In this document: piece by piece, positions 1 to 64,000 of the stretch | Layout of the letters: every line of letters starts with the position of its first letter | How positions within the stretch are numbered: the first letter of the stretch is position 1 | Source: Escherichia coli | GTDB taxonomy: Bacteria > Pseudomonadota > Gammaproteobacteria > Enterobacterales > Enterobacteriaceae | NCBI RefSeq assembly: GCF_050920415.1 | Contig: NZ_CP169309.1 | Strand: one strand, 5' to 3' | DNA length: 64,000 bases | The notes under the pieces: generated by a model | Told to the model about the DNA's origin: nothing | Database searches by the model: none | What the model saw: the letters and a program-made list of their open reading frames with translations, nothing else | Program-made: the position numbers and the translations under genes

Positions 1-287
1 GCGTCGGCCTGCGCACGCGTAAGTCGATGGCGTTCGTACTCAATAGTCCCTGGCTGGAGATCTGCCTCGCTGGCCTGCCGCAGTTCTTCAACCTCCCGGC
101 GCAGCTTTTCGTTCTCAATTTCAGCATCCCTTTCGGCATACCATTTTATAACGGCGGCAGAGTCATAAAGCACCTCATTACCCTTGCCACCGCCTCGCAG
201 AACGGGCATTCCCTGTTCCTGCCAGTTCTGAATGGTACGGATACTCGCACCGAAAATGTCAGCCAGCTGCTTTTTGTTGACTTCCAT
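1..287 (-). CDS. nu1: Terminase small subunit Nu1, N-terminal part (3' end runs off window)
   Basis: Minus-strand translation from ATG at 285-287 reads [68 protein letters not shown], recognised as the lambda Nu1 N-terminus. Confidence 0.9.
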
Positions 288-379
288 TGTTCATTCCACG
301 GCCAAAAACAGAGAAAGGAAACGACAGAGGCCCAAAAGCTCGTTTTCAGCACCTGTCGTTTCCTTTCTTTTCAGGGGGT

Positions 380-520
380 ATTTTAAATAAAAACATTAAG
401 TTACGACGAAGAAGAACGGAAATGCCTTAAACCGGAAAATTTTCATAAATAGCGAAAACCCGCGAGGTCGCCGCCCCGTAACAGGCCGGATCGCCAGAAA
501 GGACCCTAAAATGATAATAA
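380..520. other. cos site (cosB-cosN-cosQ region), lambda type
   Basis: Complement of about 465-476 is GGGCGGCGACCT, the lambda 12-nt cohesive end, immediately upstream of Nu1; flanking sequence reads like lambda cosB. Confidence 0.8.
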
Positions 521-675
521 TTATCAATTAAATAAAAGTTATCTCAACCGACAAGTTCACCATGAAAGAGGACAAATAATGAGTTCGGTCTCAATGCATT
601 AATTGATCTGCATCAAATTTAAGTAAAAACATCTTTGGACAATACAGAACACTGCCGTGAATATGGAAAAAGACA

Positions 676-888
676 ATGTCATCGAAGAACAAAACCAGCA
701 AAACAACAACCCGTAACATCCGTTTTCCCAATCACATGATTGAGCAGATCAATATCGCCCTTGAGCATAAAGGCTCCGGCAACTTTTCGGCATGGGTTAT
801 TGAAGCCTGTCGCCGGAGGCTGGCAGCAGACATAAAATGTGCCCGTCAGTTAACTGTAACAAAGAATGATACACCGTCTGCTCTGTGA
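676..888 (+). CDS. Small ribbon-helix-helix-like protein (YlcI/DUF3950-like)
   Basis: 70-aa ORF with RNIRFPNHMIEQINIALEHK...NFSAWVIEACRRRL pattern (strand-helix-helix); sits beside Nu1 as ylcI does beside nohD in DLP12. Confidence 0.5.
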   Translation: MSSKNKTSKTTTRNIRFPNHMIEQINIALEHKGSGNFSAWVIEACRRRLAADIKCARQLTVTKNDTPSAL

Positions 889-1035
889 TAACTGTTCATA
901 TAACCATTTCTTTATATTGCTGAATTTACAAAAAGTCGCAGTTATTAGTCGTATTTATTCCGAATTGAAATCATCCGTCATATAAAATAAAAAAGAATAA
1001 CAATAATAATCTTCTACCCTTATCAGTACCTTTAC

Positions 1036-1065
1036 TGCTGTGCTCCAACACAGCAGTTTTTTTGA
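1036..1065 (+). terminator. Rho-independent terminator
   Basis: CTGCTGTG-ctccaa-CACAGCAG stem followed by T7. Confidence 0.6.
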
Positions 1066-1686
1066 TTATGCTCACATATTTTTCATCCCCACCGCACTGC
1101 ACATTATAACTGTTGCTTTTCAATTCAGGCTTTGTGCAGGTATGTCTGAATCTCCTCCGGGAGAGGTCTTCATCGTTATCAGCCCCAAAACACACCAGCG
1201 ACACTGACAAAGAGCCTGCGAGTGCAGTTGCCCCGTTTTCATTTTATGATGTATTCACCCAGTCAAATAATGAGCAAATTCAATCCATGTCAGACGGCAG
1301 AGAATCATAAAATTTAACCATCGTGCTTACATAAACAATCCGATAAAGACTTAACATACTTAAAATCGCATATTGCATAAGAATAAATAATAAGTCATCA
1401 AAAAACATCGGGCAAAACTACCGCAACTCCAGTTAAAAAGACAATATATTAATCCAGCGACCTCATTTATTATTCAGAAATGCTTAATAATAAGATATTT
1501 CCTGTTATTCCTTTATGGAGATGGGTAACTGCTCCATGCCAGTCTTGTTGAATGGCTCAAAAAATAAGAGAATAATTCATAACATATATTGTAATTCAGG
1601 CTCGGTTATTTCGAATTGAATACTTGCATTAAAATCTGATAAAAAATTCGTCATAACAACAACATTCTCTTCTGCATGTGCCATAA

Positions 1687-1716
1687 CCTGCCGTAACAAC
1701 CCGGCAGGTTTTTTTA
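1687..1716 (+). terminator. Rho-independent terminator at end of AT-rich non-coding stretch
   Basis: CCTGCCG-taacaacc-CGGCAGG stem followed by T7; no ORF of 60 aa or more upstream. Confidence 0.5.
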
Positions 1717-1922
1717 TTGAATAAATTTCCGGTTTCTTCCACCATCGCACCGGCCAGGCGACTATGAGGGGACAACGCCGCGCTCCGTTAACGCAGTAAA
1801 CCCCGGTGTGTATCGTTTTTGATTATCCCCGCACACTCGCGCAGAGGAGTCTCCCTGTCGGGCTACGGTCTCTGTTAATACGGGAATACGGCGACAATAC
1901 CGCGCATGGATAATAAGGTCGC

Positions 1923-2147
1923 TCAACACACTGGCTGTAATGCAGCCGATACCATGCGGCATTTAGCGGCATTCATCGTACACTCAACGGTTAGCTCTTC
2001 ATTCGTGGCATTCACCTGAAAGATCCGGGAGTGTAATTGCGTACATTTACCACTGAACGAACCTTCAACAAGAACACGACCACGCTGCAAAATACGGAAC
2101 AGAATTGTTCCCTGAAAAGGCTTTACGGTTACCAGTAATTTCTTCAT
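1923..2147 (-). CDS. Hypothetical small protein (possibly a remnant); not Bor
   Basis: ORF with GGAGA RBS before ATG (MKKLLVTVKPFQG...); an overlapping second-frame ORF 1762-1962 hints at disruption; weak support. Confidence 0.3.
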   Translation of the reverse strand: MKKLLVTVKPFQGTILFRILQRGRVLVEGSFSGKCTQLHSRIFQVNATNEELTVECTMNAAKCRMVSAALQPVC

Positions 2148-2170
2148 GCATTCTCCGGATAACAAAAATA

Positions 2171-2638
2171 CTAGTTAATACACTGAGTGCGGATATATTC
2201 CTGCGCCCCTTCCAGCTGCTTCTGCATCATCATCAACCGCTCTCTGAGAGTGAAATAATCCCGTTCAACTGTGTCTGCCAGTCGGGGGCCGGTTGCATTA
2301 TCCACGCCGGAGGTGCCGGTGGCTTCACGCACGGTACCGGAGCAGGTGGCGTTGATCCGCAGGCGCTTACGACCAGCGGCAACATCAGCACGCAGAGTTT
2401 CATTTTCAGCTCTCGCATCGGCTAATTCCCTCGAGTATCTGGCATCAAGTGCAGCGACATCACGCTGGCGTATCTGCATATCAGTAATTGTCGCGTTCGC
2501 CAGCTCCAGCTCTCTGACTTTTTTATCGCGCTGCGCTTTGTAGGTGATGGCGTTATCGCGGTAATGATTCAGCCCCAGACCAAGCGCACCACAGGCTACC
2601 AGCAGGACAATAATCACCACACACAGAACACGGTTCAT
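2171..2638 (-). CDS. rz: Rz inner-membrane spanin (i-spanin)
   Basis: 155 aa with N-terminal TM segment and coiled-coil body ([58 protein letters not shown]); directly downstream of endolysin. Confidence 0.85.
2233..2418 (-). CDS. rz1: Rz1 outer-membrane lipoprotein spanin (o-spanin), embedded in the +1 frame of Rz
   Basis: 61 aa [61 protein letters not shown]: lipobox then proline-rich region, like lambda Rz1. Confidence 0.85.
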
Positions 2639-2778
2639 ATCCCCCTCACCCCATCATCCCCGACGAAGACAACATCATCCAGCCTAAGAGCAACCAGCAT
2701 TAGTGAAAATGAAATGCCGACGATTACACAGAGGATCTTCGCCAGCGTTATGAGCTTGTCTGACATGCTTAATCCTCT

Positions 2779-3039
2779 TCACGATTTCAACGCAATGACC
2801 AGTTTTGCCAGCCCATACAGCATCGGAGACACAGCAATACCGACCGCCACCCACTTAATAGCAAAAGCCAGCGCTCTGCTGATGTCATCAGTTACAGGCG
2901 CTTTCAGTTCAAGGCCGTTTTTCATAGTCAACCTCAACAGAATTCGTTTATACTTTTCCATGTTCTCCCTTGCCTTATCCAAGGTCAGAAACACAAAACC
3001 CCGCTTGCTGCCAACAAACGGGGTTTTACTTTTATTCAC
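2779..3039 (-). CDS. Small membrane protein of unknown function between endolysin and Rz (start uncertain)
   Basis: ORF with C-terminal hydrophobic segment (AFAIKWVAVGIAVSPMLYGLAKLVIALKS); position inside lysis cassette. Confidence 0.35.
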   Translation of the reverse strand: MNKSKTPFVGSKRGFVFLTLDKARENMEKYKRILLRLTMKNGLELKAPVTDDISRALAFAIKWVAVGIAVSPMLYGLAKLVIALKS

Positions 3040-3116
3040 TTAGGTTTTGCCAGTTCGCAGGATTTCGTGTTATCCGTCCGCGTTGGTCAACGTCATTTTT
3101 CAGCAAAATATTCTGC

Positions 3117-3650
3117 TTATCTGTCGATTCCCCAGCACGCCAGCGCGCTCTCCTGGTCACGACGGGATATCTGACCGTAACAGTTGTTTGAGCGGATACG
3201 GCAGTCTCTGCCACCGTCCTTAATCCACCAGCGAATCGCTTCACACGCTCCCCTGCGATCGCCTGCATTAATTCGTTTATAAAACGTCGACGGGAAACAC
3301 TTACCGGGGCCAATGTTATACGGGCAGAATGACGCGATCCCCGCTTTCTGGGGTTCAGTCAGTGGCACTTTGATGTTTTTCGCCACCCATGCCAGCGCCT
3401 TATCACGTTCAATGGCGTTAACCCGGTCGCATTTTTCCTTTGACAGCTTCATGCCAGGAATAACAGGCTTACCATCCACCCGGGTGGCTCCACGGCAGAT
3501 GGTCCAGATCCCCGCACCATCACGGTATGCCGTGGTGTGGTTACCTTCCTTTTCATCCAGAAACTGGTCGAGGATTTCAGGCGCAGGCGCACCTGCGGCA
3601 ATCAGCGCCAGAACGGCAGCCGACAGACCGTATTTGATTTTGGTGTTCAT
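3117..3650 (-). CDS. SAR endolysin (phage lysozyme R, GH24)
   Basis: 177 aa; N-terminal signal-anchor-release segment (LSAAVLALIAAGA) then lysozyme motif EGNHTTAYRDGAGIWTICRG. Confidence 0.9.
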   Translation of the reverse strand: MNTKIKYGLSAAVLALIAAGAPAPEILDQFLDEKEGNHTTAYRDGAGIWTICRGATRVDGKPVIPGMKLSKEKCDRVNAIERDKALAWVAKNIKVPLTEPQKAGIASFCPYNIGPGKCFPSTFYKRINAGDRRGACEAIRWWIKDGGRDCRIRSNNCYGQISRRDQESALACWGIDR

Positions 3651-3778
3651 GGATATTTATCAGGATTTATCGGTTCCGAATCCCTGGATATGTTAAGTCT
3701 TCAGCCTGCCAGTGGTGGGCACTGGTGTTTTACCTGATGGCTGAAATATATCTGACAATTCCCGTCGAGGATTTAGCA

Positions 3779-4093
3779 ATGTATAACGATGAACATAAAT
3801 ATACCGCCTGCATGCAGGCCATGAATGAACAATTTAAATCAGCATTCCTTAAACTCATTCAGCAAAACCACAAAGCAGTAAAATCCATTCAGGCTGAGCC
3901 GTATGGACACCTCACACCACCAACTCTCGACATTATGTCCAGAATATTAACACCAGCCATGCTTCTACGTCTGAAAGACAATATAAATGACTGGTTAAAC
4001 GAAGAATTAAACTACCTTGAATGTGAGTGGGATCATCATTACGCCAAATCACAAAAAGAACGCATCTTCCGTCGATTATCCGGCAACAGATAA
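3779..4093 (+). CDS. Hypothetical protein, opposite strand to lysis genes (insert in lysis cassette)
   Basis: 104-aa ORF from ATG with GAGGA RBS 7 nt upstream; converges on the 4103-4743 gene with a 9-nt gap. Confidence 0.45.
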   Translation: MYNDEHKYTACMQAMNEQFKSAFLKLIQQNHKAVKSIQAEPYGHLTPPTLDIMSRILTPAMLLRLKDNINDWLNEELNYLECEWDHHYAKSQKERIFRRLSGNR

Positions 4094-4102
4094 CGAGCCA
4101 GC

Positions 4103-4743
4103 TTATATACGTCCTTTAAGATAAGTCAGTCCTGGATGAAACCAGTAAGCAGGCACTTTTTTAAAGGGTGGATTATCAAAATCACGAAGAAGAGCCTCCC
4201 GCACAACTGCATCCTTGTCCGCACCACTGGCCAGCGCTTCAATCTCAGCAGCTACCTGCAGATATCCCATGCAACGACCAATGCGCTTCATTAGTCCCTG
4301 CTTTTTATTGTTCTTCAGGTAATCAATGGCAAATTCAATGAGCGCCTCACTGTGCTGGTGCGATGCTGGTGTTACTTTTCCATCTTCACGGATCGTGATA
4401 TTCCAGTCATCGCTTGTCACAATAAAAGATGGCCGATTCCCCCCCCATGCCTGGTCTTTATCCGGTGCAGACGCAATAAAATAACGTTTATTGCCTTCCT
4501 CTCCGGCACTTTTAACTGTAATGGAGTACTTTTCTGACAATGCGGTCGGTAAAAACTTTTCCTGCAAAATCTTCTCAAAGGTCCTGCGAGCAATTTTGAT
4601 GCAATCATCGTAAAACGCTGCTTCCTGCTCATCGCGGCGTTTTTTTCATCTTCAGAAACCATCAGCACCGACAGTTTTTTATTCAGTTCAGTGATTTCAT
4701 TTTCCAGGCAACTTATGCGCTGATTCATTTCTTCATGGTTCAT
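4103..4743 (-). pseudogene. Hypothetical protein gene between holin and endolysin, interrupted by a frameshift (ORFs 4417-4743 and 4103-4567)
   Basis: N-terminal ORF (MNHEEMNQRISCLENEITELNKKLSVLMVSEDEK) and C-terminal ORF (...QEKFLPTALSEKYSITVKSAGEE...) join into one plausible protein if the A/T run at 4640-4646 had one more base (EDEKKRRDEQEAAFYDDCIKIARRTFEKILQEKF). Confidence 0.5.
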
Positions 4744-4746
4744 CGT

Positions 4747-4962
4747 CTACTCTCCCCGCGCCGCCTTACGCCGGTCCTCTCTGATTTTGAAATACAGGTT
4801 AGTCAGGTACGTCAGCAGGCCAAACAGCAGACTCCCCAGCACACCTATCGCCACCCACTGGGACGGAGAGACTTTGTCCAGCAGCTGCAGTAACCAGTAT
4901 CCCGTCCCCACCGCTGACGTGGTGTATGACACACCTGTTGTGATTTTTTCCATCTGGTACAT
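4747..4962 (-). CDS. Holin (lambdoid EssD-like, dual-start motif)
   Basis: 71 aa [71 protein letters not shown]; matches remembered DLP12 EssD; Met-x-x-Met dual start. Confidence 0.85.
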
Positions 4963-5264
4963 ACCCCGTCTCCCGTTATCCGGAAACTGACAACAATAAA
5001 AAAGCCACCCGTTAATTACTGATGGCTCTGATGCATAAACGTCATCATTCCTGACCGTTATGATTGACAATGGTTATCATTTTTATATAAAAATACTCCC
5101 GATATGTGTTACATATCATTTCTCCACGGGGAATATCCCCACGCCAGCGTCAGACTCGTTTTCCCGTTCTCTTCTGTGCTGGCGTTTTTTTTATTATGAT
5201 GTCGGTACATTTATCTCCAGCACCAGGCTTTCAATCTCAACACCATACGCGGAATTTTTGGGCG

Positions 5265-5295
5265 TAAAAAATCCCCTCCGGTGAGGGGATTTGCT
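5265..5295. terminator. Hairpin terminator downstream of TerB-like operon (possibly bidirectional)
   Basis: CCCCTC-ACCG-GAGGGG stem with T/A runs on both sides. Confidence 0.5.
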
Positions 5296-5523
5296 TATGT
5301 AAACATTTACACTGCTTACCTGCATGGTGCCGGGTGCCTCCCGGTGAATTCAGTATCAGCACCTGAATCCGCAATTATCCCATATACCTACTTGCTGATT
5401 GCCCCTCCGCACAGGGGGATTCACCATGCGAAATTTTTTTAACAAATGCTCAGTCTGACAGGCAACTGTCAACTGGCTGAATTGTGAGACATTTAAAATT
5501 TTCGGGGCGTAACTGATACCCGG

Positions 5524-5688
5524 TTAACTACCTGGCATGTCCTTTTTCACCAAAGGAAAAAGCACCACCACAATACCGACCACCAGCACTCCATCCGCCA
5601 GCACCGACATGATCCTGCTGGTGAAATCCACCATCACCACCAGAAACAGCAGGAGTGCCACAGCGGCCAGACGCAGTTTTACCGTCAC
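5524..5688 (-). CDS. Small hydrophobic membrane protein (54 aa), translationally coupled to TerB-like gene
   Basis: GTG start overlapping the TerB-like TGA stop (GTGA); GGAGAA RBS; product VTVKLRLAAVALLLFLVVMVDFTSRIMSVLADGVLVVGIVVVLFPLVKKDMPGS is almost wholly hydrophobic; below the ORF-track length cut-off. Confidence 0.4.
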   Translation of the reverse strand: MTVKLRLAAVALLLFLVVMVDFTSRIMSVLADGVLVVGIVVVLFPLVKKDMPGS

Positions 5689-6116
5689 AGGTGGTTCTCC
5701 AGTCGCAGGCCAAGAACACCAGCAATCTCTTCCAGAACCTTACGCTCTTCCGGCTCAATTTCACCATCTGCTTCAGCAATGGCCACCGCCACATCCAGCA
5801 CATCTTCCGCTTCACGCGTATCGTGTTTCACATCTTCAATTTCACGCAACGCTGCACGACGACCAATTTTAAAATTGGTGTCAAGCTGACCTGTGATCGT
5901 GGCACTGATGGCATTAATTTCTGACGTAAACGTGGACAACGCTGGCTGGTTACGTAATACCTGTTCGATCTTCGCTTTCTCTGAAGTCTCACATTCACCA
6001 TCTGCATAGGCCACTAGGTAGGCAGCATTAATAACCGCCTGTGCCAGATCGCGTTTCTCAAACTTTTTAATTTCAGTTGCTGCTCTGCGGGTTTTCTTTT
6101 TGAAAATACCAAACAT
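5685..6116 (-). CDS. TerB-like (tellurite-resistance TerB domain) protein
   Basis: 143 aa with paired acidic helices typical of TerB (LAQAVINAAYLVAYADGECETSEKAKIEQVL ... VLDVAVAIAEADGEIEPEERKVLEEIAGVLGL). Confidence 0.7.
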   Translation of the reverse strand: MFGIFKKKTRRAATEIKKFEKRDLAQAVINAAYLVAYADGECETSEKAKIEQVLRNQPALSTFTSEINAISATITGQLDTNFKIGRRAALREIEDVKHDTREAEDVLDVAVAIAEADGEIEPEERKVLEEIAGVLGLRLENHL

Positions 6117-6289
6117 CGTGACTTTTCCTTTTAGTGGGTGAGCCTGCGCCCTGCGGGGACCAGCCCACAGAGAAAGTCACACTGACCATCCCGTAAGCTC
6201 CCCCCTGAAAAGCTCTGTGGTTTTTGATATACGCCGGGCGTGGCGCGGATACAAAAAAGGCCCGCAAAAGCGAGCCAGGAAAATAAGTA

Positions 6290-6366
6290 TGGCGCGTTGT
6301 ACTGGATTCGAACCAGTGACCGATTGCTTAGAAGGCAATTGCTCTGTCCGACTGAGCTAACAACGC
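6290..6366 (-). tRNA. tRNA-Arg (anticodon UCU), phage-encoded
   Basis: Minus strand GCGTTGTTAGCTCAGTCGGACAGAGCAATTGCCTTCTAAGCAATCGGTCACTGGTTCGAATCCAGTACAACGCGCCA folds as a canonical cloverleaf with anticodon loop CTTCTAA. Confidence 0.85.
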
Positions 6367-6379
6367 ATGATGCAGATAA

Positions 6380-6460
6380 TGGACCGCCATCGAGGACTCG
6401 AACCCCGCACCAACAACCCTGTTATCGTGTCGTCTGCTCTTCCTGATGAGCTAATGGCGG
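6380..6460 (-). tRNA. Atypical tRNA-like gene (acceptor, D and T arms present; anticodon arm does not fold canonically; possibly degenerate)
   Basis: Minus strand CCGCCATTAGCTCATCAGGAAGAGCAGACGACACGATAACAGGGTTGTTGGTGCGGGGTTCGAGTCCTCGATGGCGGTCCA: acceptor pairing, GCTC/GAGC D stem, GTTCGAGTC T arm and CCA end, but 27 nt between D and T stems. Confidence 0.45.
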
Positions 6461-6467
6461 TACGTTA

Positions 6468-6542
6468 TGGTGGCCCTGCTGGATTTGAACCAGCGACCTG
6501 GCGATTATGAGTCGCTCACTCTCACCACTGAGCTAAAGGGCC
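6468..6542 (-). tRNA. tRNA with CAU anticodon (resembles E. coli tRNA-Ile2, lysidine type; could be Met type)
   Basis: Minus strand GGCCCTTTAGCTCAGTGGTGAGAGTGAGCGACTCATAATCGCCAGGTCGCTGGTTCAAATCCAGCAGGGCCACCA; anticodon loop CTCATAA; acceptor stem one pair short of canonical. Confidence 0.8.
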
Positions 6543-6582
6543 GGGCGCAGGATAATAACGGTACGTAACTAATTCTGCAATA

Positions 6583-7641
6583 TCATCCGTTCTGACTGAC
6601 TAAATCCTGAACTTCCTTGACCGTCTGCTCAAAACGCTCAGTCTCCAGCTCAACGCCAATTGCACGACGTCCCAGCGCCATCGATGCTTTGACCGTCGAA
6701 CCCGACCCCATGAAAAAATCTGCAACCAGATCTCCCGGACGACTGCTTGCGCTGATTATCTGCTGCAACATTTCTGCCGGTTTTTCGCACGGATGTTTCC
6801 CGGGATAGTACTGCACCGGTTTATGCATCCACACATCGGTGTACGGCACCTGCACAGTCACACCGAAATACCGCCGCAAATTTTTATATTCTCTCAGCAG
6901 TTCCGTATACTGCCGGTTCAGTTCACTGTATGTGCTGACCAGCTGGTGGTGTGGCTGCTCCAGTTCACCGCGCTGATGTTTTTCTGCTGCAACACGCGCA
7001 AACAACGCCTGCAATTTGTTGTAATCAGCTTCGTTCGGTAACTGCCACTGACTGGTACCAAACCAGTGCGAAGCCATGTTTTTCTTTCCGGTGGCTTCCG
7101 CTATCTGTTTTGACGTTATTCCCAGTTCGGCACGAGCATCCCTGAAATACGATATCAGCGGTGCCATTATGTGCTGTTTGAGTTCCCTTTCTTTTGCCGC
7201 ATAGCCGTCACTTTTGCCGCGATATGGCCCCTGGTAATGTTCAGCAAACAGAACGCGCTCTGTGGCAGGAAAATATGCGCGCAGACTTTCTTTATTACAC
7301 CCATTCCAACGTCCGGACGGCTTCGCCCAGATGATATGGTTAAGCACGTTGAAACGTTCACGCATCATGATCTCAATATCAGATGCCAGGCGATGCCCAC
7401 AGAACAGGTAAAGGCTTCCGGCAGGTTTCAACACCCGCCAGAACTGGGCCAGACAGTGGTCCAGCCACTTAAGATAATCTTCGTCCCCTTTCCACTGATT
7501 GTCCCAACCGTTGGGTTTCACCTTGAAGTAAGGCGGATCGGTAACAATCAGGTCAATGGAATCATCAGGCAGGGACTGAATAAAATGCAGGCAATCAGCG
7601 TTGATTAAATCAACACTGTTTATTTTTACAGTATTTTTCAT
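6583..7641 (-). CDS. DNA methyltransferase (N6-adenine or N4-cytosine, DPPY motif), no adjacent restriction enzyme
   Basis: 352 aa with IVTDPPYF catalytic motif and C-terminal AdoMet motif DLVADFFMGSGST. Confidence 0.85.
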   Translation of the reverse strand: MKNTVKINSVDLINADCLHFIQSLPDDSIDLIVTDPPYFKVKPNGWDNQWKGDEDYLKWLDHCLAQFWRVLKPAGSLYLFCGHRLASDIEIMMRERFNVLNHIIWAKPSGRWNGCNKESLRAYFPATERVLFAEHYQGPYRGKSDGYAAKERELKQHIMAPLISYFRDARAELGITSKQIAEATGKKNMASHWFGTSQWQLPNEADYNKLQALFARVAAEKHQRGELEQPHHQLVSTYSELNRQYTELLREYKNLRRYFGVTVQVPYTDVWMHKPVQYYPGKHPCEKPAEMLQQIISASSRPGDLVADFFMGSGSTVKASMALGRRAIGVELETERFEQTVKEVQDLVSQNG

Positions 7642-7791
7642 GGATCAGTAAGCGTAACTCTGGTAGGCTCACTCTGCTTTTGCGCTAAAGCAGTGGGCCG
7701 TGGTTCGCTTGTGACCAGTAAGCATGAGCGAATGGCTGGCAGGTGCTACCAACACCCACCAGCCGCCCATTTTCACAGCAGGAAACCGCCA

Positions 7792-7998
7792 TTACTGGCA
7801 GCGTCTGAATTTATTCCCGTACCCGCCGTTATCCTTCGCCAGACCCGCCAGAACTAACTGAGTCAGTATTAACTGGCACCGGACTTCGCTTACTCCGGTA
7901 GTTCTCGTCATCATGCGTGGCGTTACCCACTTGTCAGCAGGTAAGAAATGAAGGACTGCGGCGGCGGTTTCTGTCATATCTTGCTGTTTTAGCATGTT
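7792..7998 (-). CDS. Hypothetical small protein
   Basis: ORF from ATG (MLKQQDMTETAAAVLHF...) with AAGGGA RBS; function unknown. Confidence 0.4.
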   Translation of the reverse strand, partial: NMLKQQDMTETAAAVLHFLPADKWVTPRMMTRTTGVSEVRCQLILTQLVLAGLAKDNGGYGNKFRRCQ

Positions 7999-8264
7999 TT
8001 TTCCCTTCTGGTTAACATGACATACCAATAACTCTTGTCTAAAAAGCCAGCAAGATAAAAAGTCAGTATTCACGACCACCAGCGTGTTTACTGTACTGCA
8101 CCAAGTTTACAGGTACAAAAAAACCGCTCAGCGGCGGGTTTAAGTTGTGTGGCGAAGTAACCACTCTTAACAGCATATTTGATTTTTTACGATTGTAAAC
8201 GGTTGATTATTCATCTCCAATAAAAATAATTGTGTAGGTATGCCCTTAACAATGGATAAGAAAC

Positions 8265-8711
8265 ATGAATAAAATGACTGTATTATTACTTAGCGCAACT
8301 ATCATTTCAGGTTGTACTTCTTCCGTACCATTGATAAAGAAAACTCAATCAGGAAAACCTGAGGGGGTTTATCAAAATACGACAAAAGATAAAGTCAAAG
8401 ATGCCCTTGTGAATTACTGCAATAGTAGAGGGTTGATAATTTACAACGCGGATAACAGCAGTGTTATATGTGGTAAAGAACTGGAAGGCGGGTCTGCTGT
8501 TTTTGGACAAATGTTAATCGGCAATGCCTATTCAACAACCCCGGTATCAAAAGTCAGATTTACTATCGCTCAAGTTAATAACGATACAAAAGTGTGGGCC
8601 GATATGTGGATGGAAACTCAAATGGCAATGGGGCAAGTACAACAAATGGCTATAACAGACAACGCAAGCAAAAACACTATCCAACAACGTCTTGATGAAT
8701 TAAAACCTTAA
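8265..8711 (+). CDS. Lipoprotein of unknown function (moron antisense to late transcription)
   Basis: 148 aa; signal peptide MNKMTVLLLSATIISGC with lipobox Cys; AT-rich codon usage unlike neighbours. Confidence 0.7.
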   Translation: MNKMTVLLLSATIISGCTSSVPLIKKTQSGKPEGVYQNTTKDKVKDALVNYCNSRGLIIYNADNSSVICGKELEGGSAVFGQMLIGNAYSTTPVSKVRFTIAQVNNDTKVWADMWMETQMAMGQVQQMAITDNASKNTIQQRLDELKP

Positions 8712-8731
8712 GTAAATTAATTAAATAAAAT

Positions 8732-8754
8732 GGGGAGAAATAAATCGACTCCCC
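8732..8754. terminator. Hairpin terminator between Q and lipoprotein gene (candidate tR'-like for minus strand)
   Basis: GGGGAG-11 nt-CTCCCC; on the minus strand it is followed by ATTTTATTT. Confidence 0.5.
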
Positions 8755-8796
8755 ACACATTAAACTGATTCAATTACCCCCTCAATAAGAGATCTT

Positions 8797-9162
8797 CTAA
8801 CGATCCATCTCTAGCTCAATTTCTAACATCATTAACATGCCATCAACTACACCTTCAGCCTTTTGCAATAAACGCCCAACCCAGCAATCAGAACGCCCAT
8901 GTTTACGGGCAAGCGCCATAAACGTCATACCACCTACATAATAATCCACTAATAAATCGTGCAAATCGCTGTTGTTCTTTTTCAGGCGAGCCATGCACCC
9001 ACAAATGATCATCGCGTCATCGTCACAACATTGCGGGCGGGATTTTACTTTTGAAGGGATTAGTCCTTTAAATCCTGCAGCAATAGACGACCAGGTGACA
9101 TCCTCGTGATTATTTGCCACCCATGCCCCCCAACGTTCAAGAACCATTTGAATATCACGCAT
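8797..9162 (-). CDS. Late antitermination protein Q (QuuD-like)
   Basis: [14 protein letters not shown]...[35 protein letters not shown]...ELEMDR; recognised as DLP12 QuuD-type Q with Cys cluster. Confidence 0.85.
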
Positions 9163-9179
9163 CAACTTTCTCCACAAAA

Positions 9180-10169
9180 TCAGGCCAGAACGCCAATTGC
9201 CAGCGCACGATCGATAAAACGAAATATCAGCTCCAGCTGGGAGCCATACTTCTCTTCAAATGCCACGGTATCCGCATGCAGCTCGTCGTGATGCTTTCTG
9301 CACAAAGGCAACACAAAAAGGTCATGCGCTTTTGTTCCCATTCCACCCTGACCGTGACCTATCAGGTGGTGGGGATCATCAGCAGGCTTTCCACAACATG
9401 CACACGGCTGTGTCTTAACCCAGCGCGTGTACTTTTCATTAACCCAGCGGCGACGTTTGGGGCGTAACATAAAAGACTCCGGCGACTCCGGATCCACTTT
9501 CAGCGCCAGCACCTTTTTCGCTTTATCCTGGATGATGCTGGTGGCAGGAACCGAAGGCACAAGGTCACACTCCCGGGTGACAGACGGCACAACAGGCGTC
9601 GGTAATCTCAGTGCCTTACGGGCTGCACTTTCCGGTAAGGCATCCGCCAGGTCATTACGAGCCAGCCACCAGCACAGTTCCGGCATTGTCACAACGTGAC
9701 TATCATCAAAACCGAGATCCCGACGCACGACAGATAACACCCACCGGGCACAGTTATCCGTTGCCATTGATTCCAGCCGTTCCGTGAACTGATCGCGCAG
9801 CTGGTTATCGCAGTGCCAGCACAGACGGATTGCGCCCGGAGCGTGTCGCATTGTGGTCATATTCTCGCTGTGCCAGTCGGAATGAGGCCACTGGCAGCCT
9901 TTTTCACGAAGTAACCAGCTTTCAAGACATTCCACGCCACCAGCACGACGGATTACCGCCTCATTGCGGAACATAGCCCGAACGGCAGGATCATCCGCCA
10001 GCGGTTGTGATGCCGCCGGAACGGCACCACTGGCAAAAGATGAATAACGTTCCGGCTCAGGCTCCAGCAGGACACGCCCCTGCATAAACAGGGGCATCAG
10101 CTCTGAACCGGGTCTGAACAATACGATCCCCATACGTGGGGCAATTTCAGGGGTCAGTAGTGCTCTCAA
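9180..10169 (-). CDS. DUF968 family protein (YdfU-like)
   Basis: 329 aa; C-terminal Cys/His-rich region [43 protein letters not shown] typical of lambdoid nin-region YdfU-like proteins. Confidence 0.75.
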
Positions 10170-10178
10170 CGTAGAACC

Positions 10179-10694
10179 TCACAGCACAATCTGTTTCAGT
10201 TTCTGTACCGCTTTCCCCATATCCGCCATAGCATCAACAAACTCATCAAATTTACGACTTGCCATTCCATACGCCTGGAGGATTTCCAGTTTCAGAGGAT
10301 CCAGTTGCTTTTTAATTTCCGCACGATCATTAAATTTCTTCTCTGCTTCTTCCGCAGCCCTGATCAGCTCCTCAGCATGCCTGCGTAATTCATCCGGAGT
10401 AACGGTCTTTTTAATCACAACGGGTTCCTCTGTTTTTACTGGTATTTCACTATTTACTGCCTGATGTCCAAATTTAGGATGATGTAACGTTGTAGTTCTT
10501 CCATCATTCGCAACGACCAGAAGTCCACTGTCGCGGATAATGCCAATGAGTATCTCCTTATCCCTTTTATTCAGCAGACTGTACGCCTGCACTTTCTGTG
10601 ATATCTGGGTCAGTGTTGCGCCTTCCGGCATTCGTTCAACAAAACGTTTAACCCTGGATAAAACTGGCTGCAGATGGGGTGGTGTAATTCGCAT
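10179..10694 (-). CDS. Hypothetical protein
   Basis: 171-aa ORF, well spaced in operon, no recognisable motif. Confidence 0.6.
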   Translation of the reverse strand: MRITPPHLQPVLSRVKRFVERMPEGATLTQISQKVQAYSLLNKRDKEILIGIIRDSGLLVVANDGRTTTLHHPKFGHQAVNSEIPVKTEEPVVIKKTVTPDELRRHAEELIRAAEEAEKKFNDRAEIKKQLDPLKLEILQAYGMASRKFDEFVDAMADMGKAVQKLKQIVL

Positions 10695-10709
10695 GCTCCA
10701 CGCCTCCCA

Positions 10710-11525
10710 TCAGTGAACGGTATCGAGCAGCTTTAACAGCTCAGGGAATCGGGATTCGAAGAAATGCGGCTGCGTCTCGCGCGGATTTGCAGGACTGGTG
10801 ATGTTCTTGCCGAACATGCAGCCTTTCGCCGTCAGCGACCAGAATTTTTTGATGTTGTTAATCGCGGTACGGCTGTATCGTTCGCGTTGTTCAACGATCC
10901 CCAGCTTCGCCATCTGGTGATATGCCTGATTAGCCGTCAGGCGGATACCATACTGCTTCAGCAGTGCACTCAGCGACAGCGTAGGGCGGCTTGAACCATC
11001 TGGCGCATCAGCAGGTGCATCAATGGCATAGATCGGCATAAGTTCAGGAAGACCTGCTACCTTTGATAATTTCTGGTATGCACCAAGTTTCGAGGAGTTT
11101 GACAGATTTAGAGTCTTTGCTGCTGATTCAAGCAGAATGACCCCGGATTTAATTTTGTCGGATGTGGTTTCTTCTGGTGATGAATTATGAAGCGCATCAA
11201 AAGTACGTATCACTTTTAAGCTGAATGCCGGGCTGATCCACATTGCATATGCATAGACCAGCTCTTTACAGACATACGTCCCACCATTGCGCCCCTGAAT
11301 GGTGATGACAGGAATACTACGGGAATCTCCCGTAGTTTCTTCTTCCAGTAATTCCACAAGAGCCTTCGTTTCAGGACGACGCATAAACTCGTGAACTTCC
11401 AGCGAACGGGAGGAGCGATTCTCACCAGCGGCAAGAAGAGCAGCTTTCTGAAGGTCGTTAAGACAGTAGTTAGATTCAAAGTACTGGCGCACAGAAACGC
11501 CATCAATTACAAGCAACTGATTCAT
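10710..11525 (-). CDS. KilA-N domain protein
   Basis: From MNQLLVIDGVSVRQYFESNYCLNDLQKAA...: KilA-N-like N-terminal pattern; AAGAGG-type RBS context. The longer ORF-track start at 11621 is rejected. Confidence 0.75.
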   Translation of the reverse strand: MNQLLVIDGVSVRQYFESNYCLNDLQKAALLAAGENRSSRSLEVHEFMRRPETKALVELLEEETTGDSRSIPVITIQGRNGGTYVCKELVYAYAMWISPAFSLKVIRTFDALHNSSPEETTSDKIKSGVILLESAAKTLNLSNSSKLGAYQKLSKVAGLPELMPIYAIDAPADAPDGSSRPTLSLSALLKQYGIRLTANQAYHQMAKLGIVEQRERYSRTAINNIKKFWSLTAKGCMFGKNITSPANPRETQPHFFESRFPELLKLLDTVH

Positions 11526-11676
11526 TGGTTTCTCCACAAATTTCGGGACTGCACTCCCTTTTCGTTGATGCAAGATGAACTTACTGCGATTTTTAATAGT
11601 TATCAAGGATACACTGTTCATAAATACAGTACCTTTAACGAGGTAATACCCAAATTTAGGGTGTTGCTCAATTCCG

Positions 11677-12072
11677 TTACCGAGTTGCTAATTTGCAACT
11701 CGCTTTTTCGTACTTACTGATAGTGATCTCGACCTTACCTTCCGGGATAACCGGTCCCCACTCCACCAGCATTCTTTTCACCTGACTGTCGTCTTCCCAC
11801 ACCCCCGCGTGGGTCAGGGCGTCAAACAGCGCCTTGTTATAGTTGTCCAGATCGCGGATCCGGTTATCCGGAGGAAACAACACGATCTCCACTGAAGCAG
11901 GTGCCGACGTTGGTTTCGGCAGACGACGTAACTGCTCAACTATTGCTGCGCACGCCGCGCTCTGGAATTTTCGCCCCGCCGCGCTTATCAGGCTCTTACC
12001 AGCAAACGCCCCTTTGTTGGGGTGTCGCCAGTACGTGTTCACGCTGGGCGGGAAAGGCAGTATTAGCTTCAT
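11677..12072 (-). CDS. rusA: Holliday junction resolvase RusA
   Basis: 131 aa with RusA signature DxDN (RIRDLDNYNKALFDALTHAGVWEDDSQV). Confidence 0.9.
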   Translation of the reverse strand: MKLILPFPPSVNTYWRHPNKGAFAGKSLISAAGRKFQSAACAAIVEQLRRLPKPTSAPASVEIVLFPPDNRIRDLDNYNKALFDALTHAGVWEDDSQVKRMLVEWGPVIPEGKVEITISKYEKASCKLATR

Positions 12073-12395
12073 ACTTTCAGGCCCCTCTCATGTAACCAGT
12101 GGGTTGCACGCAGCCTGGCGTTTTCCTCACCGGCAAGCAGTGAGCGGATAATCCCGACCGCCTCGCTGTCGTCGTCCTTCATCGCAGTATGAAGCGTTAT
12201 CCCCCGGGCCACGCCACGCTTTATCGTGATGACGCCTTTTTTCTCCAGTGCGCGAAGATGCTCCACCGCTGCATTCACTGAACGGTATCCCAGCATGGTT
12301 GCCACCTCCTGATTGGTTGGCGGGAAGCCACGTTCTTTCTGATAAGAAATCAGCATATCCAGCACCTGCTGCTGGCATTGAGTTAACGTCGTCAT
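12069..12395 (-). CDS. LexA N-terminal-like winged-helix DNA-binding protein (no peptidase domain)
   Basis: MTTLTQCQQQVLDMLISYQKERGFPPTNQEVATMLGYRSVNAAVEHLRALEKKGVITIKRGVARGITL parallels the LexA N-terminal domain; ATG overlaps the upstream gene stop (ATGA). Confidence 0.75.
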   Translation of the reverse strand: MTTLTQCQQQVLDMLISYQKERGFPPTNQEVATMLGYRSVNAAVEHLRALEKKGVITIKRGVARGITLHTAMKDDDSEAVGIIRSLLAGEENARLRATHWLHERGLKV

Positions 12396-13044
12396 GCCGC
12401 CATCTCCCTGACCAGTTTTTCCGCCTGCTGGCGAACCTGCGCCAGAAACGCCTCACCACATGCCTCAAGTTCATCGCGCCCGATGTAGCTGATTGCCGGT
12501 CCCTTCCAGGTCTGTCGAAAACAGCAATAGCACCAGCGAAGAAAGCGCCTGTCGGCACCTGCTTCTCATCTTTCGGGATAAACCAGGCAGGCAGTTCAAA
12601 ACCAATACGCCCGCGAATAAAAGCAATATGATCTGCATCTTCCGGCCACCACACTTCGCTGGTGGCAGCTTTGATCAGGAAAACATAGCGCCCGCCTTTA
12701 TCACGCATGGCACTGGCATGTTTCATGATGTAACGCATGCCGGTGATGTATTGCCCCTCATGCTGACTGGCGCGGCTGTATGGGGGATTACCAAAGGCAG
12801 CACCTTTAAGCTCCGCAAGACGTTCTGACCAGTCATGCGCCAGCGCGTTGTCTTCCGCCGTGTAATACGCGGTACATTTGGCGTTATCACCGTCAGTAAA
12901 CAGATCCAGGACAAACGGGCCAAACAGGGTGTTAATTCCCCAGAAAATGTTACCCGGCGTGCGCCACTGATCGCCCACTTCCTTCAGTTCATGGGCTGGT
13001 TTGTTCCGCAGTTCCACCAGCGCCCGGCAATATTTATTACTCAT
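12392..13044 (-). pseudogene. Phage Dam-family N6-adenine DNA methyltransferase with a 1-nt frameshift near 12505-12522
   Basis: N-terminal frame: MSNKYCRALVEL...GAAFGNPPYS...FFAGAIAVFD. C-terminal frame: QTWKGPAISYIGRDELEACGEAFLAQVRQQAEKLVREMAA, ending in TGA overlapping the next ATG. One extra A in the A4 run (about 12518-12521) would join them. The 316-aa ORF-track read-through has an Arg-rich junk tail. Confidence 0.7.
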
Positions 13045-13532
13045 TAAGCCCCCACGTAATTCCCTGACAGATACCACTCTTCACCCGATGCAGCGCGCTT
13101 GCTACTTTTCCGTAAGCACCGCTCACGACGCGCCAGAAAATTGTTTCGTTCTGGCAGGGAGTGGCTTTCACGGAATGCCGCCATCCACACGGTTGCAGCA
13201 CGACGAAATAAGCCCCTGGACTCCAGTTCTTCCGCCTGGCGGGTCAGGCACAAAATCACCCGTGGATCGTTAGTGCCGACATAGAAATTGCGCACAGGTC
13301 TGGTTTCACGAACTGGTTGTGGTTCCGGCTCCTGCGCTCTCTCAGTCAGGCGTGGGAAATGTCTGCGTGTATCTCCTTCACAACGGTGAGCCACACGCCC
13401 ACTCTGACGTAACTTGCTTGCTGACTGCAGAACGCGCTGTCGTGAGTAACCAGCAAAAGCATCCGCAATGTCTCCGGAAGTACACCCCGGATGGGCTTCA
13501 ATGAATTTCTGAACTTCATTCAAAAGACTCAT
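13044..13532 (-). CDS. Hypothetical protein with N-terminal HTH-like region
   Basis: 162-aa ORF; stop overlaps the methyltransferase start (TAATG); no family recognised. Confidence 0.6.
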   Translation of the reverse strand: MSLLNEVQKFIEAHPGCTSGDIADAFAGYSRQRVLQSASKLRQSGRVAHRCEGDTRRHFPRLTERAQEPEPQPVRETRPVRNFYVGTNDPRVILCLTRQAEELESRGLFRRAATVWMAAFRESHSLPERNNFLARRERCLRKSSKRAASGEEWYLSGNYVGA

Positions 13533-14353
13533 AATCCCCCCCTGAATCCTGCCGGGATCTGGCTGTAGTCCACGTTGTCGTAACTGGCTTTGAAGTACGG
13601 GTCCTCGCGTCTGGCTGCAGATACCGCAGGAACTTCCCAGGATTCTTCGAAATGACGATCCGGACCAAAGAACGTGACAGCCTGTTTCACAAATTGTGTG
13701 CCGCTGTTACCCATCGCAGATACCCAGCCCGCGTAGCGTTTCACACCTTCCAGCATGGTTTCGGGGTTTACTCCCTCATTCAAACGGGCTTTCCAGGCTT
13801 TGAAGGCTGCAGATTTTGAATTGCCACCAGCACGTTTGGGATATGCCAGCCATGCCTGCTCAAACTCCGGAGAGTATTCCGGTCGGTTTGAACGAACTCG
13901 CACGGACTCATCAACTGATGCACCAACAGCTATTGGTTCATTGACTGGTTCTTTGACTGGTTCAAAAGAGTGACTGGTTCTGGGTGAATCTCCTGCACTA
14001 CCCCCTGGTGCAACTCCTGCACTACCTGGTGAATTTGCTGCACCAGATAGTGAATTATTTGCACTACCCCCTAGTGAATCTCCTGCACCATCCAGATGAA
14101 GGAGATAGATATTACTTGAGTTACCTTTTTCACCTTTCCGGGTGACTTTTTTTACCAGCCCGGACTCACAAAGGGCCGCAATATGATTCATCACAGAACG
14201 TTTGCTAATCTCGCACTGGTCAGCAATATGCTGGTAGCTGGGCCAGCACTCACCCTGATCGCTGGCATTATCAGCCAGCTTGATCAGAACCAGTTTTCGC
14301 AATGGATTACCCACTCGAATTTTCATCGCTTTAACCATCAGCTCCATACTCAT
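13529..14353 (-). CDS. Replication initiation protein (HTH N-terminal domain, internal repeats, C-terminal helicase-loader-interaction-like tail)
   Basis: 274 aa; N-terminal HTH (WPSYQHIADQCEISKRSVMNHIAALCESGLVKK), central Gly/Ser/Ala/Pro repeats encoded by iterons, C-terminus ...SQIPAGFRGGL resembling the DnaT C-terminus in this window (SQIPPGFRG). Confidence 0.7.
   Translation of the reverse strand: MSMELMVKAMKIRVGNPLRKLVLIKLADNASDQGECWPSYQHIADQCEISKRSVMNHIAALCESGLVKKVTRKGEKGNSSNIYLLHLDGAGDSLGGSANNSLSGAANSPGSAGVAPGGSAGDSPRTSHSFEPVKEPVNEPIAVGASVDESVRVRSNRPEYSPEFEQAWLAYPKRAGGNSKSAAFKAWKARLNEGVNPETMLEGVKRYAGWVSAMGNSGTQFVKQAVTFFGPDRHFEESWEVPAVSAARREDPYFKASYDNVDYSQIPAGFRGGL
13940..14100. repeat. 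Iteron-like direct repeats (candidate origin of replication) inside the replication initiator gene
   Basis: GACTGGTTC three times, then about five imperfect 18-20 bp repeats of the TCCTGCACTACC(C)CCTGGTGAA type. Confidence 0.6.
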
Positions 14354-14574
14354 GCTGCACCTCCGAGATGCTTCATGTTTTTTCCGGAGCGAAAGGCTAT
14401 AAGCGGCATACTGACGCGGTAATTACGGCCCAGCGGTTCACAAATCACCTTCTGACATTCACGGTCAACCAGGCTAACACGTAGAACATGCCCTGCAGGC
14501 GTGGTGTACCACTGACCCGGTCGAGGACAACGGAAAGTCTGATTGGTAAACCGTTTGAAAATATTCCGGATCAT
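14350..14574 (-). CDS. Hypothetical small protein
   Basis: 74-aa ORF overlapping its neighbours' ends in operon; no motif recognised. Confidence 0.4.
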   Translation of the reverse strand: MIRNIFKRFTNQTFRCPRPGQWYTTPAGHVLRVSLVDRECQKVICEPLGRNYRVSMPLIAFRSGKNMKHLGGAA

Positions 14575-15722
14575 TTGCGCCCCCTTACCTCGGAAGAGTT
14601 CAGCGACGAATGAATAAGACGGGCAAGAAATGCCGCATCGTTAATTCGGTCATACAGACTTACAGCCAGCGGTGATTCAGCTTTTTCCAGCATGGGATAA
14701 AGCTGCTGCAACCAGACCTGATGAATTGATGAAATGTAGGAATAGAGTACGCTGGCGTTATGTGCAACGTCGCTCGGTACAGCGGGCTTTGAAAGCTGTT
14801 TCTCCATCTGGTTAAAGGCATTGATGTATGCCTCTTTGAACTGGGCAGCACGTTTACCCGTGAAACCCATAGCAAGAAACGCAAAACCGTCGCGGGTTAT
14901 TTGATAGCAAGGTAGTTTGCGGCCTGTGCAATCGGTGTAATCACTCACCGAAAAATTGCGGGCAGTGAATGATGCGGAGCATTCAAGCGTGCGGATCTTT
15001 TTCAGTACATCGTCATGACGTTTGGAGAAGAAGTTGGCAACAGCCAGGGATGAAGTAACAGCCTGACCATCAACGATGGCAATTTCAGGTTGAGTGAGGG
15101 TTGGGATCGTAGCCATGATGGCAGCCTCTTTGGTGATTTTTAATAACTCACCACCAAGGCTTTCCACGACCTTATTGGTGGTGAGACGTACAGGGGTGGA
15201 AATACCGGTCACCAAAGAACCCGGCCCAACCGAAGTTGGCCCTGCACGCCCCACCATAATTTGGGCGTAATGCTGCTCATGACACAAAAAAACCGCAAGA
15301 GCGCGGTTGTGCGCTTTGGTGAATTCCGGGTTTCCACGCCCGGCACCCGCTTTATAAGGTGCCTGAACAGTGTAACGTCCCGGAATGGCAGAATCAATGT
15401 GCTGGTGGTCCTTCACACTCAACAAAATCACGCCTGAATTTCCACAAAGGGCTAAAGCACTCATGCGGGTAGTCTTTGCGAAGATAGATAACGCGCTGTG
15501 TTTCTGGCTCCCAACGAATAACATGAACATAAAGTCCTCTTCCGTCACGAAACCAGCGGTTAAGTTCCTGCACAACTCGCCCCCCACAGTCAGGTAAAGT
15601 TCTCTGTGGTTACTTACAGCCAGGAGATTTGGTAATCTGCATTCATGCCGTAACAACAGGTGTTCAGCGACGCTGACCACCAGCTGTTGCGACAAATGGT
15701 TATTTGCCGTTAAACTGTTCAT
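14571..15722 (-). CDS. Rha-family phage regulatory protein with about 200-aa N-terminal extension of unknown function
   Basis: C-terminal half from MATIPTLTQPEIAIVDGQAVTSSLAVANFFSKRHDDVLKKIRTLEC... is Rha-like; N-terminal half is in the same frame with no stop; ATG at 15722 overlaps the upstream TGA (ATGA); an internal ATG at 15116 has an AAGAGG RBS. Confidence 0.7.
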   Translation of the reverse strand: MNSLTANNHLSQQLVVSVAEHLLLRHECRLPNLLAVSNHRELYLTVGGELCRNLTAGFVTEEDFMFMLFVGSQKHSALSIFAKTTRMSALALCGNSGVILLSVKDHQHIDSAIPGRYTVQAPYKAGAGRGNPEFTKAHNRALAVFLCHEQHYAQIMVGRAGPTSVGPGSLVTGISTPVRLTTNKVVESLGGELLKITKEAAIMATIPTLTQPEIAIVDGQAVTSSLAVANFFSKRHDDVLKKIRTLECSASFTARNFSVSDYTDCTGRKLPCYQITRDGFAFLAMGFTGKRAAQFKEAYINAFNQMEKQLSKPAVPSDVAHNASVLYSYISSIHQVWLQQLYPMLEKAESPLAVSLYDRINDAAFLARLIHSSLNSSEVRGRK

Positions 15723-16282
15723 GCGTTAGTTTCTCCACAGACACAAAACGCCACGACGCCCGGAGCTGCACACTCGCGGGCGTCACTCTTTTCTGGAGCG
15801 CAAAAGATTTTGTAGACCAGTGCTGCATGCTCCTGGAGCTTCGAAATTGACAGATACAACTCATCATTAATTGCTGTCTGCTCGTGTGGCTCCACTACCC
15901 CATCTTCGATTGCCGAACGAATCTGCTTTGAGTAACTCCCGATCTGTTCGATGACTTCCAGCAGGCGCTGGTTTATATCGGCGTTCTCTACTTCCTCAAT
16001 TTCAGGAAGCGATACAAACACCCCACCAGCAGACTGTGCGACAGCATCCGCAATGTAGTGAGTGCCAGCCGCGCGCTGTAAAATCATTGCCCATCCCAGC
16101 GGGAAAATCTGATCGCCATCTGCACGAAGGCGGTTGAATAAAGCGTTCTCTGTTACATCCAGCCACTCAGCAGCTTCAGCGTAACCCCCCGGCAACGCCG
16201 CGATAGTTTTTCTGACAGCTTTCACGTACCACTCAGGCTGTTTTTCTACTTTCCAGTGATGCTTACCCACGGTTAGCCTCAT
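15719..16282 (-). CDS. YdaT-like / CII-position regulatory protein (putative)
   Basis: 187 aa immediately downstream of the Cro-like gene, as ydaT follows ydaS in Rac; family call is by position and loose similarity. Confidence 0.5.
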   Translation of the reverse strand: MRLTVGKHHWKVEKQPEWYVKAVRKTIAALPGGYAEAAEWLDVTENALFNRLRADGDQIFPLGWAMILQRAAGTHYIADAVAQSAGGVFVSLPEIEEVENADINQRLLEVIEQIGSYSKQIRSAIEDGVVEPHEQTAINDELYLSISKLQEHAALVYKIFCAPEKSDARECAAPGVVAFCVCGETNA

Positions 16283-16313
16283 CGTTCTGTGGTTAAAAAT
16301 TAAAGGTGTTCTG

Positions 16314-16514
16314 TTAATCTTTCGGATAGATATCCGGTCTTAAGTCAGATTTCGTAATTGCACCTGACGTGCATTGCTCAAGTTTTTTAGCCAGCACAAA
16401 ACTGGCTTTTTTATAACCATTGAAAACCAGCCGTAAGTAGCCTGGTGTTGAGCCAACTTTTCCGGCCAACTCGCCCTGCTGTTCTTTGGTTAAAGAGTCC
16501 CAATACGCTTTCAT
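16314..16514 (-). CDS. Cro/YdaS-like HTH repressor
   Basis: 66 aa MKAYWDSLTKEQQGELAGKVGSTPGYLRLVFNGYKKASFVLAKKLEQCTSGAITKSDLRPDIYPKD; divergent from cI across the operator region. Confidence 0.75.
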   Translation of the reverse strand: MKAYWDSLTKEQQGELAGKVGSTPGYLRLVFNGYKKASFVLAKKLEQCTSGAITKSDLRPDIYPKD

Positions 16515-16604
16515 ACAATATGTACCTCTTATATACATATTACATGATTGAAATGAACCTTCAAGATACTTGTACCCTATCGGTACAAAGGTTTTAATTT
16601 CGTT
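16515..16604. promoter_or_regulatory. OR region: divergent pR/pRM promoters with at least two operator palindromes
   Basis: ATGTA-N9-TACAT at about 16520-16538 and TTGTA-N9-TACAA at about 16570-16588, between divergent cro and cI starts. Confidence 0.6.
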
Positions 16605-17279
16605 ATGAAAACAGTCCATGACATCCGGCGGTCTAACGCCAGAAAACTGAGAGATGGTGTTGGCGGGAATTCTTCCTTTGCCACCATGATTGATCGCGAA
16701 CCAACCCAGACCAGCAGGTTTATGGGAGATGGTGCTACTAAAAATATCGGTGACAGCATGGCACGGCACATCGAAAAATGTTTCGACCTGCCTGTCGGAT
16801 GGCTTGATCAAGAACACCAGACAACGAACATCACAAAAAAACCTGATGTTTCAATCACTAATAAACAAATAACGTTAGTCCCTGTCATATCATGGGTACA
16901 GGCCGGAGCATGGAAAGAAGTTGGCTATTCTGAGGTTGATTTGAGCACAACAGAAACATATCCCTGCCCTGTACCCTGTGGCGAAATGACTTATATATTG
17001 AGGGTGATTGGTGATTCAATGATTGATGAGTACCGTCCGGGGGACATGATTTTTGTCGATCCAGAAGTACCAGCCTGCCACGGCGATGACGTTATTGCAT
17101 TGATGCACGATACAGGTGAAACCACCTTCAAAAGGTTGATAGAAGACGGGACACAGCGTTATCTCAAAGCATTAAACCCCAACTGGCCTGAGCCTTACAT
17201 TAAGATAAACGGTAATTGCTCTATCATTGGTACAGTTATTTTCTCAGGAAAACCAAGAAGATACAAAATTAAAGCCTGA
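16605..17279 (+). CDS. cI: CI-type prophage repressor (HTH plus S24 peptidase/LexA-like autocleavage domain)
   Basis: 224 aa; C-terminal S24 domain with GDSM motif (YILRVIGDSMIDEYRPGDMIFVD). Confidence 0.9.
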   Translation: MKTVHDIRRSNARKLRDGVGGNSSFATMIDREPTQTSRFMGDGATKNIGDSMARHIEKCFDLPVGWLDQEHQTTNITKKPDVSITNKQITLVPVISWVQAGAWKEVGYSEVDLSTTETYPCPVPCGEMTYILRVIGDSMIDEYRPGDMIFVDPEVPACHGDDVIALMHDTGETTFKRLIEDGTQRYLKALNPNWPEPYIKINGNCSIIGTVIFSGKPRRYKIKA

Positions 17280-17292
17280 TCAATGTCTATGA

Positions 17293-17315
17293 ACCTGCTT
17301 CGGCAGGTTTTTTTA
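17293..17315 (+). terminator. Rho-independent terminator after cI
   Basis: CCTGC-ttcg-GCAGG followed by T7. Confidence 0.7.
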
Positions 17316-17318
17316 TAC

Positions 17319-17349
17319 TTGACAATGTACCATTAAGATACATAATGTA
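17319..17349 (+). promoter_or_regulatory. pL-like promoter overlapped by OL operators
   Basis: TTGACA (-35) at 17319-17324, CATAAT (-10) at about 17341-17346; same ATGTA-N9-TACAT operator as OR at 17325-17343 plus a half-site. Confidence 0.6.
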
Positions 17350-17474
17350 CCTGCATAAGATATCGAACAGGCAGGACGCCCACGAAGTAGCCGTCCGGGG
17401 CATACGAAGACCGGAATGGTTCGTAAATAAAAAAGCGCCCAAGTGGACGCTTCACTTTTGAACTGGATTTATAA

Positions 17475-17684
17475 TCAATTATTTTCTTCATAAATGTTTT
17501 GTAATGTATTTATGAGATTTGGTATTTCTTTTATGGGAAAAGAATATATTGGACTTTCGATAATTTTATCAGATTCAAATGGTGGTTGTTTGCAGGACAG
17601 TTGAACTATAACTGAATTATGATCTTTAACTGGCACACAGTACCAACCACATACATCAAAAACAGGAGTATTTTGATTATCCAT
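17475..17684 (-). CDS. Hypothetical small protein in AT-rich segment, convergent with pL transcription
   Basis: 69 aa from ATG with GAGGA RBS (MDNQNTPVFDVCGWYCVPVKDH...); markedly AT-rich. Confidence 0.4.
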   Translation of the reverse strand: MDNQNTPVFDVCGWYCVPVKDHNSVIVQLSCKQPPFESDKIIESPIYSFPIKEIPNLINTLQNIYEENN

Positions 17685-18528
17685 TATGTCCTCGACAACT
17701 AAAAACACTGCGTACAAACCTCAAAAGCAGGGAGTTATTTATAAAATTTCATAAAGAATAATTACTGATAGCGACAATTCATTGTTCTTGAATTTTGAAA
17801 AATAGCAAGACAAAACAATGTAAACTTATTTAAGAAAAGTTCTTATTATGTAAACAAAACAACCAATTCGTTATATAGGAAAAACAAATAGTACGCAAGA
17901 AAATATTCAACAGGGGTATTACATTCAACCATAAGAGTAATCGTCTCTTTGGTAACTAATACCGAACATTTTATTGTAACACGTCGTATGGCACATGCGT
18001 CGTTAGCGGTCTGGGGACGTTAAAGGGGACAATCCACTCCTTGCTCGGGCAAACAAACCAGGTAGCCGGAATGTGCAAGTCAATGATGATGCTGATAAGA
18101 CGCCTAACCAGCGTGGCGATCCGGTTTGACGCCTGGGAAGAGACCAGGGTGCAACGATGAGGGCATTTATGGAGCCGCGACAAAGTGTGGTGCCATAACT
18201 GGCTAAGTGCTCTCAGCGTTGTGGTAATCCGCGAAATGGCGCGGCGGTAAGTATGGCGGGGTTACTCTTTCCCCGTTGAGGACACCGGATTGTCAGGTTG
18301 ACCATACGCCTGAGTGACAACCCCACCACAACAGCCACTGCTTTGGCGGTACCAGCTTGTACCCTTGCTTCCGGCTGGTACCGTCCTTTTTACAAAACAG
18401 AGAAGAGCATCACCGGACGACGGGCTCATAACCCAATCCATCCGGGCGGCTGCCACCGCAGGTGTTCTTCTCTGTTTTGTGGAGAAACCAACCGGCCTTG
18501 CAGGGTCGATATGATGAGGAGCAGCAAA

Positions 18529-18891
18529 ATGGCTAGCGAACGCAGTACTGATGTGCAGGCATTTATCGGGGAGCTGGACGGCGGCGTATTTGAAACCAAA
18601 ATCGGCGCAGTTCTCAGTGAAGTCGCTTCCGGTGTGATGAACACGAAAACCAAAGGTAAGGTCTCACTCAACCTGGAAATCGAACCATTTGATGAGAACC
18701 GTGTGAAAATCAAACACAAACTCTCATATGTTCGCCCGACTAACCGCGGGAAAATTTCCGAAGAAGACACCACCGAAACGCCGATGTATGTCAATCGCGG
18801 TGGTCGCCTGACTATTCTGCAGGAAGACCAGGGACAATTACTGACTCTTGCCGGTGAACCTGACGGAAAACTCCGCGCAGCAGGTCATTAA
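18529..18891 (+). CDS. YfdP-like early-left-operon protein
   Basis: 120 aa from ATG with GAGGAG RBS (MASERSTDVQAFIGELDGGVFETKIGAV...); followed by YfdQ/YfdR-like genes as in CPS-53. Confidence 0.6.
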   Translation: MASERSTDVQAFIGELDGGVFETKIGAVLSEVASGVMNTKTKGKVSLNLEIEPFDENRVKIKHKLSYVRPTNRGKISEEDTTETPMYVNRGGRLTILQEDQGQLLTLAGEPDGKLRAAGH

Positions 18892-18956
18892 TATCGTTCT
18901 TAATTAACTGATTATTTATCTCATCACTGAATATCTTTATATAGTGAGGACTTATT

Positions 18957-19781
18957 ATGTCTCAGAACTTAGACGCAACCGCAATTAATCAAATCCATGC
19001 CCTTATTTCTGCTCAGGGTGTTAATGAAATTATCAGTAAGATTGGTGCCGATGCTGTGGCATTGCCTGAGAATTTCCGCATTCATGATCTGGAAAAATTT
19101 AATTTAAATCGCTTCCGTTTCCGTGGTGCGCTTTCCACTGCCAGCATCGATGACTTTACCCGTTATTCTAAAGATCTTGCAGATGAAGGCACCCGCTGCT
19201 TTATCGATGCTGATAATATGCGTGCCGTCAGTGTGCTTAACCTGGGTACTATTGATGAACCAGGTCACGCAGATAACACCGCCACTCTCAAACTGAAAAA
19301 GACAGCACCGTTCTCTGCCCTGTTGTATGTTAACGGCGAGCGTAACTCCCAGAAGTCACTGGCAGAATGGATTGAAGACTGGGCCGACTATCTTGTGGGC
19401 TTTGATGCTAATGGTGACACCATTCAGGCAACAAAAGCGGCTGCGGCGGTCCGTAAAATCACGATTGAAGCAAACCAGACCGCTGATTTTGAAGATAATG
19501 ACTTCAGCGGCAAACGCTCCCTGATGGAGTCTGTCGAAGCGAAGACCAAAGACATTATGCCAGTGGCATTTGAATTTAAATGCGTTCCGTTTGAAGGTCT
19601 GAAAGAACGTCCGTTTAAATTACGCCTCAGCATTATCACTGGCGATCGTCCTGTACTGGTTCTGCGCATTATTCAGCTGGAAGCGGTGCAGGAAGATATG
19701 GCTAACGAATTTCGTGATCTGCTTGTTGAGAAATTCAAGGACAGCAAAGTAGAAACCTTTATTGGTACTTTCACCGCCTGA
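18957..19781 (+). CDS. YfdQ-like protein (DUF2303)
   Basis: 274-aa ORF with strong RBS; recalled as CPS-53 YfdQ-like. Confidence 0.75.
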
Positions 19782-19908
19782 TTTCATTACTGCAAATGCC
19801 CCTGCGGGGGCATTTATGGAAACGTAATTTACTCAATAATCGCCGGATGGTGAGGGATTCTTTTTACCAGAATTCAGCGCGGTGCAGCGCATATACGTGG
19901 AGAACAAA

Positions 19909-20445
19909 ATGTCATTTATCAAAACTTTTTCTGGGAAGCATTTTTATTATGACAGGATAAATAAAGACGACATCGATATTAACGATATCGCGGTTTCCCT
20001 TTCAAATATCTGTCGCTTTGCCGGTCATCTTTCGCACTTCTACAGCGTCGCCCAACATGCGGTTCTTTGCAGCCAGCTGGTGCCGCAGGAATTTGCTTTT
20101 GAAGCGTTAATGCATGATGCAACAGAAGCGTATTGCCAGGACATTCCCGCACCACTGAAACGCCTTCTTCCTGACTATAAACGGATGGAAGAAAAAATAG
20201 ACGCCGTAATCCGTGAGAAATACGGGTTACCCCCGGTTATGAGTACACCCGTGAAATATGCCGATCTCATCATGCTGGCAACCGAACGCCGCGATCTCGG
20301 GCTTGATGATGGCTCTTTCTGGCCTGTACTGGAAGGCATCCCGGCAACAGAGATGTTCAACGTGATTCCACTGGCACCGGGCCATGCCTACGGGATGTTT
20401 ATGGAACGTTTTAACGATTTATCGGAGTTACGCAAATGCGCATGA
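19909..20445 (+). CDS. YfdR-like HD-domain phosphohydrolase
   Basis: 178 aa from MSFIKTFSGKHFYYDR...; HD motif region HFYSVAQHAVLCS...LMHDATEAY. Confidence 0.75.
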   Translation: MSFIKTFSGKHFYYDRINKDDIDINDIAVSLSNICRFAGHLSHFYSVAQHAVLCSQLVPQEFAFEALMHDATEAYCQDIPAPLKRLLPDYKRMEEKIDAVIREKYGLPPVMSTPVKYADLIMLATERRDLGLDDGSFWPVLEGIPATEMFNVIPLAPGHAYGMFMERFNDLSELRKCA

Positions 20446-20798
20446 ATGTTTTCGAAATGGAAGGGTTTCTTCGCGGGAAATGTGTACCGCGAGATCTGAA
20501 AGTGAACGAAACAAATGCTGAGTACCTGGTACGTAAATTCGACGCGCTTGAAGCTAAATGTGCGGCACTGGAAAACAAAATAATACCAGTGTCAACTGAA
20601 CTGCCACCAGCAAATGAAAGTGTTCTGTTATTTGATGCTAATGGAGAAGGCTGGCTGATTGGCTGGCGTTCTCTCTGGTACACCTAGGGACAAAAAGAAA
20701 CCGGAGAATGGCAGTGGACATTTCAGGTCGGGGACCTTGAAAACGTCAATATCACTCACTGGGCAGTAGTGCCAAAAGCACCGGAGGCTGGAGCATAA
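20436..20798 (+). pseudogene. YfdS-like gene interrupted by an in-frame TAG at 20685-20687
   Basis: The frame continues after the TAG as GQKETGEWQWTFQVGDLENVNITHWAVVPKAPEAGA and ends at a TAA overlapping the next ATG (TAATG at 20796-20800); total length 120 codons. Confidence 0.5.
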
Positions 20799-21577
20799 TG
20801 ACCACATTTACCAATAAAGAACTGATTAAAGAAATCAAAGAACGAATCAGCAGCCTAGAGGTTCGAGACGATATTGAGCGCCGTGCTTATGAAATTGCTC
20901 TGGCATCGCTAGAAGAGGAGCCGGTGGCGTGGCTGCATTCAGAAAATGGCTTAGGTATTCCGGCAATAACGAGGAGTAAAAACATTGCTGACAGTTGGTT
21001 ATCAAAGGGCTGGTATGTTCAGCCGCTATATATAGCCAAGCCAGTGCCGGTAGTGCCAGATGCTCGTCCGTCTTTAAATAATGGCATAGTCGGTTTTGAT
21101 GAAGGCTGGAACGCCTGCCGCGCCGCCATGCTTCATGGTGCCGAACCTGTAAACCAAACTTACAAGTCACCACACACGCAGTTTGAACAAGTTGCTGACC
21201 TCTACGAAATGCAATTTGATGACGGTCGCACTTGTGCCTTTCACACTGATGCGCAAAAGGCTGCGCAATGGCTTCAGGTGTGCGACGGAAACAGGGTTCA
21301 GGAATACGTTAAGCTGGAACGGCTGCAGAACGCGCTGTCTGGCAACTCTCCGGTAAGTCCAGGTGGTTGGATAAGCTGTAGTGAGCGAATGCCGAATGAT
21401 AAACAGTATGTTTGGTGTTGGGGGAAGTCTTACGGCTGGACTGAGTGCGATACCTTCGAAGGGTATTACGATTGGTCGAGAAACAAATGGTGGGCAGTTA
21501 CTGACAATGAGGAAGAACAGGCATCGAAAGTAACCCACTGGATGCCACTACCGGAGCCGCCGCAGGAGGTGAAGTAA
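20798..21577 (+). CDS. Hypothetical protein with DUF551-like Trp-rich C-terminal region
   Basis: 259 aa; C-terminal WISCSERMPNDKQYVWCWGKSYGWTECDTFEGYYDWSRNKWWAVTDN...HWMPLPEPP pattern. Confidence 0.6.
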   Translation: MTTFTNKELIKEIKERISSLEVRDDIERRAYEIALASLEEEPVAWLHSENGLGIPAITRSKNIADSWLSKGWYVQPLYIAKPVPVVPDARPSLNNGIVGFDEGWNACRAAMLHGAEPVNQTYKSPHTQFEQVADLYEMQFDDGRTCAFHTDAQKAAQWLQVCDGNRVQEYVKLERLQNALSGNSPVSPGGWISCSERMPNDKQYVWCWGKSYGWTECDTFEGYYDWSRNKWWAVTDNEEEQASKVTHWMPLPEPPQEVK

Positions 21578-21771
21578 TGAACAACTTAATGACAACTAAA
21601 CAAGTCGCCGATTTCTGTGGTGTTTCAGTATCGACAGTTCTTCGCTGGAACAGCGTAAACAGGAGAACTGGTCAGAAATACAGGCCTGACTTTCCAGATC
21701 CTGATATTAAATCCTGCCCAAATAAATGGGCATCACACAAGATTTACAGATTTGCGGGAGTGATTGAGTAA
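21577..21771 (+). CDS. xis: Excisionase / AlpA-family HTH protein
   Basis: 64 aa with TTKQVADFCGVSVSTVLRWN motif; last gene of the pL operon next to int. Confidence 0.7.
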   Translation: MNNLMTTKQVADFCGVSVSTVLRWNSVNRRTGQKYRPDFPDPDIKSCPNKWASHKIYRFAGVIE

Positions 21772-22053
21772 TATGTATTAGCTTAGATGTGAGCTGACAC
21801 ATCTATGCTTAGATGCCAAACCTAATCTGAGCGTCCACTCTTTACCAAGAGCGGACGTTACCAATGACCATATGACATGAATCGATAAGATCAAAACATT
21901 ATCGCCAAGAAATGTCATACCATTGATACAAATAAAATTGATTACCCCCTTACTCTTGTTGAAAAGTTAGTCGTAGAGTACCTATCGCAATGTAATCAGC
22001 TTTAATCATCTGAAAATTACTCCTTAAAAATTAGCTTTTATATACTGAACAAA

Positions 22054-22773
22054 TTAAATCTCTGTTTCTTTTCCTGCTCGGCTCAACCAATACTCCATTG
22101 TTTGAGTATGAATCTTTTCAGCGTATATTTTATCAATTAATTTATCTTGTTTTTCTTTAATGACTTCACGCAGTGAATCATATAACATAAAAAAACGTTC
22201 ATCATCTTCCTCATTATTACCGTAATTTATTTGATTGAGCTCTGAAAAAATATGATAGTACCTTTTTTTCTTGGTCCCCGGCAATATTAAAACCAAGCCA
22301 CATTGATCATATTCGAATTCACCTTTATGGGCAGCAAAGTTATGTCTAACATTCATAATAGAATCATGTAAATCTCTATATTTTTCTGGCACATGCTTTC
22401 TCTGCAATGTGAATCGACGCCCTTTCGCCTCTGTAAAACACTTACCGTAAGTAACAACTTTTGATATAAACAAAGACTTTAATATTAGATTCTTTTCTAA
22501 ATCCGGATAAATAAAGTGTTGTTCTTTATTAATGTTATTACAAATATTTTTTATTATATTCTCCCAACCAATAACATTCCGAAGATCTTTATCAAGCAAC
22601 TGTAAGGCCACATATTGTTCTACAAAGCGGCCTTTTAAAGGTATTCGTGGTAATATTACACCTTTCTGCTTATAAATTCTTTCTATCGTATTATCTGGAT
22701 ATTGGATCTTCCTTATTTCTATTCCGTCTTCTTCTGATACCCTTACTAATGGTTCATTTTTTAACTTTGACAT
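22054..22773 (-). CDS. Hypothetical protein with HEPN-like R-x5-H motif (candidate abortive-infection/defence protein)
   Basis: 239-aa ORF in a strongly AT-rich segment between xis and int; contains NVRHNFAAHKGEF (R-x5-H); no other family recognised. Confidence 0.6.
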   Translation of the reverse strand: MSKLKNEPLVRVSEEDGIEIRKIQYPDNTIERIYKQKGVILPRIPLKGRFVEQYVALQLLDKDLRNVIGWENIIKNICNNINKEQHFIYPDLEKNLILKSLFISKVVTYGKCFTEAKGRRFTLQRKHVPEKYRDLHDSIMNVRHNFAAHKGEFEYDQCGLVLILPGTKKKRYYHIFSELNQINYGNNEEDDERFFMLYDSLREVIKEKQDKLIDKIYAEKIHTQTMEYWLSRAGKETEI

Positions 22774-23012
22774 GTTAACCCTCTTAAATAAAAAACTAAC
22801 TTTATCCAGATAGTGTCCGTTAAGAAGTTTTCGTTACAACTAAGTTTCTAGGTAAATCATGAATCGACCTATAGTATCAAAAACATTTGGTGGTAAACAT
22901 CTGCATTTATCAAATGGCAGGAGCGATTTAGGGGCATAGGGATAGTGATGATATCGATACCCGCCCCCTCTTATGTCAACACAATGGCGTAAACTTAACG
23001 CTCACATCTCGC

Positions 23013-24269
23013 TCAAAGTGTGCTAGGAGATTTGGTTATGTTCAGGTGATACAAACCGTCAGTTTGACAATTAACAATCGATTCAACCCTCTTCCACCAT
23101 GCCAGGTAAGCTTTACGCTGTTCTTCTAGATAATCACTCTTATCATAAACTTGCCATACCCCTGGCAGCTTATGACCAAGCATAATTTCTGCGATATGAG
23201 GCGCAGTAAGATCAGAAAAATTTGTTCGAGCTGTACGTCTCAAGTCATGAAGAGACCAATGAGGGAATTGATATCCTAAACACCGCCATGCGTACTGCAT
23301 TAAATTGTAAGGCAGCGACTGCAATGATGTCCGACCAACGGGTTCCCTGCTTCCTTCCTTAGTAAAAAGCATATCGGAACCATTGTTCATAGAGATAGCG
23401 TACTTTATAAGCTCTTCAACCGGTTCAATAATGGGCCGCTTTAGCGGTTCGCCTGTTATCTCCCCAGTCTTATGTCGTTCTGGTGGTACAGTCCATACTT
23501 TATTAATGAAATCAAAATCGTCCACCCGGGCGGTAATTAGCTCTGAACTACGGCAACCAAAATGCAGCAATAGTTTAATGAAGGCCCGGTATTTAGGAAC
23601 CATTCGAGAACCATCGATCGCAGCATAAAGGATTTTAATTTCATCATGTGTCAGAAACCGTTTCTTCTGACCTTTACGGATATCCATATCTTTACCCGTG
23701 ATATCCGACAGCGGGCGAGTTTCAATGAGCTTTCTCTTATACGCCCAGACATGGGCCTGCTTTGCGTTAATTAGCAATCGGTCTGCTATTGCTGGAGTCT
23801 TAGTGCTAAGAGGCTCCAGGACTTCTAACCAATCATGCAATGTAGCTGCATCGTGAGGGATATTCCCGATTTTAGAGAACAGGTGCAGCTCAAACGAGCG
23901 AAGTATCTGTTCAGAACCTTTTTTATTTTTTACACAATATGCTTCATACCAAGCACGGATCACAGACTCTACCGTCATGGCTTCAGTAGCTTTTCGTTTT
24001 TCAGCCTGCTTGACCAATCGTGGATTACGGTTTGACTCGAGTTCACCACGAAGACGGATAACTTCTTCTCTGGCCTCTTTTAATCCAGTTGCCGGGTAAG
24101 TTCCGATATCAAGACGCTCACCTTTCCCTGCCCATTGATAACGATATTGGAACACTACGCGACCTTTCGGTGATACTCTGACAGACAGACCATCACGATC
24201 GGATTTAACCAAAACCTTATCACGTTCCTTTCCAACGACTGAACGCAACCACGCATCAGACAGCGCCAT
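23013..24269 (-). CDS. int: Tyrosine-type phage integrase
   Basis: 418 aa; C-terminal catalytic region with HDLRRT and LGH...Y pattern. Confidence 0.9.
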   Translation of the reverse strand: MALSDAWLRSVVGKERDKVLVKSDRDGLSVRVSPKGRVVFQYRYQWAGKGERLDIGTYPATGLKEAREEVIRLRGELESNRNPRLVKQAEKRKATEAMTVESVIRAWYEAYCVKNKKGSEQILRSFELHLFSKIGNIPHDAATLHDWLEVLEPLSTKTPAIADRLLINAKQAHVWAYKRKLIETRPLSDITGKDMDIRKGQKKRFLTHDEIKILYAAIDGSRMVPKYRAFIKLLLHFGCRSSELITARVDDFDFINKVWTVPPERHKTGEITGEPLKRPIIEPVEELIKYAISMNNGSDMLFTKEGSREPVGRTSLQSLPYNLMQYAWRCLGYQFPHWSLHDLRRTARTNFSDLTAPHIAEIMLGHKLPGVWQVYDKSDYLEEQRKAYLAWWKRVESIVNCQTDGLYHLNITKSPSTL

Positions 24270-24284
24270 TACTCACCTTGTACA

Positions 24285-24480
24285 AATCGCAAAACACCTC
24301 TGCTGTTTTGTACATTATGTACAAGCATATGTACAGATTTTTGATGAAAGCAAGCTGATCGATTTAAAGTTACATGAAAGAGTTTTCAATTAAAGAAGCT
24401 ACATAACCAAATGTATTTAAATGAGTTACATAACTCAACCTAAATTAACTGAAAGGATTTTGAAAGAGTAAAAGAGCTTT
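24285..24480. other. Probable attachment-site region (attR side) with integrase arm-type repeats
   Basis: Clustered TGTACA/TTGTACA motifs and two TACATAAC repeats between int start and host yjjG; core site not resolvable without the other prophage end. Confidence 0.4.
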
Positions 24481-24654
24481 AATTTGGGCTTAATTATTGG
24501 GGTGAGAAATAATGGCAAAAGTGCGGCGCTTCGCCACCTCTTGCAAATAAGGAGACAACGTCATAATTCTTTCTTCTTGAGTAAGCGGCATCGCGCCGCG
24601 CTTGTTGAAAACGAAAAATTGCGGCTATTTTACCCATCAACGGGGGGGAGGCAA

Positions 24655-25332
24655 TCAGTGTTTACACAGGAGCTGCTCCAGTTCGTGCAACGAAGAAACG
24701 GTCCAGGTAGGCGCGATGCCTTCTGGTTGCTCGCGATTGTGAGCATTCAGCCAGCAGGTCGCAAGCCCGGCGTTGATGCCACCGAGAATATCGGACTCGG
24801 CAGTGTCGCCAACCATCAGCACGCGTGAACGGTCAGGATTGCCCGCCTGTTCCAGCGCATAATCGAAAATTTTCTTATTCGGTTTGGCTACGCCAACTTC
24901 TTCGGAAATCACCAACAAATCGAAATAATCACGCAGGCCCGTGCGTTCCAGACGCACTTGCTGCAAGGCGCTAAAGCCGTTGGTGATGATGCCGATTTTG
25001 GCGTTGCCGCGAATGGCATTAAGCAGGGAAACCGCGCCCGGCAGCGGTGTGCAAATTTCCGCCATCGCATTAATGAAGGCCTCGTTGAGTTTACCTGGCT
25101 CGACGTTCAGCCGTTCGGCCCAGCTCTCAAAACGCCCGTGCTGAAGCTGTAATGAAGTGATCGCACCGTTTTGATAATCTACCCACAGGGGCTTGTTAAC
25201 GGCCTGATAGTCCTGAAAATCTTCAGCGGTAAAAGTGACGCTGTAATCAAGAAACATCCGCTGCAGGCCGGTGAACGAGTCAAAAGTAAACAGCGTTTCA
25301 TCGGCATCAAAGAAAATCCAGTCCCACTTCAT
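24655..25332 (-). CDS. yjjG: Pyrimidine 5'-nucleotidase YjjG (HAD family)
   Basis: 225 aa [17 protein letters not shown]... HAD motif; gene order matches K-12. Confidence 0.9.
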
Positions 25333-25346
25333 TATTCCACCTTGTC

Positions 25347-25793
25347 TTACATACTGATTGGCAACGCCATGATGATGGCGTCTTCGCGACCGTCCTTGGT
25401 GGGGTAGTAATTGCGGCGAATCGTCGCCTCGTTAAAGCCTAAACTTTCGTACAGGGCAATGGCGGCAGCGTTTGAGGCACGGACTTCCAGCCATAGTGTC
25501 GCCACGCCGCGTTTTTCCAGTTCGTCGATCAGATGTTCCAGCAGCGCCCTTCCCAGCCCCTGACGCTGATAGTCGGGATCGACCGCAATATTGAACAATG
25601 TAGCTTCATCCAGCACCACTTGCGTAATCGCAAACGCCGCCATTTTGCCGTTTTGCGTTAACTGAAAGTTGAGATAACGCTCGCCCTGGTTGCTGGCAAA
25701 GGTTTTTTCACTCCACGGAAAGGCGTGGGCGCGTTGTTCAATGTGGTAAGCCGCTGGTAAATCAGTCGTTTCGAGGGAAGAAATCGTGTTCAT
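25347..25793 (-). CDS. rimI: Ribosomal protein S18 alanine N-acetyltransferase
   Basis: 148 aa from [25 protein letters not shown]...; GNAT motif [10 protein letters not shown]. Confidence 0.9.
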
Positions 25794-26175
25794 ATGTGCA
25801 AATTTGTTGCCATAACGCGGCGCGTGCCGTTGGGTTTGCCCGTAATTCGGTGAGCGCTGGTGATGCCACCTGAGCGCCTTCCAGTGATAGCGGTTCATCA
25901 GTACCCAACCGCCAGCTGTTGCAGCGACTACCTTGCGGCAGCATCGCGATCTTTTCTGGCGTCAGTTGCAGCACCTGGTCGGGGCTGACGGTTAATGCAC
26001 GCAGAACATCGCTCACTAAAGGATCGGTCAGGGCGGGAAGATCATTTGCCACCATCACCAGACGGACGTGTGCCGGGATCGCAATGGCAATCTCCCCCTG
26101 CAACGCGCCAGGGCGACGCAGCGACCACTGGGTAATGCCCAGCTGCTGTAACTGCCAGTCTCGTCGGGATGTCAT
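25762..26175 (-). CDS. holD: DNA polymerase III psi subunit
   Basis: 137 aa MTSRRDWQLQQLGITQWSLRRP...; overlaps rimI start as in K-12. Confidence 0.9.
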   Translation of the reverse strand: MTSRRDWQLQQLGITQWSLRRPGALQGEIAIAIPAHVRLVMVANDLPALTDPLVSDVLRALTVSPDQVLQLTPEKIAMLPQGSRCNSWRLGTDEPLSLEGAQVASPALTELRANPTARAALWQQICTYEHDFFPRND

Positions 26176-26277
26176 AGCGAATCGCTCCTGTTGTCAGGGG
26201 CGCAAATATAGCAAATTCGTCGATACCGCGCCAACATATGGCTATAATCGCCGCCAGTATCAATTGAGGAGCATTCC

Positions 26278-27309
26278 ATGTCTGCATTTACCCCGGCAAG
26301 TGAAGTCTTGCTGCGTCACAGTGATGATTTCGAACAAAGCCGTATTCTGTTTGCCGGAGACTTACAGGATGACCTGCCCGCGCGTTTAGATACCGCGGCC
26401 AGCCGTGCTCATACCCAGCAATTCCACCATTGGCAGGTGTTAAGCCGCCAAATGGGTGATAACGCCCGTTTTAGCCTGGTGGCAACGGCGGATGACGTCG
26501 CAGATTGCGATACTTTGATTTACTACTGGCCGAAGAACAAACCGGAAGCCCAGTTTCAGTTAATGAATTTACTTTCTCTGCTGCCGGTGGGGACGGATAT
26601 TTTTGTTGTTGGCGAGAACCGCAGCGGCGTGCGCAGCGCCGAGCAGATGCTTGCAGATTATGCGCCGTTGAATAAAGTCGACAGCGCCCGTCGCTGTGGC
26701 CTCTATTTTGGTCGTCTGGAAAAACAGCCGGTATTTGATGCCGATAAATTCTGGGGCGAATACAGCGTCGATGGCCTGACGGTGAAAACGCTGCCTGGCG
26801 TGTTTAGCCGCGACGGTCTGGATGTCGGTAGCCAGTTGCTGCTCTCGACGTTAACTCCGCACACGAAAGGTAAAGTGCTGGATGTCGGCTGCGGTGCAGG
26901 CGTTCTTTCAGTTGCCTTTGCACGCCACTCACCGAAGATTCGTCTCACGTTGTGCGATGTTTCTGCGCCAGCAGTTGAAGCCAGCCGTGCAACACTTGCG
27001 GCCAACGGTGTTGAAGGTGAAGTCTTTGCCAGCAACGTCTTTTCTGAGGTGAAAGGTCGTTTTGATATGATCATCTCCAATCCGCCGTTCCACGATGGGA
27101 TGCAAACCAGTCTGGATGCAGCACAAACGCTGATTCGCGGCGCGGTGCGTCATCTTAACAGCGGCGGCGAGCTGAGAATTGTGGCGAACGCCTTCCTGCC
27201 TTACCCGGACGTGCTGGATGAGACATTTGGCTTCCACGAAGTGATCGCGCAAACCGGGCGCTTCAAGGTGTATCGCGCCATTATGACCCGCCAGGCGAAG
27301 AAAGGTTAA
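26278..27309 (+). CDS. rsmC: 16S rRNA (guanine1207-N2)-methyltransferase
   Basis: 343 aa; AdoMet motif [11 protein letters not shown] and NPPFH. Confidence 0.9.
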
Positions 27310-27500
<191 letters not shown>

Positions 27501-27617
27501 CCCGATGGACATTTTTCCAGCAATTACACCTCCGTCGATAATTAACTATTGACGAAAAGCTGAAAACCACTAGAATGCGCCTCCGTGGTAGCAATTCTTT
27601 TTAAGAATTGATGGTAT

Positions 27618-27704
27618 GCGAAGGTGGCGGAATTGGTAGACGCGCTAGCTTCAGGTGTTAGTGTCCTTACGGACGTGGGGGTTCAAGTCCCCCCCCTCGC
27701 ACCA
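27618..27704 (+). tRNA. leuQ: tRNA-Leu (CAG)
   Basis: GCGAAGGTGGCGGAATTGGTAGACGCGCTAGCTTCAGGTGTTAGTGTCCTTACGGACGTGGGGGTTCAAGTCCCCCCCCTCGCACCA; class II tRNA, anticodon CAG. Confidence 0.9.
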
Positions 27705-27732
27705 AAAACCACGTTGATATTGCTCGCACTGG

Positions 27733-27819
27733 GCGAAGGTGGCGGAATTGGTAGACGCGCTAGCTTCAGGTGTTAGTGTTCTTACGGACGTGGGGGTTCA
27801 AGTCCCCCCCCTCGCACCA
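27733..27819 (+). tRNA. leuP: tRNA-Leu (CAG)
   Basis: Second near-identical copy (one T/C difference in variable arm). Confidence 0.9.
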
Positions 27820-27853
27820 AACGAGGCGATATCAAAAAAAGTAAGATGACTGT

Positions 27854-27940
27854 GCGAAGGTGGCGGAATTGGTAGACGCGCTAGCTTCAGGTGTTAGTGT
27901 CCTTACGGACGTGGGGGTTCAAGTCCCCCCCCTCGCACCA
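27854..27940 (+). tRNA. leuV: tRNA-Leu (CAG)
   Basis: Third copy, identical to the first. Confidence 0.9.
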
Positions 27941-27967
27941 ATTATCTTTACTTCCTTCCTTGTTTTT

Positions 27968-28204
27968 TCATCCCTGATTCAAATTCATTATCATCAGCAT
28001 GACGCCAGCAATAAGCACCAGGCACGATGGTAGCAAAATGTAATGCCGTAACTGTTTGTGATACAACATCACCGGCGTCAACACCAATCCCATCAGAATG
28101 ACAATCCGCCACTGATCCGGCGATAAATCCGCATACGTCAGCCCTGCAATCAGCAATCCTGGCAGAAACACTCCCCAGCCACTGCCCAGCATACGTTGCA
28201 ACAT
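27968..28204 (-). CDS. yjjZ: Small inner-membrane protein YjjZ (DUF1435)
   Basis: Hydrophobic small ORF from MLQRMLGSGWGVFLPGLLIAGL...; position between leuV and fhuF as in K-12. Confidence 0.6.
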   Translation of the reverse strand: MLQRMLGSGWGVFLPGLLIAGLTYADLSPDQWRIVILMGLVLTPVMLYHKQLRHYILLPSCLVLIAGVMLMIMNLNQG

Positions 28205-28344
28205 GGTTTCATCTCTTTCATTGATAATGATAACCAATATCATATGATAATTTTTATCATTTGCAAGTCAGAGAAATCCCTTGCTATCGAATAAACCTAT
28301 CGCTAGGATTAGCAATCATTATCATTTAGATTACTATCCCGATT

Positions 28345-29133
28345 ATGGCCTATCGTTCCGCACCGCTCTATGAAGATGTTATCTGGCGAACGCATCTCCA
28401 GCCGCAGGATGCTGGGCTTGCACAAGCAGTACGTGCGACGATCGCCGAACATCGTGAACATTTGCTCGAGTTTATCCGTCTGGATGAACCCGCCCCGCTT
28501 AACGCCATGACGCTGGCGCAATGGTCATCACCGAATGCGTTAAGTTCTCTGTTAGCTGTTTATTCCGATCATATCTACCGCAATCAACCAACGATGATCC
28601 GCGAGAATAAGCCGCTGATCTCCCTGTGGGCGCAATGGTACATCGGCCTGATGGTGCCGCCATTAATGCTGGCCCTGTTAACGCAGGAAAAAGCATTAGA
28701 TGTGACGCCGGAACATTTCCTCGTTGAGTTTCACGAAACCGGACGCGCCGCCTGTTTCTGGGTCGATGTGTATGAAGATAAAAACGCAACACCACATTCA
28801 CCGCAGCAGCGAATGGAAACGTTAATCAGCCAGGCGCTTGTTCCGGTTGTGCAGGCACTAGAAGCAACGGGAGAGATTAACGGTAAACTTATCTGGAGCA
28901 ATACCGGTTATTTGATCAACTGGTACCTCACTGAGATGAAGCAGCTGCTCGGCGAGGCGACGGTTGAATCGCTGCGCCATGCCCTCTTTTTTGAGAAAAC
29001 GCTCACTACCGGTGAAGATAATCCACTCTGGCGTACCGTGGTGCTGCGCGACGGCCTGCTGGTGCGCCGCACTTGCTGCCAGCGTTATCGCTTGCCGGAT
29101 GTGCAGCAATGTGGTGACTGTACGCTGAAATAG
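28345..29133 (+). CDS. fhuF: Ferric-siderophore reductase FhuF
   Basis: 262 aa; C-terminal 2Fe-2S Cys motif CCQRYRLPDVQQCGDC. Confidence 0.85.
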   Translation: MAYRSAPLYEDVIWRTHLQPQDAGLAQAVRATIAEHREHLLEFIRLDEPAPLNAMTLAQWSSPNALSSLLAVYSDHIYRNQPTMIRENKPLISLWAQWYIGLMVPPLMLALLTQEKALDVTPEHFLVEFHETGRAACFWVDVYEDKNATPHSPQQRMETLISQALVPVVQALEATGEINGKLIWSNTGYLINWYLTEMKQLLGEATVESLRHALFFEKTLTTGEDNPLWRTVVLRDGLLVRRTCCQRYRLPDVQQCGDCTLK

Positions 29134-29171
29134 AAAAATTTGCCGGGGAAGTAAACCCGGCATTAAGCGTA

Positions 29172-29849
29172 TTAATAGGGGTGCAACACGTTACTTGCTT
29201 CGCAATGACGCATACATAACAGAATGTCTGCGGCCTCCAACAACCCTGCATCAGAACTGACGCCCAGTTTCGACATTACATTAAATTTATGCGCGCGGAT
29301 CGTTTTGATATTGCGTTTAAGCTGCTCGGCAATTTGTGTCATTGAGTAGCCACGCGACATAAAACGCAATATTTCTCTCTCCGTCGGGCTTAGCGTCCGG
29401 CTTTGGTTAATGTACCACTGATTGTTCAATCGGTCGGTCGCCTGACGCACACCATTTAATGACAAAAAGAGTTCCTGATGAAAAATCTCCAGCGTCGACG
29501 CTTTACTTAATACACCGTCCAGCGGTGATGGCGACAATGAACCAATCAGCCGAGCTTCAATATCATCATCCGCAATAACTAAACGTCGGGTACGCGGAAA
29601 CTTAATCGCCAGTTCAGTCAGGCAAGATAATCCCTCTCTGCGTTTACTTCTCATGGCAGAAAAAGAAAAAATGACCGCCGCAAATGAGATCCGCGACATG
29701 GCATCCTGAAATGACTCCTGACTGGTATAGATATGGAGCTTATAAGGGTTACCTGCAAACTTTCTGAATAAACTCTCAATACCGATACTGCTCATGACGC
29801 ATTTTTCTATGAGTGCGACATTTCTCTTCTTAATTCGGCTGTGTTCCAT
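29172..29849 (-). CDS. bglJ: LuxR-family transcriptional regulator BglJ
   Basis: 225 aa with C-terminal LuxR HTH ([25 protein letters not shown]). Confidence 0.8.
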
Positions 29850-30532
29850 TCTGCGGCATCTCCATAAACAGAAGGCAAGTTAAGTTCTCTTGCACCCTGC
29901 GCGCTATTTATCCATGCATACATTTCAGCGTTGCTGTGAATTGCCAGTCGACGCATCGCACTGTTTTTTTGGGCGCTGATAGTTTTATTACTTTTCTTAA
30001 GCAATGAAGCTATCTGGTTGATGCCCCATCCTTTACCTAATAGCCGCAGTACTTTGCGCTCTGAAAGAGTGAGAATAACGGAGCGATAGCTAAAATCATG
30101 CGTTTCAGTCATTGCCGGAGAGGTCAGCATGGCACTGATACGCTCTGCGTGCGTATTGCCAGAACGCACGGTCTTGACCAGATTCTCAATGGGTTCAACA
30201 TCAGACAATAATGTCGCCGTAGGGCACATGAGCAGTTCTACCGCCTGGGAATACCAGGAGCGTGACACCATGAAAACCCAGTGAATTTCCCGATATTGTG
30301 AGATTAAAGAATAATAATGCTCACAAACAGAACGAGGATCTTCACTTTCACCGGCTAAATCTGCAATAACTAATCCGGAACGACGTAATTGTAATAAGGT
30401 AAGGTCCTCCGCAGAGGCGCTGGATATTATTTCATATTCAGGGAAGTGAGTCCTCATGACCTCTTTTAACCCTGCTTGCATAACAGGTATTTTACTGATA
30501 ACAATTCCATTTTTGCAGCATCCTGGCAACAT
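29807..30532 (-). CDS. yjjQ: LuxR-family transcriptional regulator YjjQ
   Basis: 241 aa with C-terminal LuxR HTH ([23 protein letters not shown]); overlaps bglJ start. Confidence 0.8.
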
Positions 30533-31152
30533 ATTTCCTCCACATCCACTGTCTAAAAATCATGATGGTCTATTCAGGATATTCATTCCTTAAATGTTTC
30601 CAGCAAATTAATAGATTAAGCGAATAAATTATCCTTTGCATTCACTTTCATATCAGCATACTCCTGCTGCACAATAACTCCACTGCATGTGTCAGAAGGT
30701 TAGCATCAAATGATAACCTGGTGAAATAGCCTGGAGACATTTAAAATATCTACATTAAGTTGTTAGAAATACTTAATGAAAAACAGAATTCTCATTCATT
30801 TAATTTATAATTAAAAAATATTTCTTCTCGCAAAATAAAAAATCACACAATCAATATTTATTCAATAAAATCTGATAGTTTTATCTTTTTTAAAGCCTAA
30901 AAAAGCACTCAGTTATTGATAATCCCGATTCGTAAAAACCAGACCATACATTCATTATGCCGATAATATTCACGTTATAATTTGTTTACAGCTTGAGATT
31001 ATTCGTTTTTTACCCTCCGAGCCTCTCCCGATAACCAGGATTAATCAGCGCAATTTTGATCTTAACCTGCCGCAAAACAACCGCGCTTCATGATACAAAT
31101 GGATTCTCATAATTTGAACAATACGCAGCGCGTCTATGACAAAGGGCGAGTT

Positions 31153-32387
<1,235 letters not shown>

Positions 32388-32494
32388 AATTGCCTCACTT
32401 AAAGCACGCGGATGAGAGACAGCCTCCTCTCCTCCGTGTGTTACTATAAAAGTTATCTCCCTTCTCGTTCATCGTTCCATATTTGAGAAACAGT

Positions 32495-33034
32495 ATGTCT
32501 TCCAGAGTTTTGACCCCGGACGTCGTTGGTATTGACGCCCTGGTACACGATCACCAAACCGTTCTGGCAAAAGCTGAAGGCGGTGTGGTTGCCGTATTTG
32601 CTAACAATGCCCCGGCGTTTTATGCCGTCACGCCTGCGCGCCTGGCTGAACTGCTGGCGCTGGAAGAAAAGCTGGCGCGTCCAGGAAGCGATGTCGCTCT
32701 GGACGATCAACTCTATCAGGAACCGCAAGTCGCTCCCGTTGCTGTACCCATGGGGAAATTCGCCATGTATCCGGACTGGCAACCCGATGCCGACTTTATC
32801 CGCCTGGCGGCGCTATGGGGCGTGGCGCTAAGAGAGCCGGTGACCACCGAAGAACTGGCCTCATTCATTGCCTACTGGCAGGCGGAAGGTAAAGTCTTTC
32901 ACCATGTACAGTGGCAACAAAAACTGGCGCGCAGCCTGCAAATCGGTCGTGCCAGCAACGGCGGACTGCCGAAACGAGATGTGAACACGGTCAGCGAACC
33001 TGACAGCCAAATTCCACCAGGATTCAGAGGGTAA
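32495..33034 (+). CDS. dnaT: Primosomal protein DnaT
   Basis: 179 aa [30 protein letters not shown]...SQIPPGFRG. Confidence 0.9.
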
Positions 33035-33036
33035 CG

Positions 33037-33774
33037 ATGAAAAACGTTGGCGACCTGATGCAACGCCTGCAAAAAATGATGCCTGCCCATATCAAACCTG
33101 CGTTTAAAACGGGTGAAGAACTGCTGGCCTGGCAGAAAGAACAAGGGGCAATCCGCTCCGCCGCTCTCGAACGTGAAAACCGGGCGATGAAAATGCAGCG
33201 CACCTTTAACCGCTCCGGTATTCGTCCACTGCATCAGAACTGCTCCTTTGAGAACTATCGCGTTGAGTGTGAAGGGCAGATGAATGCGTTAAGCAAAGCA
33301 CGCCAGTATGTCGAAGAGTTTGACGGCAACATCGCCAGCTTCATCTTTTCTGGCAAGCCAGGAACCGGCAAAAACCATCTGGCGGCGGCAATCTGCAACG
33401 AGCTACTGCTACGCGGTAAATCCGTATTGATCATCACCGTGGCCGATATTATGTCGGCGATGAAAGATACCTTCAGGAATAGCGGTACCAGCGAAGAACA
33501 ACTGCTTAACGATCTGAGCAACGTTGATCTGCTGGTGATCGATGAGATCGGTGTGCAGACCGAATCGAAATACGAAAAAGTGATCATCAACCAGATCGTC
33601 GATCGCCGCTCTTCTTCCAAACGCCCAACCGGGATGCTGACCAACAGTAATATGGAAGAGATGACCAAGTTGCTGGGCGAACGCGTGATGGATCGTATGC
33701 GCCTGGGTAACAGTTTGTGGGTGATCTTCAACTGGGATAGCTACCGTAGCCGGGTAACGGGTAAAGAGTATTAA
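33037..33774 (+). CDS. dnaC: Replicative helicase loader DnaC
   Basis: 245 aa; Walker A GKPGTGKNHL, Walker B LLVIDEIG. Confidence 0.95.
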   Translation: MKNVGDLMQRLQKMMPAHIKPAFKTGEELLAWQKEQGAIRSAALERENRAMKMQRTFNRSGIRPLHQNCSFENYRVECEGQMNALSKARQYVEEFDGNIASFIFSGKPGTGKNHLAAAICNELLLRGKSVLIITVADIMSAMKDTFRNSGTSEEQLLNDLSNVDLLVIDEIGVQTESKYEKVIINQIVDRRSSSKRPTGMLTNSNMEEMTKLLGERVMDRMRLGNSLWVIFNWDSYRSRVTGKEY

Positions 33775-33819
33775 TCCCAATTTCTGGCGGTATACTGCGA
33801 CACAATTCCACCTTGAGTA

Positions 33820-34317
33820 ATGATGATGAAAACTATTAAACATCTTCTGTGCTGTGCCCTTGCTGCCAGCGCATTAATTTCCACCGGGGTGCATGCTGCA
33901 TCCTGGAAAGATGCGCTCTCCAGCGCCGCCAGCGAACTTGGCAACCAAAACAGCACGACACAAGAAGGCGGTTGGTCGCTCGCTTCATTAACTAGCTTGC
34001 TTAGCAGCGGGAACCAGGCCTTAAGCGCAGATAACATGAACAATGCCGCAGGCATACTGCAATACTGCGCCAAGCAAAAGCTAGCTTCGGTAACCGATGC
34101 CGAAAACATCAAGAACCAGGTGCTGGAAAAGCTGGGCCTGAACAGTGAAGAGCAAAAAGAAGACACCAACTATCTGGATGGCATTCAGGGTTTGCTGAAA
34201 ACCAAAGATGGTCAGCAACTCAATCTGGATAACATCGGAACGACTCCGCTGGCAGAAAAGGTGAAAACCAAAGCCTGCGATCTGGTGTTAAAGCAGGGGC
34301 TAAACTTCATTTCCTGA
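33820..34317 (+). CDS. yjjA: Periplasmic protein YjjA (DUF2501)
   Basis: Signal peptide MMKTIKHLLCCALAASALISTGVHA; position after dnaC. Confidence 0.7.
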   Translation: MMMKTIKHLLCCALAASALISTGVHAASWKDALSSAASELGNQNSTTQEGGWSLASLTSLLSSGNQALSADNMNNAAGILQYCAKQKLASVTDAENIKNQVLEKLGLNSEEQKEDTNYLDGIQGLLKTKDGQQLNLDNIGTTPLAEKVKTKACDLVLKQGLNFIS

Positions 34318-34570
34318 TCCGCGAAACGCCGCGTTTTAGCTGTTACCCGGCTGACGCGGCTCTCTCCTGCCCTTTTCCCTGCTCCTGTACGGTTTTCCCC
34401 CTGTTACACGGGAAGCGACCGTAATCAAAAAAGTCTGTTTATAAACTAATTCCTAACAACATCGCATTTTTTTGACACTAGAATTGCAGCAATATGGCGA
34501 CGCCATTACATTGTGCTTCTCAAAAAGCTTAAACGTTGGCTAAACGGCCCGGTTTAGTGAGGATCGCCCG

Positions 34571-36862
34571 TTGTCAGAACTACTCTCTTTCGCCCTTTTT
34601 CTCGCCTCTGTGCTCATTTACGCATGGAAAGCGGGACGTAATACCTGGTGGTTTGCAGCCACATTAACGGTGCTGGGGCTATTTGTCGTTTTAAATATCA
34701 CCCTGTTTGCCAGCGACTATTTTACTGGTGATGGTATTAACGACGCGGTTCTCTATACCTTAACCAACAGCCTGACCGGTGCTGGCGTCAGCAAATACAT
34801 TCTTCCGGGTATCGGCATTGTGCTGGGGCTGACGGCGGTGTTCGGTGCTCTGGGCTGGATCCTGCGCCGTCGTCGTCATCATCCGCACCATTTTGGTTAC
34901 AGCCTGCTGGCACTCTTACTGGCGCTGGGTTCAGTGGATGCCAGCCCGGCATTTCGTCAGATAACGGAACTGGTGAAATCCCAGTCACGCGACGGCGACC
35001 CGGACTTTGCGGCTTATTATAAAGAGCCGTCGAAAACTATCCCTGACCCGAAACTCAACCTGGTTTATATCTACGGCGAAAGTCTCGAGCGAACCTATTT
35101 TGATAACGAAGCTTTCCCGGATCTCACGCCTGAACTGGGCGCGTTGAAAAATGAAGGCCTGGATTTCAGCCACACGCAGCAGCTGCCAGGAACGGATTAC
35201 ACGATTGCGGGCATGGTGGCTTCTCAGTGCGGCATACCGCTGTTTGCCCCCTTTGAAGGCAACGCCTCCGCTTCTGTTTCCAGCTTCTTCCCACAGAACA
35301 TCTGCCTGGGCGATATCCTGAAGAACTCGGGTTATCAGAACTATTTCGTGCAGGGCGCGAATCTGCGTTTTGCCGGTAAAGATGTGTTCCTGAAGTCGCA
35401 CGGCTTCGACCATTTATATGGCTCAGAAGAGCTGAAAAGCGTGGTGGCAGACCCACACTATCGCAACGACTGGGGATTCTACGACGATACCGTGCTGGAT
35501 GAAGCGTGGAAAAAGTTTGAAGAGCTTTCCCGCTCTGGCCAGCGATTCTCACTGTTTACCCTGACGGTCGATACCCATCACCCGGATGGTTTTATCTCGC
35601 GCACCTGTAACCGCAAAAAATATGATTTTGACGGTAAGCCAAATCAGTCATTCAGTGCGGTAAGTTGCAGCCAGGAGAACATCGCAACGTTTATCAACAA
35701 AATCAAAGCATCACCGTGGTTTAAGGATACCGTTATCGTCGTCTCGTCTGACCATTTAGCGATGAACAACACGGCGTGGAAATACCTCAATAAGCAAGAT
35801 CGCAATAATCTGTTTTTCGTCATTCGTGGCGACAAGCCGCAGCAAGAAACGCTGGCGGTGAAGCGTAATACGATGGATAACGGCGCGACGGTGTTGGACA
35901 TTCTCGGTGGCGATAACTATCTCGGACTTGGTCGTAGCAGTTTATCCGGGCAGTCAATGTCGGAAATCTTCCTCAATATCAAAGAGAAAACGTTGGCGTG
36001 GAAGCCGGATATCATCCGCCTGTGGAAATTCCCTAAAGAGATGAAAGAGTTCACCATCGACCAGCAGAAAAACATGATTGCCTTCTCAGGTAGCCATTTC
36101 CGTTTGCCGCTGCTGTTGCGGGTTTCAGACAAACGCGTGGAACCGCTGCCGGAAAGTGAATACTCAGCACCGCTGCGTTTCCAGTTGGCCGATTTTGCTC
36201 CACGCGACAATTTCGTCTGGGTTGACCGTTGCTATAAGATGGCACAACTCTGGGCTCCGGAACTGGCACTTTCCACCGACTGGTGTGTCTCGCAAGGGCA
36301 GCTTGGCGGTCAGCAAATTGTCCAGCATGTTGATAAAACAACATGGAAGGGCAAAACGGCATTTAAAGATACGGTCATCGACATGGCGCGTTACAAAGGC
36401 AATGTCGATACGCTGAAGATTGTTGATAACGATATTCGCTACAAAGCCGACAGCTTCATTTTTAACGTCGCCGGTGCGCCGGAAGAGGTGAAACAATTTA
36501 GTGGGATTTCCCGTCCGGAGTCGTGGGGCCGCTGGTCCAACGCGCAGTTGGGCGATGAAGTCAAAATTGAGTACAAGCATCCGCTGCCGAAGAAATTTGA
36601 CCTGGTGATTACCGCCAAAGCATACGGCAATAACGCCAGCCGTCCTATTCCGGTACGCGTAGGCAATGATGAACAAACCCTTGTGCTGGGCAATGAAGTA
36701 ACCACCACCACGCTGCATTTCGATAACCCAACCGATGCTGACACGCTGGTGATTGTGCCACCTGAACCCGTCTCAACCAACGAAGGGAATATCCTCGGAC
36801 ACTCGCCGCGTAAGCTTGGTATCGGCATGGTGGAAATTAAAGTGGTGGAACGTGAAGGGTAA
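34571..36862 (+). CDS. opgB: Phosphoglycerol transferase I (OPG biosynthesis)
   Basis: 763 aa, N-terminal multi-TM plus sulfatase-like domain; matches K-12 MdoB/OpgB. Confidence 0.9.
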
Positions 36863-36996
36863 TTCCTGACTGATTTGTAGGTCGCATAAGGTGCGACCTA
36901 CACACCTTCTCCGGCACACAACACATTATTAAGAAACAAAAAAAACAGCGCCCAACACTTCCCCGGACGCTGCATGGCAACTTTAATAATCTCGCC

Positions 36997-38022
36997 TTAT
37001 AAGAAAGTAATTACACCCTTAATCAACTCACGATTGTTAATCACATCGCGCTCATAGGTTTCTGCCAGCGTGGCGAACGGATAGCGATGGGTTAACATCA
37101 TGTCGGCAGTGATTTTTCCTTCCGCCATCAGTCGACCGACTTTAGCGAAATCTTCCGGCGTGGCGTTGCGGCTGCCCATCATCGTCGTTTCTTTTTTATG
37201 GAATTCCGGATCGGAGAACTGCAACTCACCTTTAAACAGACCGACAAATACCACCGTGCCGCCGTGACGAATCAGATTTACGGTGTTATTCATCGCATGT
37301 TGATTACCTGTCGCGTCGATCACTTTCTGCGCCAGCGAACCACCAAACTGCGCCCGCAGCTGCGCGTCAAAATCTTCGGCTGACGGGTCCAGCACGGGCA
37401 ACTCCAGACGCGTTGCCACATGTTCTCGGCGTGCCGGACTGGTATCCGCCACCACCACCTGTGCGCCATCAGCTTTAGCGATTGCCGCCGCGCCCAGACC
37501 AATTGGCCCCGCCCCGACCACCAGCACCTGCTCGCCGGGAGCAATAGCCGCACGACGCACCGCATGAGCGCTAATAGCGAAAGGTTCAATCAATGCTGCC
37601 GCCTGCGGGTCAATACCGTCTGCGGGCAAAATGTTCGCCACCGGCACGCTCAAATACTCACTAAAACCACCATCCTGATGCACACCAATAACTGAAATTT
37701 TTTCACAGCAATTGGTGCGACCGCTTTTACATGCCGGGCATTGCTGACAGGCAACATAAGGGATCACCGCAACTTGCTGACCATTTTTAAGATCAGCAAT
37801 ATTTTTACCCAGCCCAACAATCTCCCCACATATTTCATGGCCTAAAACGCGTGGATAACTAAAAAATGGTTGATTTCCACCCCAGGCATGAATATCGGTA
37901 CCGCAAATCCCGACAGACTTAATTTTTATTAATACTTCATTGTCACCCGGAATAGGTATCTCGCGTTGTTTCCAGACTAATTCTTTCGGCTGCTGGCAAA
38001 TTAAAACATTCATCGTAGACAT
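36997..38022 (-). CDS. lgoD: Zn-dependent L-galactonate-5-dehydrogenase
   Basis: MDR-family alcohol dehydrogenase motifs (GHE, GxGxxG: VVGAGPIGLGAA). Confidence 0.8.
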   Translation of the reverse strand: MSTMNVLICQQPKELVWKQREIPIPGDNEVLIKIKSVGICGTDIHAWGGNQPFFSYPRVLGHEICGEIVGLGKNIADLKNGQQVAVIPYVACQQCPACKSGRTNCCEKISVIGVHQDGGFSEYLSVPVANILPADGIDPQAAALIEPFAISAHAVRRAAIAPGEQVLVVGAGPIGLGAAAIAKADGAQVVVADTSPARREHVATRLELPVLDPSAEDFDAQLRAQFGGSLAQKVIDATGNQHAMNNTVNLIRHGGTVVFVGLFKGELQFSDPEFHKKETTMMGSRNATPEDFAKVGRLMAEGKITADMMLTHRYPFATLAETYERDVINNRELIKGVITFL

Positions 38023-38160
38023 GATTCGGCTCTCCATTTTTTGTTGCCTTAGATATCAATGAAAATGAAAAATGGCAGCGGAACGGAAAATCTGTTTTGT
38101 GAAAACACACGCATAAAAATGTTTTAAATCGGGTTTTAATGGACTCACAAGGAGGAAAAT

Positions 38161-39075
38161 ATGAGTCGCTCACAAAATTTACGCCACAATGTGATTAACC
38201 AGGTCATTGATGATATGGCGCGGGGTCACATCCCTTCCCCACTTCCATCGCAAAGTGCGCTGGCGGAAATGTACAACATCAGCCGCACCACAGTGCGTCA
38301 TATTCTCAGCCACTTACGCGAATGCGGCGTCTTGACGCAGGTTGGAAACGACTATGTTATTGCGCGTAAACCTGACCATGATGACGGTTTCGCCTGTACT
38401 ACCGCTTCAATGAGTGAACAAAACAAAGTGTTTGAGCAGGCTTTTTTCACGATGATAAACCAGCGTCAGTTACGCCCTGGGGAAACTTTTTCTGAACTGC
38501 AACTGGCGCGGGCCGCGGGTGTCAGCCCGGTTGTAGTAAGAGAATATCTTTTAAAATTCGGCCGTTATAATCTTATTCAAAGCGAAAAGCGCGGCCAGTG
38601 GAGCATGAAGCAATTCGATCAATCCTACGCCGAGCAGCTGTTTGAGCTACGCGAAATGCTCGAAACTCATTCACTTCAGCACTTTCTCAACCTGCCTGAT
38701 CATGATCCCCGCTGGCTGCAGGCGAAAACCATGCTCGAACGTCATCGGCTACTGCGTGACAACATCGGCAATAGCTTTCGCATGTTCTCGCAACTTGACA
38801 GAGATTTTCACTCCTTACTGCTTTCAGCTGCCGACAATATCTTTTTTGATCAATCGCTTGAGATCATCTCAGTCATCTTTCATTTTCACTATCAATGGGA
38901 CGAAAGCGATCTTAAACAGCGCAATATCATTGCCGTCGATGAGCATATGACCATTCTCAGCGCTCTGATTTGCCGCAGTGACCTGGATGCCACCCTTGCG
39001 CTCCGTAACCATTTGAATTCAGCTAAACAATCAATGATTCGATCCATTAATGAGAACACGCGTTATGCTCATTAA
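38161..39075 (+). CDS. lgoR: GntR/FadR-type regulator LgoR
   Basis: 304 aa with N-terminal GntR-type HTH. Confidence 0.8.
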   Translation: MSRSQNLRHNVINQVIDDMARGHIPSPLPSQSALAEMYNISRTTVRHILSHLRECGVLTQVGNDYVIARKPDHDDGFACTTASMSEQNKVFEQAFFTMINQRQLRPGETFSELQLARAAGVSPVVVREYLLKFGRYNLIQSEKRGQWSMKQFDQSYAEQLFELREMLETHSLQHFLNLPDHDPRWLQAKTMLERHRLLRDNIGNSFRMFSQLDRDFHSLLLSAADNIFFDQSLEIISVIFHFHYQWDESDLKQRNIIAVDEHMTILSALICRSDLDATLALRNHLNSAKQSMIRSINENTRYAH

Positions 39076-39289
39076 GTACGGATTAAAAACAGCAAACTAT
39101 TAGCGGGTGCACGGTTTTATCAAAAGATAAATACCGGAAAATTCCCGCTTACCTATGCTCACAATCAGTCGACTAAAAATGTTTTTGTGAGCGGTAGTAA
39201 AGTCCTAAAACTTTTACCTGCCGTTAATGTCAACCTTGCGTAATGCACAATTACGTAAACAATTAAAATTATAAATACAGGAGTCCGGC

Positions 39290-40651
39290 GTGGAAAAAGA
39301 AAATATCACCCTCGATCCGCGTTCTTCATTTACTCCATCTTCGTCGGCAGATATTCCCGTGCCACCAGATGGATTAGTTCAACGCAGTACCCGAATTAAA
39401 CGCATTCAAACCACCGCCATGTTGTTATTATTTTTTGCGGCGGTAATCAATTATCTCGACCGCAGTTCACTGTCGGTAGCAAATTTAACGATTCGTGAAG
39501 AATTGGGATTAAGTGCCACCGAAATCGGCGCTTTGCTCTCCGTGTTTTCACTCGCTTACGGGATTGCGCAACTTCCTTGCGGCCCACTATTGGATCGTAA
39601 AGGCCCGCGCCTGATGCTGGGACTGGGGATGTTCTTCTGGTCACTGTTCCAGGCAATGTCTGGCATGGTGCACAGCTTTACGCAGTTCGTGTTGGTGCGT
39701 ATAGGTATGGGGATTGGTGAAGCGCCGATGAACCCATGCGGTGTAAAAGTCATTAACGACTGGTTCAACATCAAAGAGCGCGGACGCCCGATGGGCTTCT
39801 TCAACGCAGCTTCTACCATTGGCGTTGCCGTAAGCCCACCGATTCTGGCGGCGATGATGCTGGTGATGGGCTGGCGCGGGATGTTTATTACCATTGGTGT
39901 ACTGGGGATTTTTCTCGCCATCGGTTGGTATATGCTCTATCGCAACCGCGAGCACGTTGAACTGACTGCCGTTGAACAAGCCTATCTCAATGCCGGTAGC
40001 GTCAATGCCCGCCGTGATCCACTCAGTTTTGCTGAATGGCGCAGCCTGTTCCGTAACCGCACAATGTGGGGAATGATGCTCGGATTCAGTGGCATCAATT
40101 ACACTGCGTGGCTGTATCTGGCCTGGCTGCCAGGTTACCTGCAAACAGCCTATAACCTGGATTTAAAAAGCACCGGGTTGATGGCGGCTATCCCTTTCCT
40201 GTTTGGGGCTGCCGGGATGCTGGTCAATGGTTACGTTACCGACTGGCTGGTCAAAGGAGGAATGGCTCCGATTAAAAGCCGTAAGATCTGCATTATTGCC
40301 GGGATGTTCTGTTCTGCCGCCTTTACGCTGGTCGTACCGCAAGCGACAACATCCATGACAGCGGTTCTGCTGATTGGCATGGCACTGTTCTGTATTCACT
40401 TTGCCGGAACATCCTGCTGGGGCTTGATCCACGTCGCAGTTGCTTCTCGCATGACTGCGTCGGTGGGCAGTATCCAAAACTTTGCCAGCTTCATCTGCGC
40501 CTCTTTTGCGCCGATCATTACTGGTTTTATTGTTGATACCACCCACTCATTCCGTCTGGCGCTAATCATCTGCGGTTGCGTCACCGCGGCGGGTGCACTG
40601 GCATACATCTTCCTGGTCCGTCAGCCGATCAACGACCCACGTAAAGATTAA
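39290..40651 (+). CDS. lgoT: MFS L-galactonate transporter LgoT
   Basis: 453 aa, 12-TM MFS pattern. Confidence 0.8.
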   Translation: MEKENITLDPRSSFTPSSSADIPVPPDGLVQRSTRIKRIQTTAMLLLFFAAVINYLDRSSLSVANLTIREELGLSATEIGALLSVFSLAYGIAQLPCGPLLDRKGPRLMLGLGMFFWSLFQAMSGMVHSFTQFVLVRIGMGIGEAPMNPCGVKVINDWFNIKERGRPMGFFNAASTIGVAVSPPILAAMMLVMGWRGMFITIGVLGIFLAIGWYMLYRNREHVELTAVEQAYLNAGSVNARRDPLSFAEWRSLFRNRTMWGMMLGFSGINYTAWLYLAWLPGYLQTAYNLDLKSTGLMAAIPFLFGAAGMLVNGYVTDWLVKGGMAPIKSRKICIIAGMFCSAAFTLVVPQATTSMTAVLLIGMALFCIHFAGTSCWGLIHVAVASRMTASVGSIQNFASFICASFAPIITGFIVDTTHSFRLALIICGCVTAAGALAYIFLVRQPINDPRKD

Positions 40652-40699
40652 TTTCCCTATGCCCGATAACATTTTGCTTATCGGGCATTTTTATGGCGA

Positions 40700-42364
40700 T
40701 TAAAACGTTTCCCAGTTCTCTCCGCTATCTGCCACTGCCACTTTGCGCGGCGCAGATGGCGTCACAGTTTTTACTACTGCCGATGCTTCGCGCTGGCGTT
40801 GCTGCTCTTGCTGAATCCGGAACACTGCCACAGCTTCGGTCAGGCGACTGGCCTGCTCCTCCAGCGCGGCGGCGGCGGCGGCAGATTCTTCCACCAGCGC
40901 GGCGTTTTGTTGGGTTACTCGGTCCATCTCAGCTACTGCTAAGCCAACCTGATCGATACCACGGCTCTGCTCATCAGAAGCCGAAGCAATTTCGCCCATA
41001 ATGTCCGTCACGCGGGTCACAGCGCTGACAATCTCTGCCATGGTTTCCCCGGCGCTTTCGACCAGCGTAGAGCCAACATCCACTTTGCCCACCGAGTCTT
41101 CAATCAGGCTTTTAATTTCGCGAGCCGCCTGAGCGCTACGCTGGGCCAGATTACGCACTTCTCCCGCAACCACCGCAAAACCGCGCCCTTGCTCACCTGC
41201 ACGCGCTGCTTCAACCGCCGCGTTCAAAGCCAGAATATTGGTCTGGAAGGCAATGCCGTCAATTACGCTGATAATATCGGCGATTTTCTGCGAGCTGGTG
41301 GAGATATCGCGCATGGTCTGCACCACGTTATCCACCACTTTGCCGCCACGTTGCGCCGTTTCGGAAGCACTTAACGCCAGATGGCTAGCCTGACGCGCAT
41401 TCTCGGCGTTCTGTTTCACCGTTGCGGTCAGTTGTTCCATGCTGGCTGCCGTCTCTTCCAGCGAAGCGGCCTGTTGCTCGGTGCGCGAAGAGAGATCGTT
41501 ATTGCCGGTGGCGATTTCGCTGGCACCGCTATAGATAGCATTGGCCCCGTTGCGCACATCACCGACGGTACGCATCAGCTCCCCCTGCATATGGCGCAAA
41601 CTCTCTGCCAGTTGCCCCATCTCATTAGAACCATCCACCTCAATCGGTTTCACCAGATCGCCACCTGCAATATGACGAATGCTGTCAATCAGGCGATTCA
41701 TTGGCGCTACCAACGAGGCTTTAATACCGAACCAGACGGCGAAGATGACCGCCAGTACGACGATCATCACGCCCACCAGAATCCACATCGCCTGGCTGTA
41801 GGAGGCATTATTATCGCTGACGGCGATATCATAGAGCCGATCGTTTTGCTCCATGTAAGCCACATACTGCTTCTCGAAACCGTCCTGATATCCCTGAGTC
41901 GGCTGATCAAAGAATTCGTTGATTTTGCCTGCACCTAACAGTTGGATCAGTTCCGCCAGCGCATTGTGATAAATATCGTAATTACGTTTGATCTCTGCCG
42001 CTGCGGCGGTGCTCTGACGCGGGTCACGCGGCAATGCTTCGTAATCCGCCCAGTTTTTTTCCGCCTGTTTCAGCGAAATACTGGCACTCTGCATCAGCTC
42101 GGCAACGGTTGAACCGCTACCAATATTGTTCTGATCCATCATGTAGCGGATCCCCGCGCGGTTGAGGGTGTTACGCGTCTGCAACAACGCGACCCAGCTG
42201 CCATTCAGCGTGGATTGCTGCTGGCGAATGGTTTGTAAAACAGTGAAATTTTCTTTGTCATTCTTTAAGGCATTAAAGAACAGACCGCCTGATGTCAGTT
42301 GTAAAAGGCCAAAAACGGCCAAAACCAGCAGTAAGCTGGTCACGATCTTGATACGTTTTAACAT
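40700..42364 (-). CDS. tsr: Methyl-accepting chemotaxis protein I (serine sensor)
   Basis: From [27 protein letters not shown]...; HAMP and conserved MCP signalling domain; C-terminal ...NWETF. Confidence 0.9.
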
Positions 42365-42545
42365 GGTTTCTCTTTCCACTAGACAGATACACTGGTTGTC
42401 GGCCTGGTGGTGGAAAACTTTATGCTGTGGAAAAGCGTCGGCACTGCTTTTGTTGCAGCAAACTTGCGTTTTTTGTGAGGGTCACACTCTATAGCGGCAG
42501 TTTATGGTACAAAGTATCAATCTTCTTCGAACCAGTGATACTCCT

Positions 42546-43409
42546 ATGGCTTATAGCATCGATATCATCTCCTGCATTACCGAACGATTTATGGCGTTAA
42601 CAGCCACTGAAAAGCGTATCGCACAATTTATTCTTGATGACGTCTCTGCCGCAGTAGAGTTGCCAATTGCTGAGCTGGCACGGTTAACGCAAACCAGTCA
42701 GGCGTCGGTGACGCGTTTTGCCCGTGCACTGGGGTGCAAAGATGTCCGCGAGTTGAAAGTCAAACTGGCGCAGTCACTGGCTGTCGGGCAGCGGTTTATT
42801 CTCGATGTACCGGATCTTGACGGTGTTCAGGGGATCTACGAAGCGATTATTAGCGTGCTGGAAACGCATCGTCGTTCGCTGGATATGAATGCCATCAGCC
42901 AGGCTGTAAGCTGGTTAAGTCAGGCGCGGCAAATTCTTGCGTTAGGAACTGGCGGCGGTTCCACTATCTGTTCACAGGAGATTCAGTACCGTTTATTCCG
43001 TCTGGGGCTACCAGTGGTCAGTCAGAATGATGCCCTGATGATGAGAATGATGTGCTCGGCAGTGATGCCGCAGGATGTGGTGATTGTGCTGTCGCTGGGC
43101 GGTTATACACCGGAAATCATCGAAAGTGCGGCAATCGCCCGTCAGTATGGCGCGCGTGTTATTGCCATTACGCCAGCACAAACACCGCTGGCAGAACAGG
43201 TAGATCTGGTATTGCCGCTGCTGGTTCAGGAGAGTGATTACATCTTTAAACCCACGCCTTCCCGCTACGCGATGTTAGCCATGGTCGATGTACTGGCAAC
43301 GGAACTGGCAATGGCAAATAAAGCGCAGGCGAAAGATCGCCTGCGGCGGATAAAACTGGTGTTAGACAGCCACCGTGGGGGCGCTAACCGCCAGCCACTT
43401 GGCGATTAG
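42546..43409 (+). CDS. RpiR/MurR-family transcriptional regulator (HTH plus SIS domain)
   Basis: N-terminal HTH_6 (ELPIAELARLTQTSQASVTRFARALG) and SIS domain; first gene of island. Confidence 0.8.
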   Translation: MAYSIDIISCITERFMALTATEKRIAQFILDDVSAAVELPIAELARLTQTSQASVTRFARALGCKDVRELKVKLAQSLAVGQRFILDVPDLDGVQGIYEAIISVLETHRRSLDMNAISQAVSWLSQARQILALGTGGGSTICSQEIQYRLFRLGLPVVSQNDALMMRMMCSAVMPQDVVIVLSLGGYTPEIIESAAIARQYGARVIAITPAQTPLAEQVDLVLPLLVQESDYIFKPTPSRYAMLAMVDVLATELAMANKAQAKDRLRRIKLVLDSHRGGANRQPLGD

Positions 43410-43418
43410 CATTGTCGG

Positions 43419-44888
43419 TTATGCTTCTTCAGGTTTGGTGATCACGACACTCTGGTTTTCACGCTCATTGGTGATAATAGCCAAAGCTTCTTCCCGGCTG
43501 ACCTGACTTGCTGGCGTTACCAACGTCACCAGTACGCCAGCGACCAGGCTGCCCAGCACTGACGGAATACACGGGTTACCCCAGTAAGCCAGCCAGTCGG
43601 CATTCATCAGCACCACAATTGACATCACCATACCGCTCACTAACGCCGCCAGCGCGCCCTGCCAGTTAAAGCGTAGCCAGAAGCGACCGAGAATCGAGCA
43701 GATAAACAGCCCGGACATCAGCATCGAAATCATTTTGGTAATGTAGCTGATGATGTCATTAGAGGTCAGAGCAAAGACCAGCGCCAGGCCAATAACAAAG
43801 GTCAACATCCAGCGTGAGTAAGTAATGGCCTTGTCCTCCGGCGGCATTCTGCCGGTAATCATGGTGTAGACGTCGCGCATCATAATCGCCACTGCCGCAA
43901 TGGCATCAGAACTGGCAGAAGACATGGTGGCAGAAAGCCCGGCAATCAGCACCACCAGCCCAAGAATGGCAGGTAAGAAGCTGGTCGCGAACAAGAAGGC
44001 ATAGTTACTGTTTTCCAGATTCGGGTTCATGGTGAACGCCGCCATGCCGATAATGGCAGGCAGAATCGAGAAGAACAGATACAACACGCCAGTAATAACA
44101 AATGAACGCCGTACAGAGGGAACGTCTTTTCCCGAGTAAATACGCTGGCGATAAGATGGTGTGGCCAGTACGCCGACACCAATAACCAGCGCCAGCGAAA
44201 GCGCAGGCAGCACGCCCATTTTATCAATCGCAAACAGGCTCATCGCTTTTGGGTCCATCGCCTGCTCAATCGCACTCCAGCCACCAACGTGAACAACGGC
44301 AAGAATAGCCATTAATATAAAGCCAAAGAACAGAATTAGGGCCTGAATGGTATCGGTCCACACTACCGCCGAATAACCGCCGATAATAACGTAAATCGCA
44401 AAAGCTAAGGCAATAATTAATTTTGCCACCGTAAGATCAATACCTGTTGCCCAGGCAAGATACATACTTCCACCTAATATATGCGCCCCCAGCCAGCCAA
44501 TAGAGGCAATAAATATCATCATGCCGACAATGTTTTTAATTAAATGACTGCCGCCAGTATAATAAGATATTTCTTCACTCATGGTCATAAAACGTAATTT
44601 ACGTACCGGTGCAAACAGCCACGCCACCAGTAATATACCTACGGCCCCACCGACGCCATAAAGCATTCCGGCCCAGCCATTGCTGTAGCCAAAGCCCACT
44701 GCGCCCATACTGGAACCCGTGCCAACCATCGTGGCAACGGTTGACCCCAGCGTCAGAAACAGCGGCAGCGAACGCCCGCCCAGCAGAAAATCTTCTCCGC
44801 TTTTCTGATTACGAGAAACAAACCAACCAAGCCAAATCATGGCGATGGCATAAATAATAAAGCCGACTAAAAAGATATGACTGTTCAT
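43419..44888 (-). CDS. Sodium:solute symporter (SSS) family transporter
   Basis: 489 aa, about 13 TM, SSS-like N-terminal pattern (GGRSLPLFLTLGSTVATMVGTGSSMG). Confidence 0.8.
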   Translation of the reverse strand: MNSHIFLVGFIIYAIAMIWLGWFVSRNQKSGEDFLLGGRSLPLFLTLGSTVATMVGTGSSMGAVGFGYSNGWAGMLYGVGGAVGILLVAWLFAPVRKLRFMTMSEEISYYTGGSHLIKNIVGMMIFIASIGWLGAHILGGSMYLAWATGIDLTVAKLIIALAFAIYVIIGGYSAVVWTDTIQALILFFGFILMAILAVVHVGGWSAIEQAMDPKAMSLFAIDKMGVLPALSLALVIGVGVLATPSYRQRIYSGKDVPSVRRSFVITGVLYLFFSILPAIIGMAAFTMNPNLENSNYAFLFATSFLPAILGLVVLIAGLSATMSSASSDAIAAVAIMMRDVYTMITGRMPPEDKAITYSRWMLTFVIGLALVFALTSNDIISYITKMISMLMSGLFICSILGRFWLRFNWQGALAALVSGMVMSIVVLMNADWLAYWGNPCIPSVLGSLVAGVLVTLVTPASQVSREEALAIITNERENQSVVITKPEEA

Positions 44889-44990
44889 AATTCACATCCT
44901 GCCAGTAGAGAGAGAATAATGTAAGAGTTCCCGGAGTGCTGAATGTATTCAGCACTCAATTGCGGTCTGTTTTTTTAATTCTTAAATTTA

Positions 44991-45386
44991 TTAGCGGGTC
45001 GCGTTATAACAGGTCACATCGACTTCGACTTTACAATCGACAACCAGATCAGCCACACAACAAATACGTGCAGGCGGATTCTCGCCAAAAAATTCTCTGA
45101 ATACTTTATTAAATGACTGGAAATAGCGGGCGTCGGTCAGGATCACTTTCACGTGAACCACATCCGCCAGGCTATAACCGGCTTCAGTCATGATGTCGAC
45201 ACAGTTTTGGATCGCCAGTCGTGACTGTTCAACGATTCCGCCTTCTACCACTTCACCGTTTTTCATGGGTGTTTGCCCGGAGACGTACAGCCAGCCGCCC
45301 GCCTCAACCGCCCTGGCAAAAGGCAAATGCTGCCCGCCAGTGCCTGTTCCACCTTCCGTACCGTAACGTTTAATGCTCATATTCAC
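44991..45386 (-). CDS. RidA/YjgF-family protein (start uncertain)
   Basis: About 130 aa with Rid-family C-terminal pattern (ARICCVADLVVDCKVEVDV). Confidence 0.7.
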   Translation of the reverse strand: MNMSIKRYGTEGGTGTGGQHLPFARAVEAGGWLYVSGQTPMKNGEVVEGGIVEQSRLAIQNCVDIMTEAGYSLADVVHVKVILTDARYFQSFNKVFREFFGENPPARICCVADLVVDCKVEVDVTCYNATR

Positions 45387-45389
45387 TCC

Positions 45390-46841
45390 TTAATGTGAGG
45401 TCTGCCGGCGCAGGAAGCGTCCCGCACGGCCTGTAATATGTTTATCGCGACCATAGCTCATAACGCCGTTCACCATCACCGCCTCAATGCCATCTGCCGG
45501 GCGTTTGGGATCAGAAAAGCTGGCAACATCACGAATGGTTTGTGGATCGAACAACACCAGGTCCGCAAAATAGCCAACTTTCACCAGTCCACGCTGGGGC
45601 AGGCGAAAACGGCTGGCAGAAAGCCCGGTCATTTTGTGGATAGCCGTGGTCAGAGGGAATAAACCTTCATCACGGCAATAGTGACCCAGCACGCGAGGGA
45701 AGGCGCCCCATAAACGTGGATGCGGCATGGGATCATTGGGCAGGCCGTCAGAGCCAATCATACTGACTGGATAACTCAATACTCTGCGGACGTCGCGCTC
45801 GTCCATGTTGTAATAGATAGCCCCGGCAGGCATTAGCAGCTTCGCGGCCTCCAGCATACTCATCTGCCAGTCGATGGCGATTTGCGCCAGTGTTTTCCCG
45901 GCCTGCTGCGGATGTGTTTGTGACCAGGTGATCACAATATCGAATTCGTCGGTGACTTGTTTGAGATCCAGCGTTGAAGAGCTGGCTGAGTAAGGGTAGA
46001 CATCGCAGCCAATTTCCTGGTGTTGACGCATTTGGTCAAAAAAAGCCAACGTTTCTTTTGTCCGCCCCCAGTTTTTCGCCCCGGCGCATTTATGGTGGGA
46101 AACCACGACAGGCACTTTGCCATGACGCCCAATACGAAACGCCTCATCCAGGGCATCGAGAATCGGTTCAAATTCAGAACGCAGATGGGTGGTATAAACG
46201 CCCTTCTCACCGGCTAATTCTTCCGCCAGCGCCATGACTTCTTCGGTAGTCGCCTGAAATGCTGTGGCATAGGCCAGCCCGGAACTTAACCCCAGCGCCC
46301 CCTGACTCAACGCCAGACGTAAGTCGGCGCGCATGGCGGCAATTTCATCCGCCGTCGCCGGGCGAAACAGGTCGTCCATATGGTTATTACGCAGCGCCGT
46401 ATGACCAATCAGCGTGCCAACGTTCAGTGACGGCCTGGCTGCTTCCACTGCCTGGGCATAGCTTTCAACGGTAGGATAAATAAAGTGCTCCGCTTCCCCC
46501 AACAGATTCATCGGGTCAGGAACTTCGCCTTTCATTTTCGCCGACGCCGCACTGATCCCGCAGTTACCGACAATCACCGTGGTGATCCCCTGGCTGATTT
46601 TTGGCAGATATTCCGGGATGCGAATAACGTTGATATCGTCATGGGTATGAACGTCGATAAACCCTGGTGCCAGCACCCGCCCTTCCCCGTCAATGACCTG
46701 CTGCGCCGTAACGTTAAGCGCAGGGGCAATATCGACAATCCGATCACCTGTTATTGCCACGTCACCGCGAAATTCAGGGCCGCCGCTACCGTCGATAACG
46801 GTCACATTTTTGATTAACCAGTCAACCTGCATGTTCGTCAC
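45390..46841 (-). CDS. D-aminoacylase (N-acyl-D-amino-acid deacylase), amidohydrolase superfamily
   Basis: 483 aa; metal-binding HxH start (GFIDVHTHDD) and D-aminoacylase-like architecture. Confidence 0.75.
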   Translation of the reverse strand: MTNMQVDWLIKNVTVIDGSGGPEFRGDVAITGDRIVDIAPALNVTAQQVIDGEGRVLAPGFIDVHTHDDINVIRIPEYLPKISQGITTVIVGNCGISAASAKMKGEVPDPMNLLGEAEHFIYPTVESYAQAVEAARPSLNVGTLIGHTALRNNHMDDLFRPATADEIAAMRADLRLALSQGALGLSSGLAYATAFQATTEEVMALAEELAGEKGVYTTHLRSEFEPILDALDEAFRIGRHGKVPVVVSHHKCAGAKNWGRTKETLAFFDQMRQHQEIGCDVYPYSASSSTLDLKQVTDEFDIVITWSQTHPQQAGKTLAQIAIDWQMSMLEAAKLLMPAGAIYYNMDERDVRRVLSYPVSMIGSDGLPNDPMPHPRLWGAFPRVLGHYCRDEGLFPLTTAIHKMTGLSASRFRLPQRGLVKVGYFADLVLFDPQTIRDVASFSDPKRPADGIEAVMVNGVMSYGRDKHITGRAGRFLRRQTSH

Positions 46842-47032
46842 TCCATTTCTGCAATGGTGACAAGTTAACCATTTACAAGGATGAAAAACAGTGGAAAACT
46901 ACGCAAAACCCAGATGATTTTATGATACTTTTATTCATAAACTATAAGATAAATAAACTAAATATTTATATTTCATTTAGTTACAAATGATACTCACATC
47001 CGATACGGTGAAAAACTTAAAAGGTAAATGTT

Positions 47033-48253
47033 ATGAAATACCACTCAGAACCTCTGGTTCCCCATAAATCGGCCCTGATGCAAATGCCCGCAAATCTCCT
47101 TGCCGAAGATGTCTGTTTACCTGCCGCGATCATTAAAAAGCAGGCCCTGGAGAACAACATTACGTGGATGCAGCGTTATGCTGACGCGCGCGGCGTTTCG
47201 CTGGCACCGCACGGTAAAACCACCATGACGCCGTGGATTTTTCAGGCGCAGCAGGCGGCTGGTGCCTGGGCAATAGGTGTCGGTAGCGCATGGCAGGCTG
47301 GTGCGGCAATGGCGAGCGGTATTCAGCGAGTGCTGATGGTTAACCAGCTGGTCGGCAAGGCGAATATGCAGTTGATTGCCCGGTTGCAACAACATTACCC
47401 GACGGTCGATTTTATCTGCTGTATCGACAGCATTGAGAACGCCCGCGCTTTGTCTGCCTTTTTTGCCAGTCAGCAACAGACACTGAACGTGATGATTGAG
47501 CTGGGTGTTCCCGGCGGACGCTGTGGTTGCCGCTCAACGGATGCCGCACTGGCACTGGCTAAACAGGCGGCCCAATTACCAGGGCTACGTCTGCGCGGGC
47601 TTGAGTTATATGAAGGTGTTTTACACGGTGACGATCCACAACCGCAGGTAGAAGCTCTGCTGCGGGATGCCGCACAACTGGCCTGTGATATGGCAAGTCT
47701 GGTTGATGGCGAGTTTATTCTCACCGGAGCAGGCACGGTCTGGTATGACGTGGTGTGCAATATCTGGCTGGCGGCAGAAAAGCCTGATAACTGCCGCATT
47801 GTTATTCGCCCTGGCTGCTACATCACTCACGACACCGGGATCTACGACGCGGCACAACAACAGTTGCTTGCCCGCGATCCTGTGGCCTGCGATCTTGCAG
47901 GCGATCTCACATCTGCGCTGGAACTGGTCGCCATGGTGCAATCGGTGCCGGAAGCTGATCGTGCGGTGGTAAATTTTGGTAAGCGTGATTGCGCCTTCGA
48001 CGCCGGACTGCCGCAACCAGTCGCCCACTACCGCAACGGCAAATCACTGGCATTTGATCCACAGGCGATTCGCAGTACAGGTATTATGGATCAGCACTGC
48101 ATGTTGCAACTGTCAGCTAATAGCGACGTGCAAGTGGGGGATATTCTGGTGTTTGGCACATCGCATCCGTGCCTGACCTTCGACAAATGGAAAACGTTGT
48201 TATTGGCTGATGACGACTACAACGTACTGGCAGAGCTGGATACGCTGTTTTGA
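47033..48253 (+). CDS. PLP-dependent enzyme with alanine-racemase-like N-terminal domain (D-serine dehydratase-like / D-threonine aldolase-like)
   Basis: 406 aa; PLP-lysine context (APHGKTT) and fold-type III pattern. Confidence 0.65.
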   Translation: MKYHSEPLVPHKSALMQMPANLLAEDVCLPAAIIKKQALENNITWMQRYADARGVSLAPHGKTTMTPWIFQAQQAAGAWAIGVGSAWQAGAAMASGIQRVLMVNQLVGKANMQLIARLQQHYPTVDFICCIDSIENARALSAFFASQQQTLNVMIELGVPGGRCGCRSTDAALALAKQAAQLPGLRLRGLELYEGVLHGDDPQPQVEALLRDAAQLACDMASLVDGEFILTGAGTVWYDVVCNIWLAAEKPDNCRIVIRPGCYITHDTGIYDAAQQQLLARDPVACDLAGDLTSALELVAMVQSVPEADRAVVNFGKRDCAFDAGLPQPVAHYRNGKSLAFDPQAIRSTGIMDQHCMLQLSANSDVQVGDILVFGTSHPCLTFDKWKTLLLADDDYNVLAELDTLF

Positions 48254-48311
48254 TAGCGCAGATGGCGGGTTCCTTCCCGCCATTAATTGTATGTATATCC
48301 TTAAGTATCTA

Positions 48312-49322
48312 TCAGCTACTTATGGATCGAATATCATCATAGATTGACTGGCTGATCTCTACCCCCTGTTGCTCACTGCGCAATCGTGCCTGGTAGCGAC
48401 GTTCTCCCGGCAGGCGCGCGCCCTGAGCCTGCATCTGACTAAACAGCGTTTCCGCCCTTGCCAGATGCCTCCCTGCATCCTCACCAAGAAAACGCTGCGG
48501 ATCGAGTGCCAGGATCAACTCTCCACCATACGGCAAACCACCTGCACCGTTATCCCACGCAAGAGACTCAGCACTGGTCATATCGCCAATCAGTGGTCCC
48601 GCAATCAGCTCCACCATCGCTGCCAGTGCCGAACCTTTATGACCGCCGAAGGTTAACATTGCTCCGTCCAACACAGCTTGTGGATCGGTGGTGGCATTGC
48701 CATGGCTGTCGATCCCCCAACCTTCAGGAAGTGATTTCCCGGCTCGCTGATGTAACTGAATCTCCCCGCGTGCCGCCGCACTGGTCGCCATATCAAAAAT
48801 AAATGGCGGCAGCTTGTCGCGCGGCCAACCAAACGCGATTGGGTTAGTACCAAAAAGAGGTTTGCCCCCCCCTTTCGGCGCAACCCAGGCATGGCTTGGC
48901 GTGGTCGCCAGCGCCACCAGTCCGGCTTCAGTCAGCGGTTCAACATCCGCAAATAAGGCGGAGTAGTGAACACAATGATTAATTGCCAGTGCTGCAATCC
49001 CGCACTGACGCGTTTTCTCGATCAGTAACGGTAGTGCCTGCTGATAAGCCAACAGCGAATAGCCACCTTTGGCATCGGCCTTAACGATTGCCGGAGCCTG
49101 AGATTCCACTGTCGGCAGAGCATCGGCAGAGACTTTCCCTTTTCGCAGCGTGTCAACAATCCCCAGCAGTCGCCATAAACCGTGCGAGGCACAACCGTCG
49201 CGCTCCCCGGCGGTAACGTTTTTCGCGATCACCACTGCATGTTGCTCACTAAATCCGTTACTAATGAGCGCATGATAGGCTAGTGCGTAAGCCTCTGATA
49301 ACGAGAGGATTACTCTATCCAT
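48312..49322 (-). CDS. Ldh2-family (malate/L-lactate dehydrogenase 2-type) oxidoreductase; candidate pyrroline/piperideine-2-carboxylate reductase
   Basis: 336 aa with Ldh2-family pattern; function inferred from family and neighbours. Confidence 0.6.
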   Translation of the reverse strand: MDRVILSLSEAYALAYHALISNGFSEQHAVVIAKNVTAGERDGCASHGLWRLLGIVDTLRKGKVSADALPTVESQAPAIVKADAKGGYSLLAYQQALPLLIEKTRQCGIAALAINHCVHYSALFADVEPLTEAGLVALATTPSHAWVAPKGGGKPLFGTNPIAFGWPRDKLPPFIFDMATSAAARGEIQLHQRAGKSLPEGWGIDSHGNATTDPQAVLDGAMLTFGGHKGSALAAMVELIAGPLIGDMTSAESLAWDNGAGGLPYGGELILALDPQRFLGEDAGRHLARAETLFSQMQAQGARLPGERRYQARLRSEQQGVEISQSIYDDIRSISS

Positions 49323-49333
49323 TTTCTACTCCT

Positions 49334-50935
49334 TTATTCTTCTTCATCCCCGTTAAAGTTCGCCCGAGGAAGACAGGTGTATGCGCCCCAGTAATAAATT
49401 CCCAACGACATCAGCGCGACGACGATAGTATCCCACGGGTGCCCTATAATGCCGCTACCGCCAAAGCTACCCAGCCAGGAAAACAGCATAATCAGGGCAT
49501 AGAAGGCAATAAGCCACAATGAAGATTTAATCTGCTGCGCCAGGCTGACATGCTGAACAGGCACTTTCGACTTGCAACTCACGTAAACCACAAACATTAC
49601 GATTTGTAGCCCCAGCAGCCAGGAAAGCGTCCCCCAACCAGACCAAAAAACAATCAGTGCGGAAATCATAAAAGAGAGTGGGCCAAGCACCGCAAAACCA
49701 CGAACGCGGAACGGGCGCGGCATATCAGGTGCATTACGGCGCAGTCCTGCAGCTGTAACCGGCGCGATGGCGTAGCTCAGTACCAGAGCCGCAGAAACCA
49801 CGCTAATCAATTGCTCCCACGACGGGAACGGTAGCGTCCAGAAGATAGATAAACCAAACGTCAGCCACAGTGCCGGACGTGGAATACCTGACTCCTTATC
49901 GATATGAGTAAAGGTTTTAAAGAATGTCCCCGCCTTCGCCCAGCCATAGATCACACGCGGTGTCGCATTCATGTAAATATTGCCAGTGCCGCTGGGAGAC
50001 ACAATAGCATCACATACCACCATAAATGCCAGCCAGCCCATCCCGAGAGTAATGGCGATATCGCGATATGGCAGCGAATAGTTCTTACTGATCTCCGCCC
50101 AACCACCACTTAGCGATTCAGTTGGAATACTGCCCAAAAAGGCGACCTGCAACAGAACGTAGATGATGGTCGAGAGAATTACCGAGAGGATCAGCGCAAA
50201 TGGGATGGTACGTTGCGGATTTTGCGCCTCGCTGGCTACGGAGATAATCGGTGTCAGTCCAAGGTAAGCGAAGATAATCCCACCCGCGCTAATTGCCGCT
50301 TCCACTCCTGACATACCAAATGGAGCCATACCCTGTATATGCAGATTCTCCGGTTTGAAGAAGGCAAATAACGTTATTACCACCAGCAACGGCACCAGAA
50401 ACTTCAGCACGCTAATAAAATTGTTCGAGCGAGCGAAAGTTTTAACACTGTAGTAGTTCAGGGCAAAAAAGAAGCACAACAGTAAGAACTGCACCACCCA
50501 GCCTAACAGCGTCGGGTCACTACTCCCCGTCTGCGTCAGCGCAGGAAACCAGGCGGCGGCATATTGCCGTGCGGCTACAATCTCAATGGAGATCAGGCTG
50601 GAGAAGGCAATCAGGGTAATAAAACCCAGCAGATAGCCCATCAATTCGCCGTGCGAAAATACCGGGTAACGAATAATACCGCCCGCGCGGGGAAGCGCCG
50701 CCCCCAGTTCGCAGTAAATAATCCCCAGTAGCAGCACCGCAAAACCGCCAATAACCCAGGAAGCAATCCCTGCTGGGCCAGCGATCGATGCGACATGGCT
50801 GGCAGCAAACAGCCAGCCAGAACCGAAAATCGCCCCCAGACCAATAAAGGTCAAGTCGGTGAGCGTTAACTGCTTTTTAAACTTCCCCGACTCAACAACG
50901 ACGGTTTGCGTGCTTTGGGTAGAAGGAATTGTCAT
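49334..50935 (-). CDS. APC-family amino-acid permease
   Basis: From MTIPSTQSTQTVVVESG... with GAAGGG RBS; about 12 TM. Confidence 0.75.
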   Translation of the reverse strand: MTIPSTQSTQTVVVESGKFKKQLTLTDLTFIGLGAIFGSGWLFAASHVASIAGPAGIASWVIGGFAVLLLGIIYCELGAALPRAGGIIRYPVFSHGELMGYLLGFITLIAFSSLISIEIVAARQYAAAWFPALTQTGSSDPTLLGWVVQFLLLCFFFALNYYSVKTFARSNNFISVLKFLVPLLVVITLFAFFKPENLHIQGMAPFGMSGVEAAISAGGIIFAYLGLTPIISVASEAQNPQRTIPFALILSVILSTIIYVLLQVAFLGSIPTESLSGGWAEISKNYSLPYRDIAITLGMGWLAFMVVCDAIVSPSGTGNIYMNATPRVIYGWAKAGTFFKTFTHIDKESGIPRPALWLTFGLSIFWTLPFPSWEQLISVVSAALVLSYAIAPVTAAGLRRNAPDMPRPFRVRGFAVLGPLSFMISALIVFWSGWGTLSWLLGLQIVMFVVYVSCKSKVPVQHVSLAQQIKSSLWLIAFYALIMLFSWLGSFGGSGIIGHPWDTIVVALMSLGIYYWGAYTCLPRANFNGDEEE

Positions 50936-50946
50936 AGTGATGCCCT

Positions 50947-52557
50947 TCAATGAGTCAACAAGGAGGAAATGGCTTCCCGGGTCCACTGGCCGTTAACCAA
51001 GCGCAGCAGGTTTAATGGATTACTGTCCTGCAGCGCAGGCGGTAATAGTGCAGCGGGTGCATTTTGCAGGCATACCGGGCGCAGAAAACGAGTAATGGCC
51101 AGCGTGCCTACGGACGTGCCGCGCGCGTCGGTGGTTGCCGGGAACGGACCACCGTGTACCATGGCATCGCAAACCTCGACGCCGGTGGGATAGCCATTGA
51201 ACAATACGCGTCCGGCTTTATCAGCCAACAATGGCAATAAACGACCAGCCAGTTGCCGGTCATCCTCATCCGCCTGAAGTGTGGCAGTAAGTTGCCCTTG
51301 CAGAGCGTTAATTACCTGCAACAACTCCGCTTCATCAGCGGCTTCAACCACAATCGCGAGCGGCCCGAACACTTCCTCCTGCAACAGAGGATCTTTTTCA
51401 AGTATGTTTGCCGCCTGAGCCTGATAGAGACGAGTTTCTGCTCGTCCGGCTTGATGATTATCGTCCCCCGCCAAACACCGAATAGTCGGATGTTCTGCCA
51501 GTTTCTCCACGCTGTGGCGATAGTGCTCAAGCGTGGAGGCGTTTAGCATGAGTTGCGGTGTGGCGGCATTCACTTTCTCAACCAGTTGCTGTAAAAAGTC
51601 CGCGTTTTTCTCCCCTTTCAGCAACACAATCAGGCCTGGTTTAGTGCAGAACTGTCCACATCCCAACGTGAACGACGCGACTAAATCGCGGGCCAGCGTA
51701 TCGGCACGTACTGATAGCGCCTGCGGCAGAATGAAAAAGGGATTGAGAGCCGACATTTCGGCAAAAACCGGTATCGGCTGTGGACGCTGTTGGGCCAAAC
51801 GAAAGAGCGCCATGCCACCACGTAATGAGCCGGTAAAACCCACCGCCTGAATTGCGGGATGTTTCACCAGTTCAGCACCGATATCAGTACCGAAAATCAT
51901 ATTGAATACGCCTGCGGGCATGGCGCATTTAGTCACGGCACGAGCGATCGCTGATGCGATAATTTCTGCCGTTGCCATATGCCCAGGATGCGCTTTCACA
52001 ACTACCGGGCATCCTGCAGCCAGTGCCGCTGCTGTATCACCACCGGCGATAGAAAAAGCGAGTGGAAAGTTGCTGGCACCAAATACCGCCACCGGCCCGA
52101 GAGCCGTTTTATACTGGCGCAAATCCGGTCGAGGCAGAGGCTGACGCTCCGGCAACGCAGTATCAATTCTTACCTCAAACAGATCGCCCCGACGTAATAA
52201 CCCGGCAAACATGCGCATCTGCCCGCTGGTTCTTGCCCGCTCTCCCTGTAAACGCGCCAGGGGTAACGCTGTCTCCTGATGTGCCGTAGCGAACAGTTCG
52301 TCGCCTGCTGCATCAAGTTCATCGGCGATGGTTTCTAAAAAATCGGCACGTTGCCCGGCATTGGTCAGTGAATAGCACACAAAAGCCTGCTGCGCCGCAA
52401 TAGCCGCCTGCTCGGCCTCCTCCACGGAGGCCGGGTAAAAACGTTGCCCGGTAGGTTCGCCATCCTGCGCTCGCAGGCTGACCAGCGACGGTTCACCGCT
52501 GGCAACACGTTGCCCGGCGATGAACTGTTGCCCGGTGAAAGGGAAAGTTTCAGTCAT
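50947..52557 (-). CDS. NAD(P)-dependent aldehyde dehydrogenase (candidate alpha-ketoglutarate-semialdehyde dehydrogenase)
   Basis: 536 aa ALDH superfamily with catalytic Cys context (FTLGCGQFCTKPG). Confidence 0.75.
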   Translation of the reverse strand: MTETFPFTGQQFIAGQRVASGEPSLVSLRAQDGEPTGQRFYPASVEEAEQAAIAAQQAFVCYSLTNAGQRADFLETIADELDAAGDELFATAHQETALPLARLQGERARTSGQMRMFAGLLRRGDLFEVRIDTALPERQPLPRPDLRQYKTALGPVAVFGASNFPLAFSIAGGDTAAALAAGCPVVVKAHPGHMATAEIIASAIARAVTKCAMPAGVFNMIFGTDIGAELVKHPAIQAVGFTGSLRGGMALFRLAQQRPQPIPVFAEMSALNPFFILPQALSVRADTLARDLVASFTLGCGQFCTKPGLIVLLKGEKNADFLQQLVEKVNAATPQLMLNASTLEHYRHSVEKLAEHPTIRCLAGDDNHQAGRAETRLYQAQAANILEKDPLLQEEVFGPLAIVVEAADEAELLQVINALQGQLTATLQADEDDRQLAGRLLPLLADKAGRVLFNGYPTGVEVCDAMVHGGPFPATTDARGTSVGTLAITRFLRPVCLQNAPAALLPPALQDSNPLNLLRLVNGQWTREAISSLLTH

Positions 52558-52572
52558 AATCTCTCCCCCACC

Positions 52573-53493
52573 TCAAAGGCCCACGTCCGGCAGCGCAGGG
52601 CGAGTCGCCAGCGATTTCTCAACGATCGCCACAACCTGGGCACGCGTTTCGCCTTCCAGCGCCAGACGCGGCGGGCGAGTAACCTCACTGCCACGCCCCA
52701 ACAGGGCTTCACACAGCTTGATACACTGCACCAGGTCAGGGCGCGCATCGAGATGTAGCAGTGGCATAAACCAGCGATAGAGCGCCATAGCCTCGGCAAA
52801 ACGCTGTTGTTTTGCCAAACGGAACAACGTCTCACCTTCGCGTGGGAAGGCGTTTGACATCCCGGAAATCCAGCCTTCAGCGCCCACCGCAATGCTCTCA
52901 ACCACGACATCGTCCAGCCCGGCAAACAGCACAAAGCGATCGCCTACCGCATTGCGAAGATCGATAAAGCGCCGGGTATCACCAGAGGAATCTTTAAAGC
53001 AGACGATATTTTCGCAATCAGCTAGTGTTTCCAGGATATCAGGGGTGACATCGTTTTTATAAATCGGAGGGTTGTTATAGACCATGATCGGCAGGTCGGT
53101 CGCCATTGCCACACTGCGGAAGTGCGCTGCAGTTTCATGAGGCTTAGATGAGTAAACCAAAGCAGGCATCACCATAACGCCATCAACACCGACCTTCTCG
53201 GCCTCTTTTGCCATCGTCCGGGCAAAGGCAGTGGTGAACTCAGCAACCCCGGCAATCACCGGAATTTTTCCGCCAGCAGCATCTTTCGCTACTTCGATGA
53301 TTTGCAGTTTTTCCTGAGTGGTAAGTGACGTGTTTTCTCCAACGCTGCCGCACACTACCAGGCCAGAAACCCCATCTTTAACCAAGTTTTTCATCACCGC
53401 ATGTGTGGCATCCAAATCAAGTGAGTAATCACTACGGAACTGAGTGCTAACCGCCGGAAAAACGCCACTCCAGTTAATCGCTTTATTGCTCAT
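52573..53493 (-). CDS. DapA/NAL-family lyase (candidate pyrroline-4-hydroxy-2-carboxylate deaminase)
   Basis: From MSNKAINWSGVFPAVSTQF... with AGGAA RBS; class I aldolase (DHDPS-like) pattern. Confidence 0.7.
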   Translation of the reverse strand: MSNKAINWSGVFPAVSTQFRSDYSLDLDATHAVMKNLVKDGVSGLVVCGSVGENTSLTTQEKLQIIEVAKDAAGGKIPVIAGVAEFTTAFARTMAKEAEKVGVDGVMVMPALVYSSKPHETAAHFRSVAMATDLPIMVYNNPPIYKNDVTPDILETLADCENIVCFKDSSGDTRRFIDLRNAVGDRFVLFAGLDDVVVESIAVGAEGWISGMSNAFPREGETLFRLAKQQRFAEAMALYRWFMPLLHLDARPDLVQCIKLCEALLGRGSEVTRPPRLALEGETRAQVVAIVEKSLATRPALPDVGL

Positions 53494-53644
53494 CTTTGGT
53501 TTCCTTATTGTCAATCTGTTGCGTCAATGTGAATTAAAAGTGAATCTTCATTAACAGATTGACCTCTCCTTGCGCTGGCGGCTTGTCGATTTTCTTTCCC
53601 CAGGATGACGAAATTAGCACAATGCCCAGTTGTGATTTGTCGTG

Positions 53645-54472
53645 TTACCCCATCAACGTCATCCGAAAATCACGCGGAGTTGAGCCTGTCATCGCCTTAA
53701 ATTGACGGCTGAACGCACTATGGTCGGTATAACCGCACTGCAAAGCGATATCGGTAATCGGCGTAGTTCCGGCAAGTAACTCGGTGGCCTTTTCCAGTCG
53801 AACTTTGTGGATCATCTGGCGAGGCGTCAGGTGAAAAATCCGCTTACAGTAGCGTTCAATTTGCGCCACAGACATTCCGCTCATTTCAGTCAACTCTTCC
53901 ATAGAGATCGCACGGTAGTAGTGATTGCGAATGTGCTCATCGATGATCGCCAGGCGTTGCCAGGCTGGATGACGCGCATGTGCTTCCTGGAGATCATGTG
54001 AGATCCCCGCCATTCCGATCACACGCCCCTGCATATCGCGCAGTGCCAGTTTCTGCGTCAGACACCAGCCGCGTTCGCGACCGTTATAGAGATGCATCTC
54101 TAGTTGATCACGTAACGCAACCCCTTCGCGTAGCACACGCAGATCCTGTTCGGTATATCCTCGTCCCAATGCAGAAGGGAAAACATCTGCCGATGTCTTC
54201 CCCAGTAGCGATGTCACATTTTTAAACCCGCAGCGTCGCGCCAACGTCATATTGACTAACAGATAACGGGCCTGCATATCCTTAATAAAAAACACCACAT
54301 TAGGAATGGCGTTGAGAAGTGGCGCAATCAGCGCCAGTGCATTTAACAACGCCTGAATATTTTGTGGACGCTGCCGCGCCAGCCCCTCGCAAATCTGACT
54401 AAGTTCATCAACGGCCAGCGCAGTTTCTTCACAAGGGGAAAACTCAAAAGTCTGATGACATATGCTGGACAT
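53645..54472 (-). CDS. AraC-family transcriptional regulator
   Basis: C-terminal AraC HTH (TDIALQCGYTDHSAFSRQFK); divergent from the epimerase operon. Confidence 0.8.
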   Translation of the reverse strand: MSSICHQTFEFSPCEETALAVDELSQICEGLARQRPQNIQALLNALALIAPLLNAIPNVVFFIKDMQARYLLVNMTLARRCGFKNVTSLLGKTSADVFPSALGRGYTEQDLRVLREGVALRDQLEMHLYNGRERGWCLTQKLALRDMQGRVIGMAGISHDLQEAHARHPAWQRLAIIDEHIRNHYYRAISMEELTEMSGMSVAQIERYCKRIFHLTPRQMIHKVRLEKATELLAGTTPITDIALQCGYTDHSAFSRQFKAMTGSTPRDFRMTLMG

Positions 54473-54783
54473 AGTTGTTCCTCATAGCGATTGAGGATGA
54501 ATGTTTATTAACCTTTGATTAACATGACAAGTACTGAAAGTGCATTTTGCGATCCTTCCGTGTATTTCCACTTTCCGTTGCTCTCACTACTGACGAACGC
54601 TTGTTCCTGGTCTAACACATCACTAACAAAATGATTAATATTAAAAAAACATGACCACTCCTGGTGTCGCGAAATAATTCACTGTGCTGATTTCGTCATT
54701 TCCCTTGCAGAAACCCTTCAAGCGATAAAGTTGCAATTACGCCAGCATTTAGAAACATTTTGTTAACCACATGGAGCCAGAGC

Positions 54784-55731
54784 ATGCATGTTCCTCACCA
54801 AATCACTGAACTCAGGGCTATCGACTCCCATACCGGAGGCGAGCCGACCCGGTTGATTATTGATGGCTTTCCCGATCTCGGTAGCGGCAGCATGGCCGAA
54901 CGGCGCGAACGTTTTACCCGGGAATTTGACTGTTGGCGCAAAGCCATAATTCTTGAGCCACGCGGCAACGACGTGCTGGTCGGCGCGCTACTGTGTGAGC
55001 CGCTTTCCCCTCATGCCACGGCGGGTGTCATCTTTTTCAATAATGCCGGATACCTGAATATGTGTGGGCACGGCACTATCGGGCTTGTTGCCTCACTGGC
55101 CTGGTTGGGTCGTATTAAACCGGGCGTTCATCGCATTGAAACCCCTGTCGGAGATGTAAACGCCACATTGCATGATGATGGCAGTGTGTCAGTTGAAAAT
55201 GTTCCGGCCTGGCGCTGGCAAAAACAGGTAAGTGTGGAAACAGCGGTGGGTACAGTTACAGGAGATATCGCCTGGGGTGGTAACTGGTTTTTTCTTATTA
55301 ATGATCATCCATTTGATATTGTGCCGGAACAAATCCCGCAGTTAACTGAATACGCCTGGGCGGTACGGGAAGGGCTCGATAATGCGGGGATCGTCGGTGA
55401 AAACGGTGGCATTATCGATCATATCGAACTTTTTGCCGATGACGATCAGGCGGATAGCCGTAGCTTCGTCCTTTGCCCAGGTAAAGCGTGGGATCGTTCT
55501 CCCTGTGGCACAGGCACCAGCGCCAAGCTGGCCTGTCTGGCAGAAGACGGAAAACTCGCCCCCGGCGATAGCTGGCGCCAGGCCAGTATTATTGGTAGCC
55601 AGTTTACGGCTCACTATACCCGCCATGGCGAGAAGATTATCCCCACCATTCGTGGAGAAGCCTGGGTATGCGGCGACAATCGCCTGCTCCTTAATCCGGA
55701 CGATCCCTTCTGCTGGGGGATTAGCCTGTGA
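54784..55731 (+). CDS. Proline-racemase-family enzyme, Cys/Cys type (candidate 4-hydroxyproline 2-epimerase)
   Basis: Catalytic motifs MCGHGTIG and [12 protein letters not shown] (both Cys). Confidence 0.75.
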
Positions 55732-56837
55732 ACAGCACGGAGGTCATTGTCATCGGCGCAGGCATCATCGGGGCCTCCTGCGCATGGCAACTGGCAAAAC
55801 GTGGTGTGAGAGTCACGCTAATTGACAACGGCCGAGCCGGAGCGACAGCTGCAGGAATGGGGCATCTGGTCTGTATGGATGATGATCCCGCAGAACTGAC
55901 GCTCTCTGCCTGGTCGCTGGAACTGTGGCGCACGTTGACGCCTCAGTTACCGGAAAGCTGTGCCTGGTGCGGCTGTGGCACATTGTGGCTGGCGGAAACA
56001 CCAGAAGAACTGGAAATTGCCCGAGAGAAGCAGCGACGTCTGGCATCGCATGAGGTCAACAGCGAAATGCAAAGCGCTGCACAATTGGCTGAGCGGGAAG
56101 TTATGCTACGCCCGGGGTTATCCGGCGGGTTATGGGTGCCGGGCGATGGCATCGTCTACGCCCCAAACGTTGCCCGTTGGTTTATTGCCAATGCAGGCGA
56201 TAAGCTGACACATCTGGTTGATCCGGCCATTCGTCTGGAAGAACCTACAGTGACATTACAGAGCGGTCGCCAATTACGCGCCGATGCGATCGTCGTCGCC
56301 TGTGGTCTGGGGGCCAATACGTTACTGGGGGAGCCATGGCTGCGCGCGAAGAAAGGCCAACTTGCGATTACCGATCGCTATGGTCCACTAGTCAATCACC
56401 AACTGGTTGAACTTGGCTACGGCGCCAGTGCTCACGGCAGCGGCACGTCAGTGGCCTTTAATGTGCAGCCTCGTCCCACCGGACAACTGCTGATTGGCTC
56501 TTCACGTCAGTTCGATAACGAGGATCGCGAACTGGACCTTCCACTCCTGGCCGCGATGCTGTCCAGAGCGCAACACTTTCTGCCGTCTCTGGCAACGCTC
56601 AATATTATTCGTTGCTGGAGCGGTTTTCGCGCCGCCTCGCAGGATGGTAATCCCCTTCTCGGCCCGCATCCTTCCCGTGCTGGCGTCTGGCTGGCTCTTG
56701 GTCATGAAGGGCTTGGAGTGACTACTGCCCCCGCCAGCGCGTCGCTGTTAGTCGCACAGTTGCTGGGTGAACGCAGCCTCGTATCTCCTGCCCCCTGGCT
56801 ACCCGCAAGACTTATCTCCCTGGAGGCCAGCGCATGA
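55728..56837 (+). CDS. FAD-dependent oxidoreductase (DAO family; candidate D-hydroxyproline dehydrogenase subunit)
   Basis: N-terminal FAD motif [21 protein letters not shown]. Confidence 0.75.
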
Positions 56838-57097
56838 GTGGCACCATTAGAATTTTTATTGCCGGACAGCCCTGGTTTGTCCCGACGGGTATTAGCGTAG
56901 CGGCGGCACTGGCCTTAACTGATAACCCCATTACGCGCCTTTCGGTGAGCGGGCAACCACGTACGCCCTTCTGCGGCATGGGCGTTTGCCAGGAGTGTCG
57001 GGTGAGCGTTAATGGTCGTCGGGTACCCGGTTGTCAGACCCTTTGCCAGCCAGACATGCAGATTGAAAGGAGCGGATATGCAGACCTTACAGTGTGA
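56834..57097 (+). CDS. Small [2Fe-2S]-binding protein (dehydrogenase subunit)
   Basis: 87 aa with Cys motifs CGMGVCQECRV...C; overlaps both neighbours. Confidence 0.65.
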   Translation: MSGTIRIFIAGQPWFVPTGISVAAALALTDNPITRLSVSGQPRTPFCGMGVCQECRVSVNGRRVPGCQTLCQPDMQIERSGYADLTV

Positions 57098-58343
57098 CAT
57101 TTTAATTCTCGGTGCAGGCCCGGCGGGGCTATCAGCGGCTCTGGCCGCAGCAAAGTGCGATAAGCAGGTCATCATCCTTGATGATAATCCGCTTCCTGGC
57201 GGTCAAATCTGGCGCGATGGTCCACAAAGTCAGCTTCCTCCACTGGCCCGCCATTACCGTGATGCCGTTGCCAACGAATCGCGGATTCGTGTGCTCAACG
57301 GAGCGAGGTTAATCGCCCGCCGCAGCGAAAATTGTGTACTGTTCGAAACTGCAGAAGACTACGGCACAGTAAGCTGGAATAAGCTGATTCTCTGCTGCGG
57401 CGCACGTGAACTTGCATTACCGTTTCCAGGCTGGACGCTGCCCGGTGTCAGTGGCGCGGGTGGGCTACAGGCACAAATGAAACAGGGGCTGCACATGGCA
57501 AATCAAAAAGTGGTTATTGCCGGAAGTGGGCCACTATTACTGGCCGTTGCTGACACCGTTCGCCGTGCCGGAGGCGAAGTGGTGGCGATTGTGGAACAAG
57601 CCCCACGCGCAGCGCTATTGCGCTTTGGCTTCGGACTATGGCGTTGGCCGGGTAAGCTGCGCCAACTGGCGACACTATTTCCTCGTCGTTATCTCAGTGC
57701 AAGCCAGGTTATCGCTGCACACGGCGACGCCACATTGCGTGCTGTCACCCTCCGACACAATGGTAGGGAAATCACACTGCCATGCGACAAATTAGCTATT
57801 GGCTATGGTCTAGTGCCTAATCTTGAACCTGGGTTGTTCTTCAGTTGTGCCATCAGCAATGATGCCGTGCAGGTGGATGAACTGCAGCGAACCTCGGTTA
57901 AAAACATCTATGCAGCCGGTGAATGTACTGGATTTGGTGGCAGTGAACTGGCGCTGATAGAAGGTGAAATAGCCGGACTTTGTGCGGCCGATCGCGCCCA
58001 TGAAACAAAGTTTCTGCAACAAAAACGCACCAGGTGGCAGCGCTTCGCCCTCGCGCTTCATAAAACCTTTGCCCTGCCCGAAAGTCTCAAGCGCGTTGCG
58101 ACACCAGAAACGCTGCTTTGCCGCTGCGAAGACATTCGCTGTGGCGATGTAGAGCAAGCACAAAGCTGGCTGCAGGCCAAATTAACGACCCGCTGCGGCA
58201 TGGGAGCCTGTCAGGGGAGAACCTGCGCCGCTACCGCACGATGGTTGTACGGCTGGCCATTACTGGAACCGCGAGCCCCCCTTTCCCCCTCTCGCAGCGA
58301 AACGTTAATTGCCCTGGCGCAACAACCACCTTCGCCACATTAA
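57078..58343 (+). CDS. FAD/NAD(P)-binding oxidoreductase (HcnB/opine-oxidase-A-like subunit)
   Basis: From MQTLQCDILILGAGPAGLSAALAAA...; dinucleotide-binding motifs and C-terminal Cys cluster. Confidence 0.7.
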   Translation: MQTLQCDILILGAGPAGLSAALAAAKCDKQVIILDDNPLPGGQIWRDGPQSQLPPLARHYRDAVANESRIRVLNGARLIARRSENCVLFETAEDYGTVSWNKLILCCGARELALPFPGWTLPGVSGAGGLQAQMKQGLHMANQKVVIAGSGPLLLAVADTVRRAGGEVVAIVEQAPRAALLRFGFGLWRWPGKLRQLATLFPRRYLSASQVIAAHGDATLRAVTLRHNGREITLPCDKLAIGYGLVPNLEPGLFFSCAISNDAVQVDELQRTSVKNIYAAGECTGFGGSELALIEGEIAGLCAADRAHETKFLQQKRTRWQRFALALHKTFALPESLKRVATPETLLCRCEDIRCGDVEQAQSWLQAKLTTRCGMGACQGRTCAATARWLYGWPLLEPRAPLSPSRSETLIALAQQPPSPH

Positions 58344-58719
58344 ATCCCTGATAATAATTTGGCGTTAAGGGCTTATCTGGTCTGGTAAATCTTACAAATT
58401 CAATATATTGCAGAATCTATCCAGGCCAGATAAGCGTAGCGCAGCTGGCAATTATTGAGCCGTAAACGAGGAATCTACCCAGAAAAAATTTCGTGATCTC
58501 AATCACATATTAGCTCGATGAATAATTCTTGCCCAACCGCTCACCGCCATTCCTGACCGCTTACGTCCCAAATATAACCACTCAGTTATTTACCTTACTT
58601 TACGCGCGCGTAACTCTGGCAACATCACTGCAGGATAGCGGTCAATTTACCTCCTCAAACGCAACGCAAACCTAGAACGGCTTCGGCCAACTATTAATCA
58701 ATACATGCCAGGTTTTACT

Positions 58720-60870
58720 ATGGATACTAAAAAGATATTCAAGCACATACCCTGGGTGATTCTTGGAATCATCGGTGCATTCTGCCTCGCGGTAGTTGCA
58801 TTACGTCGGGGGGAGCACGTCAGCGCCCTGTGGATCGTGGTCGCCTCTGTGTCAGTGTATCTGGTGGCTTATCGCTACTACAGTCTGTACATCGCCCAGA
58901 AAGTGATGAAACTCGACCCCACGCGCGCGACGCCTGCGGTTATTAACAACGACGGTCTGAACTATGTTCCGACCAACCGTTACGTGTTGTTTGGTCACCA
59001 CTTCGCTGCTATCGCCGGTGCGGGTCCGCTGGTTGGTCCGGTTCTCGCCGCGCAGATGGGTTACCTGCCTGGCACACTGTGGCTGCTGGCGGGGGTAGTG
59101 CTGGCCGGTGCGGTACAGGACTTTATGGTGCTGTTTATCTCTTCTCGCCGTAACGGCGCATCTCTCGGTGAGATGATCAAAGAAGAGATGGGGCCAGTAC
59201 CGGGGACTATCGCGCTGTTTGGCTGTTTCTTAATCATGATCATCATCCTCGCCGTTCTGGCGCTGATTGTGGTTAAAGCCCTGGCCGAAAGTCCGTGGGG
59301 TGTCTTCACCGTTTGCTCAACCGTACCAATTGCGCTGTTTATGGGTATCTACATGCGCTTTATCCGTCCTGGGCGTGTAGGTGAAGTCTCTGTTATTGGT
59401 ATCGTGCTGCTGGTTGCCTCTATCTACTTCGGTGGCGTAATTGCTCACGATCCGTACTGGGGTCCGGCACTGACCTTTAAAGACACCACCATTACCTTCG
59501 CACTGATTGGCTATGCGTTTGTTTCCGCACTGCTGCCGGTGTGGCTGATCCTCGCACCGCGCGACTATCTGGCAACCTTCCTGAAAATCGGCGTTATCGT
59601 CGGCCTGGCGCTGGGTATCGTGGTGCTGAACCCGGAACTGAAAATGCCTGCGATGACCCAGTACATTGACGGTACTGGCCCGCTGTGGAAAGGCGCTCTG
59701 TTCCCGTTCCTGTTCATCACCATCGCCTGTGGTGCGGTATCTGGCTTCCACGCGCTGATCTCTTCCGGTACGACGCCGAAACTGCTGGCTAACGAAACCG
59801 ACGCGCGTTTCATTGGCTACGGCGCAATGCTGATGGAGTCCTTCGTGGCGATTATGGCGCTGGTTGCTGCGTCCATCATCGAACCGGGTCTTTACTTCGC
59901 GATGAATACCCCGCCTGCGGGCCTTGGCATCACCATGCCTAACCTGCATGAAATGGGTGGCGAGAACGCGCCGATCATCATGGCACAACTGAAAGACGTT
60001 ACCGCACACGCGGCAGCGACTGTCAGCTCCTGGGGCTTCGTGATTTCGCCAGAGCAGATCCTGCAAACCGCGAAAGACATTGGTGAGCCTTCTGTCCTGA
60101 ACCGTGCAGGTGGTGCGCCGACGCTGGCGGTAGGTATCGCTCACGTGTTCCACAAAGTGCTGCCGATGGCTGACATGGGCTTCTGGTATCACTTCGGCAT
60201 TCTGTTCGAAGCCCTGTTCATCCTGACCGCGCTGGATGCGGGTACCCGTTCTGGCCGCTTTATGCTGCAAGACCTGCTGGGTAACTTCATCCCGTTCCTG
60301 AAAAAAACCGACTCTCTGGTTGCCGGTATCATCGGTACTGCGGGCTGTGTGGGTCTGTGGGGCTACCTGCTGTATCAGGGCGTGGTCGATCCGCTGGGCG
60401 GCGTTAAGAGCCTGTGGCCGCTGTTCGGTATCTCCAACCAGATGCTGGCAGCCGTAGCGCTGGTACTGGGCACCGTTGTGCTGATTAAGATGAAGCGCAC
60501 CCAATACATCTGGGTGACTGTTGTTCCGGCTGTATGGCTGCTTATCTGCACCACCTGGGCGCTGGGCCTGAAACTGTTCAGCACCAACCCGCAGATGGAA
60601 GGCTTCTTCTACATGGCAAGCCAGTACAAAGAGAAGATTGCTAACGGTACTGACCTGACGGCACAGCAGATTGCCAACATGAACCACATCGTTGTGAACA
60701 ACTACACCAACGCAGGCCTGAGTATTCTGTTCCTGATTGTGGTGTACAGCATCATCTTCTACGGTTTCAAAACCTGGCTGAAGGTGCGTAACAGCGACAA
60801 ACGTACTGACAAAGAAACACCGTACGTTCCAATCCCGGAAGGCGGCGTGAAGATTTCTTCGCACCACTAA
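58720..60870 (+). CDS. btsT: Pyruvate/H+ symporter BtsT (CstA family)
   Basis: 716 aa from [24 protein letters not shown]...; CstA-family multi-TM; K-12 yjiY. Confidence 0.9.
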
Positions 60871-60879
60871 CCGGTTGCC

Positions 60880-60975
<96 letters not shown>

Positions 60976-61000
60976 GCTTTACGCATATCTGGAAGGCAAA

Positions 61001-61204
61001 ATGTTTGGTAACTTAGGACAGGCAAAAAAATATCTCGGCCAGGCGGCAAAGATGTTGATTGGCATTCCAGACTACGACAACTACGTCGAGCATATGAAGA
61101 CCAACCATCCCGACCAGCCGTACATGAGCTATGAAGAATTCTTCCGCGAACGCCAGAACGCGCGCTACGGCGGCGATGGTAAAGGCGGTATGCGCTGTTG
61201 TTAA
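61001..61204 (+). CDS. yjiX: DUF466 protein YjiX
   Basis: 67 aa [67 protein letters not shown]. Confidence 0.85.
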
Positions 61205-61214
61205 TGGAGAGAGC

Positions 61215-62171
61215 ATGAACCCGATTGCAGTTACCCTACTCACCGGTTTTTTAGGCGCAGGCAAAACCACCCTGCTGCGCCATATTCTTAATGAACAGCA
61301 CGGCTACAAAATTGCCGTGATTGAAAACGAATTCGGCGAAGTCTCCGTTGATGATCAACTGATTGGCGACCGCGCCACGCAGATCAAAACGCTGACCAAC
61401 GGCTGCATCTGTTGTTCGCGCTCCAACGAGCTGGAGGACGCGCTACTCGACCTGCTGGACAATCTCGACAAGGGCAATATTCAGTTCGATCGTCTGGTTA
61501 TTGAATGCACCGGCATGGCCGATCCCGGCCCGATTATTCAGACCTTTTTCTCCCATGAGATTTTATGCCAGCGCTACCTGCTGGACGGCGTGATTGCGCT
61601 GGTGGATGCGGTACATGCCGATGAGCAGATGAACCAGTTCACCATCGCCCAGTCACAGGTTGGCTACGCCGACCGTATTCTGCTGACCAAAACCGACGTC
61701 GCAGGCGAAGCAGAAAAACTGCGTGAACGCCTGGCGCGCATCAACGCCCGCGCACCGGTCTACACCGTCACCCACGGCAACATCGATCTGGGCCTGCTGT
61801 TCAACACCAACGGTTTTATGCTGGAAGAAAACGTTGTCAGCACCAAACCGCGTTTCCACTTTATCGCGGATAAACAAAACGATATTTCGTCGATTGTGGT
61901 AGAACTGGATTATCCGGTAGATATCAGCGAAGTTTCCCGCGTGATGGAAAACCTGCTGCTGGAATCGGCAGATAAACTGCTGCGTTACAAAGGGATGCTG
62001 TGGATTGACGGCGAACCTAATCGCCTGCTGTTCCAGGGCGTCCAGCGCCTCTACAGCGCCGACTGGGACCGCCCGTGGGGCGATGAAAAACCGCATAGCA
62101 CAATGGTGTTTATCGGGATTCAGCTGCCGGAGGATGAGATTCGGGCAGCGTTTGCGGGGTTGAGGAAGTAA
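61215..62171 (+). CDS. yjiA: CobW/P47K-family GTPase YjiA
   Basis: 318 aa from MNPIAVTLLTGFLGAGKTTLLRHIL...; GTPase P-loop and CxCC motif (GCICCS). Confidence 0.9.
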   Translation: MNPIAVTLLTGFLGAGKTTLLRHILNEQHGYKIAVIENEFGEVSVDDQLIGDRATQIKTLTNGCICCSRSNELEDALLDLLDNLDKGNIQFDRLVIECTGMADPGPIIQTFFSHEILCQRYLLDGVIALVDAVHADEQMNQFTIAQSQVGYADRILLTKTDVAGEAEKLRERLARINARAPVYTVTHGNIDLGLLFNTNGFMLEENVVSTKPRFHFIADKQNDISSIVVELDYPVDISEVSRVMENLLLESADKLLRYKGMLWIDGEPNRLLFQGVQRLYSADWDRPWGDEKPHSTMVFIGIQLPEDEIRAAFAGLRK

Positions 62172-62204
62172 TTTTAGATGATGGCCGCCATGTGGCGGCC
62201 TGAA

Positions 62205-62507
62205 TTATTTTTTATTCTGATCGCGCAGCATCGCTTCACGTAAAATTGCGTTCAGGCGAGTTTGATAGCCTTTACCTGGTCGCTTCAACCATTCCATCAC
62301 ATCAGCATCAATACGCACCGAAGCCTGAGTTTTCAATGGCCGATAAAACTTACCGCGTTCTGCGTTAGACCATTGCTCATCGCTGGAAGGTGGGATATCA
62401 CTGTAATCAATATCTTCGTCGGATTTATTCGCCAGCGCCTTCAGTTCGGCCTCATGCTGCACATCGAGTGAAGAGGAGGTCCCTCGTTTATGTTTAACCA
62501 TGCTCAT
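62205..62507 (-). CDS. BrnA-like antitoxin (type II TA)
   Basis: 100 aa; C-terminal ...VMEWLKRPGKGYQTRLNAILREAML pattern of BrnA. Confidence 0.6.
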   Translation of the reverse strand: MSMVKHKRGTSSSLDVQHEAELKALANKSDEDIDYSDIPPSSDEQWSNAERGKFYRPLKTQASVRIDADVMEWLKRPGKGYQTRLNAILREAMLRDQNKK

Positions 62508-62632
62508 AGCGGCTCCGTTCGTTGTGGCTCATCAAACACTAACACCGCATCTTCAAAGCGGATGCCATGTTTCACCCGATTACTTTTGGCCTTGTTTGCA
62601 TCCCATTCAAACTCCATTGGCATAGTTGCCAT
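62504..62632 (-). pseudogene. Truncated BrnT-like toxin gene (N-terminal 42 codons only)
   Basis: MATMPMEFEWDANKAKSNRVKHGIRFEDAVLVFDEPQRTEPL then stop overlapping the brnA ATG (ATGA); full-length BrnT is about twice this length. Confidence 0.45.
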
Positions 62633-62819
62633 CCCCAATTGTATATACAAAAATGTATCTACAATCATTCTGCAATTATAGCGTTGATGTTGGAAATAGC
62701 ATCACGTTTTGGATAATCAACCATGAAATTGACAATGAGTGAGTTGGACTTGATTCATCCAATAGAATTTCTCGCCTGACATGGCACACTAAACACCTCG
62801 CTGTCGTTAAGGGATTACC

Positions 62820-63986
62820 GTGAAAAACTACAAAGTTATTACTCCGCTTTTTCCTACCTATGCGCAAGTTAAGGCTATGATGAAAGCCGTCTCAGGCTAT
62901 TCCCTGAAAGCGGTACGCAATATGATTACCGCCATTCACGAGCAAACCGGTACGCCGCAAAAACCCGTTGACTGGTCGGAACCTGACCTGTGGATCAGCG
63001 AACGCTTAACGGGTGAAGATGCCGACATCGCCCGTCGTATTTGGGATACCGATAATCACATATTGAACCCGCGCCACAGCTACGGCTGCTACTTATTTCT
63101 CAACTATCCTCAGTTTGAGCTGATGGAAAGCACGCCAGATGATACCTGGCAGCCCACCTCGCGCGGGCAAAAATTCCTGCAAGATGACGAAAAAACGCTG
63201 CGTTCACTGGACGACCAGGAAGGCATTCTGCAACTGCTTGAGCTGCTGGCTGGCCGGGAAATGTCGCGCCGCGCCGATTTATTGCCGGAATGGCAGGCCT
63301 TTTTGCATCAGCATTCGAAATTCGCGTCAGCAAGTTCAGTGAAAAGCACGCTCTACTCCCGTCTCTATAACCTTATCGACCGTGACATGGTTAACCGTGA
63401 AGGCATGAGCTATCGCATCACCGATACCGGGCGCGCCTGGCTTGGAAAAGCGTTGCCTGCACGAAAAAGCGATCCGCGTAAAGAGCTGTTGGAAGCGGTA
63501 AAACGCTATAACGAACAGCAAAAAGAGCTGCTGCGCGAACAAATCAGCACGATGAACCCGTACAAATTTGAGCAACTGGTTGGTCAATTACTGGAAGCAA
63601 TGGGCTACGAACAGGTTGAAGTGACCAAAGCCTCAGGCGACAAAGGTGTGGACGTGATTGGTCAGGTGCAGGTCGGCATCACCACTATTACCGAAGTGGT
63701 GCAGGTCAAAAGAATGCTGAACACTATCACTCGCCCGTATATCGACCAGTTGCGTGGGGCGTTGCCTTACCACAAAGCCATTCGCGGTACGCTCATCACC
63801 ACCGGGAAATTTGCGGCGAAATGTGCAGAAGCGGCGCTCTTTCCGGGTGCCGCGCCCATTACGCTTATCGACGGCGATCGTTTACTGGAACTGTTAATCG
63901 AAAATAACGTCGGCATTCGCCGCAGCAATGCAGTGGAATTGCTGGATGTAGATTTGCAGTTGTTTGATGAGCTGGAGATGGATTAA
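62820..63986 (+). CDS. Mrr-type (type IV) restriction endonuclease-like protein with extended N-terminal domain
   Basis: 388 aa; C-terminal Mrr catalytic-like region (FEQLVGQLLEAMGYEQVEVTKASGDKGVDVIGQVQVGITTITEVVQVKR); coordinates from the ORF track. Confidence 0.6.
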   Translation: MKNYKVITPLFPTYAQVKAMMKAVSGYSLKAVRNMITAIHEQTGTPQKPVDWSEPDLWISERLTGEDADIARRIWDTDNHILNPRHSYGCYLFLNYPQFELMESTPDDTWQPTSRGQKFLQDDEKTLRSLDDQEGILQLLELLAGREMSRRADLLPEWQAFLHQHSKFASASSVKSTLYSRLYNLIDRDMVNREGMSYRITDTGRAWLGKALPARKSDPRKELLEAVKRYNEQQKELLREQISTMNPYKFEQLVGQLLEAMGYEQVEVTKASGDKGVDVIGQVQVGITTITEVVQVKRMLNTITRPYIDQLRGALPYHKAIRGTLITTGKFAAKCAEAALFPGAAPITLIDGDRLLELLIENNVGIRRSNAVELLDVDLQLFDELEMD

Positions 63987-64000
63987 AGGGCGAAATCCGC

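Follow-up and report, generated by a model that had tools for sequence, protein, structure and literature searches.

The chromosome of the Escherichia coli food isolate MFDS1022581 carries a cos site of the lambda type and the beginning of the adjoining small terminase gene Nu1; this identification was confirmed, and the element is real, ordinary and already well understood. The DNA analysed here, termed 'the window' throughout, is the whole 64-kb stretch NZ_CP169399.1 4451832-4515831; its first 4000 positions align to 4451832-4455831 of that record (plus strand) with 100% identity. Positions 1-506 of the window (minus strand) probably constitute a canonical lambda-specificity cos with the start of Nu1 (we put the rough probability of this reading at 0.93), which lies within a mosaic prophage of ~47.6 kb at the 5' end of prfC. 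Nothing that contradicts the identification as cos was found. The order of features across the window is Nu1, cos, lysis genes, Q, replication and immunity genes, and integrase, with host chromosome occupying the stretch from ~24.5 kb to 64 kb.

Identity of cos and Nu1 to phage lambda

Global alignment of window 476-1 (minus strand) with lambda bp 1-477 revealed 98.1% identity, with 8 mismatches and a single gap of 1 bp. The non-coding segment from cosN to the Nu1 ATG accounts for 6 of the mismatches and the gap (96.3%), whilst the part of Nu1 that falls within the window differs from lambda DNA by 2 mismatches (99.3%). The sequence flanking cosN, from lambda bp -5 to +53, was found to be the same as in lambda throughout. 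The original prediction, which held that the Nu1 N-terminus and cos are near-identical to lambda, is borne out by these figures, and the alignment of 1-520 with lambda that it had put forward as a check uncovered no substantial divergence of cos (Megablast, 97.1% over 3-520). In the same Megablast search 82 phage records matched window 1-520 at E = 0, the top match being phage PhiR42_1 (98.3%). Extending the claim of near-identity across the whole of 1-520 proved too generous: it stands for window 1-476, but window 477-520, on the cosQ side, has just 80% identity to lambda. Judged by these alignments, near-identity to lambda holds on one side of cosN only.

The 12-nt cohesive-end sequence GGGCGGCGACCT occurs once in the 64-kb window, at 465-476 (minus strand). 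When up to one mismatch was allowed, this 12-mer was also matched in 23 of 100 shuffles and is therefore weak evidence by itself; for this reason the case for cos is placed on the 476-bp alignment.

Anatomy of the cos site

Subsite coordinates were taken from the annotated record of phage 434, and the definitions of the subsites follow publications of the Feiss laboratory (PMC4669245; PMC9026076). All of the sequence-testable defining features of a lambda-specificity cos were found; among them, the cosB elements that separate cosN from the TerS gene follow the order R3-I1-R2-R1, R2 being inverted. Beginning at the end furthest from Nu1, the predicted packaging-termination signal cosQ (GGGTCCT; 500..506, minus strand), the lambda coordinates of which we take to be 48473-48479, has both the heptamer and the distance to cosN seen in lambda, with no indel in the alignment. 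It has been reported that cosQ is a 7-bp element and is strongly conserved (PMC4669245). The 23-bp spacer between cosQ and cosN (477..499, minus strand) carries 5 substitutions relative to lambda, and it is here that the right-end module of the prophage starts. The cohesive-end sequence of cosN, GGGCGGCGACCT (465..476, minus strand), is flanked by the nick sites and is identical to lambda, as is the I2 segment that separates cosN from cosB (428..464, minus strand; lambda bp 13-49), in which no indel is present. Indeed, lambda bp 1-138 align without any indel, so that the spacing from cosN to R3 is unchanged; this spacing tolerates almost no change, a 3-bp deletion having a severe effect (PMC9026076).

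Within cosB, the predicted R3 element, the critical TerS binding site (412..427, minus strand; R-core at 412-422, minus strand), has G54A as its sole change from lambda. The TerS contacts in R3 span bp 55-63, of which positions 56, 58 and 59 have been shown to be critical (PMC9026076; PMC4669245). In the window, R3 bp 55-65 are identical to lambda, including the specificity positions 56, 58 and 59, and G54A lies outside the contacted bp. The predicted IHF binding site I1 (391..403, minus strand) corresponds to lambda bp 74-86 and is annotated in phage 434. The predicted TerS binding site R2 (354..369, plus strand; R-core at 359-369, plus strand) is inverted relative to R1 and R3 and is identical to its lambda counterpart, and the same identity is seen for R1 (311..326, minus strand; coordinates according to the 434 annotation), also a predicted TerS binding site, the R-core of which is TTTCCTTTCTC (311-321, minus strand). 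These R-cores were located by a pattern search, which places all three inside 112 bp with R2 on the opposite strand. The interval between R2 and R1 has a 1-bp deletion relative to lambda, and this deletion is common to phage 434. A repeat search additionally identified a 26-nt inverted repeat in the R1-R2 region, with arms at 312-337 and 343-368; no direct repeats were returned for the cos interval, the R3 and R1 cores being too short for that search to register.

Beyond R1 lie the ribosome-binding site of Nu1 (GGA; 295..297, minus strand), the position of which was transferred from bp 180-182 of the phage 434 record, and the Nu1 ATG (285-287, minus strand), which is the start codon used in lambda. 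The window holds the 5' part of Nu1, codons 1-95 (1..287, minus strand; 'DNA-packaging protein' in RefSeq), and the gene extends past the left window edge. All 95 of these residues (95/95) are identical to lambda, including the recognition helix (residues 17-24, among them 20 and 24) and the wing (residues 31-39), and they match profile positions 1-95 of 164 in the Pfam family Phage_Nu1 (PF07471) with 200.4 bits against a cutoff of 30. Outside the window, the full-length Nu1 (181 aa) has 98.9% identity to lambda, and the downstream gpA (641 aa) has 99.5%; neither contains an internal stop.

The packaging specificity can be predicted with high confidence to be that of lambda, because the cis elements and the TerS DNA-binding domain match lambda at all positions known to matter. 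By analogy with the established lambda pathway, dimers of gpNu1 would bind R3, R2 and R1 of cosB through an N-terminal winged helix-turn-helix, and the DNA would be bent at I1 by IHF. The large subunit gpA, anchored by gpNu1, would then nick cosN at positions 12 bp apart, generating 5' cohesive ends of the sequence GGGCGGCGACCT. The cosB-bearing end would be threaded via the portal and the DNA translocated into the prohead, and packaging would be expected to end at the next cosQ and cosN.

The same cosB allele in other phages and prophages

The cosB allele of MFDS1022581 is not private to this strain. From cosN to the Nu1 ATG the window is identical at 189/189 positions both to phage PhiR42_1 (PV340562.1) and to the Qin prophage of E. 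coli K-12, where the sequence adjoins nohA; over bp 1-476 the identity to PhiR42_1 and to Qin is 99.4%. The K-12 prophage DLP12 (nohD) likewise carries the cos-Nu1 sequence. For this piece of DNA, this undermines the contrast that had been drawn between a packaging end from lambda and a remainder from the cryptic prophage families, since Qin (at every one of the 189 positions) and DLP12 carry the same cos-Nu1 sequence themselves. The likeness to PhiR42_1 and Qin does not continue across cosN, and on the cosQ side both are only 75-84% identical to the window. G54A and all of the other differences from lambda on the cosB side are common to PhiR42_1 and Qin, and these differences can be regarded as natural alleles because they are carried by deposited phages. 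A literature search found no paper on the PhiR phages, the viability of which rests on GenBank records that name an E. coli host strain.

Is the prophage functional for packaging?

The annotation places Nu1, A, W, B, C, D, E, FI and FII, together with a complete set of tail genes, left of the window. With the exception of B, all of the head genes are open without stops, and their identity to lambda is 91-99.5%. The only tail gene to be flagged is T ('frameshifted'). Lambda T is expressed by a programmed G-T frameshift. In this assembly one base is missing from the portal gene B, where a C4 run at lambda bp 3502 is shortened to C3, and the resulting frameshift leads to a stop at codon 254. The suggestion that the late region might be functional for packaging is therefore met by a mixed result: cos, Nu1, A and the other head and tail genes are open, whereas B is frameshifted and truncated. 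The survey of head and tail genes that accompanied the suggestion divides in the same way, every other gene being open and B being the exception. As assembled, the prophage is predicted to be unable to build proheads.

The portal deletion was lacking in both of the nearest sibling prophages, those of strains 06-00048 and N96, and amongst 5426 complete E. coli genomes the deletion allele was recovered in just 2; because of this rarity and its absence from both siblings, the defect either arose very recently or is an artefact of assembly. Other disrupted genes are present within the prophage. The ORF at 4103-4743 has likewise lost one base of a homopolymer (T8 to T7), and RefSeq records a frameshifted adenine methylase gene, an internal stop in yfdS, and truncation of yfdT and of a DUF551 gene. 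The flanking host DNA (about 54 kb) has no annotated frameshift. This confinement of frameshifts to the prophage leans toward either real decay or poor polishing of repeated prophage DNA. PGAP also reported Rz as 'frameshifted', a call that was rejected on inspection: positions 2171-2638 form an open 155-aa ORF in which Rz1 is embedded, with no indel relative to the siblings.

These observations bear on the most serious of the alternative explanations, namely that cos, like nohD-cos in DLP12 and nohA-cos in Qin, is a relic that its own element has ceased to use, the prophage being defective and unable to make portal-containing proheads, and could at most be packaged in trans by a co-resident phage of lambda specificity. 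The portal frameshift with its stop at codon 254 points in this direction, as do the remaining 1-bp deletions, the internal stop and the truncated genes when set against the host flanks, where none is annotated. An excisionase was not found in the RefSeq annotation, and the K-12 cryptic prophages provide a precedent in retaining the same cos-Nu1 sequence. Against this, all of the other head and tail genes are present and open, unlike those of DLP12 and Qin; the portal lesion amounts to the loss of one base from a homopolymer and has the restricted distribution described above; and the flagged Rz is in fact intact. On balance we consider this explanation possible, with the odds leaning against it. 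In the reading that we prefer, a lambda-specificity cos with its own terminase, the terminase and cis sites are intact; the prophage may be able to fill its own heads, and this hinges on whether the B deletion is genuine or was introduced during assembly. The homopolymer nature of the portal lesion calls for caution, and the B deletion needs to be confirmed before the prophage is counted as defective. Independently of the portal, the cos site could be packaged in trans by any terminase of lambda specificity.

A mosaic joint at cos

The block that resembles lambda is larger than the packaging end. The original prediction had confined it to that end, which is correct in so far as cos and Nu1 belong to it, but the block actually comprises the whole head module, which starts at cosN and ends with FII (lambda bp 1-7800, ~98%), and most of which lies outside the window. 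At the protein level, identity to lambda is 98.6% for W, 97.3% for C, 97.3% for D, 96.8% for E, 91.0% for FI and 91.5% for FII. From Z onward the tail genes fall to 60-87% identity, except for a patch in H. The notion that the prophage is phage lambda itself was rejected, since only bp 1-7800 match at ~98%, the tail matches at 60-87%, and the early, regulatory and lysis regions have few counterparts in lambda DNA.

On the other side of cosN a different set of relatives is found. Identity to lambda over window 477-821 is 74%, and lambda, DLP12 and Qin are about equally distant here (about 75%), whereas 99.4% is reached both by the Stx2g prophage of strain 06-00048 and by its stx-free sibling in strain N96, and 99.1% by the Stx2g prophage carried by strain OkiPb01695. 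All 5 substitutions in the cosQ-cosN spacer are common to the prophages of 06-00048, OkiPb01695 and N96. The first gene of this right-end module, a DUF3950 gene of the YlcI/YnfO family (676..888, plus strand; Pfam DUF3950, 72 bits), has 72% aa identity to its lambda and DLP12 counterparts. An alternative description of the DNA to the right of cos as DLP12/Qin-like, suggested by blastn HSPs spanning window -540..821 at 91-92%, was discarded because these HSPs are carried by the Nu1/cosB side. The closest relative of the MFDS1022581 prophage switches sharply at cosN in these alignments.

The same right end also occurs with a different packaging specificity. Window 432-4000 is matched at 99.4-99.6% in OkiPb01695 and roughly a dozen other genomes, where it stands on an unrelated cosB/TerS; in OkiPb01695 itself the match is 99.6%, and homology breaks at lambda bp 45/46. 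When the alternative cosB/TerS stretch was used as a query, 5 phage records matched over at least 80% of it, two of which are PhiR12_1 and PhiR12_4; the other phage records listed for this query matched lambda bp 1-45 only, most of them at 100%. The right end of Stx2g type has been found on a head module of lambda specificity in 3 genomes, and on the second type of TerS/cosB in at least a dozen others. Modular exchange among lambdoid phages, as had been proposed at the outset, is supported as the probable origin of this arrangement, both by the switch of relative at cosN and by the presence of the same right end on another TerS/cosB.

In evolutionary terms, a packaging/head module of lambda type (cosB through FII) has probably been combined with a right-end module such as Stx2g prophages carry, the joint being located in the invariant cosN/I2 core, at lambda bp -5 to +53. 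This position is indicated because the same right end adjoins two types of cosB and because core bp 1-45 are shared, at 100% identity, even by phages whose cosB types are unrelated. It can be asked more generally whether the cosN/I2 core (~50-60 bp) acts as a natural recombination linker that reassorts right-end modules (lysis genes, cargo and cosQ) and packaging-specificity modules (cosB, TerS and head genes). This reading is compatible with the data and we would give it even odds; it is only a modest extension of the known mosaic theory. If true, right ends that encode toxin could change their packaging specificity, and hence their relations with helpers and satellites, by one crossover in cos.

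An artefactual origin of the joint, in which the assembly would have fused the lambda-type and Stx2g-type halves of two co-resident lambdoid prophages into a chimera, appears very improbable. Repeats shared between lambdoid prophages are known to confuse assemblers (PMC8065619), and a 4-kb query matched 6 places in the MFDS1022581 genome; yet the same junction is present in the independent complete genomes 06-00048 (USA) and N96 (China), which come from other sources, and since both share the joint a chimera is unlikely. Over window 1-4000, cos junction included, identity is 99.7% to 06-00048 and 99.2% to N96. More far-fetched still is the proposal that this cos belongs to a PICI that hijacks a helper terminase via an Rpp protein: lambda-like cosQ and cosN do occur in PICIs, but there the cos sites have neither R sequences nor I1 and are followed by rpp (PMC9026076), whereas R3, I1, R2 and R1 are all present in the MFDS1022581 cos and the adjoining gene is Nu1, followed by A and the full head and tail set, so that a cos-rpp module is refuted by the anatomy of the site.

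The remainder of the prophage

A combination of RefSeq annotation, mosaic maps and an att repeat was used to delimit the remainder of the prophage in the window (477..24519, no strand assigned). It contains lysis genes, a TerB/DUF3927 cassette, tRNAs, Q, nin-like genes, immunity genes of e14 type, genes of CPS-53 type and an integrase (23013-24269, RefSeq annotation). According to the RefSeq annotation the insertion lies between prfC and yjjG, and the head and tail genes fall outside the window, on its left. Both junctions (window 24500-24519 and L001 13681-13700) were found to carry a 20-nt att repeat, GGGTGAGAAATAATTGCAAA, which lies in the 5' end of prfC, and it is because these repeats mark both junctions that the element can be sized at ~47.6 kb. 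Stx phages are known to insert at prfC (PMC8065619).

The remainder was compared with the K-12 cryptic prophages and lambda, both at the DNA level and gene by gene. The immunity genes ymfK, ymfT and ymfL are closest to those of e14 (99%, 98% and 89% aa identity, respectively; 92% DNA identity over 1748 bp). The yfdP, yfdQ and yfdR genes are closest to CPS-53 (99% aa; 97.7% DNA over 2413 bp), as is a PerC-family gene (97% aa). Amongst the other genes, Q is closest to DLP12 quuD (85% aa), the holin to those of DLP12 and Qin (79% aa), the lysozyme to Qin rrrQ (89% aa) and a DUF968 gene to Qin ydfU (57% aa), whilst Rz and Rz1 are closest to Rac, though also to DLP12 and lambda (about 70% aa). Beyond Rz/Rz1, no similarity to Rac was found in the window at either the DNA or the protein level. 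The description of this part of the prophage as resembling DLP12, CPS-53 and Rac needs to be amended: CPS-53 stands, DLP12 stands in part (through Q and the holin), and the Rac-like label is unsupported because only Rz/Rz1 match; e14, for the immunity genes, and Qin, for the lysozyme, are to be named instead. In the half of the prophage that holds the early and lysis genes, matches to lambda DNA are limited to a 385-bp stretch of Rz (82.6%) and 345 bp beside cos (74%).

The early half was also compared with whole phages. Stx2c-converting phages match it with 64% coverage at 95.2% identity, phage cdtI with 56% coverage at 94.8%, and phage 2H10 with 52% coverage at 95.7%. On sequence grounds, the Stx2c phages, phage cdtI and phage 2H10 are ranked as the best relatives of the region as a whole.

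Significance and comparison with known systems

The finding matters little beyond annotation, where it identifies the MFDS1022581 prophage as an stx-free sibling of an Stx2g phage with a lambda head module. Where 06-00048 carries stx2g, the MFDS1022581 prophage has the TerB/DUF3927 cassette. It differs from Qin, with which it shares its cosB allele, in that Qin is without terminase A and the head genes and the MFDS1022581 prophage retains both. Conserved cosQ and cosN combined with a variable cosB have been described previously (PMC4669245), as has the mosaicism of Stx-type prophages (PMC8065619). In particular, cosQ and cosN are the same in lambda and phage 21, which differ in cosB and in the recognition helices of TerS (PMC4669245). 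The packaging ends of OkiPb01695 and MFDS1022581 show the same architecture of variation as lambda and 21, with the difference that the alternative type in OkiPb01695 has been matched to PhiR12_1/PhiR12_4 only. What is described here corresponds to the textbook cos and terminase of lambda, set in a typical mosaic lambdoid prophage, and as such it is already known and will not surprise a specialist.

Portal gene B and the packaging end

The portal gene B of the prophage lies outside the window and carries a 1-bp homopolymer deletion, in which a run of four C residues is reduced to three at lambda bp 3502, with a stop at codon 254. The deletion is found at positions 33806-33808 of L001, the source-genome DNA that includes the head and tail genes to the left of the window (NZ_CP169399.1 4448805-4448807), ~3 kb left of window position 1. 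The gene is intact in the two sibling prophages, namely the Stx2g prophage of strain 06-00048 and the stx-free prophage of strain N96, and the deletion allele was found in only two of 5426 complete E. coli genomes.

At the packaging end, comparison with the Stx2g prophage of E. coli OkiPb01695 revealed a right end common to window 432-4000 at 99.6% identity, together with a cosB and a 169-aa small terminase (TerS) that are unrelated to those of window 1-432. The homology break between the two prophages is at lambda bp 45/46. Only five phage records, PhiR12_1 and PhiR12_4 among them, match 80% or more of this alternative cosB/TerS module (3341-4045 of L010, the OkiPb01695 DNA).

Insertion in prfC

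The prophage is inserted in the 5' end of prfC, with its core region indicated by a repeat of 20 nt (window 24500-24519 and L001 13681-13700) and a prfC remnant of 23 codons left at window 24496-24564. A second repeat of 22 nt, rich in TGTACA and present in both phage arms (window 24314-24335 and L001 13759-13780), probably represents the integrase arm sites. Further into the host chromosome, at ~62200-64000, a brnA antitoxin gene and a truncated brnT toxin remnant adjoin a gene for a restriction endonuclease and the beginning of a type I restriction-modification subunit M gene.

Antisense RNA and disrupted reading frames

On the minus strand at window 15174-15362, Rfam gave matches to the C4 antisense RNA and to isrK, with scores of 83.6 and 67 bits, respectively. 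They fall in the 5' third of the ORF at 14571-15722, which is annotated by PGAP as ‘Rha family’, and overlap its Pfam Ash-family stretch; the start of the protein may have been over-called. The region looks like an antirepressor control unit of the P1 immI/Gifsy-1 isrK type.

The ORF at 4103-4743 is frameshifted by a deletion at window 4640 (T8 to T7) and is intact in the siblings. Rz is frameshifted according to PGAP, yet window 2171-2638 is an open 155-aa ORF, within which Rz1 (2233-2418) is embedded. An AT-rich stretch of ~1 kb (889-1923), holding short ORFs only, separates the DUF3950 gene from the lysis cassette; it has no genes in the RefSeq annotation and no match in an Rfam search, and its identity in the sibling prophages is >99%.

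Cargo cassette and phage tRNAs

A TerB and DUF3927 cassette at window 5488-6241, flanked by phage tRNAs and the holin region, occupies exactly the place of stx2g A/B in the 06-00048 prophage; homology to the Stx2g prophage ends at 5487 and restarts at 6242. The cassette is common, with 80% or more of it found in 789 of 5426 complete E. coli genomes, often in multiple copies. Between it and the holin gene lies an STnc100 sRNA match (5260-5458, minus strand; Rfam, 148.7 bits). The tRNA cluster (6290-6543, minus strand) comprises Arg(TCT), a tRNA-like element of type ‘OTHER’ and a CAT-anticodon tRNA, which is assigned to Ile by PGAP and has a 1-nt deletion at window 6477 relative to both sibling prophages. 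A tRNA cluster of like kind is found in Stx phages.

Follow-up and report, generated by a model that had tools for sequence, protein, structure and literature searches.

A conserved 60-codon gene for a predicted small membrane protein follows a terminator-like hairpin between the endolysin and Rz genes of a phage-21-type lysis cassette in Escherichia coli

The interval between the endolysin gene R and the i-spanin gene Rz of a phage-21-type lysis cassette in Escherichia coli contains a genuine, strongly conserved gene of 60 codons, here called ORF60 (MEKYKRILLRLTMKNGLELKAPVTDDISRALAFAIKWVAVGIAVSPMLYGLAKLVIALKS; positions 2961..2779, minus strand). All positions without a locus label refer to the window, i.e., the whole stretch of 64,000 nucleotides that was analyzed. 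The product is predicted to be a small inner-membrane protein in which a short linker connects a basic, amphipathic N-terminal segment to a single C-terminal membrane helix. A lysis-accessory role of ORF60 is plausible. In its full form, which we put forward tentatively and consider possible rather than probable, this reading describes a dispensable, Q-dependent late accessory protein that would be membrane-active, occur in two isoforms and modulate the membrane step of lysis.

The lysis cassette starts with the gene of a phage-21-type class II holin (4962..4747, minus; PF04971, E=3.3e-32; class II holin according to PGAP as well). The upstream neighbor of ORF60 encodes lysozyme R (3650..3117, minus; PF00959, E=2.7e-24), the N-terminal segment of which is weakly hydrophobic, and downstream follows the i-spanin gene Rz (2638..2171, minus; PF03245, E=8e-49) with the embedded Rz1 (2418..2233, minus; PF06085, E=6e-21). 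R and Rz are spaced by 478 nt, which hold ORF60 and, in addition, a second ORF that the original prediction overlooked: ORF43, small and hydrophobic with 43 codons (2766..2635, minus; phrog_4906, E=1e-14; PGAP WP_420056221.1), the stop of which overlaps the Rz start (ATGA). Its length is 43 codons in 77/77 copies with two alternative C-terminal reading frames, so that the last 16 residues differ in frame among lineages, the window carrying the minority version (10/77). The distinct alleles of ORF43 were too few for dN/dS, and it gave no match in Pfam, NCBIfam, PADLOC and PDB sequence searches. Some database proteins (P0098) consist of the ORF43 N-terminus fused to the ORF60 C-terminus. Rz of the window is an intact ORF of 155 codons; in NZ_CP169399.1, which does not differ from the window within the 521-nt query (window 2600-3120), the annotation of Rz (L001 2573-3039) indicates a frameshift near codon 40.

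A full-length match to the STnc100 sRNA family (5458..5260, minus; Rfam, 148.7 bits, E=6e-34) was found just upstream of the holin gene; in lambdoid late transcription, this is the region of the short leader and the terminator. Two tRNA genes (6293-6366 and 6471-6542, minus) precede the late region, an arrangement seen in many Stx-type lambdoid prophages. The holin–endolysin junction (3725-4567) is interrupted as well: a 154-codon ORF (4567..4103, minus), frameshifted according to RefSeq, aligns with the C-terminal half of phrog_1085, while the ORF on the plus strand (3725..4093) corresponds to phrog_1853. In relatives, a YdfR-family gene occupies this junction instead.

That the gap between R and Rz contains an ORF with a C-terminal transmembrane segment had been proposed before. 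Its existence, its location on the minus strand and its hydrophobic C-terminal part were confirmed, while its 5' boundary was wrong. The ORF had been read as 86 codons, from a GTG at 3039 to the stop at 2779, on the same strand as R and Rz. However, it is the ATG at 2961, preceded by AAGGGAGAA, that is conserved as the start, and the 26 extra codons of the longer version traverse a 15-bp hairpin (3027..2995). In-frame stops are found 4–11 codons upstream of the conserved Tyr4 in Salmonella and in the lineages L098, L104, and L108, and 10 of the 13 lineages checked possess a start codon (ATG, GTG or TTG) 2–3 codons before Tyr4. In the remaining lineages the start codon stands eight codons (L098) or one codon (L102) before Tyr4 or is missing (L014). 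The true 5' boundary of the gene is 2961, not 3039. In identical DNA, RefSeq/PGAP annotates a hypothetical protein of 60 aa with the same coordinates and an identical sequence (WP_052834940.1).

The length of ORF60 alone is unremarkable, because 80 ORFs of at least 30 aa occur in the first 6 kb of the window; it is the conservation pattern that makes it a real gene. The original prediction had tied the reality of the ORF to its conservation among related prophages and their lysis cassettes, and such conservation was indeed found. Of 5426 complete E. coli genomes, 1042 contain full-length ORF60, some of them in as many as seven copies, and the gene also occurs in Salmonella and in the plaque-forming phages PhiR12/PhiR5. 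Between E. coli and Salmonella it is 78–83% identical, while the adjacent Rz reaches only 41–59% and R is either 36–71% identical or unrelated in the same comparison. Among 94 loci with 27 distinct nucleotide alleles, the 25 full-length alleles entered a codon-position count, which gave 18, 5, and 39 variable sites at the first, second, and third position. Comparing E. coli with Salmonella alleles in pairs gives a dN/dS of 0.08–0.18 at dS 0.5–1.0, and of 0.04–0.10 over codons 19–60. With purifying selection acting in both genera, a spurious ORF, which had been considered as one option, is excluded.

Nevertheless, one might ask if ORF60 is a chance or decaying frame, or if the real gene is a 159-codon ORF on the opposite strand (2564..3043, plus). 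Chance ORFs of the size of ORF60 are common, and the opposite frame is open in 26/26 alleles. However, that frame shares its third codon positions with ORF60 and hence stays open passively. Furthermore, its dN/dS is higher than that of ORF60 in 6/6 comparisons and its second positions are more variable than its first. In ORF60, on the other hand, length, motifs and the pattern of hydrophobic residues persist even in other phage types, at identities as low as ~35%. We consider a non-gene as very improbable, since this reading is contradicted already by the substitution pattern, and we rejected the plus-strand ORF as a shadow frame antisense to ORF60 and ORF43.

The predicted protein begins with the basic segment x-KYKRILLRLTMKNGLE, followed by a linker and the amphipathic stretch APVTDDISRALAFAIK. 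The hydrophobic C-terminal segment (codons 30–58; 2874..2788, minus), in which K36, Y49-G50, and K53 are conserved, is predicted from hydropathy and alignment to form a single membrane helix. Its best 19-residue Kyte-Doolittle window (residues 38–56 of the 60-aa form) scores 1.90, compared to 1.83 for the second transmembrane domain (TMD2) of the holin and 1.74 for the SAR segment of the endolysin. Only two residues extend beyond this segment (..ALKS), while the charged part is N-terminal. AlphaFold gave a helix from residue 2 to 14, a loop and a helix from 22 to 59 at low confidence (pLDDT 67), a predicted two-helix model too simple for a fold search.

ORF60 belongs to PHROG 1115/4493. Both profiles are covered in full, phrog_1115 (E=1.2e-46) at positions 1–67 of 67 and phrog_4493 (E=1.5e-29) at 1–56 of 56, and phrog_3246 matches as well (E=7e-19); all three are families without assigned function. 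Pfam (E up to 0.1), NCBIfam, PADLOC, and PDB sequence searches returned no match. A profile search of 1.84 billion representative proteins yielded only 23 clusters, which makes this a narrow phage family, and no link to a named family. Even the distant clusters retain the pattern Y-basic-basic-hydrophobic-hydrophobic-R-x-R-x-S/T-M-K/N-N/D-G-L-E-x-x-A-P; they also share the hydrophobic helix and an ending in ALKS, LK or RWW, and the N-terminal extension is conserved as protein in distant members (YRKTFRLRISM, YRKFFRMRLSM). Homology to the WKF..RWW peptides is not claimed, the profile-profile probability being 27%. Full-text literature searches on an R–Rz gene, on prophage sRNAs near lysis genes and on O157 ribosome profiling gave no description of ORF60; a search on PhiR12 phages gave unrelated papers only, and neither the peptide nor its flanking DNA was found in searches of the supplements of PMC5597208 and PMC10469882. 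The PHROG and RefSeq entries mention neither a function nor the hairpin nor the alternative start discussed below.

Upstream of ORF60 lies the hairpin AAAACCCCG-N15-CGGGGTTTT (3027..2995, minus) with a 15-bp stem, followed by GTGTTTCT; on either strand, it is preceded by an A-tract and ends in a T-rich tail. According to its folding it resembles a bidirectional terminator. The pattern is unique in the window, where none is expected by chance, and an equivalent hairpin (5' A-tract, GC-rich stem, 3' T-tract) was found in 16/16 sampled cassettes, 30–75 nt upstream of the start and with folding energies from -18 to -30 kcal/mol. Compensatory changes occur in its outer stem (A:T to G:C in L104, G:C to T:A in L108), the interior varies freely among cassettes, and the T-run on the antisense side occurs in all lineages. 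Hairpins were folded individually, because MAFFT displaced one arm of L108 in alignment A2. Two Salmonella prophages (L008 and L012, ~3915-3955 each) differ by an inversion of the hairpin interior within an unchanged outer stem: 14/15 bases match as reverse complement, but only 6/15 directly.

Between hairpin and start codon, a short 5' leader (2994..2962, minus) carries the Shine-Dalgarno sequence AAGGGAGA at 2971..2964, which is predicted to be partly paired (CCUUG 2984..2980 with CAAGG 2972..2968). The stem sequences of this leader are conserved between E. coli and Salmonella, while the loop is variable. On the other side of the hairpin, the ~90 nt from the R stop onward (3116..3028, minus; including GCGGATAACACGAAATCC) form a non-coding leader that is conserved between E. 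coli and Salmonella loci even if the endolysins are unrelated. Within it, the motif GCGGATAACAC(G/A)AAATCC with a small GGAU/AUCC stem (window 3059-3076, minus) is kept in both genera. Rfam gave no RNA family between R and Rz. Taken together, the comparison of loci shows that bidirectional terminator-like hairpin, ribosome-binding site and small ORF travel together as one unit.

The beginning of the gene is under a constraint of its own. Codons 3–18 (KYKRILLRLTMKNGLE; 2955..2908, minus) are conserved in the protein and at synonymous sites as well: only 3/16 of their third positions are variable among all alleles, in contrast to 34/42 in codons 19–60 (Fisher p=2e-5). Between E. coli and Salmonella they show 0 synonymous differences in ~10 synonymous sites, compared to a pS of ~0.6 in the rest of ORF60, with codons 19–60 near saturation. 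An internal start, an antisense promoter-like site or a recent recombination boundary might each account for this constraint.

The candidate internal start consists of GAGG (2935..2932), six bases before the ATG of Met13 (2925..2923), and the element as a whole (2935..2923, minus) would give an isoform of 48 aa. Met13 is invariant across all family members. The duplex with the anti-Shine-Dalgarno sequence reaches -6.3 kcal/mol in most lineages, a level of -6 or below being found at 7% of background positions. In L098 it even reaches -10.6 kcal/mol, and the GAGG motif is kept although the residues LRL are replaced by VEV. In lineage L014, where position 1 is not a start codon, PGAP annotates the 48-aa form. 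The common O157 allele and L101, on the other hand, have a weakened internal Shine-Dalgarno sequence. These features suggest that two isoforms of 60 and 48 aa may be translated from Met1 and Met13.

The same codons contain, on the plus strand, a sigma-70-like site (TAGTCA-18-TATACT; 2925..2954, inside codons 3–13), detected in a consensus scan. The predicted transcript would cover the ribosome-binding site of ORF60 and end at the hairpin. One might thus speculate that ORF60 is a membrane toxin in a unit of the type I toxin-antitoxin kind, silenced by a cis-antisense RNA until late transcription overwhelms it. This RNA would be ~75–80 nt long, start near 2961, pair with the ribosome-binding site and stop at the hairpin. 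Promoter-like sites at the same relative position occur in three lineages, the other two being L098 (TTTACC-16-TATACT) and L105 (TAGTCA-18-TATAAT), and the neighboring small ORF of L098 has an antisense promoter-like site too. Synonymous change is suppressed across the promoter footprint, Tyr4 is encoded by TAT, as the -10 element requires, in all enterobacterial lineages sampled and in L101, with TAC in L102 only, and the T-run on the antisense side of the hairpin fits as well. In addition, cassettes are arranged in tandem, a feature of many type I systems: arrays of near-identical hairpins, each with a small hydrophobic ORF, were seen in L101 (3430-4410, three units), L102 (240-740), and L098 (3390-3900), and such arrays in phage late regions include ORF60 paralogs and peptides of ~30 aa ending in RWW.

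However, the two hexamers fall on codons conserved in the protein, so their conservation is not independent evidence, and L101 and L102 lack the -10 element and with it the antisense site. Neither a promoter for the toxin, nor an Rfam family at the site, nor a match in the start-site tables searched was found. Most type I toxins carry their hydrophobic helix elsewhere than at the C-terminus, where it is located in ORF60. With one hydrophobic helix and 60 or 48 aa, ORF60 agrees with the size of such toxins (~60 aa or less), and it resembles type I systems, hokW-sokW included, as a small hydrophobic prophage protein in tandem arrays with a possible antisense RNA over its ribosome-binding site. 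In contrast, it has no sequence relation to known toxin families and its antisense RNA is a prediction. We regard the type I reading as improbable.

On the gene strand, no promoter-like site was detected between 1500 and 5600. The sigma-70 consensus scan has a low sensitivity, and this absence is weak evidence because the late promoter, which has to lie in front of STnc100, escaped the scan as well. Together with the terminator-like hairpin just upstream, it nevertheless leads us to infer that ORF60 is expressed late only. According to the mechanism we favor, the hairpin-led unit would have landed at the R–Rz junction, and ORF60 would be produced exclusively by readthrough: Q-modified late transcripts initiated at the promoter upstream of the holin would pass the hairpin, and ORF60 would be co-expressed with S, R, Rz, and Rz1. 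Translation from Met1 and Met13 would then give two forms whose N-terminal tails differ by +3 in net charge (four basic residues, one acidic). The protein would act in the membrane at the end of infection, similar to a holin/antiholin pair or to a Hok-like membrane toxin, and as a dispensable modulator instead of a core lysis factor.

The genomic context of ORF60 bears on this proposal in two ways. A total of 85 E. coli loci share one gene order: S21-type holin, lysozyme and ORF60 are followed by Rz, usually with ORF43 between ORF60 and Rz. In Salmonella, ORF60 stands directly before Rz in four settings: with PF16080 or PF04971 holins, the lysozymes being 36–81% identical to R of the window, with a lambda-S-type holin and a GH19 enzyme, and with an antirepressor gene. 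The place directly upstream of Rz is thus kept in all E. coli and Salmonella loci, with holins of PF04971, PF16080, and PF05106 and endolysins of PF00959 and PF00182. Outside of these, the distant member L105 lies in a myovirus-like locus, flanked by a PG_binding_1 endolysin directly upstream and by two small lipoproteins downstream, and no other membrane protein was seen in the 6 kb fetched. The endolysin-adjacent placement in three unrelated cassette types favors a lysis-related role. A precedent favors it too: hokW (hokW-sokW), a small membrane toxin, is reported to aid release of an O157 prophage (PMC8621323).

The original prediction took R and Rz to be usually adjacent. This is true for K-12 Qin, where both genes overlap and nothing lies in the gap, but not for S21/R21-type cassettes: 1–4 small hydrophobic ORFs precede Rz in most such loci fetched, including that of a Stx2a phage. 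In strain U13A (L003 2541-2960) there are four of them, and in the Stx2a phage EH2201 (L109 839-1057) the same leader and hairpin are followed by a phrog_6632 ORF ending in IRWW just before Rz. In many Stx phages, this site is occupied by another small ORF or by an antirepressor. The R–Rz junction of these cassettes is thus a regular site for hairpin-led genes of small membrane proteins, as judged from gene order. The lysis role, however, is weakened by the absence of ORF60 from otherwise similar cassettes such as K-12 Qin, and the protein itself appears to be dispensable.

It is weakened as well by distant members outside lysis cassettes. Four of them (L098-L100 and L103) follow tail-fiber genes at prophage ends next to host genes, L108 lies between baseplate genes, and L101 is part of an array of tiny hydrophobic ORFs behind the major capsid gene; the family hence need not act in lysis. 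Such positions speak for a moron-like passenger, the protein of which might alter host physiology or exclude a superinfecting phage, late in infection or in lysogeny, while the R–Rz junction merely tolerates insertions. The independent recombination of both flanks, visible in the higher identity of ORF60 compared to Rz and R, fits to this scenario, as do the antirepressor gene and other small ORFs found at the same junction in relatives. In contrast, the consistent placement between endolysin and Rz in Enterobacteriaceae and the L105 copy behind another endolysin argue against a mere passenger, and no PADLOC defense model was matched.

Morons of lambdoid phages, as defined for HK97/HK022, include lom, bor, and HK97 gp15. 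ORF60 resembles them as an extra gene separating two genes that stand side by side in related phages (in K-12 Qin, R and Rz overlap), in its association with a factor-independent terminator, and in its occurrence at several late-operon positions. However, a sigma-70 promoter of its own was not detected in our low-sensitivity scan, and its terminator is located upstream of the ORF instead of downstream, unlike in classical morons. Overall, we consider the passenger reading as possible, yet rather unlikely.

Returning to the accessory role in lysis, the closest parallels are dual-start holins such as S105/S107 of lambda and S68/S71 of phage 21. Like these, ORF60 belongs to the small late membrane proteins of a lysis cassette and has two predicted in-frame starts that would change the positive charge of the N-terminus. 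In contrast, it has one C-terminal helix, where the holins have two or three, its starts are 12 codons apart, and the cassette already contains its own holin. ORF60 does not belong to the holin families compared: it has a helix, but lacks a highly charged cytoplasmic C-terminal tail, and no holin profile (PF04971 or related; Pfam E up to 0.1) matched. This absence of holin features counts against a lysis-related role.

One branch of the family shows a local match to TMD2 of S21 (7/16 residues; E=0.002 for a single comparison), and the identical 11-mer AGTGGGTGGCG occurs in the codons of holin TMD2 (window 4850-4870, minus) and of the ORF60 helix (2840-2860, minus). With a rough chance estimate of ~0.01 for 7/16 residues and 11 identical nucleotides, an origin of the ORF60 helix from a holin might be envisioned and is kept as a lead only. 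One short metagenomic contig encodes a chimera of holin N-terminus and ORF60 C-terminus (P0118), which could be a microhomology deletion or an assembly artifact.

Other lysis proteins were compared as well. ORF60 is not a spanin, as it matches neither PF03245 nor PF06085 nor a spanin PHROG, carries its helix at the C-terminus, and has neither a lipobox nor a periplasmic domain. LysA of P2 has four membrane helices. The Mu gp25 releasin is a DUF2730 protein of 99 aa with N-out/C-in topology and an acidic cytoplasmic domain (PMC9239132). ORF60 has no Pfam match and the opposite architecture, and was rejected as a releasin too. Both proteins are non-essential or regulatory membrane proteins encoded between or beside endolysin and spanin genes, which is what ORF60 has in common with them, while it matches neither.

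A wider generalization would unite PHROG 1115/4493, 6632, and 4906 in one class of promoterless mobile late-operon cassettes, which would encode dual-start membrane-active peptides silenced by a cis-antisense RNA that ends at the bidirectional hairpin of the cassette. In enterobacterial prophages these would serve as interchangeable modifiers of the lysis clock just before the spanin genes. We mention this idea as a speculation and think it quite improbable in this comprehensive form.

About one fifth of the complete E. coli genomes carry ORF60, often in several prophages and including O157:H7 and other Shiga-toxin producers, while databases list it as "hypothetical protein" only. If ORF60 shifts the timing or efficiency of lysis, phage burst and the release of phage-encoded toxin would be affected, and an accessory layer would be added to the pathway of pinholin, SAR-endolysin, and spanin. 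The unit of hairpin and small ORF may furthermore show how lambdoid phages shuffle very small genes. Even without a lysis phenotype, the boundaries of the gene are now fixed, a shadow ORF is removed, and the R–Rz junction of these cassettes is shown to be a regular site for genes of small membrane proteins.

Follow-up and report, generated by a model that had tools for sequence, protein, structure and literature searches.

An Optional Convergent Gene Pair between the Holin and Endolysin Genes of a Stx-Phage-Like Escherichia coli Prophage, with One Gene Inactivated by an Inherited Single-Base Loss

Introduction

The analysed stretch of Escherichia coli DNA, 64,000 nucleotides long and referred to here as the window, begins inside a lambdoid (Stx-phage-like) prophage, in which about 1 kb separates the gene of the holin (S) from the gene of the endolysin (R). 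The initial annotation, made from the letters of the sequence, regarded these two lysis genes as normally adjacent and described between them two convergent genes, namely, a larger one on the strand of the late operon, broken at an A/T homopolymer (here gene X), and a small one on the opposite strand (here gene Y). Three readings of this arrangement were offered: cargo, a regulator of lysis, and a gene switched on and off by slippage. Thus the locus raises the question of what the two genes are, whether the interruption of X is real, and which of the three readings agrees best with the distribution of the genes among related phages.

Organization of the Late Region

The late operon occupies the minus strand and includes, in order, the Q antiterminator, a DNA methyltransferase, a tRNA cluster, TerB and DUF3927 genes, the holin, the X/Y region, the endolysin, two small ORFs, and Rz/Rz1 (Table 1). 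The TerB and DUF3927 genes stand in the place where related phages have stx.

The lysis genes themselves are a standard pinholin, SAR-endolysin, and spanin cassette of the phage 21 or Stx-phage type: a class II holin with a maximum 19-residue hydropathy of 1.83, a lysozyme with a hydrophobic N-terminal segment (hydropathy peak of 1.74 at residues 9–27), and the Rz/Rz1 genes are all found on one strand. The coordinates of the initial annotation for the split cassette, for the two ORFs of X, for the plus-strand ORF ending at 4093, and for the short gap between the stop codons of X and Y all hold, and the convergent pair indeed sits between S and R.

Table 1: Features of the prophage late region with their positions in the window.
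Feature	Position	Strand	Description
Q antiterminator	8797-9162		late operon
Holin S	4747-4962	-	71 aa; phage-21/933W-type class II pinholin; phrog_9876 and phrog_20; PGAP "class II holin family protein"
Inserted segment	~3633-4746		~1.1 kb
Gene X	4103-4743	-	pseudogene; intact form 213 aa (WP_001015166-like); phrog_1085
First ORF of X	4417-4743	-	108 aa
Second ORF of X	4103-4567	-	154 aa
Module C of X	4103-4537	-	~residues 70-213 of the intact form
Frameshift site in X	4640-4646	-	A7 versus A8 in intact alleles (codons GAA AAA AAA CGC = E K K R)
Gap between X and Y stop codons	4094-4102		9 nt
Gene Y	3779-4093	+	104 aa; intact; convergent with X; phrog_1853
Leader 5' of Y	3697-3778	+	~80 nt; conserved, non-coding; travels with Y in E. 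coli and Salmonella
Imperfect inverted repeat in the leader	3708-3726		GCCAGTG-GTGGG-CACTGGT
Endolysin R	3117-3650	-	177 aa; SAR endolysin, R21-type lysozyme with hydrophobic N-terminus; phrog_7; PGAP "lysozyme"
Two small late-strand ORFs	2779-2961, 2635-2766	-	between R and Rz
Rz i-spanin	2171-2638	-	155 aa; ORF list, PGAP, PHROG
Rz1 o-spanin ORF	2233-2418	-	embedded in Rz

The Junction between Holin and Endolysin

In phage 933W, whose holin and endolysin genes are 90% and 94.6% identical in DNA sequence to those of the window, S and R are only 4 nt apart. According to BLAST boundaries, the similarity to 933W R begins only at position 3632, inside R, which delimits the inserted segment given in Table 1 and means that this segment supplies the first six codons of R itself. 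The Shine-Dalgarno sequence GGGGAGAG, which lies within the 3' end of the holin gene and serves R in 933W, is used here by X, the start of which is placed 3 nt past the holin stop codon.

How often this junction is occupied was surveyed in 368 phage records that have this S/R pair and were sampled at even spacing. The two genes are adjacent in approximately 60% of the records and separated by some insert of 0.35–1.3 kb in approximately 20%, and the X-Y insert is present in a few per cent. The occupants are diverse: ydfR alone in K-12 Qin (essQ-ydfR-rrrQ) and in Stx1a_2054, a DUF1327 gene with a reverse DUF1823 gene in PhiR12, a single 329-aa gene in Stx2_95, orf5 with the reverse orf6 in phage 86, and a forward gene with an unannotated 210-aa reverse ORF in Stx1_14744. 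Such variety means that phages of this group commonly have S and R split, as does the K-12 reference genome, and the premise that holin and endolysin are normally adjacent is correct for 933W, with its empty junction, but not for K-12 Qin and many Stx phages, where the junction is filled. These comparisons show a polymorphic slot at the S-R junction of such phages.

Like a moron, the X-Y insert is missing in relatives that are collinear in other respects (933W and most phage records). A consensus scan revealed neither a sigma-70-like promoter for Y nor a terminator between X and Y, and literature searches gave no report on genes located between S and R of such phages.

Gene X and Its Modular Relatives

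In its intact form X was matched by no Pfam, NCBIfam, or PADLOC model, and its family is narrow: at 90% identity it comprises 189 clusters, all of them named as E. coli, and a profile search of 1.84 billion representatives gave only 43 clusters at 50%, all of the same narrow family. The more distant members possess a DUF1327-like N-terminus, a coiled coil, and a C-domain.

Alignment of the slot proteins resolves them into three modules: A, the DUF1327/YdfR domain of about 75 aa; B, a coiled coil of about 60 aa; and C, a conserved domain (about 145 aa) marked by the motifs H-x-H, GRCMG-LQ-AAEIE, and DFDNPPFK...W..PG..YL. In X the coiled coil covers approximately residues 1–64 and is followed by module C, so its composition is B+C, while orf5 of phage 86 is A+C, the Stx2_95 protein is A+B+C, the PhiR12 protein is A+B, and K-12 YdfR is A only. 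The domain that defines the YdfR family (DUF1327, PF07041) is not found in X by Pfam scan; in the alignment X begins after this module, and the homologues which bear PF07041 are 259–333 aa long. X shares with the PF07041 proteins the other modules, that is, the coiled coil (PhiR12, Stx2_95) and the C-domain (phage 86 orf5, Stx2_95), and also the position behind the holin. By this module alignment X is a member of the modular protein set around YdfR/DUF1327.

Functional literature was found for module A only: binding to the catalytic half of RNase E is reported for residues 1–72 of K-12 YdfR, and RNA copurifies with this protein (PMC13232886). Because X is devoid of the DUF1327 module, this RNase E binding is not transferable to it. 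No membrane segment was predicted in X (maximum 19-residue hydropathy 0.76). Purifying selection on the intact gene is indicated by a dN/dS of 0.30, estimated against an 84% identical homologue. AlphaFold2 modelling of X from 37 homologues reached a pLDDT of 46.7, which was too poor for the model to be included in the fold search. With X and with the profiles of its C-domain and of Y, searches against Pfam, NCBIfam, PADLOC, and PDB sequences were negative, the best match of all being a nonsignificant one to a PhoU homologue (E = 0.009).

The Frameshift in Gene X

The interruption of X at a homopolymer, as proposed in the initial annotation, was confirmed: the plus strand carries T7 at the site, which is A7 on the coding strand. 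In NZ_CP045827, a 99% identical relative, the run has one extra A (A8) and the ORF is uninterrupted through 213 codons; one A added to the window sequence gives the same 213-aa protein as in this relative. The two ORFs were thus rightly expected to fuse into a single one with one more base, but the product is 213 aa instead of about 240 aa. The possibility that they are naturally separate genes is contradicted by the homologues, which show one gene. In RefSeq, the source genome (NZ_CP169399.1, 100% identical) has the whole of X annotated as "frameshifted".

A 111-nt probe around the run matches 70 of 5426 complete E. coli genomes, with the run lengths read from the assemblies. Among the matches listed, A8 is present in 68 of 70 (27 match the A8 form at 100%), and the exact A7 match in complete genomes is restricted to the source genome MFDS1022581 and to OkiPb01695, where it belongs to a Stx2g prophage. 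The 15 IMG/VR contigs with this allele include 13 of A8 and 2 of A7 and none of A6, A9, or other length. A7 is therefore carried by at least four assemblies from different projects, MFDS1022581, OkiPb01695, and the IMG genomes 2531839473 and 2534681675. Within X the alleles form a nested series, from locus L019 (A8) to L009 (A7), then to L017 (A7 with two substitutions), and finally to the window and L016 (A7 with four substitutions), where L016 is an independent assembly 99.97% identical to the window over 7.66 kb. The occurrence of A7 in four differing assemblies with nested haplotypes means one inherited deletion event with no reversion in the lineage. A7 is a real, inherited allele of single origin, produced by the loss of one A from an A8 run coding for Lys-Lys, and X in this prophage is an ordinary inherited homopolymer pseudogene, which is already flagged in the public annotation.

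That the run is truly A8 and X intact in the source strain, with A7 due to a sequencing or assembly error, is extremely improbable. Such an error could be suspected, as homopolymers are classic error sites of long-read and 454 sequencing and two further prophage genes in the window are flagged by PGAP as frameshifted. However, it would have to recur in assemblies of different projects that differ elsewhere and fall into one nested series; moreover, 25 kb of chromosomal genes beside the prophage are free of frameshift flags, and the "frameshifted" flag of PGAP on Rz matches no real indel. An assembly-wide homopolymer error was rejected on the nested A7 series together with the lack of chromosomal frameshift flags.

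The reading of X as a slippage-switched gene, either by phase variation between A7 and A8 or by production of full-length X from A7 through -1 ribosomal frameshifting or transcriptional slippage, is very improbable as well. Runs of A are known sites of polymerase slippage; the zero frame of A7 reads GA-A AAA AAC, a canonical X_XXY_YYZ heptamer, and a -1 shift at A_AAA_AAC restores exactly the native frame (...EDEK(K/N)RRDEQ...). Against recoding, heptamers ending in AAC are poor shifters in E. coli in comparison with A_AAA_AAG, the 81 nt downstream of the run fold no better than shuffled sequences (z = +0.46), no Shine-Dalgarno-like stimulator is seen upstream of the run, and the two-frame arrangement is absent from the homologues, which are single-frame. 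The heptamer of the A7 allele is solely a by-product of the deletion, and neither a stimulator nor two-frame conservation, the other marks of programmed -1 frameshifting, accompanies it; since the in-frame A8 is ancestral, no selection for recoding signals is expected. The changes that followed the frameshift in the A7 lineage (3 nonsynonymous and 1 synonymous) equal the neutral expectation, with counts too few for a test. In view of the missing fold signal, Shine-Dalgarno-like element, and two-frame conservation, recoding of X can be treated only as a distant prospect.

Phase variation is opposed by the presence of two lengths only among approximately 85 alleles and by the single origin of A7 with no reversion within its lineage, so that close relatives show no two-way variation of length. 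In addition, the tract is not conserved across the family: the A run encodes Lys-Lys in the X motif E-D/A-K-K-R-R-D-E-Q, and the same region reads GCAAACAAACG in Stx2_12E129, where the run is interrupted, and GCAAAAAAACG in PhiR12, where it has a different length and remains in frame. The proposed slippage switch thus does not agree with the length distribution, the single A7 lineage, the lack of family-wide conservation of the run, or the lack of a stimulatory RNA structure. The substitutions acquired after the frameshift also produce a G8 run at 4439-4446.

Gene Y and Its Pairing with the C-Domain

The small gene on the opposite strand was described initially as encoding 104 aa, and the ATG at 3779 gives exactly this product. 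PGAP places the start at 3737 (118 aa); the 104-aa form is favoured because the homologues are 101–106 aa long and a GAGGA Shine-Dalgarno sequence precedes 3779 by 7 nt. Y represents an orphan family restricted to enterobacterial prophages, with dN/dS of 0.27–0.48, which indicates purifying selection. It is predicted to be a soluble five-helix bundle (AlphaFold2 pLDDT 86, pTM 0.80) with no membrane segment (maximum 19-residue hydropathy 0.94). Its sequence profile has no Pfam or PDB match, and fold searches returned only generic helical matches or uncharacterised enterobacterial proteins.

Between E. coli and Salmonella the leader of Y is better conserved than Y, and it contains an imperfect inverted repeat (Table 1). 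An RNA hairpin or terminator was considered for this repeat and rejected, as changes in the 5' arm have no compensating counterparts in the invariant 3' arm, and the fold z is about -0.2. Given the uncompensated arm and the ordinary fold energy, an RNA hairpin is a less likely identity for the leader than a module boundary or an element that acts as a promoter or binds a protein.

The company of Y in genomes is informative. In all 44 IMG/VR loci with enough downstream sequence, Y stands tail to tail with a module C gene, whatever the N-terminal module of the latter. The arrangement extends to the distant metagenomic locus L013, in which Y is 41% identical and still convergent with a C-domain gene, and to three Salmonella prophage types (L141, L143, and L145), in which the convergent pair is kept with 42–47% identity of Y and 43–48% identity of the C-domain. 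In Salmonella the pair is located upstream of the holin, not between S and R, and its neighbours are HicAB, ParE, or ArtAB-like toxin genes. The pair thus travels as a unit within late operons.

The dependence is one-sided. Among 80 loci with the C-domain approximately 30 have Y and approximately 50 do not, and in the latter X abuts R directly; thus Y is not obligatory for X, and, being found only beside a C-domain which often occurs alone, Y depends on the C-domain and not the reverse. In all four A7 isolates Y is intact and X is dead. The partnership of the C-domain and Y could also reflect linkage by descent instead of function.

Possible Function of the Pair

Taken together, these data give a probability of about 0.72 to the reading of the locus as an optional X-Y cargo of about 1.1 kb in a polymorphic S-R slot, an accessory module in which X has been inactivated by the inherited loss of one A. 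Cargo is also the reading of the initial annotation that fits best, considering the empty slot in 933W, the varied modules elsewhere, and the Salmonella pair upstream of the holin. The insert would accordingly be mosaic and optional freight of a lambdoid late operon and probably no part of core lysis control.

As to the working of the intact pair, X is positioned for translation, along with the holin, from the late transcript; it would be a protein of the late lytic stage, when Q drives this transcript. Y, which is antisense to the late transcript, would have a promoter of its own and be expressed chiefly in the lysogen, with the late operon silent. The two products, both soluble, are probably partners. 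They are strictly paired and have diverged together, which suggests binding or antagonism towards the C-domain of X as the most likely role of Y. If X is the active or harmful partner, the loss of X with retention of Y would be the harmless direction of decay.

A role of X and/or Y in lysis timing through the pinholin or the SAR endolysin, in which case the frameshift would change lysis behaviour, seems quite unlikely. It is suggested by the translational coupling of X to the holin (3-nt gap, shared ribosome-binding site), by the position of all family members found, which belong to late operons and are at most a few genes away from those for lysis, and by the possibility that transcription of Y, which runs against the single path leading to R and Rz, disturbs the expression of these two genes. 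On the other hand, the slot is empty in phages with 90–94% identical S and R (933W and about 60% of the sampled records), the Salmonella pair lies upstream of the holin beside HicAB or toxin genes, and X was lost in four isolates without loss of the neighbouring genes. Neither protein has a transmembrane segment or resembles the holin, as would be expected of an antiholin or another membrane-bound regulator. The variable location, the lack of membrane segments, and the absence of the genes from most phages with the same S and R weaken the lysis-regulator reading. Somewhat less improbable, yet still unlikely, is a prophage-borne conflict system, that is, a defence, an anti-defence, or a toxin with its neutraliser, in which Y protects the lysogen and X acts in the lytic phase. 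The strict attachment of Y to a C-domain that occurs alone as well, the long co-divergence (41–47% identity for Y and 43–48% for the C-domain), the X/Y orientation, which would imply opposite expression states, the situation in a region rich in morons and near HicAB, ParE, Stx, and ArtAB-like genes, and the decay first of X, with Y intact, would all be consistent with it; however, no PADLOC defence model is matched, Pfam and NCBIfam reveal no toxin-antitoxin-like domains, and the convergent orientation is atypical of type II toxin-antitoxin pairs. A related and more specific proposal, doubtful at present, is that the C-domain and Y form a conserved two-component module with mutually antagonistic products expressed at opposite points of the life cycle, Y in the lysogen and X from the Q-dependent late transcript. 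Convergent transcription would then enforce mutual exclusion of X and Y, and the pair might represent, for example, a late host-directed effector with a lysogen-protecting neutraliser or a self-immunity pair in phage competition. If this proposal is true, the window displays a decayed form of the module, in which the effector has been lost and the neutraliser retained.

The optional-cargo reading makes the locus itself of little import, as it is neither a new lysis mechanism nor a genetic switch. Of modest value are two wider observations: in Stx-type and Qin-type prophages, shuffled modules of the YdfR set fill a recombination slot at the holin-endolysin junction, and a small orphan protein, Y, is strictly and anciently paired with one module of this set from E. 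coli to Salmonella. The conserved convergent pair of Y and the C-domain of X is the only part that could repay experiments, and it offers a concrete testable pair for work on accessory genes of Shiga-toxin phages.

Comparison with Known Systems

The fate of X resembles that of homopolymer frameshift pseudogenes of decaying prophages, in the single-base loss within a coding mononucleotide run and in the presence of other damaged genes in the prophage. It differs from contingency loci, since the length of the run in X does not vary among relatives, nor is the run itself conserved.

The insert as a whole is similar to the morons and cargo genes of lambdoid phages (bor, lom, stx, and ant, the latter between R and Rz in 933W): it is optional between conserved late genes and absent from close relatives, has sharp homology breaks at the gene ends, and is partly transcribed against the operon. 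Unlike morons, X is apparently expressed within the late operon and not independently. The consensus scan gave no promoter or terminator of the insert's own.

The essQ-ydfR-rrrQ genes of K-12 Qin present a soluble gene in the same slot, on the late strand, between a 71-aa class II holin, which it follows directly, and an R21-type lysozyme, and larger members of the YdfR family contain the coiled-coil and C-terminal modules found in X. [quoted passage not shown]

Also close are the pair orf5/orf6 of the Stx2-converting phage 86 (AB255436) and the corresponding pair of the Stx2a phage Stx2_12E129. In phage 86 orf5 a DUF1327 module stands in place of the coiled coil of X, and in both phages the copies, unlike X of the window, are intact, with all of the genes annotated only as hypothetical. 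Their order is the same as in the window, namely, holin, late-strand C-domain gene, convergent 104-aa gene, and endolysin; the Y counterparts of both phages are 66–68% identical to Y, and X of Stx2_12E129, 84% identical to X of the window, retains its intact length of 213 aa.

Relatives of X and Y and Their Sequence Signatures

The non-coding leader of the 104-aa gene Y possesses a core of TTCAGCCYGYCAG..CACTGGYGTT, which is kept across E. coli, one metagenomic locus, and Salmonella prophages, although the Y proteins there are just 41–47% identical. In the leader's inverted repeat the 3′ arm is invariant and the changes in the 5′ arm are uncompensated; the repeat has an ordinary fold energy. 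In the convergent gene X the G8 run arose by substitutions confined to the A7 lineage, the four assemblies with a one-base deletion in X (GAT to GGT to GGG, plus GAA to GCA nearby); intact X alleles carry GGGGGGAT at this site.

Three further putative genes with the coiled-coil module of X are present in other prophages of the source strain, judging from a 111-nt probe derived from this module, which matches four places in the source chromosome NZ_CP169399.1. In the Salmonella prophages L141–L146 the X-like/Y pair is located 5′ of the holin gene and adjoins HicAB, ParE/HTH, or pertussis-like (ArtAB-type) toxin genes, which shows that the same late-operon region gathers conflict and virulence cargo in Salmonella. 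The holin-endolysin junction of the Stx1a phage Stx1_14744 contains an unannotated 210-aa reverse-strand ORF (locus 982–1614), which looks like a real protein. Since it overlaps the 3′ part of an annotated 263-aa forward gene, one of these two calls is probably wrong.

Features of the Surrounding Prophage

Feature coordinates in the window
Feature	Position	Strand	Remark
Rz spanin gene	2171–2638	−	"frameshifted" according to RefSeq
Non-coding leader 5′ of Y	3697–3778		inverted repeat at 3708–3726
G8 run in X coding strand	4439–4446		C8 on plus strand
STnc100 sRNA match (Rfam RF02076)	5260–5458	−
TerB-family and DUF3927 genes	5524–6116	−	between tRNA cluster and holin
tRNA cluster	6290–6543	−
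Phage N6-adenine methyltransferase	12392–13044	−	annotated frameshifted

The RefSeq frameshift flag on Rz looks like an annotation artefact, because a close relative has an intact 155-aa Rz with which the gene is collinear, without a single indel. At the methyltransferase site a long ORF continues out of frame into the adjoining LexA-like gene; this, together with truncated genes close to the integrase (20436–21577), suggests that the prophage is decaying.

The STnc100 match is strong (148.7 bits versus a gathering score of 47) and is placed in an untranslated stretch with the DUF3927 gene on one side and the holin gene on the other; an Esr41-like match at 5103–5193 (plus strand) is weak, scoring below gathering. 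Where the window has the TerB-family and DUF3927 genes, between its tRNA cluster and the holin gene, related phages carry stx, such as stx2g in E. coli OkiPb01695. ARAGORN calls in the cluster are Arg(tct) and a tRNA with a CAT anticodon, the latter named Ile by PGAP; the PGAP "tRNA-OTHER" element at 6380–6460 received no ARAGORN call. Such a tRNA cluster is typical of the late regions of Stx phages.

Follow-up and report, generated by a model that had tools for sequence, protein, structure and literature searches.

The tciA-tciB locus in a lambdoid prophage

The window, a stretch of 64,000 nucleotides of Escherichia coli DNA, contains a prophage late region whose genes are read from the minus strand. 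Between the phage tRNA genes and the holin lie a gene for a TerB-like protein and a gene for a 54-aa hydrophobic microprotein, joined by a GTGA overlap. An earlier note, made from the sequence of the window, had described these two open reading frames and their location, and both were confirmed. Both genes are annotated in RefSeq. The features of the locus, in minus-strand order, are as follows.

8797-9162, minus-strand order: Q antiterminator, first in the tciA-tciB neighbourhood
6583-7641, minus-strand order: DNA methylase, between Q and the tRNAs
6290-6543, minus strand: prophage tRNA cluster (ARAGORN, RefSeq, Rfam)
6259-6276, minus strand: intrinsic-terminator-like hairpin and T-run, after tRNA-Arg and upstream of tciA (terminator scan)
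6126-6129, minus strand: AGGA Shine-Dalgarno-like motif of tciA, 9 nt before the ATG (sequence)
5685-6116, minus strand: tciA, 143-aa ORF with ATG start, RefSeq WP_001355126.1, predicted cytoplasmic TerB-fold protein
5697-5700, minus strand: GGAG Shine-Dalgarno-like motif of tciB, 8 nt before the GTG, within the last tciA codons
5685-5688, minus strand: GTGA stop/start overlap (tciA TGA and tciB GTG), predicted translational-coupling site
5524-5688, minus strand: tciB, 54-aa ORF with GTG start, RefSeq WP_000216624.1, DUF3927 family
5260-5458, minus strand: STnc100 sRNA gene, 66 nt 3' of tciB (Rfam RF02076, 148.7 bits, gathering threshold 47)
4747-4962, minus strand: class II holin (RefSeq WP_000284518.1 and ORF), where the lysis cassette begins, bounding the cargo region
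3117-3650, minus-strand order: lysozyme, after the holin

The tRNA cluster consists of tRNA-Arg(TCT), a degenerate tRNA called by PGAP only, and a tRNA with a CAT anticodon (Ile2/Met). Terminators had been proposed on both sides of the pair; the upstream hairpin (6259-6276) was recovered, but the nearest downstream structure (about 5268-5296) is 230 nt away and belongs to STnc100. The STnc100 gene folds with z = -3.0, and its placement next to the pair is repeated in six related loci; it is a neighbour of tciA-tciB and lies outside the pair. Together with another sRNA-like element, it separates the pair from the holin. A consensus scan of the minus strand from the upstream terminator to tciA, which misses weak and non-sigma-70 promoters, gave no sigma-70-like promoter. 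Folding of the tciA 5' leader (6105-6262) showed no unusual degree of structure (z = -0.13), and the idea of a riboswitch or leader element ahead of tciA was therefore dropped.

It is near certain that the gene pair is the phage accessory pair tciA-tciB, already catalogued and not a new element. The two-gene cassette of the earlier note is not an unrecognised one, being annotated as tciA/tciB in P1 and many prophages; the pair is ordinary annotated prophage cargo and has been known since the phage P1 genome. As in the P1-type pairs, a first protein of about 140-150 aa that is all TerB is followed on the same strand by a DUF3927 protein of about 50-60 aa, with the tciB start at or overlapping the tciA stop (GTGA, 5685-5688).

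The encoded proteins

TciA residues 26-138 matched the Pfam TerB family (PF05099, E = 1.8e-12), the whole protein (1-143 of 143) matched PHROG 632 (E = 2e-69), and comparison with the PDB gave the TerB structure 2JXU (E = 8.9e-8). TciA has conserved acidic DG...E motifs that line up with those of TerB; one ADGExxxxE motif spans residues 38-46 and a second spans 116-124. Its first 22 residues have a net charge of +7 and the highest amphipathic moment of the protein; the remainder has a net charge of -13. The AF2 model of the core is all-alpha with a pLDDT of 80-91, and its closest folds are the TerB-like structures 2H5N and 2OU3. TciA is a soluble, acidic protein of the TerB fold whose N-terminal segment is strongly basic.

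TciB matched the Pfam family DUF3927 (PF13064, E = 3.4e-16) and PHROG 1470, 'TciB-like' (E = 1.4e-24), and it could be aligned with the TciB sequences of P1, P7, D6 and others. It is a tiny inner-membrane protein with a mean Kyte-Doolittle hydropathy of 1.58 and two hydrophobic peaks. The hydrophobic stretches, at about residues 7-20 and 33-47, flank the motif D21-F-T-S-x-x-x-S28-x-x-x-D32-G, and among 68 TciB family members only D21, S28 and D32 reach 90% conservation; spaced i, i+7, i+11, the three fall on the same face of a helix. A hairpin had been expected, but AF2 run on TciB alone (68 sequences) returned a single continuous helix of 48 residues. The identical TciB sequence is present on about 998 contigs. 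Values of dN/dS for TciB range from 0.17 to 0.51, and the microprotein frame is therefore under purifying selection. Relative to phage Pollock, TciB is 49% identical and TciA 27%, and in some lineages TciB is thus more conserved than TciA. A tblastn search of the phage collection with the 54-aa TciB gave no matches, probably owing to the low-complexity filter, and TciB homologues were found via TciA plus an HMM.

Conservation of the pair and its genomic contexts

TciB was encoded directly 3' of TciA in 194 of the 202 loci with a TciA relative, a count that includes 18 of 23 species-representative genomes. The conservation of the microprotein with TerB-like genes, on which the earlier note had made its proposal depend, was thus borne out, and the tciB ORF is therefore real. 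The overlap was -4 with a GTG start in 148 of the paired loci and -1 with an ATG start in 35, and GGA or GGAG stood at the same distance before tciB in 33 of 38 non-redundant pairs. Chance cannot account for the overlapping arrangement, whose recurrence in the related loci is far beyond it. Because the tciA stop overlaps the tciB start, the two genes are translated in coupled fashion from one mRNA. Approached from the other side, a TerB gene was found directly upstream in all five divergent DUF3927 representatives checked, with one of the TerB genes cut by a contig end and one TerB match weak.

Either gene is almost never found without its partner. Partnerless TerB genes occur in PMBT3, Vibrio phages and Marinomonas, and some prophage copies have an intact tciA and a truncated tciB. 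In E. coli O104:H4 and strains like it, the short matches are a pseudogene remnant and were set aside. A search for natural TerB-DUF3927 fusions as Rosetta-stone evidence gave three longer hits (P0136, P0175 and P0193), which were rejected as apparent frameshift or chimeric predictions. A mirror-tree test of co-evolution on TciA and TciB pairwise identities gave a weak correlation (r = 0.36), which indicates that tciA and tciB alleles have been shuffled between lineages and argues against a tightly co-evolved TciA-TciB interface. A TciA-linker-TciB fusion modelled in AF2 from a 30-row paired alignment and judged by pTM (0.56) had a disordered linker and gave no sign of a defined complex.

In some lineages the second gene is replaced. 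Pseudomonas phage AF, prophages of P. putida, P. monteilii and P. juntendi, and a Paracoccus MAG encode instead a non-homologous protein of 64-73 aa with one transmembrane segment, whose gene overlaps the TerB stop; the Pseudomonas version combines its single segment with a Cys/Tyr-rich tail and lacks the D21/S28/D32 stripe. In Rosenbergiella, a divergent small hydrophobic protein is encoded at offset -1 to the TerB gene, and P1, P7 and D6 have a third tiny membrane protein, TciC. Taken together, the replacement partners, the Rosenbergiella protein and TciC suggest that a small membrane partner for TerB may be a general rule.

By Megablast with at least 80% query coverage, the pair was found in 802 of 5,426 complete E. 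coli genomes, at up to eight matching places per genome. It was also found in P1-like phage-plasmids, in virulent N4-like phages and in jumbo Machinavirus phages, the virulent carriers being Pollock, As2 and Machinavirus. The order Q, tciA-tciB, holin/endolysin recurs in many enterobacterial prophages and phages (e.g., Fostie, pPE4, Klebsiella 5 LV-2017 and loci L097-L112 of our set). The Q-to-holin interval is the position occupied by stx in Stx phages, and in JLK-2012 it holds tciA-tciB plus yjhS, in agreement with the claim that this is a cargo position. Elsewhere the pair lies in early regions distant from the lysis genes, as in P1, P7, D6, N4-like and jumbo phages and a P22-like contig; it is located in the C1-repressed ban operon in P1 and immediately after cro in the P22-like contig. 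In Pseudomonas prophages, the TerB-partner pair is near the cI/cro immunity region. On one metagenomic contig a Tad2-like anti-defence gene is immediately 3' of tciB. The earlier designation as lysogenic-conversion cargo holds for the position but is not specific, since virulent N4-like and jumbo phages also carry the pair, which is therefore not only lysogenic-conversion cargo. Given these varied contexts and the lack of a promoter hit in the window, expression during lytic growth is probably their common denominator.

Possible function and comparison with known systems

The best explanation for the locus, to which we assign a probability of about 0.6, is that it is a tciA-tciB accessory pair in which a TerB protein works at the inner membrane with the membrane microprotein to which it is coupled in translation. 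It is moderately likely that TciB places or receives TciA at the inner membrane. TciB, or an unrelated small membrane protein elsewhere, would keep the TerB protein on the cytoplasmic side of that membrane, an arrangement comparable to canonical TerB with the membrane protein TerC and to DjlA, which has a membrane helix next to its TerB-like domain. The D21/S28/D32 stripe on TciB and the conserved acidic TciA motifs suggest that the pair senses cations or charge. Judged by its position inside the Q-dependent late transcription unit, the pair should be made after induction. Most likely the pair would protect the inner membrane of the infected cell, a non-essential role that could consist of excluding the DNA of superinfecting phages, of excluding pore-forming colicins or of preventing premature depolarisation; a specific protective role of this kind is a guess, at well under even odds.

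Published work bears on parts of this reading. TerB associates with the membrane and makes up a unit with TerC (PMC12054061; bioRxiv 10.1101/2022.05.11.491447). In P1, tciA, tciB and tciC are non-essential (PMC10695390), and a preparation of P1 virions contained TciA peptides (PMC9024508). The label 'tellurite/colicin/cell division' given to the P1 genes is based on homology only. The literature on TciA, TciB, DUF3927 and prophage TerB consisted of annotations, a CRISPRi screen result of non-essentiality, a detection by proteomics and changes in transcripts, and no functional assay was found in it.

Several other explanations were weighed. A defence or superinfection-exclusion cassette of the lysogenic-conversion type, in which TciA-TciB expressed in the lysogen shields the host from phages or membrane stress, is unlikely but deserves consideration: Q-to-holin is a classic moron position, the Pseudomonas counterpart is close to an immunity region, validated defence systems contain TerB domains, and the ter cluster of R478 inhibits phages and gives resistance to colicins (PMC4319500). 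Against it stand the lack of a sigma-70-like promoter in the scanned interval before tciA, the C1 repression of the P1 copy, the presence of the pair in the strictly virulent Pollock, As2 and Machinavirus, and the PADLOC search, which gave no meaningful match (a weak 35-residue hit of TciA to the candidate model PDC-S48, E = 0.002, and none for TciB). The same virulent and jumbo carriers would suit an anti-defence decoy, a phage TerB protein that disturbs host Shango, Bunzi, Dionysus or ter-cluster membrane surveillance, as would the targeting of jumbo phages by the TerB-containing Dionysus and the Tad2-like gene after tciB. This idea is nevertheless highly improbable, being purely association-based; TciA falls outside the PADLOC models of those systems (Dionysus postdates the PADLOC release and was compared with the pair by gene content only), and they are not known to be widespread among the enterobacteria that host the pair.

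A cation or metal module, in which TciB oligomers would bind or conduct cations via D21/S28/D32 and the TerB protein would sense or gate, as a miniature TerB-TerC tuning ion balance or proton-motive force for phage production, is considered quite unlikely. The family-wide conservation of these three residues and of the paired, TerB-aligned acidic motifs of TciA speaks for it, as do the Zn and Mn response of the ter operon and the description of TerB-TerC as a core unit (PMC12054061), but the Pseudomonas replacement partner has a different architecture without the stripe. A role in lysis timing, by which the pair would tune holin triggering, for instance through a stabilised membrane potential, agrees with the recurrent order of Q, tciA-tciB and holin/endolysin; it is very unlikely in view of the P1, P7, D6, N4-like, jumbo and P22-like copies far from lysis genes and of STnc100 and the other sRNA-like element intervening before the holin. 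Least probable of all is that TciB is a membrane toxin with TciA as its antidote, or an untranslated spurious ORF. Small hydrophobic proteins are often toxic, and tciB has a GTG start and a length under the usual cut-offs, but purifying selection, the conserved polar residues and the conserved coupling geometry with its Shine-Dalgarno-like motif exclude a spurious ORF. The toxin idea is opposed by the retention of the pair in virulent phages, for which addiction would serve little purpose, and by copies with truncated tciB and intact tciA, the opposite of what antidote loss would allow.

The accessory pair with a membrane partner remains the preferred reading. An extension of it, somewhat unlikely as it stands, is that TciA-TciB and the Pseudomonas/Paracoccus counterpart might be one widespread minimal module of TerB plus a micro-membrane-protein, with which phages, both temperate and virulent, would protect or rewire the infected cell's inner membrane and which, through the Asp-Ser-Asp stripe, might provide a new superinfection exclusion or a counter to membrane-acting defences. 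A direct functional test would replace a misleading and widely propagated annotation, and it could reveal the membrane role of the TerB domain, which is relevant to the ter operon, DjlA and three recent defence systems.

Among known systems, Shango (SngA), Bunzi (BnzA) and Dionysus (DinB) have TerB domains encoded beside membrane proteins or effectors, and it has been proposed that they survey the membrane. Their partners (a helicase/ATPase, a pore-forming toxin and a MAEBL protein) are absent from the window pair, and they are host-encoded, whereas tciA-tciB is encoded by phages, virulent ones included. DjlA, an inner-membrane DnaJ-like co-chaperone, has a TerB-like domain at the cytoplasmic face, and TciA gave a weak NCBIfam match to it (E = 6e-7, well below the family cut-off). 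DjlA joins a membrane helix, the TerB-like domain and a J domain in one polypeptide; TciA-TciB has a separate membrane microprotein and no J domain.

TerB of the terZABCDEF cluster (IncHI2 R478, E. coli O157 TAI island; 2JXU) resembles TciA in fold and size, with a near full-length alignment (E = 8.9e-8) and DG...E acidic motifs common to both. The ter-cluster protein works with a membrane protein, and by analogy a membrane partner is proposed for TciA. That partner is the multi-pass TerC in the ter cluster and a 54-aa microprotein in the window, where terC, terD/terE and terZ/terA are absent beside tciA and the surrounding genes encode tRNAs, a DNA methylase, an sRNA and a holin. With no other ter genes nearby and a microprotein instead of TerC, the pair alone is not expected to give tellurite resistance, and a lone phage terB has been considered unlikely to confer it (PMC8421299).

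The tciA-tciB(-tciC) genes of P1 (NC_005856, 70233-70929) belong to the same TerB and DUF3927 families. The window proteins are 41% (TciA) and about 41-43% (TciB) identical to those of P1, and gene order, strand, stop/start overlap and adjoining phage tRNA genes are alike. The overlap is GTGA (-4) in the window and 1 nt in P1, where tciB begins at the last base of tciA; the window pair lies in a Q-dependent late region and the P1 pair in the C1-controlled ban operon. P1 has tciC and the window pair does not, with no TciC-like ORF after tciB in the window and STnc100 there instead; tciC follows tciB in P1, P7 and D6 only and is not defining for the wider family. The same pair is annotated in P7, D6, Fostie, Pollock and the lambdoid JLK-2012, and in JLK-2012 the genes labelled tciA and tciB occupy the identical position, between the tRNAs and holin S.

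Gene order and transcription at the locus

The TerB-domain gene tciA and the DUF3927 microprotein gene tciB were placed among the following features of the window.

8797-9162, minus: Q antiterminator
6583-7641, minus: DNA methyltransferase
6290-6543, minus: tRNA cluster
6259-6276, minus: terminator-like hairpin after tRNA-Arg
5524-6116, minus: tciA-tciB pair
5685-6116, minus: tciA ORF (432 nt, 143 aa, ATG start, AGGA 9 nt upstream)
5685-5688, minus: sequence GTGA, overlap of the tciA TGA and the tciB GTG
8 nt upstream of the GTG, minus: GGAG before tciB, within the final codons of tciA
5524-5688, minus: tciB ORF (165 nt, 54 aa, GTG start)
5260-5458, minus: full-length STnc100 sRNA (Rfam RF02076, 148.7 bits), 66 nt past the tciB stop
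5103-5193, plus: weak Esr41-like match (34 bits, below the gathering score)
5051-5080, plus: promoter-like site of a candidate sRNA
4747-4962, minus: class II holin
3117-3650, minus: lysozyme

The order along the minus strand matches the setting described in the earlier note, with tRNAs, pair and holin in succession. The TerB-like protein named there was borne out by matches of TciA to TerB in Pfam (E=1.8e-12) and, near full length, to the solved TerB structure 2JXU (E=8.9e-8), as was the GTGA stop/start overlap with a strongly hydrophobic ORF (mean Kyte-Doolittle value of TciB, 1.58). Terminators had been placed on both sides of the pair; the upstream one is the hairpin at 6259-6276, while the downstream one is STnc100's own strong 3' hairpin and U-run (~5268-5296), the nearest terminator downstream of tciB. 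The 450 nt that separate tciB from the holin gene are not empty but contain this sRNA. The same tciB-STnc100 order was found in six related E. coli-type loci of the collected set (L003, L004, L020, L040, L078, and L096), in one of which the AgvB sRNA follows STnc100 on the opposite strand.

A candidate sRNA gene on the plus strand (5051-5193) faces tciB and STnc100 and contains the stem CGCCAGC...GCTGGCG followed by T9; its 5103-5193 part may belong to the PasA/PasC group, sRNAs reported in a preprint to adjoin prophage holin genes and to lie close to TerB genes (bioRxiv 10.64898/2026.05.13.724894). RefSeq/PGAP lists a third tRNA, "tRNA-OTHER" (~6380-6460, minus), between tRNA-Arg and the tRNA with a CAT anticodon, which is probably degenerate because ARAGORN made no call there. 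RefSeq annotates the lysis protein and a hypothetical gene between holin and lysozyme (2172-2638 and 4103-4743, minus) as frameshifted pseudogenes, so the prophage is probably partly decayed. Between Q and the methylase, the plus strand has an ORF of 148 aa (8265-8711) whose product carries a lipoprotein-like signal sequence (MNKMTVLLLSATIISGC...); it may be a further cargo gene.

No sigma-70-like promoter before tciA was found on the minus strand in a consensus scan of the window, and the tciA leader showed no unusual structure. From its position, the pair should belong to the Q-dependent late transcript, made after induction. The P1 tci genes are transcribed in lytic growth (bioRxiv 10.64898/2025.12.28.696737), and TciA peptides have been found in a P1 virion preparation (PMC9024508).

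Identity, occurrence, and coupling of the pair

The pair is the already known and catalogued tciA-tciB, rediscovered independently. Its stretch is 100% identical to that of E. coli MFDS1022581, where RefSeq names TciA "tellurite resistance TerB family protein" (WP_001355126.1) and TciB "DUF3927 family protein" (WP_000216624.1). TciB matched DUF3927 in Pfam (E=3.4e-16) and was assigned to PHROG 1470, [quoted passage not shown]; TciA was assigned to PHROG 632, "tellurite resistance." The tci names come from phage P1, in which tciA, tciB, and tciC overlap (NC_005856, 70233-70929), flanked by tRNA genes within the C1-controlled ban operon; P1 TciA is 41% identical to that of the window. The GenBank record of the lambdoid phage JLK-2012 also uses them, in the order Q, three tRNAs, tciA, tciB, yjhS, holin S, and the P7 record already cites similarity to the E. 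coli O157:H7 prophages CP-933R and CP-933P.

Megablast searches (≥80% coverage) found the 593-nt pair in 802 of 5,426 complete E. coli genomes, at up to eight places per genome, and the exact 54-aa TciB sequence occurs in about a thousand contigs. For a wider survey, a set of 202 loci with TciA relatives was drawn from IMG/VR contigs, phage records, and genomes taken one per species, and was scanned with HMMs made from the TciA and TciB alignments. A DUF3927 ORF directly follows the TciA relative on the same strand in 194 of these loci, with the tciB start offset from the tciA stop end by -4 (GTGA type) in 148, by -1 in 35, and by 0 to +3 in seven. After removal of near-duplicates, 42 pairs were left; 38 overlap or abut, and 33 of the 38 have GGA or GGAG 8-12 nt ahead of the tciB start. 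Among species-representative genomes, 18 of 23 have the pair, including Franconibacter, Pantoea, Buttiauxella, Serratia, Pectobacterium, Leclercia, Rosenbergiella, Citrobacter, and Erwinia. In the reverse direction, 1.84 billion representative proteins, searched exhaustively with a profile, gave only 149 DUF3927 clusters, and a TerB gene lies immediately upstream in all five divergent representatives whose contigs were fetched (one cut at the contig end, one a weak TerB match). Conservation of the microprotein alongside TerB, named beforehand as the test on which the earlier reading could fail, thus held in both directions, and the two genes form a conserved, coupled unit.

Some DUF3927 relatives (P0244, P0249, and P0232; L204 118-411) have a coiled-coil-like C-terminal extension of 30-45 residues and look high-GC in origin; in the one contig of these that was fetched (P0244, L204), the gene still overlaps by 1 nt the end of a TerB gene fragment whose match is weak.

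The pair is borne by temperate and virulent phages. Many enterobacterial phages and prophages, for example Fostie, Actinobacillus pPE4, Klebsiella 5 LV-2017, and loci L097-L112, have the order late antiterminator, pair, holin, and in a P22-like contig the pair comes directly after cro. P1, P7, and D6 also carry it. The virulent N4-like phages Pollock and As2 have it beside dUTPase and replication genes, and jumbo Machinavirus phages of Erwinia and Salmonella have it in their first 2.5 kb amid tRNA genes. The description of the site as a cargo locus fits the Q-holin position here, but the pair is not restricted to cargo loci of temperate phages. Phage tRNA genes adjoin the pair in unrelated groups (lambdoid, P1/P7/D6, and jumbo Machinavirus; window 6290-6543 and L002, L084-L087, L092, L096, L097, L103, L110, L113, and L114), and a D6-like plasmid paper uses the phrase "the tRNAs region"; pair and tRNA genes may simply gather in the same cargo hot spots. 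On one metagenomic phage contig (L208 and L209 1219-1623), the gene right after tciB has a Tad2-like domain (PF11195), a family of anti-defence (anti-Thoeris) proteins.

In loci without DUF3927 (Pseudomonas phage AF, prophages of P. juntendi, P. putida, and P. monteilii, and a Paracoccus MAG), a different protein overlaps the TerB stop by -4 or -8 (L089 1632-1853; L105 3441-3644; L113 3398-3604; L210, L211, L213 3001-3222). This partner, of 64-73 aa (64-78 aa across its family), is non-homologous to DUF3927, matched no Pfam family, and combines a single N-terminal transmembrane segment with a conserved tail rich in Cys and Tyr, the motif being C.(W/F)YGY..ER...VGC.V....G.V.R.E.R; in the metagenomic contig L212, the order is reversed and it precedes TerB. 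Rosenbergiella metrosideri has, at offset -1, a divergent 55-aa protein containing two hydrophobic segments, and P1-type phages have the additional TciC (35 aa, single-TM). Given these cases, a tiny membrane protein coupled to phage TerB is the general rule; only PMBT3, some Vibrio phages, and Marinomonas have TerB on its own, with a terminator-like hairpin after it.

Protein features, selection, and allele shuffling

AlphaFold2 modelled the core of TciA with confidence as all-alpha (pLDDT 80-91), and the best structural matches of the model were the TerB-like entries 2H5N and 2OU3. Residues 1-22 (MFGIFKKKTRRAATEIKKFEKR) have a net charge of +7 and the largest amphipathic moment of the protein, and the remainder has a net charge of -13, making TciA bipartite. 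Conserved positions are K7, K8, K17, K18, and R22, along with two DG...E motifs that have aligned counterparts in TerB. TciB has a polar dip at residues 21-29 flanked by two hydrophobic peaks and was modelled by AlphaFold2 with 68 sequences as a single continuous helix (residues 2-49, pLDDT 89), not a hairpin. Among 68 family members, only D21, S28, and D32 are at least 90% conserved; being spaced i, i+7, i+11, they would lie on one helix face. A TciA-linker-TciB fusion model from a paired alignment reached a pTM of 0.56, a value compatible with a complex or with none.

By the Nei-Gojobori method, tciB dN/dS was 0.17-0.51 against eight diverged homologues; between the window and JLK-2012, it was 0.24 for tciB and 0.05 for tciA. 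The tciB ORF encodes a protein under selection. TciA and TciB identities correlate at r=0.36 overall: P1 and P7 share 83% in TciB but only 31% in TciA, between D6 and a Pectobacterium prophage the values are 85% for TciA and 26% for TciB, and Machinavirus TciA is 70-76% identical to that of the window with TciB at about 23%. The tciA and tciB alleles are shuffled between lineages (L002/L086, L087/L104, and L084-L085 vs the window), so any TciA-TciB contact must rely on conserved, not lineage-specific, features. The last third of tciB occurs as three mosaic tails among close E. coli copies (L004-L083), which suggests a recombination breakpoint within its 3' end.

Proposed role and comparison with known systems

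TciB would be the membrane partner of the TerB-fold TciA, which itself would work on the cytoplasmic side of the inner membrane. Precedents are the membrane-associated TerB in its unit with TerC (PMC12054061), DjlA, with a TerB-like domain beside its own membrane helix, and the Bunzi, Shango, and Dionysus defence systems, which include TerB-domain proteins and for which membrane surveillance has been proposed. The most likely role, given a tentative probability of about 0.35, is a non-essential guarding of the infected cell's membrane, for example, by excluding superinfecting phages or pore-forming colicins or by averting premature depolarisation. In P1, the pair is dispensable, plaque formation being unimpaired by CRISPRi knock-down of tciA, tciB, or tciC (PMC10695390).

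One rival, in line with the membrane-stress or phage-exclusion module that the earlier note thought compatible with the pair, is a defence cassette expressed in the lysogen; TerB-domain proteins do occur in such systems, and a PADLOC scan of the pair matched the models of no defence system. A regulator of lysis timing, a module handling cations, a decoy acting against host defence, and a toxin-antidote pair were also considered beside membrane guarding. A literature search found no functional test of tciA-tciB. In the literature searched, with the P1 genome paper and Anantharaman et al. (2012) outside it, we did not find stated the two-way near-obligate pairing, the second non-homologous partner (Pseudomonas, Paracoccus), the allele shuffling, or the Asp-Ser-Asp stripe of TciB.

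With no terC, terD, or terZ nearby, the window pair does not belong to a ter operon. With only the optional tciC missing, it has all the defining features of the P1-type tciA-tciB family.

Follow-up and report, generated by a model that had tools for sequence, protein, structure and literature searches.

In the Stx2a phage PA33 (KP682385; 933W type), the slot between ileZ and argO holds argN, a canonical tRNA-Arg(UCG) gene of 77 nt with a 9-nt D loop, an anticodon stem CCAGC/GCUGG and a 7-nt loop CUUCGAA. In the Stx2e phage P27 (AJ249351, NC_003356), only ileZ and argO are annotated, and the 101-nt gap between them is left blank. The tRNA cluster of phage T4 offers an analogy only: its species 1 and 2 RNAs are stable, small, tRNA-like RNAs, which are processed and encoded among real tRNA genes. 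On the Escherichia chromosome, a tRNA-like sequence was described in xtpA (Muto et al., J Biochem 2022;171:459, PMID 35081614), here as the work is presented in the portion of PMC10767902 that cites it. Our literature searches on the ileZ/argN/argO cluster and on the tRNA-like sequence at yahM yielded nothing useful. The abstract of the xtpA study is said to liken the element to the Arg-tRNA of phages and pathogenicity islands; therefore, the relationship between the phage and the chromosomal sequences is already known in outline.

We analyzed a 64-kb stretch of Escherichia coli DNA (the window) in which a trio of tRNA and tRNA-like genes sits in the late region of a lambdoid prophage, downstream of Q. 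The order on the minus strand is DUF968, Q, DNA methylase, tRNA trio, terminator-like hairpin, TerB, holin and lysozyme, with the following coordinates:

8797-9177, minus strand, antiterminator Q
6583..7641, minus strand, DNA methylase gene directly upstream of the trio (Pfam N6_N4_Mtase, E = 1.3e-43)
6580-6575 (TTGCAG), 17-nt spacer, 6557-6552 (TATTAT), minus strand, promoter-like element upstream of the CAU tRNA (sequence reading)
6468..6542 (6469..6543 in the ARAGORN call), minus strand, CAU tRNA of the ileZ type, tRNA-Ile2/Met (ARAGORN; Rfam, 59.4 bits)
6460..6380, minus strand, middle tRNA-like gene, 81 nt, between the CAU tRNA and tRNA-Arg(UCU) (read from the sequence)
6290..6366, minus strand, canonical tRNA-Arg(UCU) of the argO type (ARAGORN; Rfam, 71.7 bits)
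6259..6276, minus strand, intrinsic terminator-like hairpin followed by a T run, 3' of tRNA-Arg(UCU)
5685-6116, minus strand, TerB-family gene
4747-5070, minus strand, holin
3117-3650, minus strand, lysozyme

The middle gene thus occupies the argN slot, i.e., it lies between an ileZ-type CAU tRNA and a tRNA-Arg(UCU), downstream of Q. It is the sole copy within the 64-kb window, and the spacers that flank it measure 7 and 13 nt. The tRNA-Arg(UCU) gene is identical to argO of phage P27 (77/77). In the CAU tRNA, acceptor pair 7-66 is missing, as seen from a gap in the Rfam alignment and from an alignment with three phage homologs: a single A stands at 6477 where all homologs have AA, which bears out the sequence-only reading of this gene as one acceptor pair short. 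The D stem of the same tRNA carries a C-to-U change at 6518 relative to every homolog. Only one E. coli genome among 5,426 (NZ_CP169399.1) carries this allele, while the gene itself is present in 7,228 copies in 2,930 genomes; the 1-nt deletion is a private change of recent origin or else an error of the assembly. Upstream of the CAU tRNA, the -10 region of the promoter-like element is invariant in four phage homologs. The consensus promoter scanner did not report the element at 6552..6580, because its -35 hexamer matches at only 3/6 positions; the TTGCAG-17-TATTAT arrangement may nevertheless act as a weak promoter. Further along the window, three tandem tRNA-Leu(CAG) genes (27618-27940, plus strand) look like a host leucine tRNA operon, so the window spans both prophage and chromosomal DNA. 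Beside the holin, a hypothetical gene (about window 4100-4740, minus strand; L004 4728-5368) is flagged as frameshifted by RefSeq in E. coli MFDS1022581, the strain of record NZ_CP169399.1; either the prophage is degrading or the assembly contains indel errors.

Written 5' to 3', the middle gene reads CCGCCAU UA GCUC AUCAGGAA GAGC A GACGACACGAUAACAGGGUUGUUGGUG CGGGG UUCGAGU CCUCG AUGGCGG U CCA, and its parts can be assigned as follows:

6460-6454, minus strand, 5' strand of the acceptor stem
6451-6436, minus strand, D arm
6434-6408, minus strand, remodelled anticodon/variable region of 27 nt, GACGACACGAUAACAGGGUUGUUGGUG
6407-6391, minus strand, T arm
6390-6384, minus strand, 3' strand of the acceptor stem
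6383, minus strand, U73, followed by the encoded CCA at 6382-6380

All the features of an elongator-tRNA body (acceptor, D arm with G18G19, T-Psi-C-type loop and CCA) are present, and the Rfam alignment pairs the three arms. By sequence reading, the acceptor stem is a perfect 7-bp helix opening with C1-G72. The D arm has a 4-bp stem and an 8-nt loop, AUCAGGAA, in which G18G19 and A20 are retained, and the T arm has a 5-bp stem and the loop UUCGAGU. The slot for the anticodon arm and variable loop holds 27 nt, against 21-22 expected; the description of intact arms and a CCA end around an oversized central region holds. What is missing is a regular anticodon arm, with a 5-bp stem, a 7-nt loop and, within that loop, U33, the anticodon at 34-36 and purine 37. 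We also considered a class II tRNA with a long variable arm, and rejected it as, on manual reading, the 27 nt cannot be divided into a 17-nt arm and a paired variable arm. Fold stability (z-score of only -0.96) was uninformative as evidence for the gene.

Comparison with argN of PA33 places the middle gene in the same lineage. The acceptor, D and T arm sequences are common to the window gene and the argN lineage in our alignments and allele survey; with PA33 argN the gene shares the acceptor CCGCCAU/AUGGCGG including C1-G72, the D stem, the T arm, the 3' flank and A20. The two are identical at 66/81 positions, and the window gene differs by its 8-nt D loop and by 27 unrelated nucleotides in place of the argN anticodon region. 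C1, rather than G, at the 5' end had been listed among the oddities of the gene; the base is indeed there, yet since canonical argN has it too, C1 is a lineage trait and not damage. A UCG anticodon with the arginine identity element C35 cannot be defined in the window gene, although A20 is kept. In the alignment with Stx-type phages that the sequence-only reading had proposed, this canonical argN(UCG) is the occupant of the Stx2a slot, while the corresponding element of the Stx2e phage P27 is 80/81 identical to the window gene. The trio and flanks of P27 match the window at 97.7% over 301 nt. The one difference, a C-to-G change, creates a G-G mismatch in the T stem of the P27 element, whereas the T stem of the window gene is intact. 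Downstream of the trio, P27 carries stx2e, and the window prophage carries the TerB-family gene.

The non-canonical character of the gene is reflected in how search tools treat it. ARAGORN called tRNA(CAU) and tRNA-Arg(UCU) and nothing between them. The Rfam tRNA model (RF00005) missed the gene in a 1.2-kb search (5800-7000) at E up to 10, and recovered it in a 95-nt search (6372-6466) with 33.3 bits and E = 5.8e-6, at the cost of a 12-nt insertion in the anticodon loop; with a gathering score of 29 bits, it is above threshold in the narrow search only. The same model gave 71.7 bits to tRNA-Arg(UCU) and 59.4 bits to the CAU tRNA. A high-scoring canonical fold with a defined anticodon, the outcome that would speak against a non-canonical gene, was thus not obtained: ARAGORN gave none and the Rfam match is marginal. 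The dependence of the Rfam outcome on the search span is itself a filter effect for weak tRNA-like matches. Rfam families other than tRNA matched the gene at chance level only, including a YrlA match which spans two genes (E = 0.26). As for annotation, an identical copy in E. coli MFDS1022581 is labelled tRNA-OTHER, 81 nt, by NCBI PGAP/RefSeq; this genome equals the window exactly over the two stretches compared (101 nt and 99 nt).

We examined how the 27-nt region folds. Three 5-bp registers are available if G-U pairs are included, and they close loops of 11, 12 or 13 nt; the canonical register is among them and pairs GACGA/UUGUU, yet closes no 7-nt loop. The earlier statement that a clean 5-bp anticodon stem is lacking was therefore too broad as regards the pairing, and right in that none of the stems closes a loop of 7 nt. 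The minimum-free-energy hairpin is CGAUAAC/GUUGUUG with a triloop AGG (pair probability about 0.71); at -27.5 kcal/mol it is more stable than the stem in the family register (-24.4) or in the canonical register (-21.8). The window arm contains an extra 5' stem strand (ACGAC, then ACGAU) and a shortened variable region. The motif CGAUAAC equals the stem of the relative in Yersinia phage YeP1; comparison with this relative and with the xtpA copy suggests that the 5' stem strand of the window gene is duplicated or hybrid, and the anticodon form as a whole looks derived from an xtpA-like chromosomal sequence. Among the explanations offered earlier for the odd region, a degenerate or non-decoding gene fits these results, while an odd variable region does not, as the extra bases lie in the anticodon arm.

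An artefact of sequencing or assembly is another conceivable account of such an arm, and it could draw on the private 1-nt deletion in the adjoining CAU tRNA and on the frameshifted gene nearby in the matching genome. However, the exact 81-nt sequence is present in 9 independent records among those searched, 27 E. coli genome records match a 101-nt stretch around the element with at least 99% identity, and P27 differs by one base. These data refute the artefact for the middle gene, for which we regard it as practically excluded; the deletion in the CAU tRNA may be an artefact. The same 101-nt stretch is matched at 95-99% in 50 further records and at 90-95% in about 994, and the copies examined from the latter band are of a type with an altered T loop.

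To place the window allele among its sisters, we surveyed 102 slots in viral contigs, anchored solely on the 3' end of the ileZ-type tRNA. The forms found are:

36 of 102, argN (UCG) with a normal T loop
25 of 102, P27-type arm, as in the window
12 of 102, CCUUUAA loop, called Lys(UUU) by ARAGORN
10 of 102, argN (UCG) with an altered T loop or 3' end
10 of 102, Arg(UCU)
5 of 102, anticodon arm deleted
4 of 102, no homologous gene

In 23 of the 25 copies with the P27-type arm, the T loop is altered (GCGGGU, GGCGGGU or CCGGGU) and accompanied by a D-stem change, although these copies probably stem from one or two events, so that the figure overstates independent decay. The consensus T loop is kept, as in the window, in only 2/25. 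Other sister alleles show the T-stem G-G mismatch of P27, a C7-A66 mismatch or a G-to-A change in the acceptor, and between close relatives the middle gene has accumulated 4-5 changes vs. 0-2 in its neighbours. Two other occupants of the slot deserve a comment. The CCUUUAA variant, the one called tRNA-Lys(UUU), carries C33 and is common (e.g., L003 1604-1679 and L179 1501-1577). Some of its alleles, in PPompW prophages and phage Evi, have U70 and hence a G3-U70 wobble, which is the alanine identity element. At five loci (L181, L211, L220, L234 and L255), the slot after ileZ has lost nearly the whole anticodon arm (GAACGUCACCCUGUGCGAG...) and keeps the acceptor and T stems.

Pattern searches revealed relatives that join this body to short loops of unrelated sequence, in tightly packed tRNA operons of phages or prophages of Cedecea, Citrobacter, Klebsiella, Yokenella, Salmonella and Yersinia, and in metagenomic viral contigs (loci L160, L162, L163, L165, L168, L170, L173, L175, L081, L118, L131 and L286-L334). 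Like the window gene, they combine the conserved body with a stem of the type (A/G)C(A/G)AC/GUUGU and are usually second in their cluster, after an ileZ-like tRNA. They differ in having a near-canonical geometry and spacers of 1-3 nt, whereas the window gene has an enlarged loop and spacers of 7 and 13 nt. Their loops are 3-7 nt long, mostly 6, and always end in U. The relative in Yersinia phage YeP1 is annotated as tRNA-OTHER/tRNA-Pseudo-TTG, and for several others ARAGORN reports "tRNA-???" with two-base anticodons in 6-nt loops. Such calls, together with the ability of engineered tRNAs with altered loop sizes to shift frame, might be taken to mean that the gene encodes a decoding tRNA with an expanded or otherwise unusual anticodon loop, e.g., a frameshift suppressor or a reader of an odd codon. 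This is very improbable: the loops available in the window gene are of 11-13 nt or a triloop, the U33/purine-37 pattern is absent, the loops of the relatives share only the terminal U, and loop length ranges from 3 to 13 nt.

The distribution of changes along these elements is uneven. Mean pairwise identity was determined in two samples, of which sample 1 was collected with search patterns derived from the body of the element and is biased accordingly, and sample 2 was anchored on the downstream tRNA-Thr, with the elements still extracted by a D-arm landmark. It reached 0.93 (sample 1) and 0.94 (sample 2) for the body of the tRNA-like element, 0.90 and 0.94 for the neighbouring CAU tRNA, 0.65 and 0.78 for the anticodon region of the element, and 0.63 and 0.74 for upstream non-coding DNA. 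Within the body, acceptor pair 7-66 covaries between U-A and C-G and the arms are otherwise nearly invariant. Covariation statistics on the body were uninformative (one compensatory pair, with shuffle controls not exceeded), and the anticodon hairpins of the subfamilies could not be aligned to one structure.

The chromosomal relative lies in about 5,200 of the 5,426 E. coli genomes, just upstream of yahM, and is about 87% identical to the window gene (86.9% over 82 nt). In the K-12 annotation, xtpA (b4845, 60 aa), for which phenotypes involving GcvB and aminoglycosides are reported, spans this element (L180 3335-3415, equal to K-12 345334-345414); further copies were located at L005 2502-2582, L155, L159 and L167. 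The chromosomal element shares with the window gene the acceptor, the 8-nt D loop AUCAGGAA, the AGACGAC start and GUUGU 3' strand of the anticodon region, and U73-CCA. It differs in its 7-bp stem, 6-nt loop CCAGGA, 6-nt variable region and T loop UUCGAGG, and no Rfam family matched it at E up to 10. It also differs in context, as it is found in a leaderless mRNA encoding XtpA, outside any tRNA operon. No ORF of this kind accompanies the window copy. That the window element might likewise be read as an XtpA-like peptide is suggested by the annotation of K-12 xtpA across the homologous element, which goes back to Muto et al. (2022) as far as that study is cited in PMC10767902. Yet, the equivalent frame in the window lacks a start codon and is closed by a stop that precedes the element by two codons, and no ORF of at least 50 aa covers the element on that strand, which leaves this reading hardly tenable.

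On the chromosome, the element itself is the constant part. Among E. coli, a cryptic-clade Escherichia strain and E. albertii, 0/81 of its sites vary, against 51/150 upstream and 50/60 downstream in the same sequences; 8 Escherichia genomes, that of E. albertii among them, carry the identical element between flanks which diverge by at least 30%, and it is unchanged in 4,821 of 5,170 E. coli records. The XtpA frame is intact in K-12 and three other genomes. Elsewhere it is broken: in two genomes a frameshift leaves 21 codons, and in E. albertii and one further genome a TAG leaves 3. These comparisons suggest that the xtpA element is constrained at the RNA or DNA level, independently of the XtpA peptide.

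Since the element remains constant where the XtpA frame is broken, a trans-acting role for the family stays alive as a rival explanation. The window gene would then specify a functional stand-alone, non-decoding tRNA-like RNA whose L-shaped body, and perhaps variable hairpin, would act in trans, e.g., as a regulator, or as a decoy or partner of a tRNA-recognizing protein of host or phage. The constancy of the xtpA copy even with the frame at 3 or 21 codons speaks for such a role, as do its unchanged sequence in most E. coli records, the retention of the body in relatives from six genera whose loops differ freely, and the U-A/C-G covariation at pair 7-66. Against it, nothing points to a partner or target, the discriminator base varies between U, A and C, which argues against a fixed synthetase, the majority of the P27-type arms in E. 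coli prophages go with a lost T loop, and constraint on the body only is equally predicted by a role in processing. The complement of the 12-nt loop is no more frequent in the window than expected by chance, either; it has 5 other matches at 2 mismatches, and we rejected the antisense or kissing-loop idea, which had been modelled on P1 C4 and P4 CI, both RNAs processed by RNase P. Altogether, we hold a trans-acting RNA to be unlikely, although it is the main rival reading.

The middle gene is a homolog of argN and of the xtpA element which occupies the argN slot, retains an intact tRNA body and has no 7-nt anticodon loop. We consider it rather likely that it is a non-decoding pseudo-tRNA of the argN/xtpA lineage, probably made and processed, with at most a structural role, and apparently decaying in E. 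coli prophages. According to this proposal, small rearrangements would have rebuilt the anticodon arm of an argN-lineage tRNA through a duplicated or hybrid 5' stem strand and a shortened variable region. The gene would share a transcript with both neighbouring tRNAs, be it the phage late transcript, one begun at the weak upstream promoter, or both; RNase P would cut its 5' end, and cleavage plus trimming ahead of the next tRNA would free its 3' end. The product may be pictured as an L-shaped RNA with an encoded CCA, unable to pair with a codon. Arginyl-tRNA synthetase of E. coli requires C35; as the middle gene has no C35, we propose that its RNA is neither charged with arginine nor able to decode.

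The sole plausible role for such a pseudo-tRNA would be that of a tRNA-shaped processing handle between two real tRNAs. In its substrates, RNase P recognizes the stack of acceptor and T arm together with the elbow, and does not read the anticodon arm. A body conserved like that of a real tRNA together with a drifting anticodon arm, as seen in the packed operons, would fit the role of an RNase P-substrate spacer. In the E. coli prophage lineage, the handle appears dispensable. The longer spacers there might relax the need for processing, which, judging from a correlation across two lineages, is consistent with the decay of the T loop. The body of the window allele is fully intact, though, and on its sequence this particular gene cannot be called dead. 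A broader interpretation, which we advance only tentatively and regard as doubtful, is that enterobacterial prophages and the Escherichia chromosome share a hitherto undescribed family of tRNA-like RNAs that do not decode, with the window gene as one member, in which the body would be under selection, the hairpin would be free or diversifying, and the xtpA member would have an RNA function independent of the peptide.

For Stx-type phages, our results imply that the middle gene should be left out of the count of phage tRNAs in arguments on rare-codon supply, as in prophages of the P27 type only two of the three genes of the trio would be able to decode. The middle slot proves highly plastic, with Arg(UCG), Arg(UCU), CCUUUAA "Lys", short-loop, arm-deleted and enlarged-loop forms (102 slots surveyed), and these variants provide a natural series on what keeps a tRNA body alive after decoding has been lost. 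The findings also link the phage gene to the recently named xtpA of E. coli and prompt one to ask what is conserved at that locus, a gene for a peptide or an RNA. The wider pattern of the family and the conservation of xtpA are the parts worth following.
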